In this document: piece after piece, positions 1 through 64,000 of the stretch
Numbering within the stretch: position 1 is the stretch's first letter
How the letters are laid out: each line of letters opens with the position of its first letter
Origin: a bacterium
GTDB taxonomy: Bacteria > Sysuimicrobiota > Sysuimicrobiia > Sysuimicrobiales > Segetimicrobiaceae
Assembly (NCBI GenBank): GCA_035945995.1
Contig: DASYZR010000153.1
Coordinates: 22,330-86,329 of the forward strand
Direction of reading: 5' to 3'
Length of the DNA: 64,000 nt
Position numbers and translations under genes: made by a program
The notes under the pieces: generated by a model
What the model was told of the DNA's origin: nothing
What the model saw: the letters and a program-made list of their open reading frames with translations, nothing else
The model's database searches: none

Positions 1-595
1 TGTGCAGCGTCGCGATCCGCTCCGACGACGGTTGCAGGACGCCGTCGAGCATCCCTTCGAGCGTGCCCTGAATGACCGACAGCGGCGTCCGCAGCTCGTG
101 GGCGATGCCCGCGAAGAGACGGCGGCGCTGCTCCTCGTCCGTGGCGAGGCGGTCCGCCATTTTATTGAAGGCGCGGGCGAGCTCGGCGATCTCGTCCTGC
201 CCCTCGACGGGAACCGGCGAGGGCGTCCCGCCGCTCGTGATCACGCGCGCGGCGCGCGTCAGGTCGCCGACCGGCCGCGCCATCCGTCCGGCCAGCAGCA
301 GCGCGAGCAGCAGACCGAGGCCGGCGGCCACCGCCGTTCCGGCCCAGATGCCGTTTCGGATGCGGCTTCCGAACAGCACCTCGCGGGCGCCGAGCGGACG
401 CCGGAGGGGCCGGACCACGACAATCGGGCCGCCCGCCTGGGGCAGCCGCCCGCCCACCTCGGGGATCTCGCGGCGCTCCACGTACTGCCGGAACGTCCGG
501 TGCGCCTCGTAACTCGCAAACGTCGCCGACAGCACGGTGGTCAGCACCGCGATCGCGATGAACGCGATACTCAGACGGGTCCGCAGGCTACGCAT
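1..595 (-). CDS. Sensor histidine kinase (EnvZ/MtrB-like), N-terminal part only; C-terminus lies beyond the left edge
   Basis: Minus-strand translation gives MRSLRTRLSIAFIAIAVLTT (transmembrane N-terminus). Further in, LFAGIAHELRTPLSVIQGTLEGMLDGV is a classic H-box/DHp motif. The ATG overlaps the response-regulator stop (ATGCGTAGC). The gene is absent from the ORF track because no stop codon falls inside the window. Confidence 0.8.
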   Translation of the reverse strand, partial: MRSLRTRLSIAFIAIAVLTTVLSATFASYEAHRTFRQYVERREIPEVGGRLPQAGGPIVVVRPLRRPLGAREVLFGSRIRNGIWAGTAVAAGLGLLLALLLAGRMARPVGDLTRAARVITSGGTPSPVPVEGQDEIAELARAFNKMADRLATDEEQRRRLFAGIAHELRTPLSVIQGTLEGMLDGVLQPSSERIATLH

Positions 596-1295
596 ACGCC
601 GCGTGCTGCCGGCGGTCGTCCTCCGGTCGCTGGAATTTGTAGCCGACCCCGTACACGGTAAGGACAAAGCGCGGGTTGCGAGGGTCATGCTCGATCTTGC
701 TCCGCAGGTTCTTGATGTGGGCGTCGACGGTGCGCTCGTAGCCCTCGAACGCGTGGCCGTGGACCCGGTCGATCAGCTGCATGCGGGTGAAGACCTGGTT
801 GGGATGGCCGGCGAGCGTCTCGAGGAGCCGGAACTCCGTCGGCGTCAGGTCGACCGGCCGGCCCGCCAGCGTCACCTGATGGCCGCGCAGGTCGATGATG
901 AGCTCGCCGAGCCGGAGCACGTCCGGCGTCTCGTGGCTGCCGCGCCGCAGGACGGCGCGGACGCGGGCCACGACTTCGCGGGGGCTGAACGGTTTCGTGA
1001 TGTAGTCGTCGGCGCCAAGTTCGAGCCCCAGGAGCTTGTCCGACTCCTCGTCCCGGGCCGTGAGCATGATGATCGGCGTGCGGGCGTGTTCCCGGATCCG
1101 CCGGCAGACCTCCCGCCCGTCGAGCCGCGGCAGCATGAGGTCCAGGATCACGAGATCCGGCCGGACGCGCTCGTGTTCCGTGAGCGCGGCGTCGCCGTCC
1201 GCCGCCTGGGCGACGCCGAAGCCCTCCCGTTCCAGATACGTCCGCAGCAGTTCGACGATCTGCGGCTCGTCATCGACCACCAGCACGGTCGGCAC
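588..1295 (-). CDS. OmpR/PhoB-family response regulator (receiver domain plus winged-helix DNA-binding domain)
   Basis: VLVVDDEPQIVELL...DLVILDLMLP...YITKPFSPREV...VYGVGYKF are receiver and wHTH signatures. A GTG start is preceded by AAGGGGA. The track ORF 588..1787 is an upstream extension into the next gene. Confidence 0.85.
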   Translation of the reverse strand: MPTVLVVDDEPQIVELLRTYLEREGFGVAQAADGDAALTEHERVRPDLVILDLMLPRLDGREVCRRIREHARTPIIMLTARDEESDKLLGLELGADDYITKPFSPREVVARVRAVLRRGSHETPDVLRLGELIIDLRGHQVTLAGRPVDLTPTEFRLLETLAGHPNQVFTRMQLIDRVHGHAFEGYERTVDAHIKNLRSKIEHDPRNPRFVLTVYGVGYKFQRPEDDRRQHAAYA

Positions 1296-1324
1296 GCCGT
1301 TCAATCCCCTTGACGCGGCGACGG

Positions 1325-1804
1325 TCACGACAAGGCCGCCAGCCGCTTCCGGTACTCTTCTTCGTTGATCTCGCCGCGCGCGAACCGCTCCCGGATGACC
1401 TGCACGGCGCCGTCCGGGCGGCCCCACAGCGACTGCAACGTGATCACCTTCCAAGCGATCACGAGCAGCGCGACCAGGAGCAGGAATCGGGCCAGCATGT
1501 GAAGCGCGAACGCCGCCGCGGCGACGCCGGCGCCGGGTCCGAAGCCGCGCCCCTGGAAGCGGGGACCAAACCGCGGGCCGTACCCCGGTCCGAACCCGGG
1601 ACCGTAGCCGGGATACCGATAGCCCGGACCGTACCCCGGACCCCCGGGACCCTGCGGGGTGCCGGGCGCCGGCGCCCCCTGAGCCGTAAGCCGCGGGTTC
1701 GGCTGAGCCGGGGCCGGAGCGGACAGAGCGGCCACTACGGCGACAATCACTACAAGGCCTGCCGCGGCCGCCAGGGCCGCGAGCCACCGCTTGCGCATCG
1801 CCAC
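1325..1804 (-). CDS. SHOCT-domain membrane protein with a Gly/Pro/Tyr-rich low-complexity segment
   Basis: N-terminal signal/TM (LAALAAAAGLVVIVAVVAAL). Low-complexity run GYGPGYRYPGYGPGFGPGYGPRFGPRF. A second TM helix, then C-terminal RERFARGEINEEEYRKRL, typical of SHOCT. It lies directly upstream of the two-component-system genes on the same strand. Confidence 0.7.
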   Translation of the reverse strand: MAMRKRWLAALAAAAGLVVIVAVVAALSAPAPAQPNPRLTAQGAPAPGTPQGPGGPGYGPGYRYPGYGPGFGPGYGPRFGPRFQGRGFGPGAGVAAAAFALHMLARFLLLVALLVIAWKVITLQSLWGRPDGAVQVIRERFARGEINEEEYRKRLAALS

Positions 1805-1911
1805 GCCTCCTTAATATTTCCCTTGTCGGTACCGCTATTTGCTTAGCGTTTGGGCGACTCTTACTGTATCCGGACGCCGTGTATGAATTGTGAAGGTCTC
1901 ATAGGACTGTC

Positions 1912-3645
1912 GTGAACCTCATCGAACAGTCGAGCGTGCCCGAATCCGGTCCATCCGCGCCCGATCGCGTCACCGTCTCGGTCGTGCAGCACCGCCTCTC
2001 CGCGATTGTGGCCGAGATGGGAGAGGCAATGCTCCGAACCGCCTACTCCCAGATCCTGAACTCGAGCCGCGATTTCTCGACCGCCCTCTGCGACGCCGGC
2101 GGACGCCTGCTGGCCCAGGCGGAACACGTGCCGATCCACGTGGGGGCCCTGCCGTGGGCGGTGCGGTCCGTCCAGGCGTTCTTTGCCGGGCGGATCCGCG
2201 CCGGCGACCTCTACCTGGTCAACGATCCGTACCACGGCGGCAGCCACCTGCCGGACCTCACCGTGGTGCTGCCGGTCTTCACGCCTGCTCATGGGGAGGC
2301 CGGCGGCCGGCTCGTGTGCTGGACGGTCAACCGGGCGCACCAGAGCGACATCGGCGGCGCGACGCACGGCAGCTACAACGCGGCCGCGACCGAGATCTGG
2401 CAGGAAGGCCTGCGCGTTCCTCCGCTCAAACTGTACGACGCGGGCGCGGAGCGCGACGATGTGCTCAACATGGTGGCCACGAACGTCCGCCACTCCCGCG
2501 ACTTCCTCGGCGATCTGCGCGCGTCGATGGGGTCGGCGCGGCTCGGCGAGCGGCGTCTGCTGCGCCTGGTGGACGAGTACGGCGTCGACGTCCTGCTCGA
2601 GGCGGCGCGGGAGGTGCTGGACGGGACCGAACGGCGGACGCGCGCGTGCATCCGGCCCTGGCGGGACGGCGTCTACCGCGGCGAAGCGGTGCTGGACGAC
2701 GACGGACACGGGGCCGTCGACATCGCCGTGCGGGCGACGGTGACCAAGCGCGGCGACAACCTCACCGTCGACCTCCGGCGCAGCGACCCCCAGGTGACGG
2801 GCTTCGTCAACTCGTCGCTGCCGAACACGATGTCCGCGGTGCATCTGGCGATCGCGTACCTGATCGATCCCGATATTCCGAAAAATGACGGGACGTTTCG
2901 GCCGGTCACGGTCCTCACGCGCGAGGGCACGATCGTGCATCCCCGTCCGCCGGCGCCGGTCACGCTGTGCACCAACCACAGCGGCCAGGAGATCTGCGAA
3001 GCCGTGCTCAAGGCGCTGGCTCCCGCGTGCCCGGAGCGCGCCGTTGCGGGGTGGAGCCGCCGGTTCCGGATCGCGATCCGCGGTATCGACCCGCGCAGCG
3101 GACGTCCGTTCATCTGGCATCTCTTTCACGCGCGACCCGGCGGCGGGGCGTCCGCCGCCGGGGACGGCTGGCCCACGGCGGGCGAAGGCCAGGCGGCCGG
3201 CGGGCTCAAGTTCGGGAGCGTCGAGGTGACAGAAGTGCGGTTTCCGCTGCGCCTCGAGCGCCACGAATTCCGGCCGAACTCGGGCGGCGACGGACAGTTT
3301 CGCGGCGGCGTGGGGTCGCATCTCCGCATGCGCGTCGAAATCGCCGAACCGGCGGTCGCGAACACCGCGGGCGACGGCGTCCGGCATGCCCCGTACGGCC
3401 TCTTCGGCGGCCGGGACGGCGCCGTGCACCGGTATCGCCTCATCTCGCGCCGCCGGACCCGGGTGCTGCGCACAAAGGAAGTCGGGATCCCCGTCCTGCC
3501 CGGTGACGTGTTCCACATTGACTCGTCGGGAGGCGGCGGTTACGGACCGCCGGCGCGGCGCGATCCGGGCGCTCGAGCCGCCGACCTCGAGAACGGCTTC
3601 GTGACGGCGCGCGCATCCGGCCGGCGGCCCGCCCGCACCCGATGA
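1912..3645 (+). CDS. hyuB: Hydantoinase B / oxoprolinase family protein (HyuB-type), pair 1
   Basis: 577 aa. N-terminus DRVTVSVVQHRLSAIVAEMGEAM; motif LYLVNDPYHGGSHLPD; C-terminal SSGGGGYGPP. ATGA overlap with the downstream hyuA. AGGA lies 5 nt before the GTG start. Confidence 0.85.
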   Translation: MNLIEQSSVPESGPSAPDRVTVSVVQHRLSAIVAEMGEAMLRTAYSQILNSSRDFSTALCDAGGRLLAQAEHVPIHVGALPWAVRSVQAFFAGRIRAGDLYLVNDPYHGGSHLPDLTVVLPVFTPAHGEAGGRLVCWTVNRAHQSDIGGATHGSYNAAATEIWQEGLRVPPLKLYDAGAERDDVLNMVATNVRHSRDFLGDLRASMGSARLGERRLLRLVDEYGVDVLLEAAREVLDGTERRTRACIRPWRDGVYRGEAVLDDDGHGAVDIAVRATVTKRGDNLTVDLRRSDPQVTGFVNSSLPNTMSAVHLAIAYLIDPDIPKNDGTFRPVTVLTREGTIVHPRPPAPVTLCTNHSGQEICEAVLKALAPACPERAVAGWSRRFRIAIRGIDPRSGRPFIWHLFHARPGGGASAAGDGWPTAGEGQAAGGLKFGSVEVTEVRFPLRLERHEFRPNSGGDGQFRGGVGSHLRMRVEIAEPAVANTAGDGVRHAPYGLFGGRDGAVHRYRLISRRRTRVLRTKEVGIPVLPGDVFHIDSSGGGGYGPPARRDPGARAADLENGFVTARASGRRPARTR

Positions 3646-5813
3646 TCGGTTCCTACCGCATCGGCATCGACGTCGGCGGCACGTTCACCGACGCGGTGTG
3701 CGTGGACGAGGCCGGCCGGGCCACGCTCGTCAAAGCGTCCTCCACGCCGGCCGACCCGTCGATCGGTGTCCTCGACGCGATCGAAGCGCTCGCCGGCCGG
3801 CTCGCCGTCGACCTCCGCGCGCTGCTGGCGAACACGTCGCAGATCGTCCACGGGACCACGGTTGCCACCAACGCGCTCCTCGAGCGCAGGGGCGCGCGCG
3901 TCGGCCTGCTGACCACCGAGGGGCACCGGGACGTGCTCGAGATGCGGGAAGGACTCAAGCCGGACCGCTACAACCTCCGGATGCCGCCGCCGGTCCCGCT
4001 CGTGCCGCGCGGGCTCCGGCTCGGGGTCCGCGAGCGGACCCTCGCCGACGGCACCGTCGCCGTCCCGCTCGGCCGGGCGTCCCTCGACCGGGCGATCCGC
4101 CGGCTGGAGCGCGCCGGGGTCGACGCCGTCGCGATCTGCTACCTGCACGCCTACCGCAACCCGCGGCACGAACTGGCGACGCGGGAGGCCGTGCGCCGCC
4201 GTTTGCGCGGCGCCTACGTGTCGTCCTCCTGGGACGTCCTGCCGCAGATCAAGGAATACGAGCGCGTGTGCACGACCGTGATCACCGCGTACGTCGGCCC
4301 GGTGCTCCGGCGCTACCTGACCCGCCTCGCCTCGCGGCTGCGCGCGGCCGGCTACCCGCGCGACGTGCTCGTCATGCAGTCACACGGCGGCGTGGCGGCG
4401 ATCTCCGAAGCCACGCGCCTCGCCGCGGGCGCGATTCTCTCCGGCCCGGCCGGCGGCATCGCCGGCGGACAATACGCCGCGCGGCTGCTGGGCGAGGGGA
4501 ACCTCATTACGTTCGACATGGGCGGCACCAGCACGGACATCGCGCTCCTCGAAGGGGGACGGCCGCGGACGACCGGCGACCGCCGGGTGAGCGGCCACAC
4601 GCTCGCGCTGCCGAGCATCGACATTCACACGATCGGCGCGGGGGGAGGCTCCCTCGCCCGCGTCGACGCGGGCGGCATTCTGCACGTCGGCCCCGAGAGC
4701 GCCGGCGCGGAACCCGGGCCGGCCTGCTACGGCCGCGGCGGAGCCGGCGCCACCGTCACCGACGCGAACGTCGTGCTGGGCCACCTCGATCCCGACACGT
4801 TCTGGGGCGGACGCCGGCGGCTGGACGCCGCGGCGGCGCACCGGGCCGTCGAGGCCGTCGCCGCGCGCCTCGGGGGAACCGTGATCGACGCGGCCCGCGG
4901 CATCTACGAGGTGGTCAACACGGCGATGGCCGAGGGGATCCGCGTCGTGTCGGTCCGCCGGGGGATCGACCCGCGGCGCTTCGCCCTCCTCGCGTTCGGC
5001 GGGGCGGCCGGCCTCCACGCCACCGCGGTCGCCGGGATGCTCGAAATCGCTCGGGTCGTGGTGCCGCGGCAGGCGCCGGTGCTGTCCGCCTGGGGCATGC
5101 TCGCCGCGGACCTCCGGTACGACGTCGTGCGCACCCACGTCGGGGAGATCCACAAAGTCGGCCCGGCGCGCCTGCGCCGTCTGTTCGCGGAGATGGAACG
5201 GGAGGGACGCCGGCGGCTCGAGCCCGCGGTCCCGGACCATCTCGAACCCGGGGGACGCGTCGGGGCCGGCACGGGCGCGCCGGGACGGAACGGCGAAGAT
5301 GCCGGGCCGCACTTCGACGTGCTGCGCTCACTCGATCTGCGCTACGGCGAGCAGATCTTCGAGATCGACGTCCCGCTCGACGGGATCCCGCTCCAGGAAC
5401 CGGGCCTCATCGACCGCATCGTCGAGCGCTTCCGCCTCCGGCACGAAGAGCTGTACACGTACAGCGCGCCGGATCAGGAAGTGGTGCTCGTCAACGCGCG
5501 GCTCGCGGTGGTCGGACGTCTCGCGTCGCCGCCGGTCGAACCGCCGCTCGAGCGGCGGGGCACGCGCGCGTCGGCCGCTTCATCGCCCGCGCCGCCCGCG
5601 ACCGCGACACGCCGCATCTACGCCGACGGGTGGCTCGACGCGCCCGTCCATCGGTGGGACGCCCTCCGGGCCGGCGCCACGATCGACGGGCCGGCGATCG
5701 TGGAGTCGGAGGCGACGACGGTGCTGGTCCGGCCGGGCGAGCACGCGCGCGTCACGCCGCGCGGGTGGCTCGACGTCACCGTCCTCGCGATCGCGCCGGC
5801 GCTGCGGGGATGA
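3642..5813 (+). CDS. hyuA: Hydantoinase A / oxoprolinase family protein (HyuA-type), pair 1
   Basis: 723 aa. MIGSYRIGIDVGGTFTDAV N-terminal motif; central GGTSTD...IGAGGGS ATPase-fold motifs. Confidence 0.85.
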   Translation: MIGSYRIGIDVGGTFTDAVCVDEAGRATLVKASSTPADPSIGVLDAIEALAGRLAVDLRALLANTSQIVHGTTVATNALLERRGARVGLLTTEGHRDVLEMREGLKPDRYNLRMPPPVPLVPRGLRLGVRERTLADGTVAVPLGRASLDRAIRRLERAGVDAVAICYLHAYRNPRHELATREAVRRRLRGAYVSSSWDVLPQIKEYERVCTTVITAYVGPVLRRYLTRLASRLRAAGYPRDVLVMQSHGGVAAISEATRLAAGAILSGPAGGIAGGQYAARLLGEGNLITFDMGGTSTDIALLEGGRPRTTGDRRVSGHTLALPSIDIHTIGAGGGSLARVDAGGILHVGPESAGAEPGPACYGRGGAGATVTDANVVLGHLDPDTFWGGRRRLDAAAAHRAVEAVAARLGGTVIDAARGIYEVVNTAMAEGIRVVSVRRGIDPRRFALLAFGGAAGLHATAVAGMLEIARVVVPRQAPVLSAWGMLAADLRYDVVRTHVGEIHKVGPARLRRLFAEMEREGRRRLEPAVPDHLEPGGRVGAGTGAPGRNGEDAGPHFDVLRSLDLRYGEQIFEIDVPLDGIPLQEPGLIDRIVERFRLRHEELYTYSAPDQEVVLVNARLAVVGRLASPPVEPPLERRGTRASAASSPAPPATATRRIYADGWLDAPVHRWDALRAGATIDGPAIVESEATTVLVRPGEHARVTPRGWLDVTVLAIAPALRG

Positions 5814-5823
5814 CCGCCGGCGG

Positions 5824-6693
5824 TCATGCGGGCGGAATCTCGGCCCCGACGATCGCCGCGATCTTGTCCATGAACAGCGCCTGGCTGTCGTCCTCCGGGA
5901 CGTAGCCGAGCTTGTCGCGCGCGTTGGCGATGCTCCAGAACCGGTGCGTGTTGCCGCTGATGCCGTAGACGATCAGGAACGGCACGCCGTGCTCGTCGGC
6001 GATGTGCTCGGTCTCGACCATGCGGATCGCCTGCTGCACCTGGTCGCGCCGGGAGAGAAACGCGCCGAGCGCGCGGTGCATCGTGGCCGTATCCCCGGGA
6101 CTCACGCGGTCGATATCGTCGTCGCGCGGGCCCCCGATGCGCCACTGCACGACTTCGAGGTGGCGGTCGCCGACGCGGCCGGTGGCAAAGACGAAGCCGA
6201 GGAGCTCGTAGGCCGCCTTGGCCCAGCCGTAGAAATTGTCGGAGCGCGGCGGCAGATCCGGCGTGACCATCTCCATCCGGCCGTTCCAGATCAGCCGCTC
6301 GTAGTAGTCCGTGGCGTGGTTGGAGCTCGCGACGACGACCCGGCGCACGCCCTCCTCCAGCGCCGTGCGGTAGACGTTGTAGGCGAGCGCGATGTTCTGG
6401 TGCTGGGCCCAGAACTTCTCGTCGCTGTTGTTCTGCCACATCGTCGCGTCCGGGTCCGGCGCCTTGATGTAGCCGCAGTGGATGACGGCGTCGGCGCCTC
6501 GGAAGTGCCCGCGGTACTCGTCGCGGTTCGGTCGCGTCAAGTCGCAGACGACGATCCCGGGAATGGGGGTCCCGTCCCGGGTCGTCTCCGTCACGTCGAT
6601 CGGGACGAGGTCCCACCGCTCGTGCAGCTCCGCGAACATGCGCTGCGCGATGTAGCCGGCGGCTCCGACGAGAACAACACGGCGCTTCGCCAT
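5824..6693 (-). CDS. NAD-dependent epimerase/dehydratase family protein (extended SDR)
   Basis: MAKRRVVLVGAAGYIAQ (GxxGxxG Rossmann motif); YGWAKAAYE (YxxxK). GGGGGTG RBS before the ATG at 6693. The track ORF carries 8 extra N-terminal codons. Confidence 0.7.
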   Translation of the reverse strand: MAKRRVVLVGAAGYIAQRMFAELHERWDLVPIDVTETTRDGTPIPGIVVCDLTRPNRDEYRGHFRGADAVIHCGYIKAPDPDATMWQNNSDEKFWAQHQNIALAYNVYRTALEEGVRRVVVASSNHATDYYERLIWNGRMEMVTPDLPPRSDNFYGWAKAAYELLGFVFATGRVGDRHLEVVQWRIGGPRDDDIDRVSPGDTATMHRALGAFLSRRDQVQQAIRMVETEHIADEHGVPFLIVYGISGNTHRFWSIANARDKLGYVPEDDSQALFMDKIAAIVGAEIPPA

Positions 6694-6881
6694 GAGGCCA
6701 CCCCCTTGTGAAGACATGGTGAAGGACGATCGCGAACGGCGCGACCCACGGGAACTTCTCGGCCGCGCCGCCCGACACCCGCGGGACCGCGTGTGTCGCC
6801 GCGCGATCCACGGAGTTTTGCCCGTGACCGAACGGGGAACAATAACGCTGAGCCGATATTACACAGGGAGGTGGGCTCGCT

Positions 6882-6956
6882 ATGCCGGAGTGGGTTGTGT
6901 GGTGGCTGGCAGGTATCGTAGTGACCGCCGCGGTCATCAGCGCAGGCGGCAAATAG
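6882..6956 (+). CDS. Putative 24-aa hydrophobic, Trp-rich small peptide (MPEWVVWWLAGIVVTAAVISAGGK); hypothetical
   Basis: AGGGAGG RBS about 10 nt upstream of the ATG; a single predicted TM-like helix; followed directly by a strong stem-loop terminator. Coordinates were read from the sequence lines and may be off by 1 nt. It is too short to appear in the ORF track. Confidence 0.3.
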   Translation: MPEWVVWWLAGIVVTAAVISAGGK

Positions 6957-6975
6957 ACGAACCGATCGTTAGCAG

Positions 6976-7018
6976 GCGAGGGGCCAGGTCCTGAGGACCG
7001 GCCCCTCGCGGCTTTTCC
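6976..7018 (+). terminator. Rho-independent terminator-like hairpin (GCGAGGGGCCAGGTCC..GGACCGGCCCCTCGC) followed by a T tract
   Basis: Near-perfect 15-bp GC-rich inverted repeat followed by GCTTTTCC on the + strand. It sits between the small ORF and the convergent minus-strand dehydrogenase gene. Confidence 0.5.
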
Positions 7019-7030
7019 GGCGGGAAGTGA

Positions 7031-8095
7031 CTATCCACCGGACGTCAATGGACGGGACGCGGGATCCGGGTTCCGGCTCCTCGTCGTGGTGGCGGCGCCG
7101 CCGCTCGGCACAAAGCCCAACGTTTTGTCCACGACGTTCAGCAACGGCGCGGCGCGCCGCCACCGGCGGTAGTTCTCCATGAACAGCGCCGACAAGGCGG
7201 CGGTCCACCCCCGGAAGTCGCCGCACATGTGGGGCGACACGATCAGTCCCGGCGCGTCCCAGAAGGGATGGCCTTTGGGAAGCGGCTCCTGCATGAAGAC
7301 ATCCAGCGCCGCGCCGGCGATCCGCTTCGACCGAAGCGCCCGCAGGAGCGCGGCCTCGTCCACCACGGGCCCGCGCCCCACGTTGATCAGCCGCGCGGTC
7401 GGCCGCATCCGTTGAAAGGCCGCCGCCCCGAAGAGCCCCTTCGTCTCCGGCGTGAGGGGCGTCGCGATGACCACGTAATCGGCCTGCCCCACCACCTCCG
7501 GAAGGTTTCGCACGGCCGTGATCCGGCCGAGATCGGGGTCGGACGCCCGAGCCGTCCGGGCGACCCCCGCGACCCGCATCCCCGCGCGACACGCCAGCCG
7601 GCCGATGGTCCGTCCGATCCCGCCTGCGCCCACGATCAGCACCGATTGCCCGCGCAGATGCTCGGTTTCCCGGTGCCGCCACACGCGGCGCCGTTGCAGA
7701 TCGAACGTGGTCCAGAAATCCTTCGCGAAGACCAGCATGAGCCCGAGCACGTACTCGGCGATCGCCTGGTCGAAGACCCCCCGAGAATTGGTCAGGACGA
7801 CGCGGCTTGACGCGAGTTCGGGAAACAACACGGTGTCGACGCCGGCGCCCGCGACGTGGATCCAGCGCAGCCGCCGGGCGCCCGGCCACGCCGCGCGCAG
7901 CTTCGCCGATCGAAAATCCCACACGAGGAGCACTTCCGCCTCGGCGAGGCCCCGCGCGAGCGCCCGGTCCGATACCGCATAGTGAATCGCCGCGTCCTTC
8001 GCCAGACGATCGAGCCCGACCGGCCGCGGCCCGCGCGCGGCCGCGAGCACGACGACGGCGGGCTTCCGCCCCGCGCCCGCCGCGCCGTCACTCAA
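7031..8095 (-). CDS. D-isomer-specific 2-hydroxyacid dehydrogenase family protein (NAD-binding)
   Basis: VLIVGAGGIGRTIGRL NAD-binding motif; INVGRGPVVDEAAL; LIVSPHMCG with the catalytic His. 8-nt overlap with the upstream cysteine synthase gene. Confidence 0.75.
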   Translation of the reverse strand: MSDGAAGAGRKPAVVVLAAARGPRPVGLDRLAKDAAIHYAVSDRALARGLAEAEVLLVWDFRSAKLRAAWPGARRLRWIHVAGAGVDTVLFPELASSRVVLTNSRGVFDQAIAEYVLGLMLVFAKDFWTTFDLQRRRVWRHRETEHLRGQSVLIVGAGGIGRTIGRLACRAGMRVAGVARTARASDPDLGRITAVRNLPEVVGQADYVVIATPLTPETKGLFGAAAFQRMRPTARLINVGRGPVVDEAALLRALRSKRIAGAALDVFMQEPLPKGHPFWDAPGLIVSPHMCGDFRGWTAALSALFMENYRRWRRAAPLLNVVDKTLGFVPSGGAATTTRSRNPDPASRPLTSGG

Positions 8096-9122
8096 TGACC
8101 ACGAGCCGCCTGGCGGCGAGCCGGCGGGTGTCGCCGGGCCGGGGCGCGTGCTCCCGCTCCGGCACCGCCGCGGCCGGGACCTCCCCGGTGAGCTCGGTGG
8201 AGAGGTAGCGCAGCCCGTTGTCGTTGATCATCGTCACGATCGTTTTGAGCTCCGGGTAGCGCCGGCTGAGCTTCAGACAGGCCGCCACGTTGCACCCCGA
8301 GGAGATACCGCAGAAGATCCCCTCCTCGCGCGCGAGACGGCGCGCCATCGCGATCGCCTCATCCGAGGACACCGTGACCACCCCGTCGACCCATCGGAGG
8401 TCCAGCACGTCCGGGATGAAGCCGTCCCCGATCCCTTCGATTCGGTGCGGACCCCACCCGCGCCCCGACAGGATCGCGCACTCCGCCGGCTCCACCGCGA
8501 AGCACCGGACGTCCGGCCGCCGGCCCTTCAGGTACGCGGCCACGCCGGTGAGCGTGCCGCCGGTGCCCTGCGCGGCGACGAAGGCGTCGAGGTGCCCGTC
8601 CGTCTGCTCCCAGATCTCGGGCCCGGTCGTGTCCGCGTGCGCGCGGACGTTGTCCGGATTGACGAACTGTCCGACCTCCCAGATTGTCCCGCCGTATCGG
8701 GCCTTGAGCTGCCGAACCTTGTCCAGGACGAGATCGACGTCGCTTTCGCCCCCGGGCGTCAGCACCAGCTCGGCACCGTACGCCCGGATCACCTGCTGCC
8801 GCTCCCGGCTCATGCCCTCGGGCATGACGATGATGACCCGGTAGCCTTTGGCCGCCCCCACCATCGCGGTCGCGATCCCGGTATTCCCGGTCGTCCCTTC
8901 GATGAGGATCATGCCGGGGCGCAGCTCCCCCCGGCGCTCCGCCTCCGCGACGATAAAGGGCAGGACGCGGTCTTTGATGCTTCCGCTCGGTCCGAAGTAC
9001 TCGAGCTTGCCGAACACGGCGGCGGTGGCCGGCTCGGCCACGCGGCGAAGCCGCACGAGCGGCGTCAGCCCTGCCGTCTCCAGAATGCTCTCTGCCGGAT
9101 GCCGCCGGCGCTCCCAATCCAT
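8088..9122 (-). CDS. cysK: PLP-dependent cysteine synthase family protein (CysK/CysM-like)
   Basis: GLTPLVRL...GSIKDR (PLP-binding lysine motif)...EGTTGNTGIA...GTGGT. The start was chosen at MDWERRR; the alternative is 9146. Confidence 0.7.
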   Translation of the reverse strand: MDWERRRHPAESILETAGLTPLVRLRRVAEPATAAVFGKLEYFGPSGSIKDRVLPFIVAEAERRGELRPGMILIEGTTGNTGIATAMVGAAKGYRVIIVMPEGMSRERQQVIRAYGAELVLTPGGESDVDLVLDKVRQLKARYGGTIWEVGQFVNPDNVRAHADTTGPEIWEQTDGHLDAFVAAQGTGGTLTGVAAYLKGRRPDVRCFAVEPAECAILSGRGWGPHRIEGIGDGFIPDVLDLRWVDGVVTVSSDEAIAMARRLAREEGIFCGISSGCNVAACLKLSRRYPELKTIVTMINDNGLRYLSTELTGEVPAAAVPEREHAPRPGDTRRLAARRLVVIE

Positions 9123-9242
9123 CCGCGAGGACTCCCGCTCCACCAAGATAGGAATGGGAAAGCGTTCTCACCGCGCGCGCGCTCGCCCTGCCGGGCGCGG
9201 GAGAGGGCCCGCCGCGGCGCGGGCCGAAGTAGTCGGCCTTCG

Positions 9243-10025
9243 ATGGAGCGACGCCGCGTGGACATCTCAGCGGACATGGGCGAGTCGCTGGGCCCCTGGC
9301 CGATGGGACAGGACGACGACATCGCGCCGTATCTCACGTCGGCGCACATCGCCTGCGGCTTTCACGCCAGCGATCCCGGCACGATCCGCCGGTCGGTGGA
9401 GCTGCTGCGGCGGCACCGGGTGGCGATCGGCGCCCACCCCGGCTATCCCGACCTCATCGGGTTCGGACGGCACAAGATGGACCTGGTCCCTCACGAGGTC
9501 GAGAACCTAGTCCTGTATCAGGTGGCCGCGGTCAAAGGCATGGTCGAGGCGTTCGGGGGCCGCCTGCAGCACGTCAAGCCGCACGGCGCGCTCTACAATG
9601 TGGCCGAAGTCGATGACGGAACGGCCGAAGCCATCGCCGCCGCGGTCAAGCGCCTGGATCCCCACCTCATCGTCGTGGCCACCCCGCACTCGCGCCTGCA
9701 CGCGCACGCGGCGGCGGCCGGCCTCCCCGTCGCGCGCGAATTCTTTCTGGACCGAGCCTACATGGCCGACGGGACCCTCGCGAGCCGGCGGCGCGCCGAC
9801 GCGATGCTGCCGGATCCCGAGGCGATGTGCCGTCGCGCGGTCGGCGCTGTGCGGGACGGACGCGTCCCGGCCGTCGAGGGGACGGACGTGGAGGTGCAGG
9901 TGGACACGATCTGTCTGCACGGGGATCACGCGCCCTCGCGGGCCGCGGCGCGAATCCTCCGCGGGATGCTGGAACAGGCGGGCATCGACGTCGCGGCCAT
10001 GGGCACGTGGATAGCCACCGCCTAG
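9243..10025 (+). CDS. pxpA: LamB/YcsF family protein (5-oxoprolinase subunit A, PxpA-like lactam hydrolase)
   Basis: MERRRVDISADMGESLG...ACGFHASDP...IGAHPGYPD...HVKPHGALYN are LamB/YcsF signatures. The 625-aa track ORF 8148..10025 is a long spurious upstream extension antisense to cysK. Confidence 0.8.
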   Translation: MERRRVDISADMGESLGPWPMGQDDDIAPYLTSAHIACGFHASDPGTIRRSVELLRRHRVAIGAHPGYPDLIGFGRHKMDLVPHEVENLVLYQVAAVKGMVEAFGGRLQHVKPHGALYNVAEVDDGTAEAIAAAVKRLDPHLIVVATPHSRLHAHAAAAGLPVAREFFLDRAYMADGTLASRRRADAMLPDPEAMCRRAVGAVRDGRVPAVEGTDVEVQVDTICLHGDHAPSRAAARILRGMLEQAGIDVAAMGTWIATA

Positions 10026-12361
10026 CGTATCGGGTCGTCGGCAGATCCGAGCCCCGATTCGACGCGGTGGACAAGGTTCAGGGGATCACCCGCTACGCCG
10101 CGGACTGGCATCTGCCCGGCATGCTCGCCGGGCGCATCCTCCGGTCGATCCACGCGGCGGCGCGAATCCGACGCCTCGACACGTCCGGGGCCCGGTCGCT
10201 GCCGGGCGTCGCGGCGGTGCTGACCGCGGACGACGTCCCGCACAACGCCGTCGACGAGGACCCCACGGGGCTGGGCCTCCTCCGGTTCGCCACGCCCGTC
10301 CTGGCCGCGGGGCGCGTGCGGTATCAGGGCGAACCCGTGGCGATCGTGGCCGCCGCGTCCGAGGCGCAGGCCCAGGCGGCGCTGGAGGCCATCGACGTCG
10401 ACTACGAGCCGCTCCCGGGGGTGTTCGAGGCCGGCGCCGCGCTGCGGCCGGACGCGCCGCTGGTGCACGACGACCGGGAGCACAACCTGCTCATTCACTG
10501 GAAGCTGCGGCGGGGCGACGTCGCGGAGGGGTTTCGGCAGGCGGACGTCATCGTCGAACGCACGTACCGCACGCAACGCGTCGACCACGCGTACCTCGAG
10601 CCGGAAGCCGGCGTCGCCTGGACGGACACGCACGGCGTGATCAACATCCGCTCGTCGTCCCAGGTGATCGAGCACTTCCGGGAGATCGCCGAGATGCTCG
10701 GGCTGCCGCACAACCGGGTCCGGGTGGTCGCCCCGTTCGTCGGCGGCGGATTCGGCGGCAAGGAAGACATGACGGTTGAACCGTACGCGGCGCTGCTGGC
10801 CTGGAAGACGGGCCGCCCGGTCCGCATGATCTGGAGCCGGCACGACTCCCTGCTCGCCCGGCCGAAGCGGCACCCGTTCACGATGCGGTACAAGAGCGGC
10901 GCCCGCCGCGACGGCCGCCTCACGGCCCACGAGATTGAGCTGATCGCCGACGCCGGCCCGTATCCCCTCCTCAGTCCCCGCGTGCTGTTCGCGGCGCTGG
11001 TCGCCGGCGCGGGCCCGTACAGGGTGCCCCACGTCCGCATCGACGCGAAGGCCGCGTTCACCAACAACGTGCCGTCCAGCGCCATGCGTGGATTCGGCGC
11101 GATGCAGGTCACGTTTGCCTACGAATCGCAGATGGACGCGCTCGCGGAGCGGCTCGGCCTCCCGCGGGAGGAGATTCGGGCCCGCAACTTCCTCAAGAAG
11201 GGCGATCGCCTCCCCACCGGGGAAGCCGTGGAGACCCACGTCGCGCTTCCCGATCTCGTGCGCCGCGCGACGGCCGCCCTCGGCGAGCGGAGCCGGCCGT
11301 CCGGCCCGTCGGCGCGGGTCGGACGGGGATTCTCCTGCAACATCCAACCGTACGGCCGCACGGTCTGGTTCCGGGATCGCTCGGGCGCGTGGCTCGGGTT
11401 CGAGGCCGACGGGTCGCTGGTGATCCGGTCCGGCGTGCCGGACCTCGGCGGCGGGCAGACGGCGGCGCTCGCGCAGATCGCATCCGAAATCCTGGGCGCG
11501 TCGCTCGACCGCGTCACCGTCCACTTCGGCGACAGCGCCCTCACCCCGCTCGCGGGCGGGACGTTCGCCACGCGCCAGCTCTACATGTCGGGGAACGCGG
11601 TGCTCCGCACCGCCCGCGAGTTGCGGGCGCTGGTGGCCCCCGTGGCCGCCGCGTTGCTGGAGGCCTCCGAGGCCGACCTGGACTTCGCCGACGACCACGT
11701 CGGGGTCGCCGGCAGCGCGCAGCGGCGCGTCACGCTGGCCCAGGTGATCGCCGAATGCGGCCGGCGCGGCGTGCCGACGTCCCACCTCGCGACCTTTCAC
11801 GCGGAGCACTCGCCGCCCGTGGATCTCGAGACCGGCCAGGGGCGGACGTTCCCCGACTACACGTTCGGATGCCACGCCGTGGAAGCCGAGGTGGATGCCG
11901 AGACCGGTGCGGTCCGCGTCCTCAAATACGCGGCGTGCCACGACGTCGGCCGGGCGATCAACCCGCAGAGCGTCGAGGGTCAGATCCAGGGCGGCGCGGC
12001 GATGGGGATCGGCCAGGCGCTCACGGAGGAAGTCGCGGTCGAGAACGGCAACAACCTGACCACGTTGTTTGCGGCCTACCTGATTCCCACCGCCCTCGAC
12101 CTGCCGGACGTACAGGCGCTGGTCGTCCAGTCCGGCGAGGGGAAAGGCCCGTTTGGGGCGCGCGGGATCGGCGAGCCGCCCACCGGACCGCCGCCGGCCG
12201 CCGTGGCGAGCGCGATCGAGGACGCCGTCGGTGTGCGGCTCCGGGAGCTGCCGATGACGCCGGAGCGCGTGCTCGTCGCGATGGACGCCCGCGACCGGCC
12301 GCCATGCAATCAACACCGGCGCGGCGGAGCGCCGGACGGGGACGCGAAGGAGGAACCGTGA
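10007..12361 (+). CDS. Xanthine dehydrogenase / aldehyde oxidase / CoxL-family molybdopterin-binding large subunit (orphan; no adjacent FeS or FAD subunits)
   Basis: VGRSEPRFDAVDKVQGITRYAADW N-terminal motif; GGGFGGKED; AMRGFGA; GIGEPPTGPP. GTG start candidate at 10007 overlapping the pxpA end; the start is uncertain. Confidence 0.75.
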   Translation: MDSHRLAYRVVGRSEPRFDAVDKVQGITRYAADWHLPGMLAGRILRSIHAAARIRRLDTSGARSLPGVAAVLTADDVPHNAVDEDPTGLGLLRFATPVLAAGRVRYQGEPVAIVAAASEAQAQAALEAIDVDYEPLPGVFEAGAALRPDAPLVHDDREHNLLIHWKLRRGDVAEGFRQADVIVERTYRTQRVDHAYLEPEAGVAWTDTHGVINIRSSSQVIEHFREIAEMLGLPHNRVRVVAPFVGGGFGGKEDMTVEPYAALLAWKTGRPVRMIWSRHDSLLARPKRHPFTMRYKSGARRDGRLTAHEIELIADAGPYPLLSPRVLFAALVAGAGPYRVPHVRIDAKAAFTNNVPSSAMRGFGAMQVTFAYESQMDALAERLGLPREEIRARNFLKKGDRLPTGEAVETHVALPDLVRRATAALGERSRPSGPSARVGRGFSCNIQPYGRTVWFRDRSGAWLGFEADGSLVIRSGVPDLGGGQTAALAQIASEILGASLDRVTVHFGDSALTPLAGGTFATRQLYMSGNAVLRTARELRALVAPVAAALLEASEADLDFADDHVGVAGSAQRRVTLAQVIAECGRRGVPTSHLATFHAEHSPPVDLETGQGRTFPDYTFGCHAVEAEVDAETGAVRVLKYAACHDVGRAINPQSVEGQIQGGAAMGIGQALTEEVAVENGNNLTTLFAAYLIPTALDLPDVQALVVQSGEGKGPFGARGIGEPPTGPPPAAVASAIEDAVGVRLRELPMTPERVLVAMDARDRPPCNQHRRGGAPDGDAKEEP

Positions 12362-13329
12362 TGCGGGAGCCACAGTTCGGGGTCGCGCTGGAGAACTTCT
12401 GTCCCGCGCCCGGCGCTCCCAGCGTCGACGGGATCCTCGCCTACGCGGCGCACGCCGAATCACTCGGCTTCACCTCCGTGTGGGCGTGGGACCACATCCT
12501 GCTCGGCACCAAGCGGCCGGTCCCGTTTCTCGAGTCGCTCGCGACCCTCACCGCGGTCGCGGCGACGACGAGGCGGATCCAGCTGGGCATCGGGGTGCTC
12601 GTGTTGCCGCTGCGCAACCCCGTGGTCCTCGCGAAGGAACTGGCGAGCCTCGACCAGATCTCCAAGGGACGTCTGGTGCTCGGGCTCGCGGCCGGCTGGT
12701 ACGAGCGGGAGTTCCAGGCGTGCGGCATCTCGTTCGCGGACCGCGGCAAGACGTTCGTGCGCAATCTCGAGGTCCTGCGGCGGCTGTGGACCGAGGAGCA
12801 GGTCGACGGCGCGATCGGTGACTACGTCTTCAAGCGCGCCGCGATGTTGCCGAAGCCGGTCCAGCGGCCGCACCCGCCCATGCTGATCGGCGGCTACGTC
12901 GACCGGGTCCTCCGCCGCGTCGCCCGGCACGGCGACGGTTGGCTGACATACTTCTACACGCCGGCGAGCTTTCGTACCGCGTGGGCCAAGATCCGGGCGT
13001 TCGCCGAGGAGCTGGGGCGCGATCCGGCGGAACTGCGGACCGTAAGCCAGCTGCCCATCTGCGTGGCACCGTCGTTCGAGGAGGCCGACCGGCGCGTCCG
13101 GGACTTCATCGCCCGGTACTTCGACGTCGCGCCGTGGAGCGAGTCGACCCCGGACAGCGCCGTCCGGGGAACGCCGGCGCAGTGCGCCGAGCAGCTCGCC
13201 GCGCACCTCGAGGCCGGCGTCGAGCACGTCGTCCTCATCCCGTGCGACTACCGGACGGAGCAGCTCGACGTGATCGCGCGCGAGGTCGTGCCGCGCCTGC
13301 GGCCGGGTGCGAGGCCGGTGCATGCCTGA
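12361..13329 (+). CDS. Luciferase-like monooxygenase (LLM) family oxidoreductase, possibly F420-dependent
   Basis: 322 aa, MREPQFGVALENF...LGIGVLVLPLRNPVVLAKELASLD...LVLGLAAGW. AAGGAGG RBS 7 nt upstream. TGATG overlap with the CoxL stop. The first ~324 codons of track ORF 11389..13329 are artefactual. Confidence 0.8.
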   Translation: MREPQFGVALENFCPAPGAPSVDGILAYAAHAESLGFTSVWAWDHILLGTKRPVPFLESLATLTAVAATTRRIQLGIGVLVLPLRNPVVLAKELASLDQISKGRLVLGLAAGWYEREFQACGISFADRGKTFVRNLEVLRRLWTEEQVDGAIGDYVFKRAAMLPKPVQRPHPPMLIGGYVDRVLRRVARHGDGWLTYFYTPASFRTAWAKIRAFAEELGRDPAELRTVSQLPICVAPSFEEADRRVRDFIARYFDVAPWSESTPDSAVRGTPAQCAEQLAAHLEAGVEHVVLIPCDYRTEQLDVIAREVVPRLRPGARPVHA

Positions 13330-14290
13330 CCCGGGCCGGCCGGCCGTGACCTTCGTCGAGGCCCGCCGGCGGCTCGAAGCCAAAGCGCGGCCGCCGCGGG
13401 ACAAGCGGATGCCGATCGCCGATGCCGCCGGGCTCGTGCGCGACGGCGATCACCTCGCCATCGGCGGTTGTCTTTACTCCCGGACGCCGACGCTGCTGCT
13501 GCGGGAAGTCCTGCGCCGGCGCCGCCGCGGCGTCGTGCTGTCCCGCAGCCTGATGTGCTACGAGGGCGAGCTCTTTCTGGCCGCGGGGGCCAGCCGCGAG
13601 ATCGTCACGAGCTGGGTCGGGATCGGCCTGCCGTGGGGACTGTCGCGCATTGTCCGCGAGTTCGTCGAGGGCGGGCAGGCCCGCTACGAAGAGTGGAGCC
13701 ATCTCGCGATCGGCCTACGCTACCACGCGGGGGCGATGGGCGTCCCGTTTCTCCCCACGCTCTCGATGCTCGGCTCCGACCTGCTCCGCACCACCGGCGC
13801 CAAGACGATGACATGCCCGTTCACGGGCGAACAGCTCTGCCTCGTCCCGGCGCTCTTTCCCGACGTCGCGCTGATTCACGTCCACCGCGCCGACCGCTTC
13901 GGCAACGCGCAGATCGACGGCTATCCCCACATGGATGCGGACATCGCCGCGGCCGCCCAGACCGTCATTCTCACCGCAGAAGAGATCGTGGATCCCGACG
14001 AGATCCGGCGCACCGCCGACCGTACGGTCATCCCGTTCTTCGCCGTCGATGCGGTCGTCGAGGCGCCCTACGGCGCCTACCCGCACGAATGCTACGGCCT
14101 GTACGAGGCGGACCTCGAACACATCGACGCCTACGCCCGGCGGGTCGGTGCGGACGGCGTCGCCGCGGCGCGCGCGTATCTCGACGAGTACGTGTACGGA
14201 CCGCCGACCCCGGAGGCGTACCTGAGCAAGTTCAACGCCGCGCAACTGGCCCGGCAGCGCCGGGCGGCGGAGGAGCTGACCGGCCGGTGA
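13322..14290 (+). CDS. CoA-transferase subunit A (glutaconate / 3-oxoacid CoA-transferase family)
   Basis: IADAAGLVRDGDHLAIGG...ALIHVHRADRFGN. ATG overlaps the LLM stop (ATGCCTGA). Confidence 0.75.
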   Translation: MPDPGRPAVTFVEARRRLEAKARPPRDKRMPIADAAGLVRDGDHLAIGGCLYSRTPTLLLREVLRRRRRGVVLSRSLMCYEGELFLAAGASREIVTSWVGIGLPWGLSRIVREFVEGGQARYEEWSHLAIGLRYHAGAMGVPFLPTLSMLGSDLLRTTGAKTMTCPFTGEQLCLVPALFPDVALIHVHRADRFGNAQIDGYPHMDADIAAAAQTVILTAEEIVDPDEIRRTADRTVIPFFAVDAVVEAPYGAYPHECYGLYEADLEHIDAYARRVGADGVAAARAYLDEYVYGPPTPEAYLSKFNAAQLARQRRAAEELTGR

Positions 14291-15054
14291 ACGCGCCCTA
14301 CGCCCCGTCCGAGCTGCTCGCGGTGTCGGCGAGCCGGCTGCTCGCGAACGGCAAAGTCGTGTTCGCCGGGGTGGGCATTCCGCTGCTCGCGTCGGCGCTC
14401 GCGCGCGTGACGCACGCCCCCGGCCTGACGGTCGTCGTGGAAGGCGGGTCGATCGGACTGGAGGTGGAGCCGGGGCGGCTGCCGATCTCCACGAACGAGA
14501 TGCGGGCAGCGCGCCGGGCCGTGGCGCTGCCGTCGATCACGCAAATCTTCCTGTACGCGCAGCGCGGCTATTTCGATTACGGCTTCCTCGGCGGCGCGCA
14601 GATCGATCCCTACGGCAACATCAACACGAGCGTCATCGGCACGGTCGAGCGGCCCAAGGTGCGCCTCCCGGGCAGCGGCGGTGCCTGCGACATCGCCTGC
14701 CTCTGCCGCGAGATCATGATCGTCACGCGGCACGAGCGGCGCCGGTTCGTCGAGCGGCTCGACTTCGTGACGAGCCCCGGTCAGGTCGACGGGGAGGGCG
14801 GGCGGCGTCGCGCCGGGCTGCTCTTCGGCCGGGTCACCGCCGTCGTCACCGATCTCGCGCTCTTGGACTTCGACCCCGGGACCGGACGGATGCGCCTTGC
14901 GGCGCTGCAGCCGGGCGTGGAGGGCGAGCAGGTTCGCGAACAGACGGGATTCGAGCTGGAGGTCGCCTCGGACATCCGGCGCCTCGCGGCGCCGACCGGG
15001 CAGGAGCTCGCGCTCGTCCGCGGCCTCGATCCGGCGCGCGTCTTTCTCGGCTGA
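14287..15054 (+). CDS. CoA-transferase subunit B
   Basis: 255 aa beginning VNAPYAPSELLAVSASRLLANGKVVFAGVGIP...GSGGACD. GTGA overlap with the subunit A stop. The track ORF 13468..15054 is an upstream artefact. Confidence 0.75.
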   Translation: MNAPYAPSELLAVSASRLLANGKVVFAGVGIPLLASALARVTHAPGLTVVVEGGSIGLEVEPGRLPISTNEMRAARRAVALPSITQIFLYAQRGYFDYGFLGGAQIDPYGNINTSVIGTVERPKVRLPGSGGACDIACLCREIMIVTRHERRRFVERLDFVTSPGQVDGEGGRRRAGLLFGRVTAVVTDLALLDFDPGTGRMRLAALQPGVEGEQVREQTGFELEVASDIRRLAAPTGQELALVRGLDPARVFLG

Positions 15055-15103
15055 ACCCCGGGCTGCGCGGGGCGGGACGGCCGCGGAGCCGGTGCCCACG
15101 CCG

Positions 15104-16069
15104 TTACCAGCGGGCGAGGCGCGTGATCGCTTCGAAGATGCGGTCGACGCTCGGCAGATAGGCCGTCTCGAGCGGCGGCGCGTACGGCACCGGCGTATCG
15201 GGCGCGCCGATGCGTGAGATCGGAGCGTCGAGCGACGTGAACAGATGCTCGCCGAGATAGGCGGCGATCTCCGCGCCGATCCCGCCCCGCAGCCGGTCCT
15301 CGTGAACGATGAGCACGCGGCTCGTCCGCCCGACGGACTCGGCGATCGTCTCGAGGTCGAGCGGCAGGAGCGTCCGCAGGTCGATCACCTCCGCCGCGAT
15401 GCCGTCCGCGGCGGCCCGCTCCGCGGCCTCGAGGCTCCGGTGCGCCATCATCCCGTAGGTCAGGAGCGTGAGATGCCGGCCGGGCCGGCGCACCGCGGCG
15501 CGGCCGAGGGGCTCGATCATCAGGCCGTCCTCGACGGGTCCGCGCTGCGACCGATACAGCGCCTTGTGCTCCAGGTACAGGACGGGGTTCGGATCGCCGA
15601 TCGCCCCGAGCAGGAGGCCCTTCGCGTCGGCGGGCGTCGACGGCATCACGATTTTGAGCCCCGGCGTGTGAAAAAAGTAGCCTTCGATCGACTGCGAGTG
15701 AAACGGGCCGCCGTGGGTGCCGGCTCCGCACGGCGCCCGCACGACCATCGGCACGCAGCCGCCCGCCCGGTAGGCGGACGTGGCGGCCACGTTGACCATC
15801 TGAGTGAATGCGTTCGAGATGAAGTCCGCGAACTGCATCTCGACGACGGGACGCAGGCCGACGAGCGCCGCGCCGACCGCCGCGCCCACGATGGCCGCCT
15901 CGCTGATCGGCGTGTCGATCACGCGGGACGGTCCGAACTCCTCGAGGAACCCCTTGCTCAGCTTGAACGCGCCCCCGTAGACGCCGACGTCCTCGCCGAA
16001 GAGAATCACGGAGGAGTCCGCGCGCATCGCGCGGCGCAGCCCGTCCGCGATCGCCTCGAGGTACGTCAT
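15104..16069 (-). CDS. Thiamine-diphosphate-dependent dehydrogenase E1 component, beta subunit (acetoin / pyruvate / 2-oxoisovalerate dehydrogenase type)
   Basis: MTYLEAIADGL...VILFGEDVG.YGGAFKLSKGF...VIDTPISE (transketolase-like pyrimidine-binding and C-terminal domains). TAATG overlap with E1 alpha. Confidence 0.8.
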   Translation of the reverse strand: MTYLEAIADGLRRAMRADSSVILFGEDVGVYGGAFKLSKGFLEEFGPSRVIDTPISEAAIVGAAVGAALVGLRPVVEMQFADFISNAFTQMVNVAATSAYRAGGCVPMVVRAPCGAGTHGGPFHSQSIEGYFFHTPGLKIVMPSTPADAKGLLLGAIGDPNPVLYLEHKALYRSQRGPVEDGLMIEPLGRAAVRRPGRHLTLLTYGMMAHRSLEAAERAAADGIAAEVIDLRTLLPLDLETIAESVGRTSRVLIVHEDRLRGGIGAEIAAYLGEHLFTSLDAPISRIGAPDTPVPYAPPLETAYLPSVDRIFEAITRLARW

Positions 16070-17085
16070 TACGGCCACGGCGTGCCCTCGCAGTACACGC
16101 CGTGCTCGAGCTCCGCTGGGTCGGGCGGCGGGCTCGCCTCCGCCCAGGCCTGCGCCTCGTCCACCTCCGCGAGCGCCTGGGCGCGCAGTTCCTCGAGTCG
16201 CGCCGCGGTGGCCGCGCCGGCGTCGACGAGATACCGGGCGAACCGCTCGACGGGGTCGCGACGGCGGCCCTCTTCGATCATCGGGCGCGGCACGTACGAG
16301 GCGTCGTCGGCTTCGGAATGCCCCCGCACCCGCATCGTGCGCCCCTCGATGAACGACGGCCCGCCCCCGGTTCGGGCGCGGTCCACCGCCTCGCGCGCGG
16401 CGCGGTACACCGCCAGCGCGTCGTTGCCGTCGATCGAGCACGCGTGCATGCCGTAACCGGCCATCCGGACGTCGAGCGGTCCGACGACCTCGCGCGCAAG
16501 CGGCGTGGAGAGCGCGAACTGGTTATTCCAGCAGACGAGCACCAGCGGCAGCCGCAGCACGGCCGCGAGGTTCGCCGCCTCGTGGAACTCGCCCGTCGCG
16601 AGCGTCCCCTCGCCGAAGAACGCCATCGCGACGCGCGGCTCCGTGCGGACGGTGAAGCCGAGCGCGGCGCCGGCGGCGATGGGCACGTTGCCGCCGACGA
16701 AGTCGGTGTGGAGCAGGATGCGCGGCCCGAGGCCGCCGATGTGCAGGTTGCCCTCGCGGCCGCGCGTCGGCGAGCCCGTCCGTCCGAGAAAATTGGCGAA
16801 GTAGTAGCCGAGCGGCATCCCCAGCACGAGCCGCGCGCCGAGATCGCGGTGCAGCGTGGCCGCGACGTCGTGCGGCCCCAGCGCCGCGGCGCCGCCGACC
16901 GCGATCGCCTCGTGCCCCCAGCCGGTAAAGCAGGCGCCGACGATCTGGCCCGTCTGATAGAGCTTCACGACCCGCTCCTCGGCGAGCCGCTGGAGCATCA
17001 TGTAGTAGCAGAGGCGCTCGAGGTCCGCCGGTACGAGATCGGGCGTGATCGCCGCGGGTGGCTCCGCGCGTGTGTCGTCGGTCAT
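16069..17085 (-). CDS. Thiamine-diphosphate-dependent dehydrogenase E1 component, alpha subunit
   Basis: TPP-binding GDG...NN-type region (FFGEGTLATGEFHEAANLAAVLRLPLVLVCWNNQFA); 338 aa. Confidence 0.8.
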   Translation of the reverse strand: MTDDTRAEPPAAITPDLVPADLERLCYYMMLQRLAEERVVKLYQTGQIVGACFTGWGHEAIAVGGAAALGPHDVAATLHRDLGARLVLGMPLGYYFANFLGRTGSPTRGREGNLHIGGLGPRILLHTDFVGGNVPIAAGAALGFTVRTEPRVAMAFFGEGTLATGEFHEAANLAAVLRLPLVLVCWNNQFALSTPLAREVVGPLDVRMAGYGMHACSIDGNDALAVYRAAREAVDRARTGGGPSFIEGRTMRVRGHSEADDASYVPRPMIEEGRRRDPVERFARYLVDAGAATAARLEELRAQALAEVDEAQAWAEASPPPDPAELEHGVYCEGTPWP

Positions 17086-17137
17086 GCGAGGATGCGGCGG
17101 CCTACCACGTGACGAGGATGTCGCTTCGGATCTTCGC

Positions 17138-18007
17138 CTAGCGCAGCTCGGGAATCACGTCAGTCGCGACCCGCTCAAGGACCGCGAACTGCTCGGGGCG
17201 CGGCTGATCGATGATGAACTCGTTGATCCCGACCGCGCTGTACAGGCCAACGATCTCTTGGAACGCGGACGCGCTCGACCACGGATCGGGCAGTCGCTGA
17301 CTCGCCATCTGACTCGCCCATCCGTAAAACGACCGCCAGATCGTCTGGGGATCCCGCCCGATTGCCGCGCACTGCTCGTCCAGAATCCGGTTGCGCTCAC
17401 GAATCTCCTCCACGGTGCCGAACGAGTTCCAGGCGTCTGCGTACTCGGCACAGATCCGAAGCATTCGCGGTCCGTGGGCCCCGAGCGTGAGCGGCGGGCG
17501 TGGCTTCTGCACCGGCCGCGGCCGCACATAGGCTCCCTGAAGCTGATAGTACTTGCCGGCGAAGCGCGTAGTCTCGTTGCGCAAGAGGCTGTCGAGGACC
17601 TGTACCGCTTCGCGGAAGCGAACGACCAGCTCGCCGCTCGGCGGAAAGGGAATGCCGAAGCGCTCATGCTCGGGGACGAACCACCCGGCCCCGAAGCCTA
17701 GCTCGAGGCGGCCGTTCGAAATGTGGTCGACAGTGACCGCCTCTTGGGCGAGTAGGCCGGGGTGGCGGAACGTATTGCAGCTCACTAGGACGCCGACGCG
17801 GATCCGCTCCGTGCGCGCCGCGAGGGCGGCAAGCAGCGTCCATCCCTCGTAGTACGGTCCTGTTGGGTTGCTCGGCTGGTTCAGGTGGTCGCAGTCCCAG
17901 ATGCTGTCGAAGCCGAGGCGCTCGAAGTACTGCCACCGTTCGACGAGCGTGGGCCAAGGCAGGTTCTGATCCGTGCAGATGCCAAAGCGCATCCCGCGGC
18001 GGGCCAT
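17138..18007 (-). CDS. Luciferase-like monooxygenase (LLM) family oxidoreductase, second copy
   Basis: MRFGICTDQ...ELGFGAGW...; GGAGG RBS 5 nt upstream of the ATG at 18007. Confidence 0.75.
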   Translation of the reverse strand: MARRGMRFGICTDQNLPWPTLVERWQYFERLGFDSIWDCDHLNQPSNPTGPYYEGWTLLAALAARTERIRVGVLVSCNTFRHPGLLAQEAVTVDHISNGRLELGFGAGWFVPEHERFGIPFPPSGELVVRFREAVQVLDSLLRNETTRFAGKYYQLQGAYVRPRPVQKPRPPLTLGAHGPRMLRICAEYADAWNSFGTVEEIRERNRILDEQCAAIGRDPQTIWRSFYGWASQMASQRLPDPWSSASAFQEIVGLYSAVGINEFIIDQPRPEQFAVLERVATDVIPELR

Positions 18008-18069
18008 ACTGACCTCCGAGTGCTATGTAACGGATTGGTCGGAATTTCCGTCTTGGTTCCGGCACTCCT

Positions 18070-18912
18070 CTAGCGTCCGGCCGATTCGGGCGAACGCAAT
18101 CCGTGCCCGCCCCGATAGTCGACGGGCGGACGCGGCGCCCAGCCTTCGAGCAGCCGCGGCGCGGGCCGGAACACCTCCACCGCGAGCGGCCGGCAGGTGG
18201 ACAGCGGGTCCCCGCGGTGCGGGCCCATGATCGGCGCCGAGAGATCGCCGCCGGGGCAGGTCGAGAGCGCGCAGAGCAGGTCCATCTCCGCGAAAAACTC
18301 GAGGTAGTCGCCCTTCTTCGCCGGGCATGCCTTCGCGAAGTACCGCCCGTCCTTGCGCAGACCGGTCACCATGAACACGTTGAGGACGTCGTGGACGTCC
18401 AGTTCGGTGAGATGATACGGCGCGACGGCGCGCGTGAGGTTGGAGTGGCACGAAAAATCGAAGTCGTCGCCGTTCAGCATCTTATACACGTACGGATCGC
18501 ACCGTGTCCCCAACAGGTCGTGGCAGCCGGCCCCGTCCTCGTCGACCCGGTAGTTGACCGTGTCCGCGGTGATCGTCAGCATCGGCCGCAGGTACGGCAG
18601 GCACGACCACAGTCGGTCGAAGGCCGTCACATGCGTGCCGTGCAGCTGGCGGGTGCGCGAGGCCCAGAAACGCTCGCGGGGATTGTGCCGGTTCCAGGCG
18701 TTGAAGTCGCCGACCTGCGGGCCGTCGACGGTGATCATGCGGCACAGGTGCCCCGCCGGGACCGTCCAAGCCCGGCCGGACCGGATCGGGATGACGAACC
18801 GTTCGGTGAGCGTCCGCCCTTCCACGTCCTGGGCGAGCCGGCCGTAGAACGCCTTGTCGACCTCGAGCGGCGTCCCGGGGCCGTGATCGTACAGCGCGGG
18901 CGGTTCTGCCAC
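18070..18912 (-). CDS. DUF1989 (urea-carboxylase-associated / carboxyguanidine-deiminase CgdA/B-like) family protein, copy 1
   Basis: 280 aa. ...FNAWNRHNPRERFWASRT...GDYLEFFAEMDLLCALSTCP is the hallmark DUF1989 motif. GTG start with GGAGGTG 4 nt upstream. The track ORF 18070..19434 extends into livF. Confidence 0.75.
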   Translation of the reverse strand: MAEPPALYDHGPGTPLEVDKAFYGRLAQDVEGRTLTERFVIPIRSGRAWTVPAGHLCRMITVDGPQVGDFNAWNRHNPRERFWASRTRQLHGTHVTAFDRLWSCLPYLRPMLTITADTVNYRVDEDGAGCHDLLGTRCDPYVYKMLNGDDFDFSCHSNLTRAVAPYHLTELDVHDVLNVFMVTGLRKDGRYFAKACPAKKGDYLEFFAEMDLLCALSTCPGGDLSAPIMGPHRGDPLSTCRPLAVEVFRPAPRLLEGWAPRPPVDYRGGHGLRSPESAGR

Positions 18913-18935
18913 GTGCCACCTCCACGAAAACTCGT

Positions 18936-18951
18936 CAGGCGCCGGCGCCTG
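18936..18951. promoter_or_regulatory. Perfect 16-bp GC-rich palindrome CAGGCGCCGGCGCCTG in the livF / DUF1989 intercistronic gap
   Basis: Seen directly in the sequence. Could be an intra-operon stem-loop or a protein-binding site. Confidence 0.3.
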
Positions 18952-18971
18952 TTGATCCACCGCTTCCCGGA

Positions 18972-19694
18972 TCACGGGCGGGGGCGCGCCCCGATGCCCA
19001 GGTAGGCGCGCCGGACCGCCTCGTTCCGCGCCAGCTCGGCGGCGGGCCCCTCGAGCGCGATGCGGCCGTTCTCCAGGACGTAGGCGCGGTGCGCCAGGCG
19101 CAGCGCGGCGCTGGCGTTCTGCTCGACGAGAAGGACCGTCGTCCCCTCCCGATTGATCTCCGAGATCTTCTGAAAGATCAGATGGACCAGCACGGGCGCG
19201 AGGCCCATCGAGGGTTCGTCGAGCAGAAGCAGCCGCGGCCTCGTCATGAGCGCGCGCGCCATGGCCAGCATCTGCTGTTCGCCCCCCGATAGCGTGCCCG
19301 CCAGCTGCCCGCGCCGCTCCGCGAGACGGGGAAACAACGCAAAGACGCGGTCGAGGGCGCCCCGCGGCAGGCGCCGCTCGATGTAGGCGCCGAGCCGAAG
19401 ATTCTCCTCGACCGTCATCAGCGTGAAGATCCACCGTCCTTCCGGGACCTGCGTCAGGCCCAGGCCGACGATCTCATGCGCCGGCCGGGTGTCGATCCGC
19501 TCTCCGGCGAAGTGCACCTCGCCGGACCGCGGCCGCAGGAGGCCGGAGATCGTGCGCAGCGCGGTCGTCTTGCCGGCGCCGTTGGCGCCCAGGAGCGCGA
19601 CGATCTCCCCCTCGTCGACGTGAAAGGACGGCCCGTGCAGCGCCTCGATGCTGCCGTACGCGGTGACGACGTCGCGCACCTCGAGGAGACTCAC
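18972..19694 (-). CDS. livF: Branched-chain amino acid ABC transporter ATP-binding protein (LivF-type)
   Basis: Walker A GANGAGKTT; signature LSGGEQQM; Walker B LLLLDEPS; 240 aa. Confidence 0.85.
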   Translation of the reverse strand: MSLLEVRDVVTAYGSIEALHGPSFHVDEGEIVALLGANGAGKTTALRTISGLLRPRSGEVHFAGERIDTRPAHEIVGLGLTQVPEGRWIFTLMTVEENLRLGAYIERRLPRGALDRVFALFPRLAERRGQLAGTLSGGEQQMLAMARALMTRPRLLLLDEPSMGLAPVLVHLIFQKISEINREGTTVLLVEQNASAALRLAHRAYVLENGRIALEGPAAELARNEAVRRAYLGIGARPRP

Positions 19695-20545
19695 TCCGCG
19701 TCCTCCCGGCCGAGGTAGGCCTCGATCACCTTGGGATCGCGCTGGATCTCGTCCGGAACGCCCTCGGCGATCTGGACGCCGTGGTCCAGCACGATGATCC
19801 GGTCGCTGATCCCCATGACGACGCTCATGTCGTGCTCGATCAGCAGCACCGTGACGCCGGAGTCGCGGATCCGGGCGACGAGCTGCACGAGCCCGGCTTT
19901 TTCCGCGGGGTTCATGCCGCTCGCCGGTTCGTCGAGGATCAAGAGGCGCGGACCGGTCGCAAGCGCCCGGGCGATCTCGAGGCGCCGCTGGTTGCCGTAG
20001 GCCAGCTCACGCGCCTGCCGGCGCGCATGACCCTCCAGTCCAACGAACGCCAGGCCCTGGCGCGTCTCCTCGCGGACCCACGCCTCCTCCCGCCGGTGCA
20101 GGGGCGTGTGCAGCAGCGAGTCGAGGGTGCCCGCGCGGATCCGGCCGTGGAGGCCGATCATCACGTTCTCATCCACGCCGAGATCGGGAAACAGGCGGAT
20201 CATCTGGAAGGTGCGCGCGATCCCGTGCCTGACCACGAGATCGGGACGCAGCCCCGTGAGGTTCTTCCCCTCGAAGGTGATCCGGCCCGAGGTGGGGCGC
20301 AGAAATCCGGTGATGCAGTTGAACACGGTCGTCTTCCCGGCGCCGTTGGGACCGATGATGCTCAGGATCTCCCGGGACCGGACGGTCAACGACACATCGC
20401 TCACGGCGACCAGGCCGCCGAAGCGCATCGTGAGGTGCTCGACGTCCAGAACGGCGCCGGTCTCCAGGGCCGGCGGCTGGTCCGCCGGCTGTGATTTCAT
20501 CGTGGCCGGCGGCTGGTCCGCCGGCGGGGGAAACGCGGCGGTCAT
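19691..20545 (-). CDS. livG: Branched-chain amino acid ABC transporter ATP-binding protein (LivG-type)
   Basis: GPNGAGKTT; YGNQRRLEIARAL; LLILDEPASG. ATGA overlap with the livM stop. The N-terminus contains an ADQPPA tandem repeat; the alternative start is M at 20500. Confidence 0.8.
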   Translation of the reverse strand: MTAAFPPPADQPPATMKSQPADQPPALETGAVLDVEHLTMRFGGLVAVSDVSLTVRSREILSIIGPNGAGKTTVFNCITGFLRPTSGRITFEGKNLTGLRPDLVVRHGIARTFQMIRLFPDLGVDENVMIGLHGRIRAGTLDSLLHTPLHRREEAWVREETRQGLAFVGLEGHARRQARELAYGNQRRLEIARALATGPRLLILDEPASGMNPAEKAGLVQLVARIRDSGVTVLLIEHDMSVVMGISDRIIVLDHGVQIAEGVPDEIQRDPKVIEAYLGREDAE

Positions 20546-21578
20546 GACGGGGCTCCCGACGCCGCCGAATCGGCCGCAGACGCGCCGCCCGCGGAGACCC
20601 CGGCCGCGGCCTCCGCCTCCGAGCGCTCGACGGCCAGTTGCTCGATGCGGCCGTAGCGGCTGGGCCACAGTCCCTGCGGCCGCAGCAGCATCATGACGAT
20701 GAGGCCGATTCCGAACGCGAGCATCCGGACCTGATCGAACGCGCGGAGCACCTCGGGCAGGATGATGATGACGGCGGCGCCCAGGATCACGCCCGGCAGG
20801 CTCCCCCGGCCGCCCAGAATGATGACCATGAGGATGGTCACGGATTGAATGAACGTGAAGCTCGACGGGTTGATCGCCGTGAGCTTCGCCGCAAAGAACG
20901 AGCCGGCCGCGCCGGCGAAGATGGCCCCCAGGACGTAGGCCAGCAACTTGAAGTACACGGTATTGATGCCGGCCGCCTGGGCGGCGGCCTCGTCCTCCCG
21001 GATGGCGAGCCAGGCGCGTCCCAGCCGCGACGTGGAAAGATTATAACTACCGATGAGGACGACGAGCGCGAACGCCATCCCGAGAAAGTACAGCGCCTGC
21101 GGCGACCGCACGACGAGCGCGCCGATCTTCGCGTGGGGAATGCCGTAAATGCCCTCCGGCCCGCCGGTAAACGTGAGATTCGTGGCGGCGATGCGGACGA
21201 TCTCGCCGAAACCCAGCGTGACGATCGCCAGATAGTCGCTGCGCATCCTGAGCGTGGGCGCGCCGATGATGACGCCGGAGACGGCGGTGAAGCAGGCGGC
21301 GATCGGGAGCGTGAGCCAGAACGACATGTGCGTGTTGACCATGAAGTATGCCGTCGTGTAGGCGCCGATCGCGAAGAACGCCGCGTAGCCGAGGTCCAGC
21401 AGGCCGGCAAACCCGACCACGACGTTGAGGCCGAGGCCGAGCATCACGTAGACGAGGACGAGCGTCCCGACGTCGATCAGATAAGGCGTGCCGAACACGG
21501 GTAGTGCGATCGCCGCCAGGACGGCCGCTCCGGTCAGCGCGGTCTGATACAGGGGGCGCGACGGATCGGGGCGGAGGT

Positions 21579-21582
<4 letters not shown>
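20542..21582 (-). CDS. livM: Branched-chain amino acid ABC transporter permease (LivM-type)
   Basis: 346 aa polytopic membrane protein; C-terminal low-complexity tail (EAEAAAGVSAGGASAADSAASGAPS). Confidence 0.8.
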
Positions 21583-22478
<896 letters not shown>

Positions 22479-22567
22479 AGACCTAGGACGGTGGTCCCGC
22501 GTCCCGCGGGACAGGGGCAGTCGGGGCCGCCTCTCGCAAGAGACGGCCCCGCGACGCTACGAAGACC

Positions 22568-23692
22568 TCACATTCCGGTGGGCACGAACTTGTCGCCCTT
22601 GATAATGTACGTGATGTAGAGCACGCTCGTCCGGTCGCCCTTCTTGTCGAAGGCGATCTTCCCCGTGGCGCCTTGATAGGCCGTGGTGGCCGCGAGGGCC
22701 TTGATGATGGACGCGCGGTTCGCACTCTTGGCCCGCTGCATCGCGTTGATCACCACGCCCACGGCATCGTACTCGAGCGCCGAGTACGGGCCCGGATCCG
22801 CCTTCCACCGCTTCGTGTAGCGGGCGATGAACGACTTGGCCGTTGACTGGTCCTGCGGCAGCGGGGTCGACGTGATGTAGACTCCCGTGGATGCTGGGCC
22901 GGCCTCCTTGATGAACGTGGGGTCGTTGTTCGCGTCGCCGGCCATGAACTTCCCGGAGACGCCCAGATCCTTGAACTGCTTGGCGACCAGGCCGCCTTCG
23001 GGGTAGTACCCGGTGAAGTACGTGACGTCGGGGTTGAGGCTCTTCACCTTGGTCAGCGCGGCCGAGAAGTCCTTTTCACCCGGCGTGATCGCGTCGAAGA
23101 AGACGACCTGCACGCCCGACATCTTCTTGAGGGCGTCCTGGGTAGCCGTGGCCAAGCCCTTGGCGTAGAGCGTGTTGTCGTGGATGATCGCGATCTTCTT
23201 CGCGTGAAGCTCCTTCGTCATGAAGCCGGCGGCGTAGGGACCCTGCTGGTCGTCACGGCCGATGACCCGGAACACGTTCTCGAACCCCTGGTCGGTGAGC
23301 TTGGGGTTGCTGGACGCGTCCGCCACGAACGCGACCCCCGCGTCGTGATACACGGCGCTCGCCGGAATCGCCGCCGACGAGCAGTAGCCGCCGGCCACCG
23401 CGACCACGCCGGCATCGATCAGTTTGTGCGCGGCCGTCACGGCCTGCTGCGCGTCGCAGGCGTCGTCGAACGACACGATCTCGAGCTTCCGCCCGAGGAC
23501 GCCGCCCTTGGCATTCTGTTCATCCGCGGCCATCGTCGCCGCCTGCACGATATCGCTGCCCATCTTGGCGTTGCCGCCCGAGAGCGGAACCGGCACCCCG
23601 ATCTTGATCGTCGCGGCCTGCGCGCCGACGCCGGAAACCGTGACGGACAGCAGCAGCGCAAGCATCGCCGCCGCCGCAAGAACGCTCCGCAT
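22568..23692 (-). CDS. livK: Leu/Ile/Val-binding-family periplasmic substrate-binding protein (LivK-like) with signal peptide
   Basis: MRSVLAAAAMLALLLSVTVSGVGAQA signal peptide; IKIGVPVPLSGGNAKMG. GGAGGGGGTGGGGG lies immediately upstream. The track ORF has a 154-codon artefactual N-terminal extension. Confidence 0.8.
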   Translation of the reverse strand: MRSVLAAAAMLALLLSVTVSGVGAQAATIKIGVPVPLSGGNAKMGSDIVQAATMAADEQNAKGGVLGRKLEIVSFDDACDAQQAVTAAHKLIDAGVVAVAGGYCSSAAIPASAVYHDAGVAFVADASSNPKLTDQGFENVFRVIGRDDQQGPYAAGFMTKELHAKKIAIIHDNTLYAKGLATATQDALKKMSGVQVVFFDAITPGEKDFSAALTKVKSLNPDVTYFTGYYPEGGLVAKQFKDLGVSGKFMAGDANNDPTFIKEAGPASTGVYITSTPLPQDQSTAKSFIARYTKRWKADPGPYSALEYDAVGVVINAMQRAKSANRASIIKALAATTAYQGATGKIAFDKKGDRTSVLYITYIIKGDKFVPTGM

Positions 23693-23833
23693 CCCCCACC
23701 CCCTCCGCGGTCGGGCGCGTGACCCCTGCTTGGGGGCGCCCGTCGCTACGTGCCCGCGGCCCTTCTCAGAAGAAGGTGGCAAATCCTTCCCGCCAGAACA
23801 GCCGCGTGGAGACGCATCTGCGGAGGTGGCGCG

Positions 23834-24502
23834 GTGGAGCATCCCGGGATCACGCCGTCGTTGATCGCCTTTGAGGAAACGATTCCGCCCCGCGGGGGCA
23901 CGGCGTTTCCGATCAAGGCCGGGCAGGTGTGCCGCGTCGTGGACCTCGAGGGGAAGCAGGTGGCGGACTTCATCTGCTTCAACCTCCACGATTTCGCCGA
24001 CAAGCTCTCCCCCGAGAACACGCAGTTGCTCAACGGCACCCTGTTCCTCACGACGGGCCACCACCTGTACTCCACGAAGGCGACGCGGCTCATGACGATC
24101 ACGGCCGACACCTGCGGCGTCCACGACCTGATCAGCGGATCCTGCAGCGAGCAAACAAACGCGTTCCGCTACGGGGTGCGCGGCACGCCCAACTGCCGCA
24201 GCAACTTCGAGCGGGTGCTCAAGCCCTACGGGATTCCGCCGGCCGAAATCCCCTACTCCTTCAACGTCTTCATGAACACCCCGATCTCGGCCGAAGGGCG
24301 GACCGGCATCCAGGAGCCGGAATCGAAGCCCGGGGACTACCTCGACGTGCGCGCCAACGTCGATCTGCTCATCGCGATCTCAAACTGCCCGCAGGAGCGG
24401 AACCCCTGCAACGCCTTCAACCCCACGCAGCTCGGGGTCGTGGTGTACGAGGTGGAACCGACCGGCAAGGGCGCGGCCATCCAGGCGCCCGGCGTGGGCT
24501 AG
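23834..24502 (+). CDS. DUF1989 (CgdA/B-like) family protein, copy 2, divergent from the liv operon
   Basis: 222 aa. AFPIKAGQVCRVVDLEGKQVADF...GDYLDVRANVDLLIAISNCPQ. GTG start with GGAGGTG 5 nt upstream. Confidence 0.7.
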   Translation: MEHPGITPSLIAFEETIPPRGGTAFPIKAGQVCRVVDLEGKQVADFICFNLHDFADKLSPENTQLLNGTLFLTTGHHLYSTKATRLMTITADTCGVHDLISGSCSEQTNAFRYGVRGTPNCRSNFERVLKPYGIPPAEIPYSFNVFMNTPISAEGRTGIQEPESKPGDYLDVRANVDLLIAISNCPQERNPCNAFNPTQLGVVVYEVEPTGKGAAIQAPGVG

Positions 24503-25794
24503 AACGCGGCGCCGTTGACCGGCTCCACCCGGGGGACCGGCGCGAACGTCCGGGGCGACAGCCCCTCGAGATCGTGCGCCGGCGCGCGGCCCGCGACGAG
24601 ATCGGCGACGATCCGGGCCGAGCCGCATGCCATCGTCCACCCCAAGTGCCCGTGGCCCGAGTTGAAGAAGAGGTTGCGGTGGCGGCCCGCTCCGAGCACC
24701 GGCGGACCGCCCGGCGTCATCGGCCGCAGGCAGGCGCGGTACTCCCCGCGCGTGTAGTCGGCGGCGTCGGGAAACAGATCGCGCGCCAGCCGTTGGATGT
24801 TCGCAAAGTTCCGCGGGCTCCAGCTCCAGTCGTACCCGGCGAATTCGGCGGTGGACGTCAGCCGCAGCCGGTCGCCCATCCGGGACCACGCCACGAGCCA
24901 GCGTTCGTCGACACCCGGGACGCTGGGCGCAAGCCCGCCCGGCCGCAGGGGAAAGGTCGATGAGTACCCCTTGGCGGGATAGATCGGCAGCCGTGCGCCC
25001 ACCGTGCGGGCGATGATGGGACTCGAGACGCCGAGCGCCAGCACGTAGGCATCGGCGGCCAACACGCCGCGGTCGGTCAGGACACCGGAGATGCGATCCC
25101 CGCCGGCGCGCAACGCTCGCACGCGGGTGCCGAGCCGGAACGTCACGCCGAGCTTCTCGCGGCACACGCGTCCCAACTCTTCCGTGAACAACCGGGAGTC
25201 GCCGCTCGAGTCGGTCAGGTCGAGCACGGCGCCGGCGATCTTGTGCCTGACCGGCTCGAAGACCGGATCGAGCTTCGCCACCGCGTCGGGGTCGAGCACT
25301 TCCTGCCGCTGCCCGTGCTCGGCCAGAAGGCGCATCTTCTTCACGCCGGCCTCGAGTTCGGCCGCGTCGCGGCAGAGGTACAAGGCCCCGCGGGCAATCG
25401 CGTGGTAGGCAATCCCCTCCCGGCGCACGAGCTCGGCCATCACCGCCTGGCTGTACTGGCACAGCCTCAGCTTCACGAGCGTGTTGCGGCGCGCGCGGCC
25501 GGCCGTGCATTCGCGGAGGAAGCGCAGGCCCCAGGAGTACAGCCGGGGATCGGGCCGCAGCCTCACGCGGATCGCGGTTTGCTGTCCGAGAAGCGACCGG
25601 AGCAGCATGGCCGGCGCCCCCGGAGACGCCCAGGCAAATGCGTGGCCCGCCGCGACGATGCCCGCGTTGCCGCCGCTGGCTTCCTGCCCGACCCCGTCCC
25701 GCTGCTCGACCAGGACCACCTCGCATCCGTCCTGCGCGAGGTAGTACGCCGTCGCCACGCCGATGACGCCGCCGCCGAGGACAAGGACCTTCAT
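24499..25794 (-). CDS. dadA: FAD-dependent D-amino acid dehydrogenase (DadA-like)
   Basis: MKVLVLGGGVIGVATAYYLA (FAD dinucleotide-binding fold)...PIYPAKGYS...NSGHGHLGWTMACGSA. ATGA overlap with the upstream CoxL gene. The 738-aa track ORF is a spurious extension. Confidence 0.8.
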   Translation of the reverse strand: MKVLVLGGGVIGVATAYYLAQDGCEVVLVEQRDGVGQEASGGNAGIVAAGHAFAWASPGAPAMLLRSLLGQQTAIRVRLRPDPRLYSWGLRFLRECTAGRARRNTLVKLRLCQYSQAVMAELVRREGIAYHAIARGALYLCRDAAELEAGVKKMRLLAEHGQRQEVLDPDAVAKLDPVFEPVRHKIAGAVLDLTDSSGDSRLFTEELGRVCREKLGVTFRLGTRVRALRAGGDRISGVLTDRGVLAADAYVLALGVSSPIIARTVGARLPIYPAKGYSSTFPLRPGGLAPSVPGVDERWLVAWSRMGDRLRLTSTAEFAGYDWSWSPRNFANIQRLARDLFPDAADYTRGEYRACLRPMTPGGPPVLGAGRHRNLFFNSGHGHLGWTMACGSARIVADLVAGRAPAHDLEGLSPRTFAPVPRVEPVNGAAF

Positions 25795-28118
25795 TCGCGC
25801 CCGCGGACGGGCCGCTCGCCGCGCGCCAGCGCCTGCGCCACCCGCTCCGGCGTGATCGGGAGCTCGGTAATGCGCACCCCCACCGCGTCTTCGATCGCGT
25901 TCGCAATCGCCGCGGCCGGCGGCCCGATCGGCGGCTCGCCGATGCCCCGCGCCCCAAACGGCCCCCGGCCGTCTCCCGATTCGAGCACGATCGGTTCGAC
26001 GTCCGGGACGTCGAGCGAGGTCGGGATCAGGTAGCCGGCAAAATTGGTGGACAGGTTGACGCCCCGATCGACCACGACTTCCTCCATCAGCGCGTACCCC
26101 AGCCCCATCACGGCGCCGCCTTGAATCTGCCCCTCGACGCTTTGGGGGTTGACGGCGCGACCGACGTCGTGGCACGCCGCGTGCCGGACGACGGCGACGG
26201 CGCCGGTCTCCGTGTCCACCTCCACGTCGACCGCGTGGGCCCCGAAGGTGAAGTCGGGGAAGATCCGGCCGCCGCCGCGCTCGAGATCGACCGGGTCGCC
26301 GGCCGGGGCGTGATACACGCCCAGGTGGCTCCGTGCGACCCCGCGGCGCGCGCATTCCCGCACCACCTCGGCCAGCGGGACGCGCCGGCCGCCGGACTCG
26401 GCGGCGCCGCCGTCGCGAAGGTCGACCCGGTCGGACGGCGTCTCGAGCATCTGCGCGGCCACCGGCAGGATCTGCCTCCGCAGCTCGGTGGCCGCTTGGA
26501 GCACGGCGTTGCCCGACATGTAGAGCTGGCGCGTGGCCGTCGTCGTGCCGGCGAGCGGCGTCAGCGCGCTGTCGCCGACGTGCACGGACACCGCGTCGGG
26601 CTCGACCCCGAGGATCTCGGCGGCGATCTGGCACAGGGAGGACGCCTGACCGCCGCCGACGTCGGGGACGCCCGTCCGGACGACCACGCTCCCGTCCATC
26701 TCGAACCCGACCCACGCGCTCGCCCAGTCGTGCAGCCAGACGATGCGGCCGTAGGGCTGGATGTTGCAGGCCAGGCCGCGGCCGGCGCGATGGGATGGCG
26801 TTCGAGGGGCGCGGCGCGGACCGAGCGCCGCCCAGGCGCGCTGCGCCGCCTCCGCCACCGCGACGTGCGTGTCCAGTTCCTGGCCGATCGGAAGCCGGTC
26901 GCCCTTGCGGAGCGCGTTCTGCACGCGCACCGCGACGGGGTCCAGTCCCAGGCGCCGCGCCAGCCGGTCCATCTGCGACTCGTAGCCGAACACCATCTGC
27001 ATGGCCCCGAATCCCCGCATCGCGCTCGTCGGCGGGTTGTTCGTGTATGCGGCGCGCGCGTCCACCGCGACGTTGGGCACCCGATAGGGCCCGGCGGCGG
27101 TGACGGTCGCGTACATCAGCACGAGGGCGCTGAGGTAGGCGTAGGCGCCCGAGTCGGCCAGGAGATCCACCGCCTGCGCCAGGAGCGTGCCGTCGCGCGA
27201 CGCCCCGGTGCGATAGTGCAGCACAAACGGATGACGCTTGGGACGGGCGAGGAGCGACTCCTGACGCGACCAGACCATCCGCACCGGCCGGCCCGTCCGG
27301 CGGGCGAGGAGACCGAGGAACACCTCGACGGTCACGTCTTCCTTACCGCCGAAGCCGCCCCCCACGTACGTGCCGATCACCCGCACTTTGTTGTGGGGAA
27401 GGGCGAGCGCCTCCGCGACGTCTCGAAAGTGCTCGATCACCTGGGTGGAGACCCGAATCACCAGTACACCGTCGGTGTCCACCCACGCGACCCCCGCCTC
27501 GGGCTCGAGGTAGGCGTGGTCGATGAACTGGCAGCGGTAGGTATGCTCCACCACCACGTCGGCCTCGGCGAGCGCCCGCTCGACGTCTCCGCATCCCGCG
27601 TGCCAGCGCGCCAGGAGGTTGCCCTCCTCGTGCACCTGGGGCGCGCCGGGACGCAGCGCGTCGGCCGAGTCGAACACGCCCGGCTGGACCTCGTAGTCGA
27701 CGTCGATCGCTTCGAGCGCCCGCCGCACCGTCTCGGGCGTCTCGGCCGCCACCAGGGCCACCGGCTCTCCCTGATATCGCACGACCCGCTCCGCGAGCAC
27801 CTGCAGCCGGGCCCGCAGGGCGCCGACCTCGCTGGTCTGACCGGGCACGTCCGTCCACAGGGTATTACGCGGCACGTCGTGGGCGGTCAGCACCGCGGCG
27901 ACGCCGGGCAGCGCGGCCGCGCGCGAGGTGTCGAGGCGGCGGATCCGGGCGGACGGGTACACGGAGCGCAGCACGCCGCCGTGCAGCATGCCCGGCATCT
28001 GCCAGTCGGCGGCGTACAGCGTCCGCGCCTGGACTTTGTCCCGGGCGTCGTGCCGCGCAATGGTCCGGCCGACGACGCGGAGGTGTGCGGCCGGCAGGAC
28101 CGCCGGGCCCTCAGCCAC
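25791..28118 (-). CDS. XDH/CoxL-family molybdopterin-binding large subunit, copy 2
   Basis: 775 aa; VGRTIARHDARDKVQARTLYAADW; GGGFGGKED; AMRGFGAMQ; GIGEPPIGPP. Confidence 0.85.
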   Translation of the reverse strand: MAEGPAVLPAAHLRVVGRTIARHDARDKVQARTLYAADWQMPGMLHGGVLRSVYPSARIRRLDTSRAAALPGVAAVLTAHDVPRNTLWTDVPGQTSEVGALRARLQVLAERVVRYQGEPVALVAAETPETVRRALEAIDVDYEVQPGVFDSADALRPGAPQVHEEGNLLARWHAGCGDVERALAEADVVVEHTYRCQFIDHAYLEPEAGVAWVDTDGVLVIRVSTQVIEHFRDVAEALALPHNKVRVIGTYVGGGFGGKEDVTVEVFLGLLARRTGRPVRMVWSRQESLLARPKRHPFVLHYRTGASRDGTLLAQAVDLLADSGAYAYLSALVLMYATVTAAGPYRVPNVAVDARAAYTNNPPTSAMRGFGAMQMVFGYESQMDRLARRLGLDPVAVRVQNALRKGDRLPIGQELDTHVAVAEAAQRAWAALGPRRAPRTPSHRAGRGLACNIQPYGRIVWLHDWASAWVGFEMDGSVVVRTGVPDVGGGQASSLCQIAAEILGVEPDAVSVHVGDSALTPLAGTTTATRQLYMSGNAVLQAATELRRQILPVAAQMLETPSDRVDLRDGGAAESGGRRVPLAEVVRECARRGVARSHLGVYHAPAGDPVDLERGGGRIFPDFTFGAHAVDVEVDTETGAVAVVRHAACHDVGRAVNPQSVEGQIQGGAVMGLGYALMEEVVVDRGVNLSTNFAGYLIPTSLDVPDVEPIVLESGDGRGPFGARGIGEPPIGPPAAAIANAIEDAVGVRITELPITPERVAQALARGERPVRGRE

Positions 28119-28593
28119 GGGACGCCGCCATCGTCCCGGCGGCGGCTTCGATCGCGTCCACGATCTTCGCGTAGCCCGTGCACCGGCACAGGTTGCCGGC
28201 GATGGCCCGGCGGATCTCCTGGCGCGTCGGCCGCCGGTGTTCCCGGAGGAACGCGTCCGCGGTCAGGATGATCCCCGGCGTGCAAAATCCGCACTGCGCC
28301 GCGCCGTGGGCGACGAACGCCTCCTGCAGCGGGTGCAGGCGCCCGGCGGGCGCGAGCCCGCGCAGCGTCGTCACGCTCTTGTCCGCGACGCGGGCGGCGA
28401 GCACCAGGCAGCTGCTCACCGGCTCCCCGTCCAGCAGCACGGTGCACGTGCCGCAGACGCCCTCGCCGCACCCTTCCTTGACTTCCATGGCGCCGAGATC
28501 GTCGCGCAGCACCTCGAGCAGCGTCTGGTGCGCGAGGACGCGCGCCTCGCGCCGGTCTCCATTCAGGGTGAAGGCGATCCTCAGCTCGGTCAC
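28111..28593 (-). CDS. [2Fe-2S]-binding small subunit (CoxS/XdhC-type)
   Basis: 160 aa; CGEGVCGTCTV (ferredoxin-like cluster) and CGFCTPG...CRCTGY (second cluster). GTGA overlap with the FAD-subunit stop. Confidence 0.85.
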   Translation of the reverse strand: MTELRIAFTLNGDRREARVLAHQTLLEVLRDDLGAMEVKEGCGEGVCGTCTVLLDGEPVSSCLVLAARVADKSVTTLRGLAPAGRLHPLQEAFVAHGAAQCGFCTPGIILTADAFLREHRRPTRQEIRRAIAGNLCRCTGYAKIVDAIEAAAGTMAASRG

Positions 28594-29471
28594 GGTCCCG
28601 CTCCCTTCGCCGCCTGCGCTGCCGCCCGCACGAGAGCCCGCCGGGCCATCACGCGGGTCAGGTGCCGGCGGTAGTCGGCCGACGCGTGCACGTCGCTCTC
28701 CGGCTCGATCTCCAGTGGATGATCCGTCACGGCGCGCCGGAACGTCTCCTCCGACGAGTCGGCCCCGGCCAGGGCGCGCTCCGCCGCGAGCAACCGCACC
28801 GGCGCCGGCCCGGCCCCGGCGATCGCCACGCGGGCGCGGGCCGTCTGTCCGCGGGCATCCAGCTCGACGACGGCGACCGCCGCGACAATGGCGAAGTCGC
28901 CGGCGCGCCGGGTGAATTCCTCCACGGCGTAGCCGGTCCGGCCGGCCGGCACGGGCAGCCGCACGGCGACCAGCAGCTCGTCGGCGCGAAGCGCGGTGGT
29001 GAGCAGGCCGGTGAAGAACTCCGCCGCCGGGATCTCGCGCCCGCCGCCGGGACCCCGGACGACGGCGATCCCGTCGAGCGCGCGCACGACCGCGGGCCAC
29101 TCCGCCGCGGGGTCGGCATGCGCCAGGCTGCCGCCGATCGTCCCCATCGTGCGCACCCGCACGTTGCCGATGAGCGCCGCCGCCTCCTGGAGCAGCGGGC
29201 ACTCCGCCAGCGGTCCGTCGCCGCGCTCGAGCGCCCGGTGGCGGACGAGCGCGCCGATCTCGAGCGTGTCGCCGTCCCGGCGCACGGCCCGCAACTCGTC
29301 GAGGCCGTAAATGTCCACGACCGCCCGCGGGCGCGCCAGGCGCAGCGTGAGCAGCGGCACGAGACTCTGTCCGCCGGCCAGCACCTTCGCCTCCTCGCCG
29401 AGGGATCCGAGGAGCGACAGCGCCTCGGCCAGCGTCGCCGGAACATGGTAGTCGAACGGCGCCGCCGGCAT
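28590..29471 (-). CDS. FAD-binding medium subunit (CoxM-type, molybdopterin dehydrogenase FAD-binding domain)
   Basis: 293 aa; MPAAPFDYHVPATLAEALSLL...KVLAGGQSLVPLL...TIGGSLAHADPAAE. Confidence 0.8.
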   Translation of the reverse strand: MPAAPFDYHVPATLAEALSLLGSLGEEAKVLAGGQSLVPLLTLRLARPRAVVDIYGLDELRAVRRDGDTLEIGALVRHRALERGDGPLAECPLLQEAAALIGNVRVRTMGTIGGSLAHADPAAEWPAVVRALDGIAVVRGPGGGREIPAAEFFTGLLTTALRADELLVAVRLPVPAGRTGYAVEEFTRRAGDFAIVAAVAVVELDARGQTARARVAIAGAGPAPVRLLAAERALAGADSSEETFRRAVTDHPLEIEPESDVHASADYRRHLTRVMARRALVRAAAQAAKGAGP

Positions 29472-29473
29472 CC

Positions 29474-30310
29474 CTAGACGTCCCAGCCGCCGTCGACGAC
29501 CAGATCGTGGCCGGTGATCTGCCGGCTTTCGTCCGAGGCGAGGAATACGACGGTGTGCGCGACGTCCGATTCGTCGGAGAACCGGCGCAGGGCCATCTCC
29601 CGGACGTACTCGTCGAAGACCGCCTCGGGCGTCGTGTCCCGCACCCGGGCCTTCTCCCCGATGATGGTCCGCATGCGCTCGCCCTCGACGACGCCGGGAC
29701 AGATCGCATTCACGTTCACGTTGTAGGGACCGGCCTCGAGGGCCAGCGTGCGGGTCAGTCCGCGGACCGCCCACTTCGACGCCGAATAGGCGGCGCGATT
29801 GCGATAGCCGCGCAGCCCCGAGGTCCCGGCGATGTTGACGATCTTGCCGTACCGCTGCTCCATCATCGTCGGGACGACGGCCCGGCAGCAGAGAAAGACG
29901 CCGCGAAGATTCACGGCCAGTACCTGGTCCCACTCCTCGGGCGCGATCTGGTACAGGGGCGTCTCAATCGGACCGATCACACCGGCCGCGTTCACCAGGA
30001 TGTCGATCCGGCCGAACTCAGCGCGCGCCCGGCGGGCGAGCGCCGACACCTGATCCTCCCGCGTCACGTCGGCGGGCACCGCGAGGTGGCGGTGGCCTGC
30101 CCCGCCTGCCTCGCCTGCCCCGCGCGAGACGGGGCGTGAGCCGGGGCCCCCTTCCAGATGCTCGAGCCGCTCGACCAGCGCCGCGAGCGGGCCGGCCTCG
30201 CGCGCGGCCGCGACGACATGCGCCCCCTCGCCGGCGAGCGCGGCGCAGATCGCGTCGCCCATACCCTTGGCGGCACCGGTGACGATCGCTACCCGATCCG
30301 CAAGCCTCAC
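29474..30310 (-). CDS. Short-chain dehydrogenase/reductase (SDR) with an approximately 28-aa Gly/Ala/Pro-rich insertion
   Basis: VAIVTGAAKGMG...NAAG...YSASKWAV (YxxxK). An insertion LEHLEGGPGSRPVSRGAGEAGGAGHRHL follows the second beta strand. Confidence 0.75.
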   Translation of the reverse strand: MRLADRVAIVTGAAKGMGDAICAALAGEGAHVVAAAREAGPLAALVERLEHLEGGPGSRPVSRGAGEAGGAGHRHLAVPADVTREDQVSALARRARAEFGRIDILVNAAGVIGPIETPLYQIAPEEWDQVLAVNLRGVFLCCRAVVPTMMEQRYGKIVNIAGTSGLRGYRNRAAYSASKWAVRGLTRTLALEAGPYNVNVNAICPGVVEGERMRTIIGEKARVRDTTPEAVFDEYVREMALRRFSDESDVAHTVVFLASDESRQITGHDLVVDGGWDV

Positions 30311-31953
30311 CTGGTCTCCCCCCCATCGCCCGCCGTCACGTATCCGTTCCGCAGGTCCGCCTCGCGCAGCGCCGCCGGGCGTTCCTCCGGCGGTCCGTAC
30401 CCGCCCCCGCCGGAGCTCTCCAGCACGATCAGGTCGCCCCGGTGGAGGTCACGGTTCTCCTTTCCGCCGATCGCGATCTGCCCGCCCGCGCGGTCGCAGG
30501 CCACCCGGAACGGCGCTCCGTCCGCGCCGCCGAACACCCCCCACGGCGGCACGCGCATCCGCTCGACCATCGTGGACAGCTCCGCGTGCTCGCAGAGCAC
30601 CCGGTACGATCGGCGCAGCCCAAGCCCGCCCCGATGCCGGCCGCGGCCGCCGCTGCCGGGGCGCAACTCGCAGCACTCGACCCGCAGCGGGTACTCGCTC
30701 TCGATCACCTCGACCGGCGTATTCATCACGTTGCTCATGTGCACCCGCACGGCGTTGGTGCCGTCCCGGTCCCGGCCCGCGCCCTCGCCGCCGCCGTGCA
30801 CCTCGTACAGCACGAACGGACGGCCGTCGTCGTGGCGCCCGGCGAGCATCACCAGGCCCGAGGTCCCCGGACCGCCGGCGACGATCCGGTTCGGGAGCAC
30901 CGGGGCGAGCGCGCGGAGGAGCGCGTCGACGACGCGCTGCGAGGTCTCGTGGTTGCCGCCGACCCGGGGTGCCTCCGGCCCGGGGTTGAGCACGCACCCC
31001 TCGGGGATGCGCAGGCGAATGGGCCGGTAGCAGCCGGCGTTGGCGGGAATCTCGGGGCCCAAGAGCGCCCGGACGGCGTAGAACACGGCCGACGCGGTCA
31101 CGAACCGGGTGGCGTTGAGGGGCCCCCGCGTCTCCGGCGCGGTGCCCTCAAAGTCGACGTCGAGCGCATCACCGGCCGGACGGACGCGGGCGGTGATGCG
31201 GACCGGCCCCTCCCCGGCGCCGTCGTCGTCGAGCCAATCCTCGCCCGCGTACTCGCCGGCCGGCAGAGCGGCGATCGCCGCCCGCATCAGCCCTTCCGAC
31301 TCGTCGAGAAACCGGCCCAGGCACGCCCGGACCGTCTCCGCGCCGAAGCGGTCGAACATCTCCCCGAGGCGCGCCGCGGCCACCGCGTTCGCGGCGTACT
31401 GGGCGAGGATGTCCCCCCGCCGCTCCTCCCGCCCGCGGACGTTCGCCAGCACCATCTCGAGCATCGTCTCGTTCGGCTCTCCGCGCTCGAACAGCGGCAC
31501 CGGGGGAATGCACAGACCCTCCGCGTAGCGGTCGCGGGCCGCCGCCACATAGCTGCCCCGGCGCGCGCCGCCGACATCCGGCCAGTGGGCCAGGTTGATG
31601 GCAAACGCGACAAGGTCTCCCCGGTGGAACACTGGGGTGATCGCTTTGACGTCCGGCAGGTGGTTGCCGCCGACCTCGGGATCGTTGGTGAAGTACACGT
31701 CGCCCGCACGGAGCGCGGAAGCGGGCACGCGCCGCAGAAACTCCTCGACGGTGAACGCCATCACCCCGAGGTGGATCGGGATGTCGCGGCCCTGGGCCAC
31801 GAGCCGCCCGCGGGCATCCGTGAGCGCGCAGGAGAGATCGCCGGCCTCCTTGAGGACCGGGGATCGGGCAGAGCGCATCAGAATGACGCGCATCTCCTCG
31901 GCGACCGAGAAGATCGCGTGGCGCACGACCTCGAGCGTGACCGGGTCGATCAT
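30307..31953 (-). CDS. hyuB: Hydantoinase B / oxoprolinase family protein (HyuB-type), pair 2
   Basis: 548 aa; MIDPVTLEVVRHAIFSVAEEM; DVYFTNDPEVGGNHLPD; SSGGGGYGPP. Confidence 0.85.
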   Translation of the reverse strand: MIDPVTLEVVRHAIFSVAEEMRVILMRSARSPVLKEAGDLSCALTDARGRLVAQGRDIPIHLGVMAFTVEEFLRRVPASALRAGDVYFTNDPEVGGNHLPDVKAITPVFHRGDLVAFAINLAHWPDVGGARRGSYVAAARDRYAEGLCIPPVPLFERGEPNETMLEMVLANVRGREERRGDILAQYAANAVAAARLGEMFDRFGAETVRACLGRFLDESEGLMRAAIAALPAGEYAGEDWLDDDGAGEGPVRITARVRPAGDALDVDFEGTAPETRGPLNATRFVTASAVFYAVRALLGPEIPANAGCYRPIRLRIPEGCVLNPGPEAPRVGGNHETSQRVVDALLRALAPVLPNRIVAGGPGTSGLVMLAGRHDDGRPFVLYEVHGGGEGAGRDRDGTNAVRVHMSNVMNTPVEVIESEYPLRVECCELRPGSGGRGRHRGGLGLRRSYRVLCEHAELSTMVERMRVPPWGVFGGADGAPFRVACDRAGGQIAIGGKENRDLHRGDLIVLESSGGGGYGPPEERPAALREADLRNGYVTAGDGGETR

Positions 31954-32014
31954 CGGAGCGCCTCGCCTCCCACCGCCCTGCGATCGGGAGCCGCCGGGAT
32001 CCGCGGCGCGGCCG

Positions 32015-34081
32015 TCACGCCGCCTCGATCCACAGCAGACCGGCGCGGTCGCCGCGCAGGACCTGCCCCGGATCGACCACGACGGTCGACCACGCGTCCT
32101 CGATGACCGCCGGGCCGCGCACCTCGCTGCCGGGACCGAGATCACCGCGAAAGCATCGCGTGGCCGGTGTCCATCCGCGCCCATAGAAAAAGGCCCGCCG
32201 CTCGGCGCGGATCCCGCCGCGGCCATCCCCCGCCCCGCCTCGCGCCCCCTCTCGCGCGGGGCCCCTGGTCAGGGGCAGGCAGGCGGGGACGGCCGGGAGC
32301 CCGCCGATCGCCGACGGGATGATGGCGCTCGCGCGGAGGTTCACACACTCCACGGGGTCGCCGGTCACGTACCCGAACCGAAGCCGGTGACGCTCCGCAA
32401 ATCGCCGTGTGATCCCGGGGCCGTCCACCCCGGGCACCGTCGTGACCTCGAGTTCGTAGTTCTGACCGCGATACCGGAGGTCCATGGAGCGCTGCACGAT
32501 TGCCCCGCCGGCCTCGAGCCCTTCGTCCGCGAACCGGCCCAGTAGTTCGGCCTCCATGTCCCGAAAGGGCGCCTCCCAGCTGTCGGCCCGGCTCGAGGCC
32601 AGGTCGAAGCGGACGGTCCGCACGGCGTCGTAGCGCATGTCGGCCGTCAGGCACCCGTACGCCGAGAAGCCGCTGGAGTACGGCGGGACGAGCGCACGCG
32701 GCATCCCCGCACGCTCGATCAGCCGGCCGGCGTGGATCGGACCGGCGCCGCCGTATGCGATGAGCGTGAGCCCGCGCGGATCGACGCCCCGTTCAATGGA
32801 CACGACGCGCAGCACCCGGTTCATCGCCGCGTTGGCGATCTCGAGAATCCCGGCCGCCGCGTCCGGGACGGATAGGGCGAACCGCGTGGCCAGCGGTTCC
32901 AGCGCCCGCCACGCCCGGTCCGGGTCGAGGCGCAGCCCTCCCACGCCGCCGTCGGTGTTGAGATAGCCGAGCACAACGTACGCATCCGTGACGGTCGGCT
33001 CTTCTCCTCCCCGGGCGTAGCACGCCGGACCCGGAGTGGCCCCGGCGCTGCGCGGTCCGACCCGCAGCGCCCCGCCCGGGTCCACCCACGCGACGGATCC
33101 GCCCCCCGCCCCGATGCTCTCGACGGCGAGCGACCGGAACCGGACCGGCCGGCCGGAAACGCGGCGTTCCGACAGCGTCTCCACCTGTCCGCCCTGAATC
33201 AGGCAGACGTCGGTGGACGTGCCGCCCATGTCCAGGGCGACCGCGTCGGTCACGCCGGCGTAGGTCCCGGCCGCCCGGGCCGCCGCGACGCCGCCCGCCG
33301 GACCGGACAGCAGCATCGCGAGCGGGGCGCGCCGCACCTGGCCGGGCGCCGCCATCCCGCCGTTGGACTGCATCAGACGCAGCGTCCCGCGCACGCGCTG
33401 CCCGGCGAGGCCCGCCGTCAGATCGGCCAGGAACCGGTCCACGAGCGGCATCAGCTGCGCGTTCACGCATGCCGTGTGCGTACGCTCGTATTCACGAAAC
33501 TCGGGGTTCACCTCCGACGAGAGGCAGACGTGCGGCACCATCGATCGCAGCAGCGCGCCGGCCCGCTGCTCGTGCGCCGGGTTCGCGTAGGCGTGAAGGA
33601 AACTCACCGCGACGGCTTCGACACCGGCCTCGCGAAGGGCGCCGGCGAGGCCGGTCACGTCGGCCTCGTCGAGCGGCACGAGCACCTGTCCCCGATGGTC
33701 GACCCGCTCGGTCACCTCGAACCGCAGCACCCGGGGCACCGCGGACGGCGCCCGTCCGGGCAGGTCCAGCCGGTAGAGGTGGTCGCGCTGCTGCCTGCCG
33801 ATCTCGAGGACGTCGCGGAAGCCGCGCGTTGTCACGAGGGCGGTTCGGGCGCCCCGGCCCTCCAGGACGGCGTTGGTCACCAGGGTCGTGCCGTAGGTCA
33901 GACGCGCGACGTCGTCGCCGTCCCGGCCGACCGCGCGCAGGCCCTCGCGCAGTGCGTGGGACGGATTGGCGGTGGTCGGCACCTTGCAGAAGCGCAGGGG
34001 GCCGCCGTCCGCGGGCTGCGCCACGAGGTCGGTGAAGGTCCCGCCGACGTCGACCCCGATGCTCACGCCGTCCGACGCCAC
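32015..34081 (-). CDS. hyuA: Hydantoinase A / oxoprolinase family protein (HyuA-type), pair 2
   Basis: ...SIGVDVGGTFTDLV...DMGGTSTD...IGAGGGS. The GTG start is placed 4 nt after the upstream solA-like stop; 34066 is the alternative. Confidence 0.8.
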   Translation of the reverse strand: MASDGVSIGVDVGGTFTDLVAQPADGGPLRFCKVPTTANPSHALREGLRAVGRDGDDVARLTYGTTLVTNAVLEGRGARTALVTTRGFRDVLEIGRQQRDHLYRLDLPGRAPSAVPRVLRFEVTERVDHRGQVLVPLDEADVTGLAGALREAGVEAVAVSFLHAYANPAHEQRAGALLRSMVPHVCLSSEVNPEFREYERTHTACVNAQLMPLVDRFLADLTAGLAGQRVRGTLRLMQSNGGMAAPGQVRRAPLAMLLSGPAGGVAAARAAGTYAGVTDAVALDMGGTSTDVCLIQGGQVETLSERRVSGRPVRFRSLAVESIGAGGGSVAWVDPGGALRVGPRSAGATPGPACYARGGEEPTVTDAYVVLGYLNTDGGVGGLRLDPDRAWRALEPLATRFALSVPDAAAGILEIANAAMNRVLRVVSIERGVDPRGLTLIAYGGAGPIHAGRLIERAGMPRALVPPYSSGFSAYGCLTADMRYDAVRTVRFDLASSRADSWEAPFRDMEAELLGRFADEGLEAGGAIVQRSMDLRYRGQNYELEVTTVPGVDGPGITRRFAERHRLRFGYVTGDPVECVNLRASAIIPSAIGGLPAVPACLPLTRGPAREGARGGAGDGRGGIRAERRAFFYGRGWTPATRCFRGDLGPGSEVRGPAVIEDAWSTVVVDPGQVLRGDRAGLLWIEAA

Positions 34082-34086
34082 GGGGG

Positions 34087-35223
34087 CTACGGCGGCGGGA
34101 GCCGGCCGATTGCGAATAGACTCAGATCGAACCGGCTCGTCCCGTCCAGCACCAGGTCGGCCATGATCTCGCCGACGACGCTGCAAAACTTGAACCCGTG
34201 TCCGGAGAACCCCGCGGCGACGCCCACGTTCGGCCGGCCGGGGAGCCGGTCGAGAATGAAGTGCTCGTCCGGGCTGTTGGTGAAGAGACAGGTCTTCATC
34301 GCCATGGTCGGCCCGTCGGCGTCCGGAAAGTAGCGGCGGATCCCTTCCCGCAGGACCGCTTCGTCTTCGGGATGGATCTCGCGGTCCACCGTGCCGGCAT
34401 CGGTGTGCCCGCCGCGATGGTGATACTTCCCGATCTTGAACCCGGGGACGCTGTAGATGGGAAACCCGTAGAACCGTCCCTCGGGACCCTCCAAGTTGAA
34501 GACGGGAAACGCGCCGAGACGGAAGTACTCGGGTCGCAGCGGTTGGGCCCAGAGCAACACCTGCCGCTCCGGCACGGCCGCCCGGGCCAGGGCCGGCACG
34601 AGGCCCGCCGCCCACGGTCCCGCGGTGATCACGAGCCGATCCGCGGCATACTCACCGCGCGGCGTGTGGACACGCACCCCGTCGCCGCCGCCCTCCCACC
34701 GCAACGCCGGCTCCCGGGCGCGCACTTCCGCGCCGAGCGTCTGCGCCGCCGCCACGTGGGCGACGATCGTGCGCTCCGACAGGACGAACCCGCCGTCCGG
34801 TTGGTAGACGGCGATCATGTCGCTCGCGAGACGATACCCGGGATGGCGCCGGTGTAGCTCCGCGGCATTCCACCTTTCGTGGGGCAGGTGATGACGCTCA
34901 CACGAGAGGAGCGATCCCGTGACCGTCCGGCAGCCGTCCGGGCCGGCGTCGATGCTGCCTGTCACCACCAGCAGGCGCTCGCCGGCGAGATGTTCCAACT
35001 CCCGCCACAGCTCATACGCGCGGCGGAGCAACGGGACGTATGATGGGTGCTCCCAATACGCCAGGCGGATGATGCGGTTCGTCCCGTGCGACGAGCCGCG
35101 ATCGTGGGGAATGTCAAACTGCTCCAGGCCCAGCGTCCGGAGACCGCGTCGCGCCAAATGGTGGACGGCGGCGCTGCCCATGCCGCCCACACCGATCACG
35201 ATGGCGTCGTAGTGGCGCGTCAT
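34087..35223 (-). CDS. Monomeric sarcosine oxidase / N-methyl-L-tryptophan oxidase (SolA/MTOX) family FAD-dependent oxidoreductase
   Basis: MTRHYDAIVIGVGGMGSAAVHHLARRG...HGTNRIIRLAY...NSPDEHFILD...GFSGHGFKFCSVVGE (conserved flavinylation Cys region). Confidence 0.8.
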   Translation of the reverse strand: MTRHYDAIVIGVGGMGSAAVHHLARRGLRTLGLEQFDIPHDRGSSHGTNRIIRLAYWEHPSYVPLLRRAYELWRELEHLAGERLLVVTGSIDAGPDGCRTVTGSLLSCERHHLPHERWNAAELHRRHPGYRLASDMIAVYQPDGGFVLSERTIVAHVAAAQTLGAEVRAREPALRWEGGGDGVRVHTPRGEYAADRLVITAGPWAAGLVPALARAAVPERQVLLWAQPLRPEYFRLGAFPVFNLEGPEGRFYGFPIYSVPGFKIGKYHHRGGHTDAGTVDREIHPEDEAVLREGIRRYFPDADGPTMAMKTCLFTNSPDEHFILDRLPGRPNVGVAAGFSGHGFKFCSVVGEIMADLVLDGTSRFDLSLFAIGRLPPP

Positions 35224-35248
35224 GTCGCGACACCGGGCAGCCGGCGGG

Positions 35249-36070
35249 CTAGACCCCGCTGAACGCGCTGAACCCGCCGTCCACCGGGATGACCGTCCCG
35301 TTCACGAACCGGCTGCCCGGGCCGCACAGCCAGATCACGGTTCCGATGAGGTCGCCGGGCTCGCCAAACCGGCCCGCGGGGGTGTGCTCGATGATCCGCC
35401 CGCCGCGCGGAGTGAGGCTCCCATCCTCGTTGGTGAGCAACCGGCGGTTTTGCTCCCCGATGAAGAACCCGGGCGCGACGGCGTTGACACGCAGGCCCGC
35501 GCCGTGCTTGCGCGAGAGCTCGACGGCGAGCCAGCGCGTCAAATTCTCGACCGCCGCCTTCGCCGCCGAATAGGCCGGCACGCGCGTGAGGACGCGTTGG
35601 GACGCCATCGACGACACGTTCACGATGCTGCCCCGCCCGGCCGCGGCCATCGCGGCGCCGAACGTCTGAATCGGCAGCAGCGTTCCGAGGAAATTCAGGT
35701 CCATCGCGGCCCGCCATCCCTCCACCGGCAGGTCGAGCACCGAGCCGCCGTTTGCGAGGGTGGCCTGCGGCAGGTTGCCGCCCGCCGCGTTGATCAGGAT
35801 GTCGACGCGTCCCCATCGCCCGACCACGTCGTCCCGGGACCGCGCCAGCGTCGCCGGGTCGAGCACGTCGGCGGCCAGCGGCATCGCCTCGCCGCCGGAG
35901 CGCTCGATCTGCGCGACGACCTCCCGCGCGCGCTCGAGCCGGCGGCCGAGGACGCCCACCCGGGCGCCGGCCGCGGACAGGCCGCGAGCCATCGCCGACC
36001 CCAGGACGCCGCTTCCGCCGGTGACCACCGCCACCGTGCCGCGCAGGTCGAAGAGCTGCTCGGGTGTCAT
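35249..36070 (-). CDS. Short-chain dehydrogenase/reductase (mannonate / altronate-oxidoreductase-like SDR)
   Basis: VAVVTGGSGVLG...NAAGG...YSAAKAAV. Confidence 0.7.
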   Translation of the reverse strand: MTPEQLFDLRGTVAVVTGGSGVLGSAMARGLSAAGARVGVLGRRLERAREVVAQIERSGGEAMPLAADVLDPATLARSRDDVVGRWGRVDILINAAGGNLPQATLANGGSVLDLPVEGWRAAMDLNFLGTLLPIQTFGAAMAAAGRGSIVNVSSMASQRVLTRVPAYSAAKAAVENLTRWLAVELSRKHGAGLRVNAVAPGFFIGEQNRRLLTNEDGSLTPRGGRIIEHTPAGRFGEPGDLIGTVIWLCGPGSRFVNGTVIPVDGGFSAFSGV

Positions 36071-37590
36071 CCGCCCGCCTCCGGCCCGTCCTCGTCAGGG
36101 GACGCCGCCCCGGCGAACGCCGAAAGGTGGCGGATGAAATGGCGCTCCACCGTGGCGTCGTAAGCCTCCGGGTTGGCCCGTAGAACGGCGCGCAGCCGCT
36201 CGCCGTAGGCCGCCAGCGCCGAGCCGAACGTGACGTGCAGCATCTCGCGCGCGTCGAAGTCGTCGAGCAGCGACGCGAGGTCCGCGTCCGCCACCGCCCG
36301 CGGCGCGGGCGCCCGCTCGGGACGCGCCGACACGTGGTAGCTGGCCCGGTCGTGCTCGTAGCGCTCGTGCGCCAGCGCGTAGATGGCGCGAAACAACTCC
36401 GGATCCAGTGGCGCGATCGTGCGCAGCGCTTCGAGGTAACTCGTCCCGGCCGTCTTGATGTGCGCGAGCGTCCCGGCCTGCCGGGCAAACGCGCCGTACA
36501 CGCTCAATTTGTCCGAACCGGAATGCAGGCTCAACTTGTAGGAGCCGAGGCGGCGCGCGATCGCCGCGTGCACCGCGGCGTCGGCCTCGAACGCGGCGGG
36601 ATCGCCGATATAGTCCACGCCCTTCTCGAAGCGCCCGACGAAGCGCGGCGCGAGGCTCACCCACCGGACGTCCAACCGGCGCAGCTCGGTCGCGACGTAG
36701 GCGTGCTGCACCGGCGTCGTCGGCGTATCGGTTTCATCGACCGAGATCTCCACCTCGGCGTCACCGCCGCGCGCGCGGAGATGACGGTAGAGGGCCGCGA
36801 CGTGGGCCACCGCGCGCCCGTACTTGAGGGCGGCCCGCGCGATCCCCTCGTCGTCGAAGACGATGACCCGCCCGTCCGCCTCGAGCGTCCGGCCGCGGTA
36901 GCGCGCTTCGAGCCCCGCGCGGGAATCCTCGAGCGCGTTCCATGGAAGCGCGTCGAGGGCCGCGGCCACGGCGGCGGCCGGCCGCGCATCGGCGGCCGGA
37001 TCCACGTACGCGCCCGGATCGAACGTGAAGAACGTGTACCCCGCGGCGAGACACGCGTCGACGTCCGCCGTCGTCTTCAGGTGATCCGCATCGGCGCCGA
37101 AGCCTTCGCGCCACCCTTCTGCGAAAACACCCCAGGCGGCGTCCGTGAGCACCTGCACCGGATTGCGTCCGGTCCGCTCCATCTCGCGGATCGACTGCTG
37201 GGCAAAGATCGGGGCGAGCGCCGCTTCGCCGTGACGGTGGCCGCCGCCGGCCGCGCGCAGCGCCCGGATGTGGCCGGGCGTCGCCAGCCCGAGTCTGTCG
37301 CCGAAGCCGAAGGAGCGCGCGAGCCCCAGCCGGCGCGGCGCGAGCCACGGCAGCACACCCTGCAGCACCGCAAGGTTGTGGACGCCGAGCGGCCCGACCC
37401 GAAGCCACCGGCCGTCCGCGGCGGAGGTCTCCCCCTCGAGATCCCGCAACGCCGCCGGTACCTCCGGGGCCAGCGCCGCCAGCCGGTCCCCCGCCGGCGT
37501 GCGCGCCAGCCCCACCTCCGCCTCGCCGATCTGGACCACCGACCGGGGCCGGACATCGAACCCGGGAACCGACGACAACCGTGCCATCAT
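36067..37590 (-). CDS. uxaE: Tagaturonate / fructuronate epimerase UxaE-family protein
   Basis: 507 aa. Size and a run of conserved segments (GYTFFTFDPGAYVD...HIKTAGTSYLEALR...) recalled as matching the UxaE family. Confidence 0.55.
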   Translation of the reverse strand: MMARLSSVPGFDVRPRSVVQIGEAEVGLARTPAGDRLAALAPEVPAALRDLEGETSAADGRWLRVGPLGVHNLAVLQGVLPWLAPRRLGLARSFGFGDRLGLATPGHIRALRAAGGGHRHGEAALAPIFAQQSIREMERTGRNPVQVLTDAAWGVFAEGWREGFGADADHLKTTADVDACLAAGYTFFTFDPGAYVDPAADARPAAAVAAALDALPWNALEDSRAGLEARYRGRTLEADGRVIVFDDEGIARAALKYGRAVAHVAALYRHLRARGGDAEVEISVDETDTPTTPVQHAYVATELRRLDVRWVSLAPRFVGRFEKGVDYIGDPAAFEADAAVHAAIARRLGSYKLSLHSGSDKLSVYGAFARQAGTLAHIKTAGTSYLEALRTIAPLDPELFRAIYALAHERYEHDRASYHVSARPERAPAPRAVADADLASLLDDFDAREMLHVTFGSALAAYGERLRAVLRANPEAYDATVERHFIRHLSAFAGAASPDEDGPEAGG

Positions 37591-37603
37591 CTGGGCGCGC
37601 TCA

Positions 37604-38971
37604 TCAGAAGTTTCCGGGGGCCGGCCGGCCCCGGACGGCCTGTCCCCCGTAGGGGAGCACCGGGTCGAGCGGCGGGCGAAGCGTCCCGTCCTCCGCGAAC
37701 ACGAGGGCGGCCGGCGCCGCGTCCGCGACGGGGCCGGCGTGTGGCAGCAGGTGGGGCACGAGGGACTCCGAAACGGCGACCTCGCGGAGCGCGAGCGTGT
37801 TGCGAATGTACACGAGGCGCGTCTCTCCGCCGTCGATCCGCGGCGCGGTGAGCACCGCGGCGTCCAGGACGTCGCGGTCGCTCGCCAGCACCATCGGCAG
37901 GCGCACCGAGTCGATGACCGTGGACGTGAGCGCGTTCATATACGTCGCGGGCAGGTCGATCTTCTCGAGCACCCGCTGCGGGATGAGGTCCGCGAGGCCC
38001 AGGCCGTTGGCGTTGCCCTGCGTCTCGGCGGTGAGGTCCAGCACCGCGATCTTCCGGATCACGGGACCGCCGGAGGCGAACGGCGTGGGATAGCGGCCGG
38101 TGATGTTCGGGTCCATCCCGTCGCCGCTGATGTTCTTGCCGATCTCCTGCACGACGAGCACGTCGGCCTCTGTCACGGGCAGGCGCGCCATGAGACTCCT
38201 CGCGCGGTCCAGCAGCGCGGGCTCACGCTCGAGGAACGCTTCGGGGGGAACGACGGCCAGCTGCACCGGCACGTCGTAGGCGTCTTCGATCGTCGCGACG
38301 CCGAACAGGAGCGGCGCACGCCGCGCCACGATGCCGTAGGCCTCGACCAGGCGGTCGGCGAACCCGCCGAAGCCCGGGGCGTGCATCGACTGCGCGCCCC
38401 GCTGCTTGCCGATCCCGATCACGGCCATCTTGACGAGGCCGCTCTCGATCACGCCGCGAAAGGCGGTATGCGGCTTGACGCGCCCGATCGCGACGGCGGC
38501 GCCGGCCCGATGCGCCTCACGGTCCCAGTACACGCCCGACCCGTCGGCCAGCCGGCCGAGCTCGACCACGTCCATCGACGACACGACCGGCGCGCCCACC
38601 GCCGCCTCCGTGACGCCGAGGCCGGCGAGCACCTCCCGCTGGCCCTCGGCCGTCGCGCCGCCGTGGCTGCCCATCGCGGGCACGATGAACGGCCGGGCGC
38701 CGTGCCGGCGCAGCGCCTCCACCACCGCCTTTGTTATCCGGGGCAGCTCGGCGACGCCGCGGCTGCCGGCCGCCACCGCGACGGGGCCGCGCGGAATCCG
38801 CCGCACGATGTCGGGGGCCGCGATCTGGCGGTGAATCTCCGCTTCGACGTCGCAGCGGCCCGGCGTCGGGAACTGCTGACGTACGCGAACCAGGCGGGGC
38901 AGCGGGGCCGTCGCCGGCGCGCGAATGCCCTCGACCGCGACCGCCCCGGCGCGAGTGCCGTCCGTGCCCAT
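37604..38971 (-). CDS. larA: LarA-family nickel-pincer (NPN) cofactor-dependent hydroxyacid racemase / epimerase homolog
   Basis: 455 aa (DUF2088 / LarA_N); conserved GRVKPHTAF segment (the KPH Lys-Pro-His typical of LarA cofactor tethering / catalysis); TGATG overlap with the upstream isomerase gene. The genomic neighbourhood holds larBCE. Confidence 0.7.
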   Translation of the reverse strand: MGTDGTRAGAVAVEGIRAPATAPLPRLVRVRQQFPTPGRCDVEAEIHRQIAAPDIVRRIPRGPVAVAAGSRGVAELPRITKAVVEALRRHGARPFIVPAMGSHGGATAEGQREVLAGLGVTEAAVGAPVVSSMDVVELGRLADGSGVYWDREAHRAGAAVAIGRVKPHTAFRGVIESGLVKMAVIGIGKQRGAQSMHAPGFGGFADRLVEAYGIVARRAPLLFGVATIEDAYDVPVQLAVVPPEAFLEREPALLDRARSLMARLPVTEADVLVVQEIGKNISGDGMDPNITGRYPTPFASGGPVIRKIAVLDLTAETQGNANGLGLADLIPQRVLEKIDLPATYMNALTSTVIDSVRLPMVLASDRDVLDAAVLTAPRIDGGETRLVYIRNTLALREVAVSESLVPHLLPHAGPVADAAPAALVFAEDGTLRPPLDPVLPYGGQAVRGRPAPGNF

Positions 38972-39768
38972 CACCCCTTTCGCGTCACCCACGCGTGGGC
39001 CGGATCCTCGCTGGCCATCAGGTGCCGTCCCTCGCCGGCCAGCGCCCACAGATAGTAGAGACGGTACCCGGGCGCCGCCACCACGGGATGATACCCGAAG
39101 GGAATGACGACCGTGTCCCCGTCCTCCACCACGAACGTGGAATCGACGTGCCGCTCCGGCGAGTAGAGGCGTTGGAAGCCGAAGCCGTCTTTGGGTTTGA
39201 CGCGGTAATGGTACAGTTCCTGGAACACGACCTCGCGCGGCGGGTCGTGACGATCGTGCTTGTGCGGCGGATAACTCGACCAGGCCCCCGGCTCGTTGAA
39301 CGTTTCCCCGGCCACGAGGCGCTGCGCGGGCTTGGACTCGTCGAGGATCGTGTGCACGGTCCGGCGCCACGCGCCTTCGCCGCGCACGGCCACCGTGACC
39401 TCGGACGGCCGGATGACGTAGGCTTCCCCGCCCTCGGGGGCGGGCGCGCGGAACACGGCGATCTCGGCCGGCCCGCCGGCGGTGATCCGGTAGGCGGCGC
39501 CCGGCGGCGCGTACACCGAGGTCGCCACCCCGTCGAACACGTCGCTCCGCCCGCCCAGGTCGGTCCAGGTCTCCATGCCCTTGACGGCGATCGAGCACCG
39601 CCCGCCGAGGATGACGAGCAGCGATTCCTTGCCCGGCGAGACCATGTCCACCGATCGGCCGGGCGCCGGCCGGACGAGCGCGAGTTCGAGTCCGTCCGAG
39701 TCGGAGTTCGCCGGATTGACGATCTCCGAGACGCCGTCCGGCGCGCCGTGCTTGAAGAAGACCTTCAT
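38971..39768 (-). CDS. KduI/IolB-family bicupin isomerase (5-keto-4-deoxyuronate or 5-deoxyglucuronate isomerase-like)
   Basis: 265 aa, MKVFFKHGAPDG...; bicupin size; GGAGGTG RBS 8 nt upstream. Confidence 0.55.
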   Translation of the reverse strand: MKVFFKHGAPDGVSEIVNPANSDSDGLELALVRPAPGRSVDMVSPGKESLLVILGGRCSIAVKGMETWTDLGGRSDVFDGVATSVYAPPGAAYRITAGGPAEIAVFRAPAPEGGEAYVIRPSEVTVAVRGEGAWRRTVHTILDESKPAQRLVAGETFNEPGAWSSYPPHKHDRHDPPREVVFQELYHYRVKPKDGFGFQRLYSPERHVDSTFVVEDGDTVVIPFGYHPVVAAPGYRLYYLWALAGEGRHLMASEDPAHAWVTRKG

Positions 39769-39808
39769 GACGTTTGCACCTCCGAGGTGAGGTTCCGGCC
39801 CGGCGGCG

Positions 39809-41062
39809 TCAGAGCAGGCCCTCGAGCGACACCGAGACGGCGGGATCGGCCCAGCGCGTATTGGGGATGTAGGGATACCACTCCGGCCGGCCGGGGTCCC
39901 GGTCGTATGGGTAGCCGCCCACCTCCCGGTAGTGCTCCGCGTAGCGGGCGACCTTGTCGCGGTCGAGCCGCACGCCGAGCCCCGGGGAGGCGGGGACCGC
40001 GATGCATCCGTCGCGGTACGGGAGCTTGCCGCCCTCGATGACGTCGTCCGTGAGGTGGTGGTAGTGCGCGTCGGCGGCAAAGACGAGGTTCGGCATCACG
40101 GCGGCGAGGTGGAGCATCGTGGCGAGCTGGATCCCGAGCTCGCCGGACGAGTGGACGGCCACGCCGAGCTGGAAGGTCTCGCACACGCCCGCGGCCTTGA
40201 GGCACGGCCGGATGCCGCCCCAGAACGTGGTGTCGAGCAGTACTATGTCCACGGCCGGCCGGAGGATGTTGGCCGCGAGCCCCTCGAAGTCGATCACGGC
40301 CGTGTTCGTGGCCAGCGGCACGCGTACGCGCTCCCGCAGGCGGCGCAGGCCGTTCAGGCCCCAGGTGGGATCTTCGAGGTAGTCGTTGCGGAGGTCCTCG
40401 ATGGCCCGGCCGAAGCGGATCCCTTCCTCGACGCCCAGCACCGCGTTCGGATCGTACCGCAGCGAGTCTTGCGGAAACGCCTCGCCCAGCGCGCGGTAAC
40501 ACGCGAGCTCGTAGTCGGGCGGAAAGACGCCGCCTTTGAGCTTGTGCGTCCGGAAGCCGTGCGTGCTCCGCAGGTCGCGGGCGTGCGCGACGAGCTGTTC
40601 GACCGTGCGCACCTCGCCCTTCCCGGTGGCGGGACTCGCGTAGCGAAAGAAGAGGTACCCGGCGAAGGGGATCTCCTCACGCAGCGGGCCGCCGAGCAGA
40701 TCGTAGACGGGCACCCCGAGCGCCTGTCCGATGAGATCGAGGCAGGCGAACTCGATGGCGGCGTGCAGCTGCGTCCGGTTGTTGTACAGCGCGGCCGTGG
40801 GATTGCCGATCTTGAAGCGGAGCTGTTCCAAGTCGAACGCGTCGTGGCCGAGCACGTAGGGCTTGAGGCCGGCGAGCGCGGCCTGCGCGCCCTCCCCGCC
40901 GCCGCCCAACTCCCCGAGGCCCACGAGCCCGTCGGCCGTCTCGAGCTCGACGATGGTGCGGACGAACCGGCCCCAGTGCGCGCCGTTGCTGTGGCGGAGC
41001 GGCGCCTCGAGCGGCACCGTCACGGTGGTGGCGCGCAGGTCGGCGATCGGCAGGCGCTTCAT
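39809..41062 (-). CDS. Enolase-superfamily acid-sugar dehydratase (glucarate-dehydratase GudD-like)
   Basis: 417 aa; ...[13 protein letters not shown]...[11 protein letters not shown]...[23 protein letters not shown], matching the GudD-type C-terminal metal / His-Asp dyad region. ATGA overlap with the permease stop. Confidence 0.65.
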
Positions 41063-41883
41063 TGGCGGACGCGGATGACCATGTTGACCGGGTTGACGAA
41101 CCGCAGGGCCGCCAGCAGCAGGACGAGGCCGGTCACCATGTAAACGACCGCCATGGCGTCGATCGCTTGGCTCGGCCGGATGCCCGCCGCGAACGCGGTG
41201 TAGTAGAGCGCGACGACGAGGGTCTGGCTCTTCGCACCGGAGACGAGGAACGTCAGTTCGAACAACGCGATCGCTCTGACGAGGATCAGCAGGCCGGCCG
41301 CCAGCGCCCCGGGCAGTGCGATCGGCAGCAGGACCCGCCGCATTACGCGGGTGGGAGAAGCGCCGAGCGTGCGCGCCGCCCGCTCCAAGTTTGGATCGAT
41401 CTGTTCGAAGAACGGAGTCATGATCAGCACGACGAAGGGGAGCGCCGGCACGATATTCACCAAAATCACGCCGGCCAGCGTGCCGCCGAGATGGAGACCG
41501 TACAGCATCGCGGCCAGCGGAATGCCGTAGGTAATCGGCGGCACCAGCATCGGCAGGATCAGGAGGATAAGCACGACCGGGCGCCCCGGAAAGGCGCTTC
41601 GGGCCAGGGCGTACGCGGCGGGCACGCCGAGCGCGAGGCTGATGACCGTCACGGACAGCCCGACCACGATCGTCACGCCGAGCACGTACGAGAGATCGAA
41701 CTCCGTGACGGCGAATTGATACCACTTGGCGGTGTAGCCATCCGGCAGCCAACCCCCAAACCACGTCGACGCGATCGAATTCAAGAAGGCCGAGAGGAAG
41801 ATCCCGGCCACGAGCAGGCCGAACAGGATCACGATCGCGTAGACCCACCACGACGCGCCTTCCCGGGCATGCGCCCGGCTCAT
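41059..41883 (-). CDS. ABC transporter permease (PotC / UgpE-like), EAA loop present
   Basis: 274 aa, 6 TM; EAA motif [27 protein letters not shown]. Confidence 0.8.
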
Positions 41884-42800
41884 CCGCGGCCTCCGATGGT
41901 CGCGCCGCGATAGGCCCGGCTCCGCGCCGCGAGTACTAAGGCCACGAACACCAGCTCGATCGCCGCCATCACCATGGCAATCGCCGACGCCCGCGCGTAG
42001 TCGTAGTTTTCGTACGCCGCCTGCCACGCCGCGAGCGCGATCACGCGCGTCGACCCGGCCGGCTCACCGACGAGCACCGCCGACGGGAAGACGGAGAACG
42101 TCGCCACAAACGACAGCGCGGCCGCGGCCGCGATGCCCGGCGCGAGCAGCGGCAGCGTCACCCGCGAGATGCGCTGCCACGCCCCGGCGCCGAGCGTGCG
42201 GGCCGCCCGCTCCAGGGCGGGATCGAGCCCCGACGCGTAGCCCAGAAGCACCAGGAAGACCGCGGGGAAATCCGAGATCGTCAGCGACAGAAACACGCCG
42301 GTGTAGTTGTGGACAAACTGGACCGGCGACGCGATCAGGTGCAGCGCGATCAGCAGCTTGTTGACCCACCCGGCCGGCCCGAAGAACTCGATCATCCCCT
42401 CCGCCAGCAGCACCGTCCCGAGCGTCATCGGGATCACGAGCAGCCCGGTGATGACGCGCTGCCCGGGGATCGGCCGCCGGAGGCGGTAGGCCAGCGGCAG
42501 CGCGACCGCGAGATCGAGGAGCGTCACGGGAAGCGCGAGCCGGAGGGTGTTCCAGATCGACAGCCGCTCCCGGGCGTCGCCGAAGAACGCGGCATAGTTC
42601 GCGAATATCCCGGCTTTGGCCAGGGCGCCCTGCGGGTGGACCGACAGCTCCAGGCCGTAGACGAACGGGTAGATGAACAGTCCCAGCACGACGAGAAACG
42701 CCGGCGCGATCGGGAGCACGGCCCCCCACCGGCGGCGCGCCCGCGGGACCGCGGCGGCCGCCGCCTCACGCATGCGTGTCCGATCGGCCCGCTGCGCCAT
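41880..42800 (-). CDS. ABC transporter permease (PotB / UgpA-like)
   Basis: 306 aa; EAA motif [27 protein letters not shown]. Confidence 0.8.
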
Positions 42801-42805
42801 GCGGC

Positions 42806-43936
42806 CTACTCCGGCGGGAACACCAGCAGCCGGTCCGGGTCCACCTGCAGGACCACGGGCGCCCCGTGCGGCCAGCGCGCGGCGGTCCTCACGACAAACA
42901 ACTCGCCGGCGTCCGCCGCCACGCTGCATTCGAACGCGCCGCCGATGAACTCCGCGAACTCGATCTTCGCCGGCACGCCGCCCGCGGCCTCGGCGGGAGG
43001 CAGCACCCGTACGTCCTCCGGCCGCACCGCCGCGACGGCCTCGGCCCCGGCCGCGAGTTCGCCGCGCGGCCGGCCCTCGAGCCGCAGGCTCCCCGCGGCG
43101 ACGACCTGCGCCCGGTCGCCGCGCACCGCCTCGACCCGCACCGGGAACAGATTGCGGTAGCCGAAGAAGTTGGCGACGAACGCGGATTGCGGATGAAGGT
43201 ACACTTCCTCCGGGGTTCCGATCTGCCGTATGGTCCCATCCTTCATCAGCGCGATGCGGTCGGACAGCGACAGGGCCTCCTCCTGGTCGTGGGTCACGTA
43301 GAACGTCGTGAGGCCGAGGGCTTGATGCAGGCGCCGGATCTCGAGGCGCATCTCCAGCCTGAGCTTGGCGTCCAGGTTGCTGAGAGGCTCGTCCATCAGG
43401 AGCAGGCGGGGCTCGATGACCAGCGCACGCGCGAGGGCGACACGCTGCTGCTGACCGCCGCTCAACTGGGCCGGATACCGGTCGCCGAGGCCCCCGAGGT
43501 GCACGAGCGCGAGCACCTGCCCGACGCGACGCGTGATCGCCTCGTCCGGCACCCCCATCATCTCGAGCCCGAACGAGACGTTGCGGCCGACGGTGAGGTG
43601 CGGAAACAGCGCGTAACTCTGGAACACCACGCCGAAGCCCCGCCGCTCCGGGGGCACCGGGGCGAGGTCGTCTCCGTCGAGCAGGATCCGCCCGGCATCG
43701 GGGTCGACGAGGCCGGCGAGACAGTTGAGCGCCGTGCTCTTGCCGCAGCCGGAGGGACCGAGCAGACTGATGAACTCGCCGCCGTGCACGTCGAGGTCGA
43801 ACGCGGAGAGCGCGACGGTCTCGCTGAACCGCTTGCCGAGCCCGCGCATCTCCAGTCGGCCGATGCTCCGGCCGGAGAGCGCCGCCGGTGCGCCGCCCTC
43901 CGGCCTGGACGGCCGGGCCGTGGTCCCGGTGCTCAC
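42806..43936 (-). CDS. ABC transporter ATP-binding protein (PotA/MalK-type with C-terminal regulatory / TOBE-like domain)
   Basis: GPSGCGKST; LSGGQQQRVALARAL; LLLMDEPLSNLD. GTGA overlap with the binding-protein stop. Confidence 0.85.
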   Translation of the reverse strand: MSTGTTARPSRPEGGAPAALSGRSIGRLEMRGLGKRFSETVALSAFDLDVHGGEFISLLGPSGCGKSTALNCLAGLVDPDAGRILLDGDDLAPVPPERRGFGVVFQSYALFPHLTVGRNVSFGLEMMGVPDEAITRRVGQVLALVHLGGLGDRYPAQLSGGQQQRVALARALVIEPRLLLMDEPLSNLDAKLRLEMRLEIRRLHQALGLTTFYVTHDQEEALSLSDRIALMKDGTIRQIGTPEEVYLHPQSAFVANFFGYRNLFPVRVEAVRGDRAQVVAAGSLRLEGRPRGELAAGAEAVAAVRPEDVRVLPPAEAAGGVPAKIEFAEFIGGAFECSVAADAGELFVVRTAARWPHGAPVVLQVDPDRLLVFPPE

Positions 43937-45150
43937 TTGAGTTTGTTCGCGCCTACCCGCTGGTCCCAGAGCTGGAACGCCTGCACCAGCTTGTCCGGAG
44001 CCAAGGGGATTTCGATGGGCCGGGTTCTGATGAGATCGTCAAACAACGGCCGCCGCACCGGACCGACCTGGTCCTGACTGGCCTTGGGCGCCATAGCCAG
44101 CGTGACGCCCTTGACGGCCGGCCCCGGATAGAAGTAGCCGGTGTCGAACGTCTTCGCCTGCTGCTCGGGCCGGAGCACCCACGCGATCAGATCCAGCACC
44201 AGCCCAAGCATCTCCGGCGAGTTGCCCCGGGGCACGCAGATGTACTGCGTGTCGGCGATCAGGCGTTCGTTCTCGAATGCGAACGCGCCGAAGTTCTTCG
44301 GCACCACGCCGAGCGCCCGAACGTTGAGATCCCATCCCATCGTCGAGGCCGCGATCGTGCGGGCGCCCTGCCCCAACTCCTGAAACGTCCCGGCCGTCCC
44401 CGTGGGATAGTACTGAAGGTACTGGCCGAGCTGCTGGTAGTACGGCCACACCTTTGTCCACGACTGAGGCTCCCGGGGCTGCGGCTCTCCGAGCATATAG
44501 GGCAGACCCATCAAAAAGCTGCGGCCCGGTCCGGAGTTGGCCGGCCGCGCGTAGATCAACTGCCGCGGGTTGGCCTTCGCCCACGCCAGCAGGTCCTCAG
44601 GCGTCTTCGGCGGATTCGGCAGCTTCGCCGGGTTGTACGTGAACGTCGGGCCGTAGTTGCCGAAGACGTCCAGGATGCCGTAGCCCTGCGCGAGGCCCTG
44701 CGCCTTCGGCTGCTGGTAGTTGCCGATGAGGTTGGGCCACTTCGCCTGAAAGTCCGGCAGGAGCCGCTGCCAGATGTCCTGGACGATGCCCGCCGACAGC
44801 GCGTCGGAGCCCGTGAGCACCATGTTGATCTGGAGCTGGTTGGCCGCCTGCTGCGCCTTGATCTTCGCCGGCAGCTCCGGCGCCGTCGCCTGCTGGTAAC
44901 TGATGCCGCCGACGTACTGCCGGTGCGACCCGGCGTAATCCTCGATGATGCTCTTCGTGAGCTGCAGCTGGCCCGCGACGTCGATGATGGTCAGCTGGAG
45001 CGGACGGGACGGCATCGGCGGCAGCGCCGCCTGTGCCGCCTGGGCGACGCCGGGACGGCCGGTCCACCACTGCGTGCCGGCCGCCGCCGCCGTTGCCCCG
45101 GCGCCGATGAGAAATGCTCTGCGGTTGAACGACTGAGGATCCTTCGTCAC
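43933..45150 (-). CDS. Extracellular solute-binding protein (family 1) with twin-arginine (Tat) signal
   Basis: SFNRRAFLIGAGATAAAAG Tat motif. GTG start with GGGGGGTGG 3 nt upstream. The track start at 45234 is probably too far upstream. Confidence 0.75.
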   Translation of the reverse strand: MTKDPQSFNRRAFLIGAGATAAAAGTQWWTGRPGVAQAAQAALPPMPSRPLQLTIIDVAGQLQLTKSIIEDYAGSHRQYVGGISYQQATAPELPAKIKAQQAANQLQINMVLTGSDALSAGIVQDIWQRLLPDFQAKWPNLIGNYQQPKAQGLAQGYGILDVFGNYGPTFTYNPAKLPNPPKTPEDLLAWAKANPRQLIYARPANSGPGRSFLMGLPYMLGEPQPREPQSWTKVWPYYQQLGQYLQYYPTGTAGTFQELGQGARTIAASTMGWDLNVRALGVVPKNFGAFAFENERLIADTQYICVPRGNSPEMLGLVLDLIAWVLRPEQQAKTFDTGYFYPGPAVKGVTLAMAPKASQDQVGPVRRPLFDDLIRTRPIEIPLAPDKLVQAFQLWDQRVGANKLK

Positions 45151-45289
45151 TTGCCACCCCCCACCGTGGTCTATTGTAGTCCACCCCAACCTAATGATGG
45201 CCGTCGAGGGCGGCGCCGGGCATCCATCCTGCACCCGATTCGCGCGTAGGGTATGATCCCCTGCGCGAGCGCCGACGTGCGGGCGGGGC

Positions 45290-46534
45290 CTACGTCGACC
45301 GCACGTGTCCCCGGCGACGGTCGAGGGGACGCGGTGTGCCCGGCGCCGCCGCCGCGCGCTGCGCGGCGGCGATGACCCGCTTGACGGGTACGCCGTGGCG
45401 CGCGGCCAGCACCCGGCACGCCTCGAACTCCGGGGCGACGTTCACGACGCCTGTGTCATCACCGGCGATCTTCACCGGAACGGAGCCGTACTCCGTCTCG
45501 ACCTCCACGGTCTGCCGGTCCACCGCGAGGCGGGTGACCTCGTGCGCGCGGACGCCGAGCGTCGTCGTCTCCGCGAGCAGGATCCCGGCAAGTCCCCGCG
45601 CCAGCTCCGGTGCGGCGAGCACCCGCACCAGGTGGCCGGGCCGGCCTTTCTTCATGACCGCCGGCACGACGGCCACGTCGAGCGCGCCCGCGTCGAACAA
45701 CCGGGCCGTCACGTGCGGGTATAACTGCGGATTCATGTCGTCGATGGACGTTTCCAGCATCACAAGACGCTCCGTGCGCGACGCGTCGCCCAACAGGCCC
45801 GCGTCCCCCCGGCCGTACACCTCCATCGATTCGCCGACGAACAGCCGGAGCACGTTCGCCCGCGCCGGATCGTCGCGGCCGGCGCCGGTGCCGATCCGCT
45901 CGAGGCGCATCGGCGGCAGCGGACCCCACCCGGTCACGAGCGCGCGCAGCAGCGCGGCGCCGGTCGGCGTCAGCCACTCGCCCTCGATCTCGCCGGCGTA
46001 CACGGGCATGCCTTCGAGGAACGCCTGCGTCGCGGGCGCCGGCACCGGCACGGCGCCGTGCCGGATGTGCGCCCACCCCCGCCCGACGTTCACCGGGGAC
46101 GCGACCACGCGCTCCAGCCCGAGCGCGTCCACCCCGGCGAGCACGCCGACGACATCGACCAAGGTGTCGAGACCGCCGAGTTCGTGCAGGTGCACGTCCT
46201 CGATCGGCACGCCGTGGATCTGCGATTCGACCTCGGCCAGGCGCCGCAGCACCTCGCCGGCGCGGACGCGCACCGGCGCGGCGACCCGGCAGCCGTCCAC
46301 GATCGCCGCGAGCCGCGGATAGGGGCGCGCGGAGGCCGGATCGTCGTCGACCACCTCCACGCGCAGCGCGGGCACGCCGCGCCGCTCCGCCCGGTTCACC
46401 GTCACTCGAACCGGAACGCCGAGCCCCGCGACGACCTCCTGGAGCGCCGCCTCCGGCCACCCCGCGCCGACGAGGGCCCCGAGCAGCATGTCCCCGCTCG
46501 CCCCGCTCCCGCAGTCAAGGTAGCCGAGACGCAT
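45290..46534 (-). CDS. larC: LarC, nickel insertase for the nickel-pincer nucleotide cofactor (DUF111)
   Basis: MRLGYLDCGSGASGDMLLGALVGAG is the canonical LarC N-terminus; 414 aa. Confidence 0.85.
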   Translation of the reverse strand: MRLGYLDCGSGASGDMLLGALVGAGWPEAALQEVVAGLGVPVRVTVNRAERRGVPALRVEVVDDDPASARPYPRLAAIVDGCRVAAPVRVRAGEVLRRLAEVESQIHGVPIEDVHLHELGGLDTLVDVVGVLAGVDALGLERVVASPVNVGRGWAHIRHGAVPVPAPATQAFLEGMPVYAGEIEGEWLTPTGAALLRALVTGWGPLPPMRLERIGTGAGRDDPARANVLRLFVGESMEVYGRGDAGLLGDASRTERLVMLETSIDDMNPQLYPHVTARLFDAGALDVAVVPAVMKKGRPGHLVRVLAAPELARGLAGILLAETTTLGVRAHEVTRLAVDRQTVEVETEYGSVPVKIAGDDTGVVNVAPEFEACRVLAARHGVPVKRVIAAAQRAAAAPGTPRPLDRRRGHVRST

Positions 46535-47357
46535 GCTCCTCCTCTGACACGTCCCGCGCGCGCGCGGTCGGGGCCCCCTCGTCCCCCCCTATGGGGGGCG
46601 GGGGGGCAGGCAGGCCGGTCCCGTTGATGCAGGCGGCAAGATAGCCCGCGCCGAATCCGTTGTCGATGTTCACCACCGCGACGCCAGGGGCGCAGGCGGT
46701 GAGCATCGTGAGCAGCGGGGCCAGGCCGCCGAAGTGGGCGCCGTAGCCGACGCTCGTCGGCACGCCGATCACGGGCGCCCGCGTGAGCCCGGCCACCACC
46801 GCGGGCAGCGCGCCGTCCATGCCGGCGACGACCACGAGCGCCCGAGCCCGCTCGAGCAGCGCGCGGTGCGCCCCCAGGCGGTGCAGCCCGCTCACGCCCA
46901 CGTCATAAACGCGCGCCACGTCGGCGCCCATCACCTCCGCGGTCCACGCCGCCTCCTCGGCGACAGCGAGGTCGCCCGTCCCTCCGGTCAACACGCCCAC
47001 ACACCCGGCCCGGCGCTCCGGGACTCCCCCGAGCACGAGAAGGCGGGCCTGCGCAACGTACGTCGCATCGGGAAACGCGCCGGCCACGCCGGCCGCCACA
47101 TCCGGGGCCGCGCGCGTCAGCAACACGGGGCCGCCGGCCCGGCGCAGGGCGGACGCGATCTCGACGATCTGCCCGACGGACTTTCCGGGACAGTACACCG
47201 CCTCCGGCGCGCCGCGGCGCAGCGGCCGGTGCGTGTCGACCTTGGCGAAGCCGAGCTCCACGAAGGGCAGCCAGCGCAGCGCCGAGACGGCGTCCGCCAC
47301 GGCCACGCGGCCGGTCCGCACGTCCTCCAGCAGCCGAGCGAGCGTGTCTTCGTTCAC
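46515..47357 (-). CDS. larB: LarB, PurE-like carboxylase / hydrolase of nickel-pincer cofactor biosynthesis
   Basis: 280 aa; PurE-like core VGVLTGGTGDLAVAEEA...VVVAGMDGALP...GVPTSVGYG. GTGA overlap with the larE stop. Confidence 0.8.
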   Translation of the reverse strand: MNEDTLARLLEDVRTGRVAVADAVSALRWLPFVELGFAKVDTHRPLRRGAPEAVYCPGKSVGQIVEIASALRRAGGPVLLTRAAPDVAAGVAGAFPDATYVAQARLLVLGGVPERRAGCVGVLTGGTGDLAVAEEAAWTAEVMGADVARVYDVGVSGLHRLGAHRALLERARALVVVAGMDGALPAVVAGLTRAPVIGVPTSVGYGAHFGGLAPLLTMLTACAPGVAVVNIDNGFGAGYLAACINGTGLPAPPPPIGGDEGAPTARARDVSEEEHASRLP

Positions 47358-48253
47358 GCGCCGCGCCCGTGCGAGGCGGAGACGCCGGACTCGCGCGCCT
47401 CGGGACCGGCCGGTATGGACTCGCCGGCCGGCGCCGGCGAAAAGCGTCCCGAGCGCAGCCCGTCGGGAGCGATGCGCGCGGTGCTGAACCCGATGGCGCG
47501 AAACGCCTCCGTCACCCGATCGAAAATGGCGGCGAGACGTCCGATCTCGGGCACCGGTACTTCGACGCTCGCGGCGGCGCCGTGGTGACGCACACGGACC
47601 TCGCGGAATCCGAGTCCCCGCACCACGCGTTCGGCCGCCTCGATCTGGCCGAGCGCCGCCACGGTCACGGGGGACCCGAACGGCAGCCGCGACGCCAGAC
47701 ATGGCGCGGCCGGCTTGTCCCAGACCTCCAGGCCCATGCGACGCGCGAGCGCGCGGATGTCGGCTTTGCCGAGACCCGCGTCGAGCAGCGGAGCCTGCAC
47801 GGCAAACTCCGCCGCCGCGCGCATCCCGGGCCGGTCGTCGCGGCGATCGTCGGCGTTGGCCCCGTAGACGACGGCCGGCAGCCCGAGGTCACCGGCGAGC
47901 CGCGCCAGATCCGTGAACAGCGCGTGCTTGCAGAAATAGCAGCGGTTCGCGTCGTTGCGAAGATAGCGGGCGTCCTCGAACTCGCGCGTCTCCACGCGGA
48001 TGTGCCGCACGCCGAGCGCACCGGCGATCCGCTCCGCGATGGCGAGCTCGTCCCGCGCGAGCGACGGGGACACCGCGGTCGCCGCCACGCACCGGTCGCC
48101 GAGGACGCCGTGGGCGACGGCGAGCAGGTACGCGCTGTCCACGCCGCCGGAAAACGCGACCACGACCCCGCCGAGACTTCGGAGGAGGGCTTCGAGCCGC
48201 GCCTGTTTCCCCGCGGGCATGTCTGCGCCCGCGTCTTCCACCGGCACTCGCAT
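47354..48253 (-). CDS. larE: LarE, PP-loop ATP-dependent sulfur transferase of nickel-pincer cofactor biosynthesis
   Basis: VVVAFSGGVDS PP-loop; CYFCK; conserved Cys in PAAPCLASRLP (LarE sacrificial Cys region); 299 aa. The alternative start is M12 at 48220. Confidence 0.8.
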   Translation of the reverse strand: MRVPVEDAGADMPAGKQARLEALLRSLGGVVVAFSGGVDSAYLLAVAHGVLGDRCVAATAVSPSLARDELAIAERIAGALGVRHIRVETREFEDARYLRNDANRCYFCKHALFTDLARLAGDLGLPAVVYGANADDRRDDRPGMRAAAEFAVQAPLLDAGLGKADIRALARRMGLEVWDKPAAPCLASRLPFGSPVTVAALGQIEAAERVVRGLGFREVRVRHHGAAASVEVPVPEIGRLAAIFDRVTEAFRAIGFSTARIAPDGLRSGRFSPAPAGESIPAGPEARESGVSASHGRGA

Positions 48254-48358
48254 GCCACGGTGCTTCTACATATAAAGGGCGCGCTCCCACCTGCGACCGT
48301 ACGGCCCCGCGCCCGGCCTTTCGCGGTTTGGAACGCGGCGGCCCTTGCCGTCGGGGAT

Positions 48359-49003
48359 TTAGGCCGGCGCGCGCCGCAGCTGGCTGCCGCCCCATGCCAG
48401 CCAGATGATCACCAAGATAAATCCGAGGCCCATCAGCGCCATCTGGGTACTGAACACCTGCAGAATCTCCGCGATGCCGGCCACCACCGCGACCCATCCA
48501 AGCGTACGGTTCATCACGCCCGTGTCGACGATCGCCCATCCGGCGACCAGCACGGCCGCGCCCGTAAACGCGTTGCCGGCGGCCATCGTGGCCTGGTTGA
48601 CGGCGGCGATTGCCGTCCATGCGTGCGCGGCGGCCGTCTGATCCCTGGCCGACAACGCCGCGAGCATGGCACCACCCTGCCACAGGAGCGCCGCTCCGAG
48701 CGCGTGTAGCGCGAGGCCCACAACGGCGAGCCCCAGGGTGGCGACCGCGCGGGTCGGCGCCTTCTCCCGCAGACGGGCAAACACGCCGAACGTGAAGATC
48801 AGGCCGAAACCGGCCGACAGCAGGCCGAGAACGCCGATCGTTCCGAAGAGACCCGCCTTTTGTGCGATGACGGGAAGCGCCCTGCTCGGATCCAGCGCGG
48901 TCTGTGGGTCGAGCCCGCTCGACGCAAAGAGGATGAACAGCAACGCAAGGCAGATCGCCGTGATGAACCCCGCCGTGCCGCCGTTATGCTGGATTCGTTC
49001 CAT
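48359..49003 (-). CDS. Hypothetical polytopic membrane protein (DUF4386-like)
   Basis: 214 aa with about 6 hydrophobic helices; no catalytic motifs recognised. Confidence 0.5.
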   Translation of the reverse strand: MERIQHNGGTAGFITAICLALLFILFASSGLDPQTALDPSRALPVIAQKAGLFGTIGVLGLLSAGFGLIFTFGVFARLREKAPTRAVATLGLAVVGLALHALGAALLWQGGAMLAALSARDQTAAAHAWTAIAAVNQATMAAGNAFTGAAVLVAGWAIVDTGVMNRTLGWVAVVAGIAEILQVFSTQMALMGLGFILVIIWLAWGGSQLRRAPA

Positions 49004-49024
49004 GTCTCTCCCCCCTTCTCGTGC

Positions 49025-49942
49025 TCATCCAGTGTCCGAGGCCAACCAGACCCCGGCGAACGTGAACAACGCACCCAACGCCTGCAGCGTGCTGAGGGAC
49101 TCGCGGAGCAGAAGCGCCGCGATCACGACCGCCGAGACCGGCTCGAGGTAGACGTAGACCATGGTCTCCCGCGGTCCCAACCGGTGGAGCGACCGGCCCC
49201 ACAACGCCATCGCCACGACCATCCCCGCCGTGGCGCCGTATACGAGTCCCGCCCACGCCCCCCACGACACGGTCCCCCAGGCGTGCCGCGCCATTTCGGG
49301 GACGGCGAGCGGCGCGAACACCAGCATGGCGATTCCCATCGCCCATCCGGTCGCCTGCCAGGTGCCGGCGGCGTCCACCACCTGACCGACGGCGAGACTG
49401 TACCAGACCCACGCGGCGGCCGCGCCGAGAGCGAGCACGTCACCCGCCGCACGGGATAGGTCGAACCCGCCCGACGCCCCCCGCACGATGAGCGCGACGC
49501 CCGCGAGTCCCAGCAGGAGTCCGGTCCATCGACGGCCGTCCGGCGTGTCGCCGCGGCGGAGCGCCAGCCACACCGCGGTCAGAATAGGCGAGGCCGCGAG
49601 CAGAATCGCGCTTTGGCCGGCCGTCGTCCACCGCAGGCTGCCGATGAGCAAGATCTGAAAGGTCGCCTGCGCGATCCCGGCCTTCGCGAGCGGCCACCAG
49701 AGGTCGCGGGGCATGGGGTGCCGCCGCGGCATCCAGACGGCGGCCAGGACGGCCGCGGCGAGCACGAGACGGAGAAACGTGAAGCTCAGCACCGGGATCT
49801 CCCGAAGCGCGAGCCGGGCGCCGGGGTAGATGCCGCCCCAGAGCACGACGGCCAGCAGCGGCTCGACGCGAACTCTGCGGCGGAGACCGCGGGCCGCCGT
49901 GTGCGAGACCGCCGCGCCGTCGGCGGCGTTCAGGAAACCCAC
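49025..49942 (-). CDS. EamA / DMT-superfamily transporter
   Basis: Two EamA-like repeats, about 10 TM helices (LWGGIYPGARLAL...). The start is uncertain, either the track M or an internal V. Confidence 0.7.
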   Translation of the reverse strand: MGFLNAADGAAVSHTAARGLRRRVRVEPLLAVVLWGGIYPGARLALREIPVLSFTFLRLVLAAAVLAAVWMPRRHPMPRDLWWPLAKAGIAQATFQILLIGSLRWTTAGQSAILLAASPILTAVWLALRRGDTPDGRRWTGLLLGLAGVALIVRGASGGFDLSRAAGDVLALGAAAAWVWYSLAVGQVVDAAGTWQATGWAMGIAMLVFAPLAVPEMARHAWGTVSWGAWAGLVYGATAGMVVAMALWGRSLHRLGPRETMVYVYLEPVSAVVIAALLLRESLSTLQALGALFTFAGVWLASDTG

Positions 49943-49995
49943 GAAGCGCCGTGTTCGACCGGCCGGCGGGGGAGCCCTCCGCCGAAGGGGCCGTG

Positions 49996-50010
49996 TTCTG
50001 TTTCACAGAA
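49996..50010. promoter_or_regulatory. Candidate operator: perfect palindrome TTCTGT-TTC-ACAGAA, with an extra TTCTGTGA half-site 7 nt downstream
   Basis: Seen directly in the divergent intergenic region between the DMT transporter and the LivK-like binding-protein gene. Confidence 0.4.
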
Positions 50011-50079
50011 TGAGCGTTCTGTGATGCGCCGGCCGCGCGCCCGCGCGGCGGTCCACGGCGATCGAGCGAGGTGATGTGA

Positions 50080-51297
50080 GTGAGGATGCACAGGCGTGCC
50101 ACGGCACCAACCCGGCGGTGGACGGGCCCGGCCGCGCTCACCACGGCCGCCGTGCTGCTGCTCGTCCTGGCCGCCTCCGGCGCCGCTCCCTCGGGCCCGC
50201 CCTACGTGATCAACGCCATCATGCCGCTGACCGGCGGCGGGGCGTTCCTCGGGCAGCCCGAGAGCCAGGCGCTGCAGATCGTGGAACGCCTCACCAACGA
50301 GAAGGGCGGCATCCGCGGGCGCCCGATCCACTTCGTCTTCCACGACGATCAAACGAGCCCGCAGGTCGGCGTCCAGCTCGCCGGCCAGATCATCGCCGGG
50401 CGGGTCCCGGTGATCGTGGGATCCTCGCTCGTCGCGATCTGCGCCGCGATGGCGCCGCTGATGAAGGACGGGCCGGTGGAGTACTGCCTCTCGCCCGGCA
50501 TCCATCCGGCCGACGGCAGCTACGTCTTCACCGCCAGCGTCTCGACCAAGGACCTGGCCGGCGCCCTGATTCGCTATTTCAAGGGCAAAGGATGGACGCA
50601 CATCGCCGTGCTGACGTCGACGGACGCGACCGGGCAGGACGCCGAACGCAACATCAACGAGACCGTGGCCCTGCCGCAGTATCAGGGCGTCGTCCAGGTG
50701 GTCGCCCGCGAGCACTTCAACCCGCAGGACGTCAGCGTCGCGGCGCAGATCGCGCGCATCGCCGCGGCCAAGCCGCAGGCGCTCATCGCCTGGAGCACGG
50801 GCGCGCCGATCGGCACGGTGTTCAAGGGCATCGCCCAGAACGGACTCAGCGTCCCCGTGGCGACGACGAACGGCAACCAGACCTACGGCCAGATGAAGCA
50901 GTACGCGTCGTTCCTGCCCCCGGACCTGTACTTTCCGACGAGCGCCTGGCCCGCGTACCAGTCGCTGCCGGCCGGGCGCGTGAAGATGGCGCAGAAGCTG
51001 TTCTACGACGCGTTTGGGGCCGCCAATGCCAAGCCGGATCTCGGCGCGTCGATCGCCTGGGATCCGGGCCAGCTTGTGGTGGACGCCCTGCGCCACCTCG
51101 GCACCGAGGCGACCGCGACGCAAATTCGAGACTACCTCGTCCATCTGCGGGGCTTCGCCGGCATCAACGGCATCTACGACTTCAAGACGAGCCCGCAGCG
51201 AGGGCTGAACCTGGATGACGCGATCGTCACGCGCTGGGACCCCGCCAAACAGGCGTGGGACCCCGTGAGCAAGTTCGGCGGAGAACCCGTGCCGTAG
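50080..51297 (+). CDS. Leu/Ile/Val-binding-family substrate-binding protein with signal peptide; orphan (no cognate permease or ATPase adjacent)
   Basis: Signal peptide AALTTAAVLLLVLAASGAAP; periplasmic-binding-protein type I fold motifs (IMPLTGGGAFLG). Confidence 0.75.
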   Translation: MRMHRRATAPTRRWTGPAALTTAAVLLLVLAASGAAPSGPPYVINAIMPLTGGGAFLGQPESQALQIVERLTNEKGGIRGRPIHFVFHDDQTSPQVGVQLAGQIIAGRVPVIVGSSLVAICAAMAPLMKDGPVEYCLSPGIHPADGSYVFTASVSTKDLAGALIRYFKGKGWTHIAVLTSTDATGQDAERNINETVALPQYQGVVQVVAREHFNPQDVSVAAQIARIAAAKPQALIAWSTGAPIGTVFKGIAQNGLSVPVATTNGNQTYGQMKQYASFLPPDLYFPTSAWPAYQSLPAGRVKMAQKLFYDAFGAANAKPDLGASIAWDPGQLVVDALRHLGTEATATQIRDYLVHLRGFAGINGIYDFKTSPQRGLNLDDAIVTRWDPAKQAWDPVSKFGGEPVP

Positions 51298-51343
51298 TAG
51301 GACCGGCGCGGCGGGGCGGCGTCACGTTGGAGCGCGGGGCTCG

Positions 51344-52339
51344 ATGACGGAGGCCCTCCATCTGGCGGTCGCGTGCGGCGACTACGACCGGACGCGCCCA
51401 CTCTTCGACGGCCGGATGCGCATCGAAGGGTGCGATCCCGTCTTTCTCGCGCTCGCGCCCGAAGAGATCTTCTTTCGCGCCTTCGTGCACGAGGAATTCG
51501 ACGTCGCCGAACTGTCGCTCAGCAGCTACACGATCCGGCGGTCGCGCGGCGACTGCCCGTACGTCGCCATCCCGGCGTTCCTCTCCCGCTCGTTCCGCCA
51601 TTCCGCGTTGTACGTCCGCACCGACCGGGGCATCGAACAGCCCCTGGACCTGCGGGGACGCCGCGTCGGAGTGCCGGAGTACCAGATGTCGGCCGCCGTC
51701 TGGGTCCGCGGTCTGTTGCAAGATGAGTACGGTGTCGCGCCCGGCGACCTTCGATGGGTGACCGGCGGCATGGAGACGCCGGGCCGGATCGAAAAGATTC
51801 GCTTTGCGCCGCCCGCCGGAGTCTCGCTCGCGGCGGCGCCTCCCGAGGCAACGCTCTCCGGCATGCTCGAGGACGGAGCGATCGACGCGCTCATCGCGCC
51901 CCGGACGCCGTCCTGTTTCGTCCGCGGCGCGGCGGCGGTCGGCCGGCTGTTTGCGAATTTCGGGCGTGACGAGGAAGACTACTACCGGCGCACCGGCATC
52001 TTCCCGATCATGCACCTCGCCGGTGTCCGGACCCGCCTCGCCGAGCGCCATCCGTGGCTGCCGGCCAGCGTCTACAAGGCGTTCGTCACGGCCAAGGACC
52101 TCGCCGTTTCGGCGCTCGACGACGCGAACGCGCTGGCGACCAGCCTGCCGTTTCAACTGTGGCACGCCGAGCAGGCCCGGGGCCTCATGGGCGCGGATTT
52201 CTGGCCCTACGGTCTCGCGGCGAACCAAGAGACGCTCGAGGTGTTTCTCCGGTACCATTTCGAGCAGGGGCTCTCGGCGCGCCGGCTCGCCCCGGCCGAG
52301 TTGTTCGCGCCGAGCACCACGTCGCAATGGAAGATCTGA
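51344..52339 (+). CDS. 4,5-dihydroxyphthalate-decarboxylase-like (PhtD / NMT1-THI5-like periplasmic-binding fold) protein
   Basis: 331 aa; MTEALHLAVACGDYDRTRPLFDG...VAIPAFLSRSFRHSALYV are typical of this family. Confidence 0.55.
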   Translation: MTEALHLAVACGDYDRTRPLFDGRMRIEGCDPVFLALAPEEIFFRAFVHEEFDVAELSLSSYTIRRSRGDCPYVAIPAFLSRSFRHSALYVRTDRGIEQPLDLRGRRVGVPEYQMSAAVWVRGLLQDEYGVAPGDLRWVTGGMETPGRIEKIRFAPPAGVSLAAAPPEATLSGMLEDGAIDALIAPRTPSCFVRGAAAVGRLFANFGRDEEDYYRRTGIFPIMHLAGVRTRLAERHPWLPASVYKAFVTAKDLAVSALDDANALATSLPFQLWHAEQARGLMGADFWPYGLAANQETLEVFLRYHFEQGLSARRLAPAELFAPSTTSQWKI

Positions 52340-52351
52340 TCACCGTCCACC

Positions 52352-53212
52352 TCAGCGGGCGTCCGAGAACAACCGGCGCGCGTTCTCGCGCAGGATCTTC
52401 GGCCGGACGGCGTCTTTCACCGTGAGCGCGGCGAAGTCCGACAGCCACCGCTCCGGCGTGAGAAAGGGCCAATCGGACCCGAAGAGGCACTTGTCCTGGA
52501 GCGGGCCGTTTAGCTGCTCGACGAGCTCCGCCGGAAAATACTTGGGCGACCACCCCGACAGGTCGATGTGCACGTTGGCCTTGTGGCGGGCGATCGCGAG
52601 TTGCTCCGCCTGCCAGGGCCAGCTCGGATGCGCGAGGATGATCTCGAGCGACGGGAAATCCGCGGCCACGTCGTCCACGAGCATCGGGTTCACATACTTG
52701 AGTTTGTAGCCGTCCCCGCCGGGCAGGCCGGCGCCGCTCCCCATCGTGCCGGAGTGAAAAAGACACACGAGGCCGAGATCGGCGGCGGCGCCCCAGAGCG
52801 GATAGAACCGCTCGTCGTTCGGCGCGAACTTCTGGAGGCCGGGGTGCAACTTGAGACCGCGGAGGCCGAGCACCTCGCGGGCCCGGCGCGCCTCGTCGAC
52901 GGCCAGCCGTCCCTTCCACGGATCGACGCCGGCAAACCCGATGAAGACGTCGGGATGGGCCCGCACGGCCGCCGCGATGTGATCGTTCGGGACGGGCGGC
53001 CGGCCGGACACCGTCGAAGTGTCCATCGCGAGCAGCACGGCCATCATCCGCCGGGCCCGGTACTGCTTCGCCAGGTCGTCCATCGAGACCGGCGCGATCT
53101 CGCGGCCGAAGTACCGCGCCATCGCCTCCAGCTCGCCGCCGAAGACGGGGCGTGCCTCCGGGCTCATCGGATGAACGTGCACGTCGATGGCGACGAGGTC
53201 GTCCGGTTTCAT
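52352..53212 (-). CDS. Amidohydrolase-2 family metal-dependent hydrolase / decarboxylase (ACMSD / LigI-like)
   Basis: IDVHVHP metal-binding HxH at the N-terminus; ...ILAHPSWPW...FGSDWPF at the C-terminus. Confidence 0.7.
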   Translation of the reverse strand: MKPDDLVAIDVHVHPMSPEARPVFGGELEAMARYFGREIAPVSMDDLAKQYRARRMMAVLLAMDTSTVSGRPPVPNDHIAAAVRAHPDVFIGFAGVDPWKGRLAVDEARRAREVLGLRGLKLHPGLQKFAPNDERFYPLWGAAADLGLVCLFHSGTMGSGAGLPGGDGYKLKYVNPMLVDDVAADFPSLEIILAHPSWPWQAEQLAIARHKANVHIDLSGWSPKYFPAELVEQLNGPLQDKCLFGSDWPFLTPERWLSDFAALTVKDAVRPKILRENARRLFSDAR

Positions 53213-53320
53213 GGGTGTCCTCCAGTGCGGTGAGGCTGAGTTTGGCAGAGCCCCGCCGTTTCCTTCAGGGGCCGCTGTTCGGCAGGAAAGCCGGCGCCCG
53301 GCGGCCGATCAACCGGTACG

Positions 53321-54163
53321 ATGCGGACGACCGCCGAGAAGCGCAGCGTGTTTCGCCGGCTCCACGAATCCGGGTGTTTTGTGATTCCCAATCCGTGGGA
53401 TGTCGGGACGACGCGGTACCTTGAGTCCGTGGGATTCCAGGCGCTCGCGACGACGAGCTCCGGCGCGGCGTTCTCGATGGGTCTCCCCGACGCCGACTGG
53501 GCGCTCACGCGCGATCCGATGCTCGCCCACATCCGCACCATCGTCGAGGCGTCCGATCTCCCGGTGAATGCCGATTTCGAGTCCGGGTACGCGGACGACC
53601 CGGCCGGCGTCGCTGAGAACGTGCGGCTGTGCGTCGACACCGGCGTTGCCGGCCTGTCGATCGAAGACTCCACCGACGATGCGGCGAGGCCGCTCTATGA
53701 GTTCGACCTCGCCGTCGCCCGCGTCCGCGCGGCACGGACCGCCATCGATCGGGCGGGCGGAGACGTGCTGCTCGTCGGCCGGACGGAAGGCTTCATCGCC
53801 GGCGTGCCCGACCTCGCCGAGGCGATCCGGCGGCTGCGGGCCTACGCCGCGGCCGGCGCCGACTGTCTCTACGCCCCGGGGATCAAGACGCGCGAGGAGA
53901 TCGCGGCGGTCGTCGACGCGGTGGCGCCGAAGCCGGTGAACCTGTTGATCGGCGGCGCCATCGGACTGACGGTCAAGGATGCGGCCGGCCTTGGAGTACG
54001 CCGGATCAGCGTCGGCGGCGCGCTCGCGCGTGCGGCGTGGGGCGGGTTCATGCGCGCGGCGCGGGATCTCGCCGCCGGCCGGTTCGACGCCTTCGCCGAC
54101 GCCGCGTCCGGGGCCGACTTGAACCGCCTGTTTGCCCAGGACGTGAAGCGGCGATCCGGATGA
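53321..54163 (+). CDS. Isocitrate lyase / PEP mutase superfamily protein (carboxyvinyl-carboxyphosphonate phosphorylmutase / oxaloacetate decarboxylase-like)
   Basis: FVIPNPWDVGTTRYLESVGFQALATTSSG...GLSIED... are ICL/PEPM signatures; 280 aa. Confidence 0.7.
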   Translation: MRTTAEKRSVFRRLHESGCFVIPNPWDVGTTRYLESVGFQALATTSSGAAFSMGLPDADWALTRDPMLAHIRTIVEASDLPVNADFESGYADDPAGVAENVRLCVDTGVAGLSIEDSTDDAARPLYEFDLAVARVRAARTAIDRAGGDVLLVGRTEGFIAGVPDLAEAIRRLRAYAAAGADCLYAPGIKTREEIAAVVDAVAPKPVNLLIGGAIGLTVKDAAGLGVRRISVGGALARAAWGGFMRAARDLAAGRFDAFADAASGADLNRLFAQDVKRRSG

Positions 54164-54178
54164 CCGCGAGGGGATCCC

Positions 54179-54721
54179 ATGACGCAACGCACAGACGACG
54201 CGGGTGGATCGATGGCCATCCGGTACACGCGCCTGGCCACTCCGATCGGCGGGCTCCTGGTCGTGGAGGCGGACGACGGGCTGCGGGCCGTGTGGTTCAA
54301 GGACGGACGCAGGCGGCGTCCGGTGGATCCGGCCTGGCGCCCGGTTGCCCCCGACGCGATTGAGGCCGCCCGGCAGCTCGCCGCGTATTTCGCCGGGACG
54401 CGGCGGACGTTCGATCTCCGGCTCGCTCCGCTCGGCACGCCGTTCCAGCGGCGCGTGTGGGCCGCCATTGCTGCGATCCCCTACGGCCGGACCAGCTCCT
54501 ACGGCGCCATCGCGGCCGAGATCGGCGCCCCGGCCGCCGTCCGGGCGGTGGGCGCGGCGAACGGCCAAAACCCGTGGCCGATCGTCGTCCCGTGCCACCG
54601 GGTGATCGGCAGCAACGGGTCGCTGACGGGCTACGGCGGCGGGCTCCCGATCAAGCGCGCCCTCCTCGACTTCGAACGCGGCCCCCTGCCCCTCTTCGCC
54701 GCCGCCGAGGGTCTCGCATGA
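54179..54721 (+). CDS. ogt: Methylated-DNA--protein-cysteine methyltransferase (Ogt/MGMT)
   Basis: [13 protein letters not shown]...VPCHRVIG (PCHR active site). The start may instead be the ATG at 54212. Confidence 0.8.
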
Positions 54722-55083
54722 CGTACCGGCCGATCAACTTCCGGCAGAAGTTCGGCCTCTTCACCGAGCAGTGGCAGCCGAAAGTCATCGCCGAAATGAA
54801 CGACTACCAATTCAAGGTCGTGAAGCTGCAAGGCGACTTCGTCTGGCACGACCATACGGAAACCGACGAGGCGTTCCTCGTGATCGATGGAAATCTCAGG
54901 ATCGATGTTCGCGACGGCGCTGTTCATCTGTCGGCGGGAGAGATGTTCGTCGTGCCGAGAGGCGTCGAGCACAAGCCGTACGCGGAGAACGAGGTCATGG
55001 TTCTGCTGATCGAGCCGCGCGGGGTCGCGAACACCGGACGCGAAGGCGGCGAACGCACCGCCCCGAACGACGCCTGGATTTGA
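54718..55083 (+). CDS. Small cupin-domain protein
   Basis: 121 aa; [21 protein letters not shown]...[12 protein letters not shown] is a cupin motif pair. ATGA overlap with ogt. Confidence 0.6.
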
Positions 55084-55116
55084 CCGCTGGCCCGGCTAGT
55101 TTAAGCGCGGATGCCC

Positions 55117-58100
55117 TCAGGATGCGAGAACTTGTTTCGCCCGTTCAATGAACACCGCGGCGTACTTCAAGGCGACTCCAGCGTCCTTCAGCACCCGTCC
55201 CACCTGCTCTGCGGTGGCTGCAGCCAGTCTTTCGACTGAATCAATCCCCGCAGCCGCCAGGAGGGCGCGTCTCCTCGGACCGAGACCGCTGATAGAGGCG
55301 AGTGATTCGCCCTTGGCGATGGGCGGTTGAGGCGTGGAGGCCGAGGGTCCCTCCGCCGGGTCATCGTCCGGGGCAAATGGGTTGGCCACTCCGGGCCGGC
55401 GGCTGGCGGTCGTCCTCAGAATTTCGCGCGCTCTTTCGATGAACACGGCGGCATTCTTAGGCGACACGCCCGTGAGCGCCTGCGCCACCTTCGCCGGGCT
55501 CGACGCCGCCAACTCTGCGACCGACGTGATGCCGGCTTTTGTCAGTTGGCGCATGCGTCCTTTGCCGATACCGAGGATCGCCGCAAGGGAAGGGATGACG
55601 ACCGCCTCCGGACGCTCGGGGGTCGCCCCGGGCACCCGCGTGGCGATGGGAAGCCTCCGCACCGCCACGGAGGGGGCGCCCGCAGCTACCACCCCACCGC
55701 CCCGCACCATTTCGGCCCCGCAGTTCGCGCATCGCCCCTGTACGGCCGGCCGGCCTGCCGCGGTGACCGCGGCGGCGGCTTGGGTCAGCGTTTGCTCGTT
55801 CTGACAGCATGGGCAGAAACATGAGTCGCCCACCGGCTCGCCAGGCCTGCGGCCCGGCGGCGTGGGTGTACAAAGGCCCTTCGAGGCAAGAATCCGCCCG
55901 CCGGACACTTCGTCATAGACCACCCGCGCCTCGGTCACGCGGAGTTCACCGGGCGCCTGCGCAACGAACGACAACGGAATTGAAGGCGAGTCCTGAGCCT
56001 GAAACGAGATCTCATTGACCATGAGGGCCGTTCCAGCCGGTAGGACGACGTGAACTCCCGCCTGCGCCGTTCCATCCGGCGTCACCCCGCTGGCCGCGTG
56101 TTCGTCAAAGTTCTCGGGAGCAACCGGGAGGTTTAGCGGTGCTCCAATTTCTGAGCCGTCCGCGGCAAGCCAGTGAAGGTCGATGCTCGGATGGTTCTCG
56201 GCTGAAATCAGGGGTACGGCCCGTCCTTCGAACCGCAAGACAAAGGCCTTGCCGGGAACCACGTTGACAACCTGCGCCAGTTCGGCGCTCGCGCCGGCAG
56301 GGTTCTTGATCACTCTGGCGCCGGCCGAGGCTGTGACCACGATCTGGGAAGAGGCCTGCGCCGGCGGGGTCCATTGCGCAAAGCCGCCGTGTTCATCAAG
56401 GATCTGTAGGTCGCCGTTTGCCAGGCTCTCCGAGGTTGCCGTTAGGGAGGCGTTGGCAATCCCGGCGATGACGCCCGGCGGAGCGCTGAAGCGCACTTCG
56501 GCTTGCGCGGCGCCGGGGGGCGCACTAAGCTGAGCGCGATGAAGAACGAGACGCTGTTGGCGTTCGGACTGCCGGACGGCCTGGATGGGCACCTGGTCCG
56601 TTCGAGTCGCCTCGCAATCCTGTCCCAGCCAGAACACCTCGGCGACGGCGCCTGTCTCCATGGCCAGTCCCCGGAAGCTAATCGTGTAGTTGCATGAGGC
56701 GGCGATCGGAATCACCTGCGAAAGCGCGGTCGCGGCTACATTGGCTTCAAAGTCCTGACGCGTGCGATGGCCGAACACCACCGCCAGACCCGGCGGGGGA
56801 AGCTCGGGCAGACAGACTGGGAGAACCTGCCCGGAGGTCAAGAACCACTCTGCCGGCACGCGAACACCGATTGGGATGAACGCTACTTGGGGAGCGTCAT
56901 GGGCGGCGATGCCCGCAATCTCGGCGGTTGCGGCTGCGGGTATGACGTATACCCGATCACCCTGGGGTGTGATCGCGATCGCCGAGGGAGCAACCGTCAA
57001 TGGTTTGGGAGTACCCGAGACGGCGCGGCGGTCCAGATCGACGACCGTAACCGCGTTCGCCGTTCCGGAGGCCATCTGACCGGTCGCTACGAAGGCCCGC
57101 CGTCCGTCCGGCGAGACGGCAACGCCCGCCGGTTGCCCCCCAAGCTTGATCGTCGATCCCTGGCGGCTTGCCGTCTCGACGACGCTAAGGGTGTTGTCGG
57201 CGGTGTTGCCGACGATCGCCAAGCTTCCGTCCGGCGTCAGGGCAATTGCCGCCGGGGTCGCTCCTACCGCAATGTCGACATGCTGCCGCGTGGCGGTATC
57301 CACCGCGGCCACGCTGTTGCGCCCAGGCACGGTCGCGTAAAGGCGGCTCCCGTCGTGGGTCACCGCGATTGCCCTCGCCGGCGAGCCGACGTCTACTATC
57401 ACGACGTCTGCGGGAGCCAGCGTCGCCTGGCCAACCACGGCCTGCTCGAGCCTCGTCGTGTCAAGGCCGACGATCGTGGAGCCGACGGTCGTCGCGTACA
57501 GCCGGCTGCCATCCGGGCTGAGCGCGAGACCCGTCCCGAAGCCTCCGCCGGTAGAATCTATCTTCAAGGCGTCGATCGCGCTCCAGGGCAGCACACCTAG
57601 TTCGGCCCGGGTTGTCGCATCGATGACATCGAGATTGGTATGCCCGAGGACGTACGCCCGGCTGCCGTCGGGATGGACCGCAACGGCCTGGGGAGTGTCG
57701 TGCTTTTCCTGCAGGTTCTTGAGTTGTACTGAGATCTTGAATTCATCACAGATGACGTCGACGATGCTGAGCAGCGGAAGTGTCTCATCGAGAATACCCG
57801 GCACATAGACCCACCGGCCGTCGGGCGCCGCGGCCACCGCGACCGGACTTGCGGCCAAGCGAATAAAGCCGGCATCCCCCGGCTCGTTGCCGACCACGTT
57901 CCACTGCCCAAAATCTCCGTTGGCGAGCTGCTCACCCTCCGGGCATGCGGCCGGGAGCGCCGCCGACGAATACCGATTGAAAGCGCCGGCTAGATCGGAA
58001 GAGTCGATCGCGAAATCCACGCGGCCGAGCGGCTGGTAGCGGTCGAGCTTGACGCGCACGGCCTGACTGCCGGCGCCTACCTCGAGCTCGACCGGCACCT

Positions 58101-64000: not shown

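Follow-up and report, generated by a model that had tools for sequence, protein, structure and literature searches.

A Liv-type importer bracketed by two DUF1989 proteins: a possible carboxylase-independent module for an imported nitrogen compound

Two open reading frames of the DUF1989 family (DUF1989-A and DUF1989-B) lie on either side of five Liv-type ABC transporter genes in the window, the whole 64,000-nucleotide stretch analysed here, raising the question of whether they represent a rearranged CgdAB pair or enzymes of another kind. CgdAB is the carboxyguanidine deiminase (UAAP1/UAAP2; TIGR03425/TIGR03424) of guanidine carboxylase operons. An earlier note had taken pairing beside the carboxylase as the norm for DUF1989 proteins and interpreted the two genes as a split CgdA/CgdB; this norm holds for the two TIGR subfamilies (UAAP1/UAAP2) and not for the rest of the family. 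The features of the locus are collected in Table 1.

Table 1. Features of the locus in window coordinates (bit scores are compared with model cut-offs where given)
Feature	Position	Strand	Evidence and remarks
HyuB/HyuA pair, other	1894-5813	+	
CysK-like PLP enzyme	8088-9167	-	
PxpA	about 9258-10025	+	NCBIfam 306 bits > cut-off 226
Second Mo-hydroxylase large subunit	10007-12361	+	
E1 alpha; E1 beta	16069-17085; 15104-16069	-	Thiamine-diphosphate 2-oxoacid dehydrogenase components; Pfam E1_dh, Transket_pyr, Transketolase_C
F420-dependent LLM-class oxidoreductase	17138-18007	-	Pfam Bac_luciferase; TIGR03560 228 bits, slightly < cut-off 231
DUF1989-A	18070-18912	-	280 aa; Pfam PF09347 191 bits, E=1e-56; PDB 3DI4 match
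livF-like ABC ATPase	18972-19694	-	Pfam ABC_tran + BCA_ABC_TP_C; NCBIfam LivF 264 bits < cut-off 441
livG-like ABC ATPase	19691-20545	-	Start overlaps livM stop
livM-like permease	20542-21582	-	Pfam BPD_transp_2; NCBIfam LivM 301 bits
livH-like permease	21579-22478	-	Pfam BPD_transp_2; NCBIfam LivH 229 bits
livK, LivJ/K-like periplasmic binding protein with signal peptide	22568-23692	-	PDB 1USG, 1Z15 matches
livK/DUF1989-B divergent control region	23693-23833		Alignment of 7 syntenic loci; no Rfam match
DUF1989-B	23834-24502	+	222 aa; Pfam PF09347 185 bits, E=1e-54; NCBIfam UAAP2 180 bits < 285
DadA-type D-amino-acid dehydrogenase	24499-25794	-	NCBIfam NF001933 402 bits > cut-off 383
XDH/CODH-family molybdenum hydroxylase, whole	25791-29483	-	Pfam
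Mo-hydroxylase subunits: large; 2Fe-2S; FAD	25791-28118; about 28111-28600; 28590-29483	-	
SDR	29474-30310	-	Pfam
HyuB/HyuA pair of the Hyu/Mo-hydroxylase operon	30307-34615	-	HyuB 30307-about 32020; HyuA 32015-about 34100; ATP-dependent lactamase/hydantoinase-type

Pfam matches and coordinates bear out the layout described previously, with A downstream of livF and B divergently upstream of livK. The livKHMGF genes share the minus strand, with overlaps or short gaps between neighbours, and A closes this array on the same strand; the 59 bp that separate it from livF showed no terminator-like site. The LLM oxidoreductase gene follows on the same strand after a further 62 bp and the E1 alpha/beta genes form the end of the liv-A operon, giving one same-strand array of binding protein, LivHMGF, A, LLM oxidoreductase and E1 alpha/beta. 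Both DUF1989 genes start with GTG preceded by a GGAGG Shine-Dalgarno sequence. B and livK diverge from a 141-bp spacer, of which ~100 nt on the livK side are partly conserved in relatives (GGAGGATTTGC...CGGAGAA, 7 syntenic loci aligned). The dadA gene, convergent with B, is the last of the Hyu/Mo-hydroxylase operon, its start overlapping the stop of the large-subunit gene. A SolA-type N-methyl-amino-acid oxidase scoring above its cut-off (479 vs 257 bits) is also encoded in the window.

The exact split layout recurs in at least six species-level MAGs of related soil bacteria (loci L001, L005, L006, L008, L010 and L012 in our numbering) with proteins 79-89% identical to those of the window, and is therefore not due to chance. 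The divergent junction between B and livK is kept in 7/7 syntenic genomes, the genes beyond B being variable, and E1 alpha/beta are syntenic beside A in L001, L005-L008, L010, L012-L014 and L020. A is solitary in most genomes. A second DUF1989 gene accompanies 15 of the 21 Liv-linked A-type loci vs 2 of the 59 others (Fisher p=9e-10, an overstated value, as about two independent lineages stand behind the counts). In Rokubacteria the gene after A encodes a catalytic DUF1989 protein of another type (3ORU-type) and adjoins a divergent Liv importer. The neighbours of A-family genes in cultured bacteria include amino-acid ABC importers, Asp/Glu-racemase-family proteins, DadA, PLP enzymes, pyroglutamyl peptidase, M14/M24 peptidases and PxpA; DadA itself lies close to A in only 7 of the 80 loci and, in the closest relatives, is lacking within 10 kb.

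The two proteins share 34% identity (E=1e-29). As judged by sequence comparison, A is a member of the subfamily of PDB 3DI4 (E=5.6e-73), whereas B forms a clade of its own, nearest to UAAP2 (37-38% identity; its best NCBIfam match) and to the catalytic core of the trimethylamine N-oxide (TMAO) demethylase Tdm, the structure of which (PDB 9Q59, E=1e-25) is its closest solved relative. A and B thus represent separate, uncharacterised subfamilies of DUF1989, each of which is found by itself in other genomes; a literature search for biochemical data on either subfamily found none. In the active site of TMAO demethylase three Cys residues bind Zn and an Asp contacts the substrate, next to a His-Asp motif, the catalytic set being D220, H278, D279, C285, C301 and C365 in Tdm numbering (PMC13619132). 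The corresponding residues tabulated for A are D69, H131-D132, C138, C155 and C219, and the Asp, the His-Asp motif and all three Cys are likewise kept in B. This full six-residue set is common to A, B, UAAP2, 3DI4, 3ORU and the second copy of Rokubacteria. UAAP1 proteins from two canonical operons, on the other hand, carry S, L/S and G at the positions of D220, C285 and C301. Both A and B are therefore of the catalytic type, whereas in genuine pairs one subunit is a degenerate UAAP1 and the other a catalytic UAAP2.

These assignments bear directly on the earlier proposal of a split, CgdA/CgdB-like heteromer of A and B, whose substrate would be carboxyguanidine or a related carboxylated guanidino or ureido compound and in which a hydantoinase-family enzyme would stand in for the biotin carboxylase. 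The common Pfam family (PF09347), the UAAP2 match of B (including the SNCPQxxNPCN motif) and the recurrence of a second DUF1989 gene beside A are consistent with it; as in CgdAB operons, two paralogues accompany an ABC importer. Yet the UAAP2/UAAP1 scores (56/39 bits for A, 180/114 for B) lie far below the equivalog cut-offs (285/206), neither protein is of the degenerate UAAP1 type, and the genes are neither adjacent nor co-directional, lying on opposite strands 5 kb apart. Moreover, A mostly occurs alone, and the 3DI4 structure is that of a single protein. The reported lack of a carboxylase was upheld: tblastn of the whole window (E<=1e-3; real sequences as urea/guanidine carboxylase queries) revealed no urea or guanidine carboxylase, biotin carboxylase, PxpBC-like protein, allophanate hydrolase or amidase, leaving no allophanate hydrolase or amidase in the window to take the product, and none of the 80 A-type loci has a carboxylase near A. 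A guanidine riboswitch, suggested earlier as a check, was not found either, with no Rfam match in the whole window at the gathering threshold or in 23500-24000 even at E<=1.

Two HyuA/B pairs and PxpA are indeed present. Acetone and acetophenone carboxylases are members of the Hyu family, and HyuA/B genes lie in the vicinity of A in the window, L001, L010, L013 and L085, which would suit a substitute carboxylase; however, both pairs of the window score best against caprolactamase (470/281 bits for alpha/beta in the minus-strand pair, below cut-off) and much lower against acetophenone carboxylase (NCBIfam). Together with the properties of the importer discussed below, this makes a CgdAB-like system highly improbable.

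The binding protein matches LivK (PDB 1USG, E=1.8e-65) and 1Z15 (E=1.6e-59) and retains C78, S79, A100, Y150, Y202 and Y276 of LivJ/K, positions that we take to be contacts to the amino-acid backbone. This amino-acid pocket argues against the guanidino or ureido substrate proposed earlier, as does the importer type, which is Liv (HAAT) in the window vs NitT/TauT in canonical CgdAB operons. The side-chain pocket is remodelled relative to E. coli LivJ/K (W/Y18M, L77Y, A101S, T102S, E226D, G227A), resulting in M18, Y77, S101, S102, D226 and A227, the last two presumably adjoining the site of contact with the amino group of the ligand. With a side-chain pocket so altered, the ligand is probably not Leu, Ile or Val. 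The same signature is found in all A-linked orthologues, including those of cultured Paraburkholderia, while Liv importers beside B-type proteins lacking A have a different pocket with no acidic residue at position 226.

We tentatively favor, as a possible explanation, a conserved catabolic module that works without a carboxylase on an imported nitrogen compound of the alpha-amino-acid type, and in which A and B would each cleave a C-N bond. Each would be an enzyme in its own right (a homo-oligomer) rather than part of a CgdAB-type heteromer of catalytic and degenerate subunits, its Zn site releasing ammonia or an amine from the imported compound or from a breakdown product of it, by either hydrolytic deimination/deamidation as in CgdAB or lyase-type cleavage as in Tdm. 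The carbon skeleton may then be handled by DadA, E1 alpha/beta and the other oxidoreductases. That B and livK share a divergent promoter region, and that Liv-linked A loci have repeatedly acquired a second catalytic DUF1989 protein, suggests that the two enzymes act at different steps of one pathway. On the other hand, B is missing from L013, L020 and the Liv-A-DadA module of Paraburkholderia sprentiae, and is thus dispensable for the Liv-A core.

It is somewhat unlikely, though well worth weighing, that two unrelated pathways lie side by side, with A belonging to a Liv (and DadA) amino-acid module and B to a Mo-hydroxylase/PxpA/CysK-like module for an N-heterocycle or lactam, the bracketing being a by-product of a catabolic island. 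In relatives, the CysK-like, PxpA and second Mo-hydroxylase large-subunit genes form a single operon with B. A tightly spaced, co-directional B-PALP-LamB-XDH_L operon is present in L001/L002, with PALP and XDH_L orthologues at matching offsets beside B in L010 and L012. B-type genes are linked to XDH/CODH-family Mo hydroxylases in L086, L088 and L091, and those lacking A adjoin XDH-family hydroxylases in Nocardioides sp. T5, Rokubacteria and L091. The B-type proteins that occur without A beside their own Liv importer, with its different pocket, imply that two pathways would fit as well as one, and the divergent spacer is conserved on its livK-proximal part only. Against this, the B-livK junction persists despite the variable far side of B, and it would be surprising for another catalytic subfamily to have been recruited beside A in Rokubacteria if second copies had no bearing on A.

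A Tdm-like chemistry, in which A and/or B would demethylate an N-methylated or N-oxide amino-acid derivative with release of formaldehyde, seems improbable. The relationship of B to the TMAO demethylase catalytic domain, the E226D/G227A changes and the SolA-type oxidase are compatible with it, as is a DAO-FAO_M-GCV_T protein of the sarcosine/dimethylglycine-dehydrogenase type encoded directly after A in L001/L002. However, the substrate-contacting F327 and D367 of Tdm are replaced (by M/Q and G/H/Q/S, respectively), and the Tdm model NF053776 gives 43 bits for A and 121 for B, far below its cut-off of 1100. A and B are single-domain proteins, while Tdm has in addition an N-terminal DUF1989-like domain and a C-terminal GCV_T/THF domain; a GCV_T/THF domain is not fused to A or B, nor was one found in the window ORFs scanned with Pfam. 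What A and B share with Tdm is the three-Cys Zn site, D220 and the His-Asp motif.

Overall, we consider this locus a moderately interesting lead for enzyme discovery, with resemblances to several systems. Its importer has the five-component HAAT architecture of E. coli LivJ/LivK-LivHMGF, and the binding protein aligns end to end with LivJ/K (36% identity), although all Liv components score below the E. coli equivalog cut-offs. 3DI4 aligns with residues 36-271 of A and shares with it all catalytic residues, a specific insertion near the His-Asp motif and a C-terminal extension with a fourth Cys; as this structural-genomics protein has no assigned function, membership in its subfamily tells of the fold and metal site of A and not of its activity. 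Identity to A is only about 47-50% in the alphaproteobacterial branch of the 3DI4 family. A further counterpart is the module of P. sprentiae WSM5005 (BJG93_RS30895-RS30930), itself uncharacterised, which has no second DUF1989 gene within 9 kb and encodes Asp/Glu-racemase-family and ferritin-like proteins and an EF-G paralogue where the window has the LLM oxidoreductase and E1 alpha/beta, but has a binding protein (58% identity), an A-type DUF1989 protein (66%) and a DadA (50%) orthologous to those of the window, and shows the same signature in its binding pocket.

The G+C content of the window is about 70%, so genes were chosen by third-position GC together with domain matches. The observation of the earlier note that two DUF1989 genes, DUF1989-A and DUF1989-B (A and B below), bracket a Liv-type importer was confirmed in full, in coordinates and in gene content. 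Their products share 34% identity, and the genes lie 4.9 kb apart on opposite strands. On the 3' side of A, and on the same strand, an F420-type LLM oxidoreductase gene is followed by genes for E1 alpha/beta; no terminator-like site was found in the livF–A gap or in the A–LLM gap. The 3' end of B lies at the end of a long minus-strand operon encoding HyuA, HyuB, an SDR, a three-subunit molybdenum hydroxylase of the XDH/CODH family and a DadA-type D-amino-acid dehydrogenase. The two HyuA/HyuB pairs and the PxpA listed in that note were likewise all recovered by domain and profile matches. PxpA stands in the window without a PxpB or PxpC partner, and directly 3' of it is a molybdenum hydroxylase large subunit gene without adjoining small or FAD subunit genes.

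Features of the window (positions in nucleotides; scores in bits)
Feature	Position	Strand	Remarks
Second HyuB/HyuA pair	1894-5813
PxpA (LamB/YcsF)	9258-10025	+	306 against a cut-off of 226
DUF1989-A	18070-18912	-	280 aa; PF09347 191.5; GTG start after GGAGG
livF	18972-19694	-
livG	19691-20545	-
livM	20542-21582	-
livH	21579-22478	-
livK	22568-23692	-
Divergent spacer livK/DUF1989-B			141 bp
DUF1989-B	23834-24502	+	222 aa; PF09347 184.8; GTG start after GGAGG
DadA-type D-amino-acid dehydrogenase	24499-25794	-	NF001933 402, above the subfamily cut-off of 383; full length
LarA-like isomerase, 'NPN isomerase group 22'	37604-38998	-	500 against a cut-off of 400
LarC	45290-46588	-
LarB/AIRC-like gene	46515-47408	-
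LarE-like gene	47354-48265	-
Large ORF	within 55117-63999	-	1472 aa; beta-propeller-like and helix-hairpin-helix domains
Large ORF	within 55117-63999, runs off the window end	-	more than 1125 aa; Laminin_G_3 domain

Elsewhere in the window, a nickel-pincer-cofactor system (36067-48265, minus strand) is accompanied by a UxaE-like epimerase, KduI/IolB, an enolase-superfamily racemase and a sugar/polyamine-type ABC importer, and appears to serve the epimerisation of sugar acids or hydroxy acids. The G+C content falls to 63-65% (against about 70%) over the two very large ORFs at 55117-63999 on the minus strand. Two F420-type LLM oxidoreductases are encoded (12400-13329, plus strand; 17138-18007, minus strand), one of which passes TIGR03619 (213 against 167 bits); these, taken with the closest relatives of the source lineage (unclassified soil MAGs labelled 'bacterium', Bacillota or ANGP1), suggest that the lineage probably uses coenzyme F420.

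The carboxyguanidine deiminase CgdAB hydrolyses carboxyguanidine to allophanate and ammonia; an allophanate hydrolase is usual in its operons and a guanidine riboswitch is common, albeit not universal. The earlier note had raised the possibility that A and B are a split CgdA/CgdB-like pair acting on guanidino or ureido compounds, with Hyu proteins replacing the carboxylase. The scores of A (56.5 bits for UAAP2, TIGR03424; 38.6 bits for UAAP1, TIGR03425) and of B (179.8 and 113.9 bits, respectively) are all under the equivalog cut-offs of 284.7 bits for UAAP2 and 205.95 bits for UAAP1. The two canonical operons compared, one from a Pantoea vagans plasmid and one from a Novosphingobium plasmid (L092 and L093), are ordered as a NitT/TauT-type ABC importer, UAAP1, UAAP2 and urea/guanidine carboxylase, followed in Novosphingobium by allophanate hydrolase; A and B do not share this arrangement of adjacent, co-directional genes beside a carboxylase. 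In the UAAP1 of both Pantoea and Novosphingobium the six active-site positions read S-H-D-L/S-G-L/C, with Ser at 220, Leu or Ser at 285 and Gly at 301 in the numbering of the TMAO demethylase Tdm (PDB 9Q59), so that the Asp and the Zn-binding Cys are lost. This loss makes the characterised pair a combination of a catalytic and a degenerate subunit, in agreement with the inactive cognate subunit already remarked on for CgdAB (PMC11271267). Both A and B read D-H-D-C-C-C, and being both of the catalytic type they do not fit such an architecture.

No urea/guanidine carboxylase, biotin carboxylase, PxpBC, allophanate hydrolase or amidase was detected in the window by Pfam or by tblastn with real examples (E≤1e-3), which upholds what the note had said of the carboxylase, and a urea or biotin carboxylase was found at none of 80 A-type loci sampled from species-representative genomes. 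In fact, the sole "carboxylase" domain in the window belongs to the AIRC/LarB-type protein of the larBCE-like cluster. Neither a guanidine riboswitch nor any other Rfam element was found in the whole window at the gathering threshold or in positions 23500-24000 at E≤1. The guanidine hypothesis that prompted this follow-up is not supported. As for the substitute carboxylase, both Hyu pairs match best the caprolactamase alpha/beta subunits (470/281 and 602/397 bits, short of the cut-off of 1000), and the acetophenone carboxylase subunits score much lower (124-325 bits against cut-offs of 1250-1500), so that nothing supports a carboxylase role. The split CgdAB with a Hyu-type carboxylase has the two paralogues and the Hyu pairs in place; given the sub-cut-off scores, the two catalytic-type sites and the absent canonical layout, we regard it as highly improbable.

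The importer has the full composition of the HAAT (Liv) type, a binding protein, two BPD_transp_2 permeases and two ATPases (Pfam, NCBIfam). Among solved structures the binding protein is closest to E. coli LivK (1USG, E=1.8e-65) and LivJ (1Z15, E=1.6e-59), aligning end to end; since it scores under the E. coli LivJ/K equivalog cut-offs, it is a family member and not a LivJ/K equivalog. The model of the urea-binding UrtA gives only 60 bits. We take residues S79, A100, T102, Y150, Y202 and E226 to be those holding the ligand amino and carboxylate groups in the LivJ/K structures; the window protein retains them or has conservative changes (T102S, E226D), and its side-chain pocket is altered (W/Y18M, L77Y, A101S, G227A). 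The same signature occurs in every A-linked orthologue, including that of Paraburkholderia; the binding protein of the Rokubacteria B module has no acidic residue at 226. The pocket signature points to an alpha-amino-acid-type ligand rather than free guanidine or urea.

Exactly this split layout (B, divergent livKHMGF, A) is found again at comparison loci L005, L006, L008, L010, L012 and L001/L002, with proteins 79-89% identical, in genomes of unclassified soil MAGs and "ANGP1". Two further loci (L013, L020) have the Liv genes, A and E1 alpha/beta without B. In Rokubacteria/Methylomirabilota and one Dormibacterota MAG, A comes after a divergent Liv importer, and 5-45 bp or one small gene beyond A stands a second DUF1989 gene, whose product is catalytic-type and of the subfamily named after PDB entry 3ORU; in most Dehalococcoidia A is solitary. 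Across the 80 sampled loci, a second DUF1989 gene accompanies A at 15 of the 21 Liv-linked loci vs 2 of the 59 others, both of these on truncated contigs (Fisher p=9e-10, from roughly two independent lineages). A partly conserved stretch (GGAGGATTTGC ... CGGAGAA; window about 23770-23800) is present at 7/7 syntenic loci some 80-110 nt 5' of the livK start and may act as an operator or belong to the 5' UTR; it has no Rfam match, and the rest of the divergent B/livK spacer varies in length (141-338 nt). The window DadA is 73-76% identical to the DadA encoded 6-7 kb from A in Rokubacteria (L034, L064, L067, L082, L084); the closest relatives (L001, L005, L006) lack a DadA gene within 10 kb of A, and there the gene abutting B encodes the hydroxylase large subunit. 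This distribution points to local rearrangement or transfer.

A-type orthologues in Proteobacteria are 47-68% identical to A. For example, in Paraburkholderia sprentiae an Asp/Glu-racemase-family gene, a Liv-type importer (binding protein 58% identical to that of the window) and a ferritin-like gene are followed by A (66%), an EF-G paralogue and DadA (50%). Pyroglutamyl-peptidase I follows A in Azospirillum, an M24 peptidase and an amidohydrolase follow it in Shinella, and in Bradyrhizobium an Ehu-type importer precedes A and an aminotransferase and a racemase-family gene follow. A lactam cluster of PxpA, urea-amidolyase-family and biotin-carboxylase genes is directly 5' of A in Sinorhizobium and near it on Klebsiella/Enterobacter plasmids, where an amino-acid ABC importer and GntR precede A. 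The A-type protein of Klebsiella pneumoniae plasmid pKP0155-1 (L094) and about 40 other such plasmids is 60% identical; these plasmids are clinical and IncF-type, and IS elements flank the cluster. De novo neighbour clustering of the 80 A-type loci gave no pathway and mostly generic partners (NAD-epimerase-like, LLM, SDR, GGT). An ectoine-like or 5-oxoproline-like substrate was weighed on the basis of A-family neighbours (Ehu-type importers, Asp/Glu-racemase-family, M24, aspartoacylase-family, pyroglutamyl-peptidase, PxpA) and not adopted, because these names are generic and spread over different genomes.

The steady partner of B-type genes differs from that of A-type genes, being an XDH-family hydroxylase. 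Hydroxylase subunits accompany B at locus L091 and, with a flavoprotein and a Liv-type importer, in Nocardioides sp. T5; Rokubacteria have B with a Liv importer and the hydroxylase large subunit. At L001, B, a CysK-like PLP enzyme, PxpA and the hydroxylase large subunit are co-directional and tightly spaced, PALP and XDH_L orthologues stand beside B at matching offsets at L010 and L012, and in the window the last three genes of the L001 series occupy 8088-12361. These differing partners bear on the main rival explanation, namely that A (in a Liv/DadA module) and B (in a Mo-hydroxylase/PxpA module) serve different pathways and are merely neighbours; set beside the recurrence of the split layout, we consider it rather unlikely. 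The reading with the best support, put forward tentatively, is a catabolic module that needs no carboxylase and breaks down an imported compound of the amino-acid type; A and B would each be a Zn enzyme acting independently and cleaving a C–N bond, at different steps. Gene content, synteny and active-site residues are direct observations here, and from them the chemistry, substrate and quaternary state are inferred.

In the cryo-EM study of Tdm, the active site of DUF1989 proteins is defined by a Zn centre of three Cys (C285, C301, C365) together with D220, F327 and D367 (PMC13619132). In our alignment of canonical UAAP1/UAAP2, A, B, family members, 3DI4, 3ORU and the Tdm core, D220, H278-D279, C285, C301 and C365 are all kept in A, B, UAAP2, 3DI4 and 3ORU; both window proteins also exceed the PF09347 cut-off of 27 bits. 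Judging from close solved relatives, the fold and metal site of A and B can be taken as already fixed. A matches 3DI4, a structural-genomics protein without a function, with E=5.6e-73 over residues 36-271, and groups with it and the A family in a neighbour-joining tree, the insertion and C-terminal Cys being common to them. The A/3DI4 subfamily has this insertion before the His-Asp motif and a C-terminal extension of roughly 50 residues (the C-terminal third of A, 18070-18912) with a fourth invariant Cys, C240, and invariant Y266, H270 and G271; both are missing in B, UAAP1/2 and Tdm. B falls in a separate clade, with UAAP2 (37-38% identity) and the catalytic domain of Tdm (E=1e-25) as its closest neighbours. 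The A type is represented by at least 8000 matches, with at least 576 relatives confirmed by tblastn in species-representative genomes (576 of the 600 pattern matches listed), and the B type by 953 matches; literature searches found no functional data on either subfamily.

The gene families are already known and annotated, one with a solved structure; the combination of two catalytic-type DUF1989 subfamilies with amino-acid importers, DadA, lactamases and Mo-hydroxylases, and no carboxylase, has no description in the literature that was searched. Names like "urea carboxylase-associated protein" are spreading in databases to members that fail the defining tests; a likely mis-annotation is corrected here for two abundant subfamilies, which are catalytic-type and whose links are with amino-acid importers, D-amino-acid dehydrogenase, lactamases and molybdenum hydroxylases, not with a carboxylase. 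Quite possibly, though we say so with reserve, A/3DI4-type and B-type proteins are stand-alone Zn(Cys)3 enzymes whose activity is neither carboxyguanidine deimination nor TMAO demethylation, and which would cleave a C–N bond in an imported amino-acid derivative (D-configured, N-modified or cyclic, perhaps). In that case the Liv + A (+DadA) module, which ranges from soil MAGs to Paraburkholderia, would represent a nitrogen-salvage pathway not yet described. The way to a new activity is tractable: Paraburkholderia, Azospirillum and Nocardioides, all culturable, carry orthologous modules, as do Klebsiella plasmids, and the binding protein offers a means of searching for the substrate. Overall, the locus gives a sound starting point for finding a function, with model organisms that can be cultured, and does not reveal a surprising biological principle.

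To our knowledge, only two activities, those of CgdAB and Tdm, have been characterised in the large DUF1989 family. The N-terminal domain of Tdm is DUF1989-like and Cys-less (PMC12560246). Both characterised systems thus combine a degenerate with a catalytic module, UAAP1 with UAAP2 in CgdAB and the N-terminal domain with the core in Tdm; since the A, B and 3ORU-type proteins are all of the catalytic type and for the most part occur alone, they may be homo-oligomers. Demethylation of the Tdm kind by A and/or B has the proximity of B to the Tdm catalytic domain to speak for it, and is improbable in view of scores of 43 bits (A) and 121 bits (B) against a Tdm equivalog cut-off of 1100 (NF053776) and of an altered pocket, where F327 of Tdm is M in both proteins and D367 is G in A and Q in B. 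Tdm is, moreover, a three-domain protein with a GCV_T/THF domain, whereas A and B are single-domain, and the NitT/TauT-type importer of the canonical CgdAB operons contrasts with the Liv-type importer of the window.

Follow-up and report, generated by a model that had tools for sequence, protein, structure and literature searches.

A conserved hyuAB-SDR-molybdenum hydroxylase gene module with a possible role in the ATP-driven opening of small N-heterocycles

With modest confidence, we favor the reading that hyuA-hyuB-SDR-coxM-coxS-coxL is a conserved, uncharacterised catabolic module for the oxidation and ATP-driven opening of a small N-heterocycle or cyclic amide.

Gene order and conservation of the module

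The module lies in a 64-kb stretch of bacterial DNA (the window), within a run of eight minus-strand genes. Pfam and NCBIfam place all eight (solA-like, hyuA, hyuB, SDR, coxM, coxS, coxL, and dadA) at the positions given by an initial annotation, which had also named their enzyme families correctly, and the frame of each is tracked by third-position GC. The locus and its surroundings are as follows:

34087-35223, minus strand: solA-like FAD amine oxidase, monomeric sarcosine oxidase / N-methyltryptophan oxidase family (DAO, E=2e-46)
32015-34081, minus strand: hyuA, ATP-binding alpha subunit of an ATP-dependent cyclic amidohydrolase, 688 aa (Hydant_A_N, Hydantoinase_A, Hydant_A_C, E=5e-88)
30307-31953, minus strand: hyuB, metal-binding beta subunit, 548 aa (Hydantoinase_B, E=1e-186)
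29474-30310, minus strand: classical SDR, 278 aa (adh_short_C2, E=7e-58)
28590-29471, minus strand: coxM-type FAD subunit of a Mo hydroxylase (FAD_binding_5, E=3e-45; CO_deh_flav_C)
28111-28593, minus strand: coxS-type subunit with two [2Fe-2S] clusters (Fer2, Fer2_2; cysteine motifs visible in the sequence)
25791-28118, minus strand: coxL-type molybdopterin subunit, 775 aa (Ald_Xan_dh_C, MoCoBD_1, MoCoBD_2)
24499-25794, minus strand: dadA-type D-amino-acid dehydrogenase, 431 aa (NF001933, 402 bits, cut-off 383)
23750-24502, plus strand: DUF1989 protein, UAAP2-like (PF09347, E=1e-54; TIGR03424, 179 bits, cut-off of 285 not reached)
18972-23692, minus strand: Liv-type (HAAT) ABC transporter, livKHMGF (Pfam)
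18070-18975, minus strand: second DUF1989 protein (PF09347, E=5e-57)
15104-17085, minus strand: ThDP-dependent E1 alpha and beta pair (E1_dh, Transket_pyr/Transketolase_C)
7031-8095, minus strand: D-2-hydroxyacid dehydrogenase (2-Hacid_dh_C)

The eight genes are as closely coupled as first described, with gaps of -8 to +61 nt (solA-hyuA +5, hyuA-hyuB +61, hyuB-SDR -4, SDR-coxM +2, coxM-coxS -4, coxS-coxL -8, and coxL-dadA -4 nt). The Logan assemblies SRR25660873 and SRR25660887, which are independent, both encode a 100% identical HyuB and show the same gene order, with products of 378, 688, 548, 278, 293, 160, 775, and 431 aa, so misassembly does not explain the arrangement. The window also holds a second hyuAB-type pair, at 1912-5813, which is more caprolactamase-like (333 bits to CapB).

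We compared 80 loci with HyuB orthologues (56-86% HyuB identity), scoring each core neighbor over the loci long enough to show it. Their hosts belong to the window's own lineage, Rokubacteria/Methylomirabilota, Acidoferrum, Deferrimicrobiaceae, Alpha- and Gammaproteobacteria, and Myxococcales. hyuA adjoins hyuB in 61 of 63 loci, and 61 of 68 have an SDR orthologue no further than 400 nt downstream from hyuB. The trio hyuA-hyuB-SDR is nearly invariant, and no gene accompanies hyuAB more constantly than the SDR. A same-strand coxL orthologue lies downstream of hyuB in 40/48 loci, and a same-strand Mo hydroxylase is missing there in 8/48. In 30 loci the Mo enzyme genes run M-S-L, and another 9 have L-(CoxG)-S-M, so this functional partnership has been kept despite rearrangement. 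We found no cultured or characterised representative of the module; the top cultured match, Tistrella pTM3 (54%), has hyuAB only.

As for the genes at the ends, dadA occurs in 3 of the 80 HyuB loci (L003, L016, and L023) and solA in none. A reciprocal set of 80 loci, found with solA as the query, contains no orthologous hyuAB, making the solA-hyuAB adjacency unique to this genome. Synteny with L003 and L081 extends over the genes from hyuA to livM, at 71-88% identity, and ends precisely on the upstream side of hyuA, with solA at the breakpoint. Because of this break and the absence of the link from both sets, we consider solA a lineage-specific neighbor outside the conserved core.

The molybdenum hydroxylase, the SDR, and the order of reactions

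In CoxL the VGGGFGGKED sequence is present, as is the catalytic Glu (ARGIG-E728-PP), whereas the AYRCSFR loop of CO dehydrogenase was not found. Its NCBIfam scores, none of which reaches a cut-off, are 543 bits to pucD, 534 to the 4-HBCR alpha subunit, 517 to XdhA, 413 to glyceraldehyde dehydrogenase, 337 to PaoC, and 313 to CODH; in the PDB it scores 368 bits to 4-HBCR and 330 + 189 to the split nicotinate dehydrogenase. Because the catalytic Glu is present, the CODH loop is lacking, and the nearest scores are to purine/nicotinate/4-HBCR-type enzymes, CoxL is predicted to be a hydroxylase and not a CO dehydrogenase. This fits the earlier suggestion of a hydroxylated N-heterocycle as substrate, drawn from the presence of an XDH-family enzyme. 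The SDR is translationally coupled to hyuB by a 4-nt overlap, and in both NCBIfam and the PDB it matches generic FabG or 3-hydroxybutyrate-dehydrogenase types, none reaching a cut-off.

In the scheme we propose, the XDH-family enzyme would place an oxo group, with oxygen from water, on a ring carbon beside the nitrogen, giving a lactam or lactim, and the SDR would oxidise a hydroxyl on the ring or on a side chain, as in the conversion of a hydroxy-lactam to an imide. HyuAB would then open the ring by the mechanism established for its family, in which the alpha subunit and ATP phosphorylate the amide carbonyl and the beta-subunit metal site hydrolyses the activated ring; with the substrate supposed here, the product would be an open-chain amino or ureido acid. 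Two DAO-family flavoenzymes are attached to the module ends, SolA 5 nt upstream and DadA with a 4-nt overlap downstream, and would plausibly oxidise an N-alkyl or D-amino-acid product. We regard both as lineage-specific add-ons that may act on the module product. In relatives, the end positions are held by an M24 ectoine-hydrolase-like gene, a D-2-hydroxyacid dehydrogenase, a ThDP E1 pair, or DUF1989 with a Liv-type transporter.

The order of these three reactions is our inference, and the Mo enzyme and SDR could equally act after ring opening. HyuAB might first open a simple lactam (5-oxoproline-like or pyrrolidone/piperidone-like) to an amino or hydroxy acid, with the SDR and Mo enzyme serving as alcohol dehydrogenase and aldehyde oxidoreductase and with the ThDP enzymes and DadA processing a 2-oxo acid. 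Such a reversed order would suit the top NCBIfam model for CoxM, the glyceraldehyde dehydrogenase beta subunit (261 bits), the recurrence of ThDP enzymes near the module (as an E1 alpha/beta pair or split TPP_N/TPP_C genes), and a neighboring binding protein that resembles amino-acid binders. However, CoxL scores 507-543 bits to the purine, nicotinate, and 4-HBCR hydroxylase models versus 337-413 to aldehyde oxidoreductases, all under cut-off, and the usual solution for an aldehyde step is an NAD-dependent aldehyde dehydrogenase. We therefore consider the reversed order unlikely.

SolA and the creatinine route

Creatinine can be degraded by a deaminase route that runs through N-methylhydantoin and N-carbamoylsarcosine to sarcosine. 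Its N-methylhydantoin amidohydrolase (EC 3.5.2.14) is likewise an ATP-dependent HyuA/HyuB-type cyclic amidohydrolase, and the initial annotation took the solA-hyuA-hyuB order to mirror this route. SolA itself is well preserved: it retains GxGxxG 11-17, H46, R50, R53, H268/H269, K345, and the covalent-FAD cysteine C312, so the loss of FAD and oxidase residues that would have counted against the proposal was not seen. It scores 480 bits to NF008425 (cut-off 257) and 300 to TIGR01377 (under its cut-off of 480), and its top PDB matches are the sarcosine oxidases 7exs and 1zov (E about 1e-81), with MTOX 2uzz at 7e-60.

A non-canonical version of the route would have HyuAB convert N-methylhydantoin to N-carbamoylsarcosine, an unrecognised decarbamoylase (perhaps DUF1989) release sarcosine, and SolA yield glycine. 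This is consistent with the 5 nt from solA to hyuA, with the complete set of MSOX catalytic residues in SolA and its best scores being to sarcosine oxidases, and with N-methylhydantoinase 7hk5 as the single best solved relative of HyuA. Accessory genes in relatives would also fit C2-N products (glycine, glyoxylate, and urea), namely DadA (also 107 bits to the model for ThiO, a glycine oxidase), the D-2-hydroxyacid dehydrogenase, and the urea-amidolyase-associated DUF1989. But the solA-hyuAB link is missing from all 80 HyuB loci and all 80 solA loci, HyuB is equidistant from N-methylhydantoinase (256 bits) and CapB (249), and the conserved SDR and Mo hydroxylase would have no role. No CodA-type deaminase, creatininase (PF02633), or isochorismatase-family (N-carbamoylsarcosine) amidase is present among the genes called with confidence in the 64-kb window, as the initial annotation had noted for the deaminase and amidase. 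Two apparent hints from related loci also point elsewhere: the "creatinase-like" M24 gene that replaces solA in the nearest relatives is DoeA-like (PDB 172 bits to DoeA versus 46 to creatinase; NF038259, 317 bits), and the creatininase-family gene that neighbors solA in its closest orthologous loci is better matched as MftE-like, under both cut-offs. A creatinine-type route is thus a minority possibility, and the proposed mirroring is not supported. We ruled out the canonical creatinine/N-methylhydantoin pathway by the non-conserved solA link, the missing accessory enzymes, and the SDR and Mo hydroxylase partners foreign to it.

Could solA simply be an independent gene that happens to adjoin the hyuAB module on one side and a sugar-acid operon on the other? 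Across the 80 solA loci it has no conserved neighbor (the commonest family occurs in 8/80), its closest orthologues sit in a serS-SDR-solA context, and directly upstream a complete hexuronate or sugar-acid operon ends 25 nt away in a D-mannonate oxidoreductase (NF006132, 365 bits, cut-off 281). However, the flanking gaps of 5 and 25 nt are too short for a separate promoter or terminator, neither of which was detected, so solA should be expressed with its neighbors. There is also a precedent for an amine oxidase joined to a HyuAB-type lactamase: in the Alicycliphilus N-methylpyrrolidone degradation cluster nmpABCDEF (Solis-Gonzalez 2018; table in PMC6987047), nmpAB is HyuAB-type and the flavin amino-acid oxidase nmpC acts on the released N-methyl amino acid. 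That cluster, as listed there, lacks a Mo hydroxylase or SDR core, and the oxidase partner here is not conserved. Chance placement seems to us improbable. With only 5 nt between them, solA is very probably co-transcribed with hyuA, and thus may be a true pathway member in this organism; an N-alkyl-amino-acid product, as with sarcosine, would then be possible.

HyuAB and its relatives among ring-opening systems

HyuA contains the ASKHA ATP motifs defined for CapA (PMC8453981), D11-VGGTFTD, D284-MGGT, and G347-ATPGP, and the HyuB Asp-His-Asp-His tetrad D39/H98/D101/H123 matches CapB D41/H99/D102/H124. In the PDB, HyuA scores 385 bits to N-methylhydantoinase 7hk5 and 349 to CapA, versus 236 to acetone carboxylase beta and 232 to Apc; HyuB scores 256 to 7hk5 and 249 to CapB, versus 134 to ApcD and 65 to AcxA. 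In NCBIfam, HyuA/HyuB score 470 / 282 bits to CapA/CapB and 234 / 132 to Apc. At 688 and 548 aa, both subunits have Hyd-branch lengths (length and the gamma subunit are the criteria of PMC5214803), and no gene for a gamma (or alpha-prime or epsilon) subunit adjoins hyuAB, where the SDR overlaps the end of hyuB. Judged by sequence, HyuA/B belong to the hydrolase branch and are not carboxylase-type; the clustering with carboxylases that the initial annotation named as a refutation was not observed. The shared superfamily, and the 1-phenylethanol dehydrogenase that is paired with Apc (PMC5214803), might instead suggest an ATP-dependent acetone-/acetophenone-carboxylase-like enzyme whose ketone substrate comes from the SDR. 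This is very improbable given these lengths, hydrolase scores, and missing subunit genes.

HyuA/B are about equally far from the solved N-methylhydantoinase, a 1288-aa fusion as opposed to two genes here, and from the caprolactamase CapAB of Pseudomonas jessenii (PDB 6YRA; PMC8453981), with which they share the two-subunit architecture, ATP motifs, and metal site. HyuB Tyr135 corresponds to CapB Tyr136 and the pocket segment IPIHLG is identical, whereas Lys35-Glu36, polar as in N-methylhydantoinase, replace CapB Asn37-Leu38. The gene order is A-B here and B-A in CapAB, and the NCBIfam scores are far under the CapAB equivalog cut-off of 1000.

Nicotinate catabolism has a step sequence like that proposed for the module, in which Mo-dependent hydroxylation beside the nitrogen is followed by redox tailoring and hydrolytic lactam or imide opening. 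Examples are the nicotinate dehydrogenase/enamidase route of Eubacterium barkeri, whose dehydrogenase is among the closest solved CoxL relatives, and the hxn genes of Aspergillus nidulans, with a Mo hydroxylase, an SDR-type dehydrogenase, and a cyclic imidase. There, however, ring opening is ATP-independent and carried out by amidohydrolase-superfamily enzymes, and the module here has no accompanying monooxygenase or reductase genes. In indoleacetate degradation, a Mo enzyme of the xanthine-oxidase family reportedly makes the 2-oxoindole lactam. Under anaerobic conditions, that ring is opened by a HyuAB-type gamma-lactamase of the Hyd branch (PMC5214803). The module may follow the same chemical logic as this iaa pathway of Aromatoleum and Azoarcus; the CoA ligase/transferase, B12 mutase, and beta-oxidation genes are not attached to it, and its hosts and likely substrate differ.

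Several flanking genes recur with the module. livKHMGF is syntenic with it in L001, L003, L005, L007, L008, and L172, and its binding protein is similar to LivK and LivJ of E. coli (PDB 1usg, 224 bits); the transporter is possibly the uptake system for the module's substrate or product. The DUF1989 gene at 23750-24502, convergent with dadA, is a recurrent neighbor within this lineage, with orthologues of 81-86% identity at the same position in L001, L003, and L005, and the second DUF1989 orthologue forms one co-directional array with hyuAB in L172, L007, and L008. In those same three loci an orthologue of the D-2-hydroxyacid dehydrogenase gene at 7031-8095 overlaps the hyuA start; the window gene and its L007 counterpart are 62% identical. 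The E1 alpha and beta proteins are 72% and 83% identical to those encoded between DUF1989 and hyuA in L007, and orthologues of the pair lie directly upstream of hyuA in some relatives. The module itself is spread over several mostly uncultured lineages.

Gene order and conservation of the hyuAB-SDR-coxMSL module

The window has a G+C content of ~72%, with coding frames clearly marked by third-position GC, and Pfam and NCBIfam searches place all genes between 24.5 and 48.2 kb on the minus strand. At the locus of interest, solA and dadA stand at the two ends of the module hyuA-hyuB-SDR-coxM-coxS-coxL, and from solA to dadA the gaps (+) and overlaps (-) are, in order, +5, +61, -4, +2, -4, -8, and -4 nt:

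34087-35223, minus strand: solA-like oxidase gene
32015-34081, minus strand: hyuA (688 aa)
30307-31953, minus strand: hyuB (548 aa)
29474-30310, minus strand: SDR gene, overlapping hyuB by 4 nt
28590-29471, minus strand: coxM
28111-28593, minus strand: coxS
25791-28118, minus strand: coxL
24499-25794, minus strand: dadA

This order and these coordinates, as read in the initial annotation, are borne out by the domain searches and by two independent Logan assemblies (SRR25660873 and SRR25660887), in which HyuB is 100% identical and the gene order and lengths are the same. When the whole window was scanned with Rfam, no riboswitch or other RNA was matched, and a scan for promoters and terminators found nothing beyond the level of shuffled sequence.

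Directly upstream of solA is a complete nickel-pincer-cofactor (NPN) operon (35249-48247, minus strand), comprising, in order, larE, larB, larC, a sugar ABC transporter, an enolase-superfamily dehydratase, KduI, a LarA-like "NPN-dependent isomerase group 22," UxaE, and a D-mannonate oxidoreductase (35249-36070, minus strand). The LarA-like isomerase scores 500 bits against NF052515 (cut-off 400), and the operon looks like a hexuronate/sugar-acid pathway with a LarA-family isomerase. Farther along, at 55117-63954 (minus strand), G+C falls to 63-65% and very large proteins are encoded, with products of 1447 aa (beta-propeller plus helix-hairpin-helix), 365 aa (no Pfam match), and 1110 aa (Laminin_G_3); this stretch may have been horizontally acquired.

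A HyuB scan with one genome per species yielded 80 related loci (56-86% identity), which we compared by tblastn of all window proteins and by independent clustering of all called ORFs. Their hosts include the window's own lineage (MAGs labelled Bacillota or ANGP1), Rokubacteria/Methylomirabilota, Acidoferrum, Deferrimicrobiaceae, Alpha- and Gammaproteobacteria, and Myxococcales.

Table. Genes accompanying hyuB in the related loci
hyuA adjoining hyuB: 61/63 loci with room
Orthologous SDR gene at most 400 nt downstream of hyuB: 61/68 loci with room
coxL orthologue downstream on the same strand: 40/48 loci with room of 6.5 kb or more
solA: 0/80 HyuB loci
dadA: 3/80 HyuB loci
DUF1989: 7/80 HyuB loci
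Liv permeases: 9/80 HyuB loci

The comparison shows that genes for a Hyd-branch ATP-dependent cyclic amidohydrolase, an SDR, and an XDH-family hydroxylase are kept together in operon arrangement, and the catalytic residues of all three enzymes are intact. The genes of the Mo enzyme are arranged as M-S-L in 30 loci and as L-(CoxG)-S-M in 9. The second version is found in rokubacterial loci, including L015, L018, L025, L026, and L031, with coxL 54-57% identical to that of the window; L015 and L018, along with L071 and L077, have an extra, more distant coxMSL set upstream of hyuA.

The flanks of the module vary. The nearest relative is L003, which is the same locus as L081. It is syntenic with the window over the stretch between hyuA and livM (71-88% identity), and the synteny ends exactly upstream of hyuA; at that place L001, L003, and L005 have an M24 hydrolase gene, after which L081 shows a 313-nt gap, and the window has solA and the sugar-acid operon. 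The gene upstream of hyuA in L084 encodes a class-III aminotransferase, which we considered as a lactam/omega-amino-acid link and rejected; it is HemL-like and passes the HemL subfamily cut-off. In three loci (L007, L008, and L172), the module closes a single long run of genes that all point the same way: livHMGF, DUF1989, SDR, E1-alpha, E1-beta, D-2-hydroxyacid dehydrogenase, hyuA, hyuB, SDR, coxMSL. Orthologues of the accessory genes lie elsewhere in the window (62-83% identity). At one rokubacterial locus, the genes around the module encode a Pot-type ABC transporter, a split ThDP enzyme, an SDR, and a Zn-ADH; Pot-type binding proteins occur at rokubacterial loci such as L171.

Within the window, two DUF1989 genes (urea-amidolyase-associated/carboxyguanidine-deiminase family) flank a LivKHMGF transporter at 18070-24502, whose LivK-like binding protein is encoded at 22568-23692. 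In L172 and L007, one of the two DUF1989 genes shares an array with hyuAB. The window has no carboxylase for urea or guanidine and no allophanate hydrolase. DUF1989b is separated from the E1-alpha gene by the gene for an F420-dependent LLM-class oxidoreductase (17138-18007, minus strand; TIGR03560, 228 bits, just under the cut-off of 231), a position held by an SDR in L007 and L172.

A plasmid DNA search gave no match. Matches in the plasmid protein search were all below about 54% identity, the best being Tistrella pTM3 and Halomarina, which have hyuAB without SDR or cox genes, and that search found no cultured organism with the module.

Enzyme families within the module

HyuA has all of the ASKHA ATP motifs (D11-VGGTFTD, D284-MGGT, and G347-ATPGP), defined for the alpha subunit as DxGGTxxD, DxGGT, and GxxPGP (PMC8453981). 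The HyuB metal tetrad D39, H98, D101, and H123 aligns with D41, H99, D102, and H124 of the caprolactamase subunit CapB, and the caprolactamase residues matching the HyuA motifs and the HyuB tetrad are essential by mutagenesis (PMC8453981). Members of the Hyd branch have two genes only, in hydA-hydB order, with no gamma subunit and a beta subunit ~150 aa shorter than that of acetone carboxylase (PMC5214803). Here, hyuA (688 aa) is followed by hyuB (548 aa) and then by the SDR gene, the lengths are Hyd-type, and there is no gamma-subunit gene (or Apc alpha-prime/epsilon) at the locus.

We placed both subunits relative to characterized enzymes by comparing bit scores. Among PDB entries, HyuA scores 385 bits with the solved N-methylhydantoinase 7hk5, 349 with CapA, and 232-236 with acetone/acetophenone carboxylase subunits; HyuB scores 256 bits with 7hk5, 249 with CapB, 134 with ApcD, and 65 with AcxA. 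Both subunits fall below every NCBIfam equivalog cut-off: the caprolactamase equivalogs give 470 and 282 bits (cut-off 1000), and no model for N-methylhydantoinase gives a match. Because of the motifs and tetrad, the PDB scores, the lack of a gamma-subunit gene, and the Hyd-type lengths, HyuAB is, judging from sequence, an ATP-dependent cyclic amidohydrolase of the Hyd branch and not a carboxylase, and it appears to be about equidistant from N-methylhydantoinase and caprolactamase. An acetone or acetophenone carboxylase is very unlikely, given the lack of extra subunits and the low HyuB scores with ApcD and AcxA.

The window also has a second, separate amidohydrolase pair in B-A order (1912-5813, plus strand):

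1912-3645, plus strand: hyuB2
3642-5813, plus strand: hyuA2

HyuB2 is 36% identical to the module's HyuB, and the second pair is nearer to caprolactamase than hyuAB is (333 bits with CapB in the PDB; 397 and 602 bits in NCBIfam, below the cut-off).

The domain sets of all three subunits of the Mo enzyme (FAD, two [2Fe-2S], and Moco) were found, making it a member of the XDH family; in CoxL, both GGGFGGK and the catalytic Glu (in G-E728-PP) are present. Its top NCBIfam scores are with pucD (543 bits), 4-HBCR (534), and XdhA (517), and nicotinate dehydrogenase in the PDB gives 330 and 189 bits for two pieces; scores are lower with aldehyde oxidoreductases (337-413 bits) and CODH (261-313). Since all of these lie below equivalog cut-offs, they only suggest the substrate class, favouring a ring hydroxylase over an aldehyde oxidase. 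Form I CoxL, the aerobic CO dehydrogenase, is rejected: the active-site loop AYxCSFR, with its Cu-binding Cys, is absent from CoxL, and the CODH models stay far below their cut-offs of 950-991.

A second Mo-hydroxylase large subunit elsewhere in the window is an orphan, with no adjacent FAD or FeS subunit genes:

9243-10025, plus strand: LamB/YcsF gene, PxpA-like, overlapping the start of the orphan subunit gene
10007-12361, plus strand: orphan Mo-hydroxylase large subunit
3' of the orphan subunit to 15054, plus strand: luciferase-like oxidoreductase and CoA-transferase A and B subunits

Candidate order of reactions

How might these enzymes work together? We propose that the Mo enzyme would install an oxo group beside a ring nitrogen, the SDR would then make a further two-electron oxidation, and HyuAB would phosphorylate and hydrolyse the stable cyclic amide or imide so formed. 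The enzymes encoded at the ends of the operon vary, being SolA and DadA in the window and M24, ThDP enzymes, and 2-hydroxyacid dehydrogenase elsewhere, and would carry the open-chain product into central metabolism. Mo-hydroxylation reportedly precedes the gamma-lactamase step of anaerobic indoleacetate degradation, in work attributed to Ebenau-Jehle in 2012. That pathway's HyuAB-type gamma-lactamase is a precedent (PMC5214803), and so is N-methylpyrrolidone degradation, where nmpAB is paired with the amino-acid oxidase nmpC (PMC6987047). We found no description of the module in the searchable literature; its logic is known, and its gene set and distribution appear to be new.

The order of reactions may also be reversed: the ring would be opened at the start, and the SDR and Mo enzyme would then serve as an alcohol/aldehyde oxidizing pair; the CoxL scores lean toward a ring hydroxylase. 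Returning to ring oxidation before ring opening, it is tempting to see in hyuA-hyuB-SDR-coxMSL an undescribed, widespread aerobic soil and groundwater pathway whose substrate would be a cyclic ureide or lactam common in nature, a reading that we offer tentatively and with well under even confidence. Candidate rings are of the hydantoin-/creatinine-derived, pyrimidine, pterin, or imidazolone type. Mo-hydroxylation and SDR oxidation would give an imide or oxo-lactam too stable to open without ATP, and the DUF1989 pair, with no biotin carboxylase, would represent a new decarbamoylating or urea-releasing step.

SolA, the proposed creatinine route, and annotation of the family

The SolA-like protein has the FAD motif GxGxxG at G11-S17, and the covalent-FAD Cys of 1zov and 7exs (MSOX Cys315) is matched in the alignment by C312, in KTCLFTNSPDEHF. 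Also kept in the alignment are H46, R50, R53, H268/H269, and K345, matching the MSOX active-site set (His45, Arg49, Arg52, His269, and Lys348). In NCBIfam, the protein exceeds the cut-off of the MTOX equivalog (480 bits; cut-off 257) and not that of the MSOX subfamily model (300 bits; cut-off 480), and in the PDB it scores 277 bits with sarcosine oxidases and 206 with MTOX.

From the order solA-hyuA-hyuB, the initial annotation had proposed a creatinine or N-methylhydantoin-type route. The 5-nt spacing between solA and hyuA, the sarcosine-oxidase-like active site, and N-methylhydantoinase 7hk5 as the best solved relative of HyuA are all in keeping with this. However, the linkage is unconserved in both directions: solA is at 0 of 80 HyuB loci, and the orthologous hyuAB pair is at 0 of 80 loci found by searching metagenome contigs with solA (63-82% identity). 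Only one of those solA loci (L166) has a distant HyuAB pair (36-40% identity), and no solA neighbour is conserved among them. None of the confidently called genes in the 64-kb window encodes a creatinine deaminase, a creatininase, or an N-carbamoylsarcosine amidase. The deaminase and the amidase are not conserved in the 80 related loci either, and the conserved partners, the SDR and the Mo-hydroxylase, have no place in a creatinine route.

Every "creatine-like" lead in related loci also failed closer inspection. In the closest relatives, the "creatinase" encoded upstream of hyuA is an ectoine-hydrolase-like M24 protein (PDB scores of 172 bits with DoeA versus 46 with creatinase), and the amidohydrolase next to it, considered as CodA-type, belongs to the TRZ/ATZ deaminase family. 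The closest solA orthologues (L087-L089, 81-82% identity) are in a serA-like/serS/SDR/solA context, with a creatininase-family (PF02633) gene convergent with solA; this gene is not accepted as a creatininase, since its MftE-like score of 141 bits (cut-off 172) is higher than its creatininase score of 104 bits (cut-off 235), and both fall short.

In all, we consider the creatinine or N-methylhydantoin route quite unlikely. The observed gene arrangement and the enzyme families of the initial annotation stand: HyuA/B side with hydrolases and not carboxylases (bit scores, motifs, and no gamma subunit), the solA product is of the sarcosine oxidase/MTOX type with C312 and the oxidase residues present, and the reported lack of creatinine deaminase and N-carbamoylsarcosine amidase holds across the confidently called genes of the window. 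Neither of the two outcomes that the initial annotation named as refuting it (HyuA/B grouping with carboxylases, or loss of the SolA Cys and oxidase residues) was thus observed. Its interpretation is only partly supported, the unsupported part being solA-hyuAB as a creatinine route, given the 0/80 linkage and the missing accessory enzymes. A suggestive adjacency such as solA-hyuAB can be lineage-specific, with the informative conserved partnership one gene further on.

HyuA/HyuB are routinely auto-annotated as "N-methylhydantoinase" (JGI names), and form-II-like coxL is often taken as CO-oxidation potential. Both labels are probably wrong for this module, which was found repeatedly: in Rokubacteria/Methylomirabilota, in the deep lineage of the window itself, and in several proteobacterial MAGs. 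If its substrate is found, the module would represent a new ATP-consuming degradation route for organic N-heterocycles in soil.

Follow-up and report, generated by a model that had tools for sequence, protein, structure and literature searches.

The window, a 64,000-nucleotide stretch of contig DASYZR010000153.1 from an uncultured high-GC bacterium, carries 12 close-packed genes between positions 35249 and 48253 (Table 1). Gene calls for this interval were made by GC3 frame analysis combined with Pfam and NCBIfam scans, and every gene named there by the first-pass annotation was recovered in place, all on the minus strand. The order runs from larE-larB-larC through a Tat-exported binding protein, an ABC importer, an enolase-superfamily dehydratase, an IolB/KduI cupin, a LarA homolog, and UxaE to a short-chain dehydrogenase/reductase (SDR). 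Junctions are mostly stop/start overlaps (ATGA or GTGA) and otherwise gaps of 5 to 40 nt. Thus, the IolB-like gene's stop and the LarA homolog's ATG overlap, the GTG start of larB overlaps the larE stop, and the two permease genes meet at an ATGA. The single larger gap, 55 to 140 nt depending on the binding-protein start chosen, follows larC.

The gene set and order are kept in related contigs L001, L090, and L092 at 73 to 87% amino acid identity, with partial versions in L002, L091, L093, and L107. The binding protein is 84 to 87% identical in L001, L002, L090, and L092, and the SDR, the final gene of the conserved cluster, is 82 to 83% identical in L001, L090, and L092. Downstream of the SDR, the related contigs carrying the cluster lack the SolA-like oxidase and hold only distant hydantoinase genes (36 to 37% identical) on the opposite strand, a divergence that places the operon boundary after the SDR. 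The 12 genes form a single operon joining nickel-pincer cofactor (NPN) genes to a sugar-acid (hexuronate) pathway.

Table 1. Genes of the operon, in gene order, with model scores in bits
Feature	Coordinates	Strand	Assignment and support
larE	47354..48253	-	ATP-dependent sulfur insertase for the nickel-pincer cofactor; TIGR00268 295 (cutoff 150)
larB	46515..47357	-	NaAD carboxylase/hydrolase of the cofactor pathway; NF033503 LarB 258 (cutoff 175)
larC	45290..46534	-	Nickel insertase; Pfam Ni_insertion 420, TIGR00299 (LarC1) 179, NF052512 (LarC2) 142
Binding protein	43933..45234	-	Extracellular solute-binding protein; SBP_bac_8 78
ABC ATPase	42806..43936	-	MalK/MsiK type with TOBE domain; ABC_tran 120, TOBE_2 35
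ABC permease 1	41880..42800	-	BPD_transp_1
ABC permease 2	41059..41883	-	BPD_transp_1
Dehydratase	39809..41062	-	Enolase-superfamily acid-sugar dehydratase; MR_MLE_C 180, MR_MLE_N 42
Cupin	38971..39768	-	IolB/KduI-family isomerase; Pfam KduI 273, TIGR04378 237 (cutoff 205)
LarA homolog	37604..38971	-	Group 22, 455 aa, predicted NPN-dependent isomerase; NF052515 500 (cutoff 400)
UxaE	36067..37590	-	Tagaturonate/fructuronate epimerase family; Pfam UxaE 443, PDB 9lhw 348, PDB 6il9 290
SDR	35249..36070	-	D-Mannonate oxidoreductase (fructuronate reductase, UxuB-type) subfamily; NF006132 365 (cutoff 281)

Cofactor, import, and catabolic genes

LarE has an SGGVDS motif and a CXXC-C motif (C105, C108, and C185), the latter interpreted, following PMC9283937, as of the [4Fe-4S] type. 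LarC1 and LarC2 are fused within the one larC open reading frame. The binding protein bears an N-terminal twin-arginine motif (SFNRRAFLIGAGATAAAAG / SFNRRAFL), and its start is likely the GTG at 45150. Genes larE, larB, and larC also lie within 10 kb at about 28 to 30 of 80 group 22 loci and, in each of the five distinct sister-clade contexts that were examined, directly adjoin the LarA homolog gene. Together with their presence in the same operon here, this supports NPN dependence of the LarA homolog, which, like Lactobacillus plantarum LarA, would then rely on LarB, LarC, and LarE.

The dehydratase had been described as GudD-like. It is not a GudD orthologue, scoring 152 bits with TIGR03247 against a cutoff of 829, and the ManD model likewise gave only 73 bits, far under its cutoff of 550. 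Its sequence places it in an uncharacterized subgroup related to glucarate dehydratase, and its nearest PDB entries (4it1, 3vdg, and 3vc5) are each annotated "putative." A LarA-less sister operon (L101 to L103) runs from binding protein, ATPase, and permeases through an IolB-like gene, ManD (702 bits; cutoff, 550), and UxaE to a mannonate oxidoreductase, and the window dehydratase holds the position that ManD has there. A homolog with 80% identity is part of a GH38 (mannosidase)/aldose dehydrogenase/lactonase cluster that has no epimerase. The window protein presumably acts last in the pathway, dehydrating an aldonate (mannonate or gluconate) to 2-keto-3-deoxygluconate (KDG).

The cupin matches the IolB-like protein in PDB 2qjv at 133 bits, and an IolB-like gene occupies the same position in the sister operon. 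The window operon has neither UxaC nor further iol genes, and the cupin probably takes the place of UxaC as the aldose-ketose isomerase that acts on the uronate after import. For the SDR, KduD models gave only 138 to 158 bits, every one under its cutoff (339 to 430); gluconate 5-dehydrogenase is the second-best model, at 189 bits.

The LarA homolog

The homolog is a member of group 22 of Desguin et al. (2020; PMC7583248), which they list with "unknown function" and which NCBIfam carries as NF052515, "nickel pincer cofactor-dependent isomerase, group 22." Group 22 and its sugar-acid neighborhood were thus already on record as function-unknown, a precedent that the first-pass annotation missed. 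Clustering at 50% identity splits this large group into at least 1,076 clusters, and the later LarA papers leave it unmentioned. The window protein is close to the listed members Rxyl_2987 and Bcoa_1745 and matches the group in its residue signature (A, R, H, H, T, x, K, H). Within the group it falls in a subclade apart, drawn from uncultured high-GC bacteria, and is 47 to 55% identical to cultured members.

Its relationship to Lactobacillus plantarum LarA is remote. Identity is 15%, plain sequence and profile searches did not detect the relationship (phmmer and the family profile found no LarA in the PDB), the lactate racemase models gave no match, and the Pfam Lar_N match is marginal (24.7 bits; cutoff, 23.3). 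A profile-profile comparison matched a mixed LarA/GntE profile over the N-domain, at only 64 to 70% probability. The AF2 model (pLDDT 87) nonetheless has the two-domain LarA fold, as in PDB 5HUQ (Foldseek E value, 3e-8); the top 16 Foldseek hits were all LarA-family structures, as were all matches with E values below 1e-6.

R71, H103, H168, K181, and H197 are invariant among 40 homologs and align to LarA R75, H108, H174, K184, and H200, so that the residues that tether the cofactor (Lys) and ligate the nickel (His) are kept, along with the Arg and both catalytic His residues. The cofactor motif, ESGLVK(x15)H, corresponds without gaps to FSGGRK(x15)H in LarA. Group 22 has Ala and Ile where LarA has D72 and K298, residues that Desguin et al. 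count as catalytic (PMC7583248). Next to the K298-aligned position is an invariant R293-Y294, in a low-confidence stretch of the alignment. The window protein also has a 3-residue insertion after the second catalytic His, and T169/A170 stand in place of the hydrophobic F175/F176 pair (T-D in the group 22 members of Desguin et al.). By its sequence, the protein appears to be a distant LarA relative and not a lactate racemase. The two observations that could have overturned the earlier proposal, loss of the Lys/His cofactor and catalytic residues or clustering within the lactate racemases, were thus not made: the residues are kept, and the protein groups with a family to which no function is assigned.

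Group 22 at other loci

Recorded group 22 neighborhoods include SDR (45%), LarE (30%), sugar kinase (25%), and glucuronate isomerase (20%) genes (PMC7583248). Such neighborhood types are found at the window locus as well, in an operon type that the group 22 paper does not list, with an ABC importer, a GlucD-like enolase, an IolB-like cupin, and UxaE. In clade B, about 17 Paenibacillus/Neobacillus-type loci share the core LarAH22-SDR(PRK08277)-LarE-FGGY kinase-LarB-LarC. About 10 of these have UxaC immediately upstream, and about 5 more have it elsewhere in the locus; 6-phosphogluconate dehydrogenase (6PGD) is near the core in about 10. The kinase's top model is gluconokinase, at 483 bits, under the 649 cutoff. 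LarAH22, FGGY kinase, and 6PGD occur together at six further loci, in Negativicutes, Desulfitobacterium, a Paenibacillus MAG, and Candidatus Deferrimicrobium. Bacillaceae group 22 genes have as neighbors a TRAP transporter, D-2-hydroxyacid dehydrogenase, an IlvD/Edd-like dehydratase, a DHDPS-family enzyme, galactonate dehydratase (678 bits), galactarate-dehydratase-like genes, and the alpha-ketoglutarate semialdehyde dehydrogenase GucD (899 bits).

Neither of the two informative context clades includes the window protein, which branches as a clade of its own, so any transfer of function to it is indirect. Very few positions (7 columns) set the context clades apart, suggesting a similar reaction across them.

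Discussion

The first-pass annotation proposed a nickel-dependent epimerization in a hexuronate/aldarate/aldonate-type pathway. The conserved residues, the LarA fold, the larEBC genes in the operon, and the UxaE and D-mannonate oxidoreductase-type SDR genes bear out such a step for the hexuronate/aldonate part; the aldarate part, like the GudD assignment, is not supported. All substrates in the following route, and the sequence of its steps, are our inference. A hexuronate would enter through the Tat-exported binding protein and ABC importer, the cupin would convert it to a keto-uronate (tagaturonate or fructuronate), UxaE would convert tagaturonate to fructuronate, the SDR would reduce fructuronate to D-mannonate, and the dehydratase would yield KDG. 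This resembles the UxaC-UxaE-UxuB-UxuA/ManD isomerase pathway of Thermotoga and Lactobacillus suebicus in UxaE, the UxuB-type SDR, and a probable terminal aldonate dehydratase; it differs in having the cupin for UxaC and a GlucD-related protein for UxuA/ManD and in adding a putative NPN epimerase with cofactor genes. Since the sister operon has a complete hexuronate-to-KDG route without LarA, the homolog would be an add-on.

Our best reading of the homolog is a C2 epimerase acting on D-mannonate/D-gluconate or on the 5-keto or 6-phospho versions of these acids. Comparison across loci makes the D-manno/D-gluco pair of C6 acids the likely substrate: UxaC, the gluconokinase-like kinase, and 6PGD in clade B mirror the arrangement of Thermotoga gntE, which sits between fructuronate reductase and gluconate kinase genes (PMC6978723; PMC7583248, Table S1). 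We tentatively favor, as the most likely single account, a hexuronate operon with its own NPN supply in which the homolog interconverts D-mannonate and D-gluconate. The cofactor, made by LarE, LarB, and LarC, would be tethered to Lys181 with His197 as nickel ligand, and His103 and His168 would act as acid/base while C2, the alpha-hydroxyl carbon, is inverted through transient hydride transfer to the cofactor. The epimerase would then connect the mannonate branch with either gluconate metabolism or a dehydratase that prefers gluconate.

The homolog would thereby be a functional analogue, from a separate LarA lineage, of the D-gluconate/D-mannonate 2-epimerase GntE (LarAH19 of Corynebacterium glutamicum and LarAH20, TM0442, of Thermotoga maritima). 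Both are NPN-dependent LarA homologs (by prediction here) amid hexuronate genes, adjoining a fructuronate-reductase-type SDR, and clade B adds a gluconokinase-like kinase; the predicted reaction is the same. Unlike GntE, the window protein lacks the signature residues of that enzyme (E, V/S ... A, H) and D72/K298 and has the 3-residue insertion. The missing residues count against the mannonate/gluconate reading, as does the placement of the window protein in a clade of its own. The window operon also has no gluconate kinase, and the dehydratase homolog in the mannosidase cluster suggests that this enzyme may already accept mannonate, leaving the need for an epimerase unexplained.

The Bacillaceae flanks, with their IlvD/Edd-like dehydratase, galactonate dehydratase, and aldarate genes, allow for other aldonates or aldarates, and a broad or different 2-epimerase, for which manno/gluco would be one of several substrates or nonphysiological here, is unlikely but deserves mention ahead of the other alternatives. 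Candidate pairs are D-altronate/D-allonate, D-galactonate/D-talonate, L-gulonate/L-idonate, and D-mannarate/D-glucarate. Some LarA homologs isomerize up to 16 substrates (PMC11770544), and tagaturonate reduced without UxaE action would yield altronate; however, the window neighbors are specifically UxaE and a mannonate oxidoreductase-type SDR, and the operon has no aldarate genes, the GudD model lying far under its cutoff. Slightly less likely is action at the keto-uronate level, between D-fructuronate (5-keto-D-mannonate) and 5-keto-D-gluconate. The gene does lie between two uronate/keto-uronate enzymes, the IolB-like isomerase and UxaE, gluconate 5-dehydrogenase is the runner-up SDR model, and the trunk needs no epimerase for D-glucuronate or D-galacturonate, so that an add-on should broaden substrate range. 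By stereochemical bookkeeping that we infer, 5-ketogluconate, L-idonate, or the isomerization products of L-iduronate/L-guluronate would then feed the UxuB/dehydratase trunk. Yet the sugar acids on which LarA-family enzymes are known to act are aldonates (gluconate/mannonate) and one pair of aldarate epimers rather than keto acids (PMC7583248; PMC11770544), and the clade B kinase and 6PGD fit gluconate better.

C5 epimerization of free hexuronates (L-iduronate to D-glucuronate, L-guluronate to D-mannuronate) seems improbable. In a uronate, the hydroxyl-bearing carbon alpha to the carboxylate is C5, making the chemistry formally a 2-hydroxyacid epimerization, and the operon, which would import a uronate-type substrate, appears to have no other entry step for L-uronates. 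Against this, uronates are mostly pyranoses with O5 in the ring, we know of no monomer-level uronate C5 epimerase in the LarA family, and UxaC upstream with kinase and 6PGD downstream already explains an aldonate substrate in clade B. It is highly improbable that no stereocenter is inverted and that NPN serves another hydride-mediated reaction, such as internal redox isomerization of a sugar acid. Desguin et al. raised this possibility for groups without the catalytic residues (PMC7583248), and the Ala and Ile of group 22, the insertion, and a family name that says just "isomerase" agree with it, but both catalytic His residues are invariant, R293-Y294 could stand in for K298 if the low-confidence alignment holds there, and a simple epimerase explains the context. 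Finally, many LarA homologs have some lactate racemase activity (PMC11770544); that this one is a lactate or short-chain 2-hydroxyacid racemase merely adjoining sugar-acid genes is extremely improbable, given the missing matches to lactate racemase models and PDB LarA, the T169/A170 replacement among its differing pocket residues, a context of sugar-acid catabolism rather than lactate metabolism, and a gene that overlaps its neighbor in a position kept in four contigs.

The lar genes and the sugar-acid operon

Twelve genes stand in a row on the minus strand of the window (G+C ~71%), from 48253 to 35249, as called by GC3 frame analysis and Pfam/NCBIfam scans. This agrees, down to the coordinates, with the first-pass annotation, which had placed a larE-larB-larC set and a sugar-acid operon in this interval. 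Seven of the junctions are stop/start overlaps and the remainder span 5 to 40 nt, save for a gap of 55 to 140 nt between larC and the binding-protein gene. The binding protein carries SFNRRAFL and then an Ala/Gly-rich stretch, read directly from the sequence as a twin-arginine signal. There is no regulator gene inside the 12-gene unit, no gene for nickel transport or transcriptional regulation was found adjoining it, and a scan for sigma-70 and terminator consensus sequences gave the same counts as shuffled sequence.

Genes of the 12-gene unit in order of transcription, with window coordinates
Gene or product	Position	Strand	Remarks
larE	47354-48253	-	
larB	46515-47357	-	
larC	45290-46534	-	
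Solute-binding protein	43933-45150/45234	-	Twin-arginine signal
ABC ATPase	42806-43936	-	
Permease 1	41880-42800	-	
Permease 2	41059-41883	-	
Enolase-superfamily protein	39809-41062	-	
IolB/KduI cupin	38971-39768	-	
LarA homolog	37604-38971	-	NF052515, 500 bits
UxaE	36067-37590	-	PF16257, 443 bits
SDR	35249-36070	-	D-mannonate oxidoreductase subfamily, 365 bits

All 12 genes recur in the same order, at 73 to 87% identity, in one genome contig (L001, "bacterium SMAG_U6314") and two metagenome contigs (L090 and L092), and fragments of the operon are present in contigs L002, L091, L093, and L107. Past the SDR, the window has a SolA-like oxidase gene followed by a hydantoinase A/B pair; the related contigs have no oxidase and only a distant hydantoinase pair (36 to 37% identical) on the opposite strand. 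The conserved unit therefore ends at the SDR. The oxidase, of the SolA N-methyl-L-tryptophan type (34087-35223; NF008425, 480 bits), begins 26 nt beyond the SDR in the same orientation and is probably outside the sugar-acid unit, as it is missing from L001, L090, and L092. Directly upstream of larE, the same strand (48359-49942) encodes a DUF4386 membrane protein and an EamA-family transporter.

Family and active site of the LarA homolog

The LarA homolog belongs to group 22 of the LarA superfamily, with 500.1 bits against NF052515 (cut-off 400; model positions 1 to 388 of 392). Its only other NCBIfam match is malate racemase at 26.6 bits, and its Pfam matches are marginal (Lar_N, 24.7 bits with a cut-off of 23.3; DUF362, 21.7 bits). 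Against the PDB, neither phmmer nor hmmsearch with a 40-sequence profile retrieved any LarA, returning instead anthranilate phosphoribosyltransferase and TAL-effector repeats at chance level (E 0.55 to 3.1). Its kinship with LarA was recovered only by fold comparison and by Pfam, NCBIfam, and hhalign. An AF2 model (pLDDT 87.3, pTM 0.87) gave LarA-family structures, including 9q3k, 9eia, 7s91, 2yjg, and 5huq, as all of the top 16 Foldseek matches in the PDB (E 5e-10 to 4e-7, probability 1.00), in alignments of 400 to 496 columns that span both domains at a TM of ~0.5; the next match reached only E 8e-3.

Group 22 was described with 20 members, among them Rubrobacter Rxyl_2987 and B. coagulans Bcoa_1745, both of which the window protein visibly resembles, and was labeled "Unknown function" (Desguin et al. 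2020, PMC7583248). Table S1 of that study lists an SDR as a neighbor in 45% of cases, a COG0129 dehydratase, LarE, and a TRAP transporter in 30% each, a sugar kinase in 25%, and glucuronate isomerase in 20%. The group is uncharacterized in the later LarA literature as well, namely a substrate survey (JBC 2024), a methods paper (mBio 2024), a study of single-histidine structures (Protein Sci 2025), and one of AKR-type NPN enzymes (Nat Chem 2026). By an exhaustive HMMER scan (E <= 1e-30), it comprises 1,076 clusters at 50% identity, spread over Bacillota, Negativicutes, and uncultured soil lineages, with the subclade of the window protein making up one single such cluster.

The active site was compared by hhalign of the window-family profile with LarA and GntE sequences drawn from the dataset of Desguin et al. 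R71, H103, H168, and H197 pair with R75, H108, H174, and H200 of LarA, and the gap-free alignment of ESGLVK-x15-H with FSGGRK-x15-H identifies K181 with K184, which tethers the nickel-pincer (NPN) cofactor. The two catalytic histidines lie in the motifs MGSHGG (H103) and KPH (H168), and the cofactor residues agree with the group-22 residue table of Desguin et al. (PMC7583248); these correspondences rest on hhalign and that table. The first-pass annotation had staked its reading on retention of the LarA Lys and His residues and on separation from the lactate racemases. R71, H103, H168, K181, and H197 do not in fact vary among 40 homologs, which range down to 48% identity, and the protein falls in group 22.

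Other positions depart from LarA. Just after the second catalytic His there is a 3-residue insertion, in a loop that has been tied to substrate choice (PMC7583248). D72, counted as catalytic together with K298, is not conserved, with a gap beside A68 in the hhalign alignment, and the group-22 rows of the published table show A and I at the D72 and K298 positions (PMC7583248). Invariant R293 and Y294 lie near the K298-aligned position, in a low-confidence part of the alignment, so the fate of K298 is read mainly from that table.

Genes for LarB, LarC, and LarE share an operon with the group-22 gene in the window, L001, L090, and L092, adjoin it in L003, L004, and L081 to L084, and lie within 10 kb of it in 28 to 30 of 80 loci. 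With its predicted LarA fold, conserved residues, and fusion to larEBC, the window protein is very likely NPN dependent. The LarE of the window has an SGGVDS P-loop and CXXC-C cysteines (C105, C108, and C185), which by analogy with T. maritima LarE (PMC9283937) would make it a catalytic [4Fe-4S]-dependent sulfur insertase and not the sacrificial type of L. plantarum. The NCBIfam model that it matches is named "sacrificial," against this [4Fe-4S] reading.

A probable uronate pathway with an added enzyme

Judged by sequence, the identity of UxaE as a tagaturonate/fructuronate epimerase is unambiguous, with its Pfam match covering positions 50 to 473 of 475 and PDB matches to 9lhw (348 bits) and 6il9 (290 bits). 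The SDR scores 365 bits against the D-mannonate oxidoreductase model (cut-off 281) versus 158 bits against KduD (cut-off 339), and on these scores a KduI-plus-KduD route for unsaturated uronates lacks support as the main role; it may be a side activity. The cupin matches the IolB model TIGR04378 at 237 bits (cut-off 205) and the IolB-like PDB entry 2qjv at 133 bits, and neither the operon nor the ~50 window ORFs scanned yielded an iolC, -D, -E, -G, or -J.

The first-pass annotation took the enolase-superfamily protein for a GudD-like dehydratase, which the scores do not bear out, as it reaches 151.8 bits against GudD (TIGR03247, cut-off 828.7); it reaches 73 bits against ManD (NF043051, cut-off 550). 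An aldarate pathway was rejected on the same GudD score and because the operon is without aldarate genes. Its closest PDB matches carry only the label "putative" glucarate dehydratase, and no functional assignment was found in the literature on those codes. The protein is unusually well conserved, with homologs 75 to 89% identical across several phyla (Gaiellaceae, Chloroflexia, Ktedonobacteraceae, and unclassified MAGs). On a Gaiellaceae contig, the cluster reads GntR-ABC-GH38-DUF4432-aldose dehydrogenase-enolase-lactonase-GH38, which suggests an oxidative mannose-to-mannonate-to-KDG pathway; in L089 (999-14947), the enolase gene has an aldose-dehydrogenase-type SDR on one side and an SGL lactonase on the other, with two GH38 mannosidase genes flanking them. 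Other homologs are paired with an IolB-like gene in a different cluster of the GFO/IDH/MocA type. This pair recurs with no LarA homolog in L087 (5218-13493) and L096 (3-10009), in company with a GFO/IDH/MocA oxidoreductase, two TIM barrels resembling xylose isomerase, one of them IolO-like (255 bits), a URO-D-like protein, and an SBP_bac_5 transporter; L087 also has an SDR.

A sister operon sheds light on this arrangement. Three contigs (L101:2119-10120, L102:1030-9740, and L103:312-6704) carry genes ~50% identical to those of the window in the order SBP-ATPase-permease-permease-IolB-like-ManD-UxaE-mannonate oxidoreductase, with no LarA homolog or lar genes in the 10 to 16 kb of sequence available. 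It looks like a complete uronate-to-KDG route, provided that the IolB-like cupin performs the aldose-ketose isomerization of UxaC. Such a role is plausible by analogy, since E. coli KduI facilitates the breakdown of galacturonate and glucuronate (PMC3578941); no description of an IolB/KduI cupin replacing UxaC was found in the literature. The window enolase holds the place of a true ManD (702 bits, cut-off 550) in the sister operon. The comparison therefore puts the window dehydratase in the position of ManD and marks the LarA homolog with its cofactor genes as an add-on to a uronate-to-KDG set.

Group 22 in other genomes

Clustering the neighbors of 80 group-22 loci and building a neighbor-joining tree gave three clades: A, B, and that of the window. 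In clade B (Paenibacillus, Neobacillus, Litchfieldia, and relatives), ~17 loci share a core of LarAH22-SDR (PRK08277, 286 bits)-LarE-FGGY kinase-LarB-LarC, usually with a divergent ROK regulator. The kinase best matches a gluconokinase model (483 bits, under the cut-off of 649), UxaC (621 bits) is directly upstream in ~10 loci and at another place in ~5 more, and 6-phosphogluconate dehydrogenase (6PGD) is nearby in ~10. LarAH22 accompanies an FGGY kinase and 6PGD in six further loci, from Negativicutes, Desulfitobacterium, a Paenibacillus MAG, and Candidatus Deferrimicrobium. By analogy, the clade-B loci read as a route from glucuronate through fructuronate, mannonate, and gluconate to 6-phosphogluconate, the same as that proposed for Thermotoga, whose gntE, as quoted in PMC6978723, has the fructuronate reductase gene on one side and the gluconate kinase gene on the other. 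Clade B enzymes may also act on a 6-phospho substrate; L. suebicus has a 6-phosphomannonate 2-epimerase activity with no gene assigned (PMC6978723).

In clade A (Bacillaceae), a TRAP transporter with a D-2-hydroxyacid dehydrogenase borders the gene on one side and a long IlvD/Edd-like dehydratase on the other; galactonate dehydratase, galactarate-dehydratase-like genes, GucD, and a DHDPS-family gene are nearby. The dehydratase, unusually long at ~734 aa, follows the group-22 gene in Bacillaceae loci L009 to L064 (e.g., L041:11231-13435) and scores far under every curated cut-off for IlvD, Edd, and the xylonate and arabinonate dehydratases; it would be another sugar-acid enzyme tied to group 22.

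The window clade lies outside both, so that function cannot be transferred by orthology. Only seven alignment columns discriminate clade A from clade B, and the window protein splits 3:3 over them, which defeated an assignment by specificity-determining positions; with so few columns parting the clades, the active site seems largely shared. Relatives in the window clade show the order PF04008-LarAH22-LarE-LarB-LarC (L081:9509-14960, L082:9465-14842, and L084:9499-14218). RpiA is directly next in two of the three PF04008 contexts (L081 and L082/L083), its place taken in L084 by a DUF5652 gene and an SDR; an SDR is also downstream in the two contigs that reach far enough. The PF04008 ("adenosine specific kinase") gene upstream of the group-22 gene in L081, L082, and L084 encodes 160 to 178 aa and has no NCBIfam match.

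Proposed reaction and its alternatives

The window protein has no sequence similarity to lactate racemase (LarA group 1) detectable by phmmer or hmmsearch against the PDB, and its pocket residues differ, the F-F-W hydrophobic pocket being absent. Nor does it carry the E-V/S ... A-H signature of GntE, the D-gluconate/D-mannonate 2-epimerase; its post-His loop reads T-A, where other group-22 members have T-D, and its NCBIfam matches do not place it in GntE. What it shares with GntE is context: UxaE and a PRK08277-type SDR directly downstream in the window, and UxaC, SDR, a gntK-like FGGY kinase, and 6PGD in clade B. GntE activity was itself shown for LarAH19 and LarAH20 (Desguin et al. 2020, PMC7583248).

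Taken together, the contexts suggest a common denominator, epimerization at the alpha-hydroxyl carbon of a C6 sugar acid of the D-manno/D-gluco series. Interconversion of D-mannonate and D-gluconate is, by analogy, the likeliest single reaction of the window protein, a choice that we make tentatively. In LarA, one His abstracts the hydroxyl proton of the substrate, and the C2 hydride passes to C4 of the NPN pyridinium before it is handed back on the opposite face, with a second His acting as acid. We infer by analogy that the window protein would work in the same way: one His would take the substrate hydroxyl proton, the C2 hydride would go to C4 of the pyridinium, and its return to the opposite face would be assisted by the other His as acid.

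Several points weaken the mannonate/gluconate assignment: the window protein falls in neither informative clade and lacks the GntE signature as well as D72 and K298, and the operon is without a kinase. The window dehydratase may, moreover, accept mannonate already, which would leave the physiological need for an epimerase unexplained. Rival explanations are the same inversion on keto-uronates (fructuronate/5-ketogluconate), action on other aldonate or aldarate pairs or with broad specificity, C5 epimerization of free uronates, and a hydride reaction other than epimerization. We consider it unlikely, if worth stating, that group 22 comprises not GntE analogs but enzymes of a new NPN reaction on sugar acids, for example, hexuronate C5, keto-uronate, or 6-phospho-aldonate epimerization. 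The hexuronate case could take L-iduronate or L-guluronate to D-glucuronate or D-mannuronate and, if true, such a reaction would make L-uronates accessible to the isomerase pathway.

An NPN-dependent LarA homolog in sugar-acid catabolism is already known, with GntE as precedent, and group 22 was catalogued as of unknown function. What is new is the operon architecture, the LarA-less sister operon that isolates the putative epimerase as an add-on, and a context-based substrate hypothesis for group 22, which is among the largest LarA lineages without a function. The window operon, its sister, and the Paenibacillus-type clusters of UxaC, gluconokinase-like kinase, and 6PGD lead to the hypothesis of D-manno/D-gluco C2 epimerization. 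If confirmed, this would annotate a large family, mean that a mannonate-to-gluconate shortcut of hexuronate catabolism was recruited at least twice within the LarA superfamily, and make uronate use in many soil bacteria require nickel. Two further candidate non-orthologous replacements emerge, the IolB/KduI cupin for UxaC and the GlucD-related enolase for ManD/UxuA.

Other features of the window

Two hydantoinase/oxoprolinase B+A pairs, ~37% identical to each other, lie at 1894-5813 (+) and 30307-34615 (-), and two molybdenum-hydroxylase large-subunit genes lie at 9617-12361 (+) and 25791-28262 (-); these genes suggest N-heterocycle or lactam catabolism around the sugar-acid operon. The stretch at 55117-63999 has a GC content of 0.63 to 0.65, compared with 0.70 to 0.75 elsewhere, and very large minus-strand ORFs. 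One of these encodes 1,472 aa with matches to beta-propeller and helix-hairpin-helix, and another spans at least 1,125 aa, contains a Laminin_G_3 domain, and continues past the window end.
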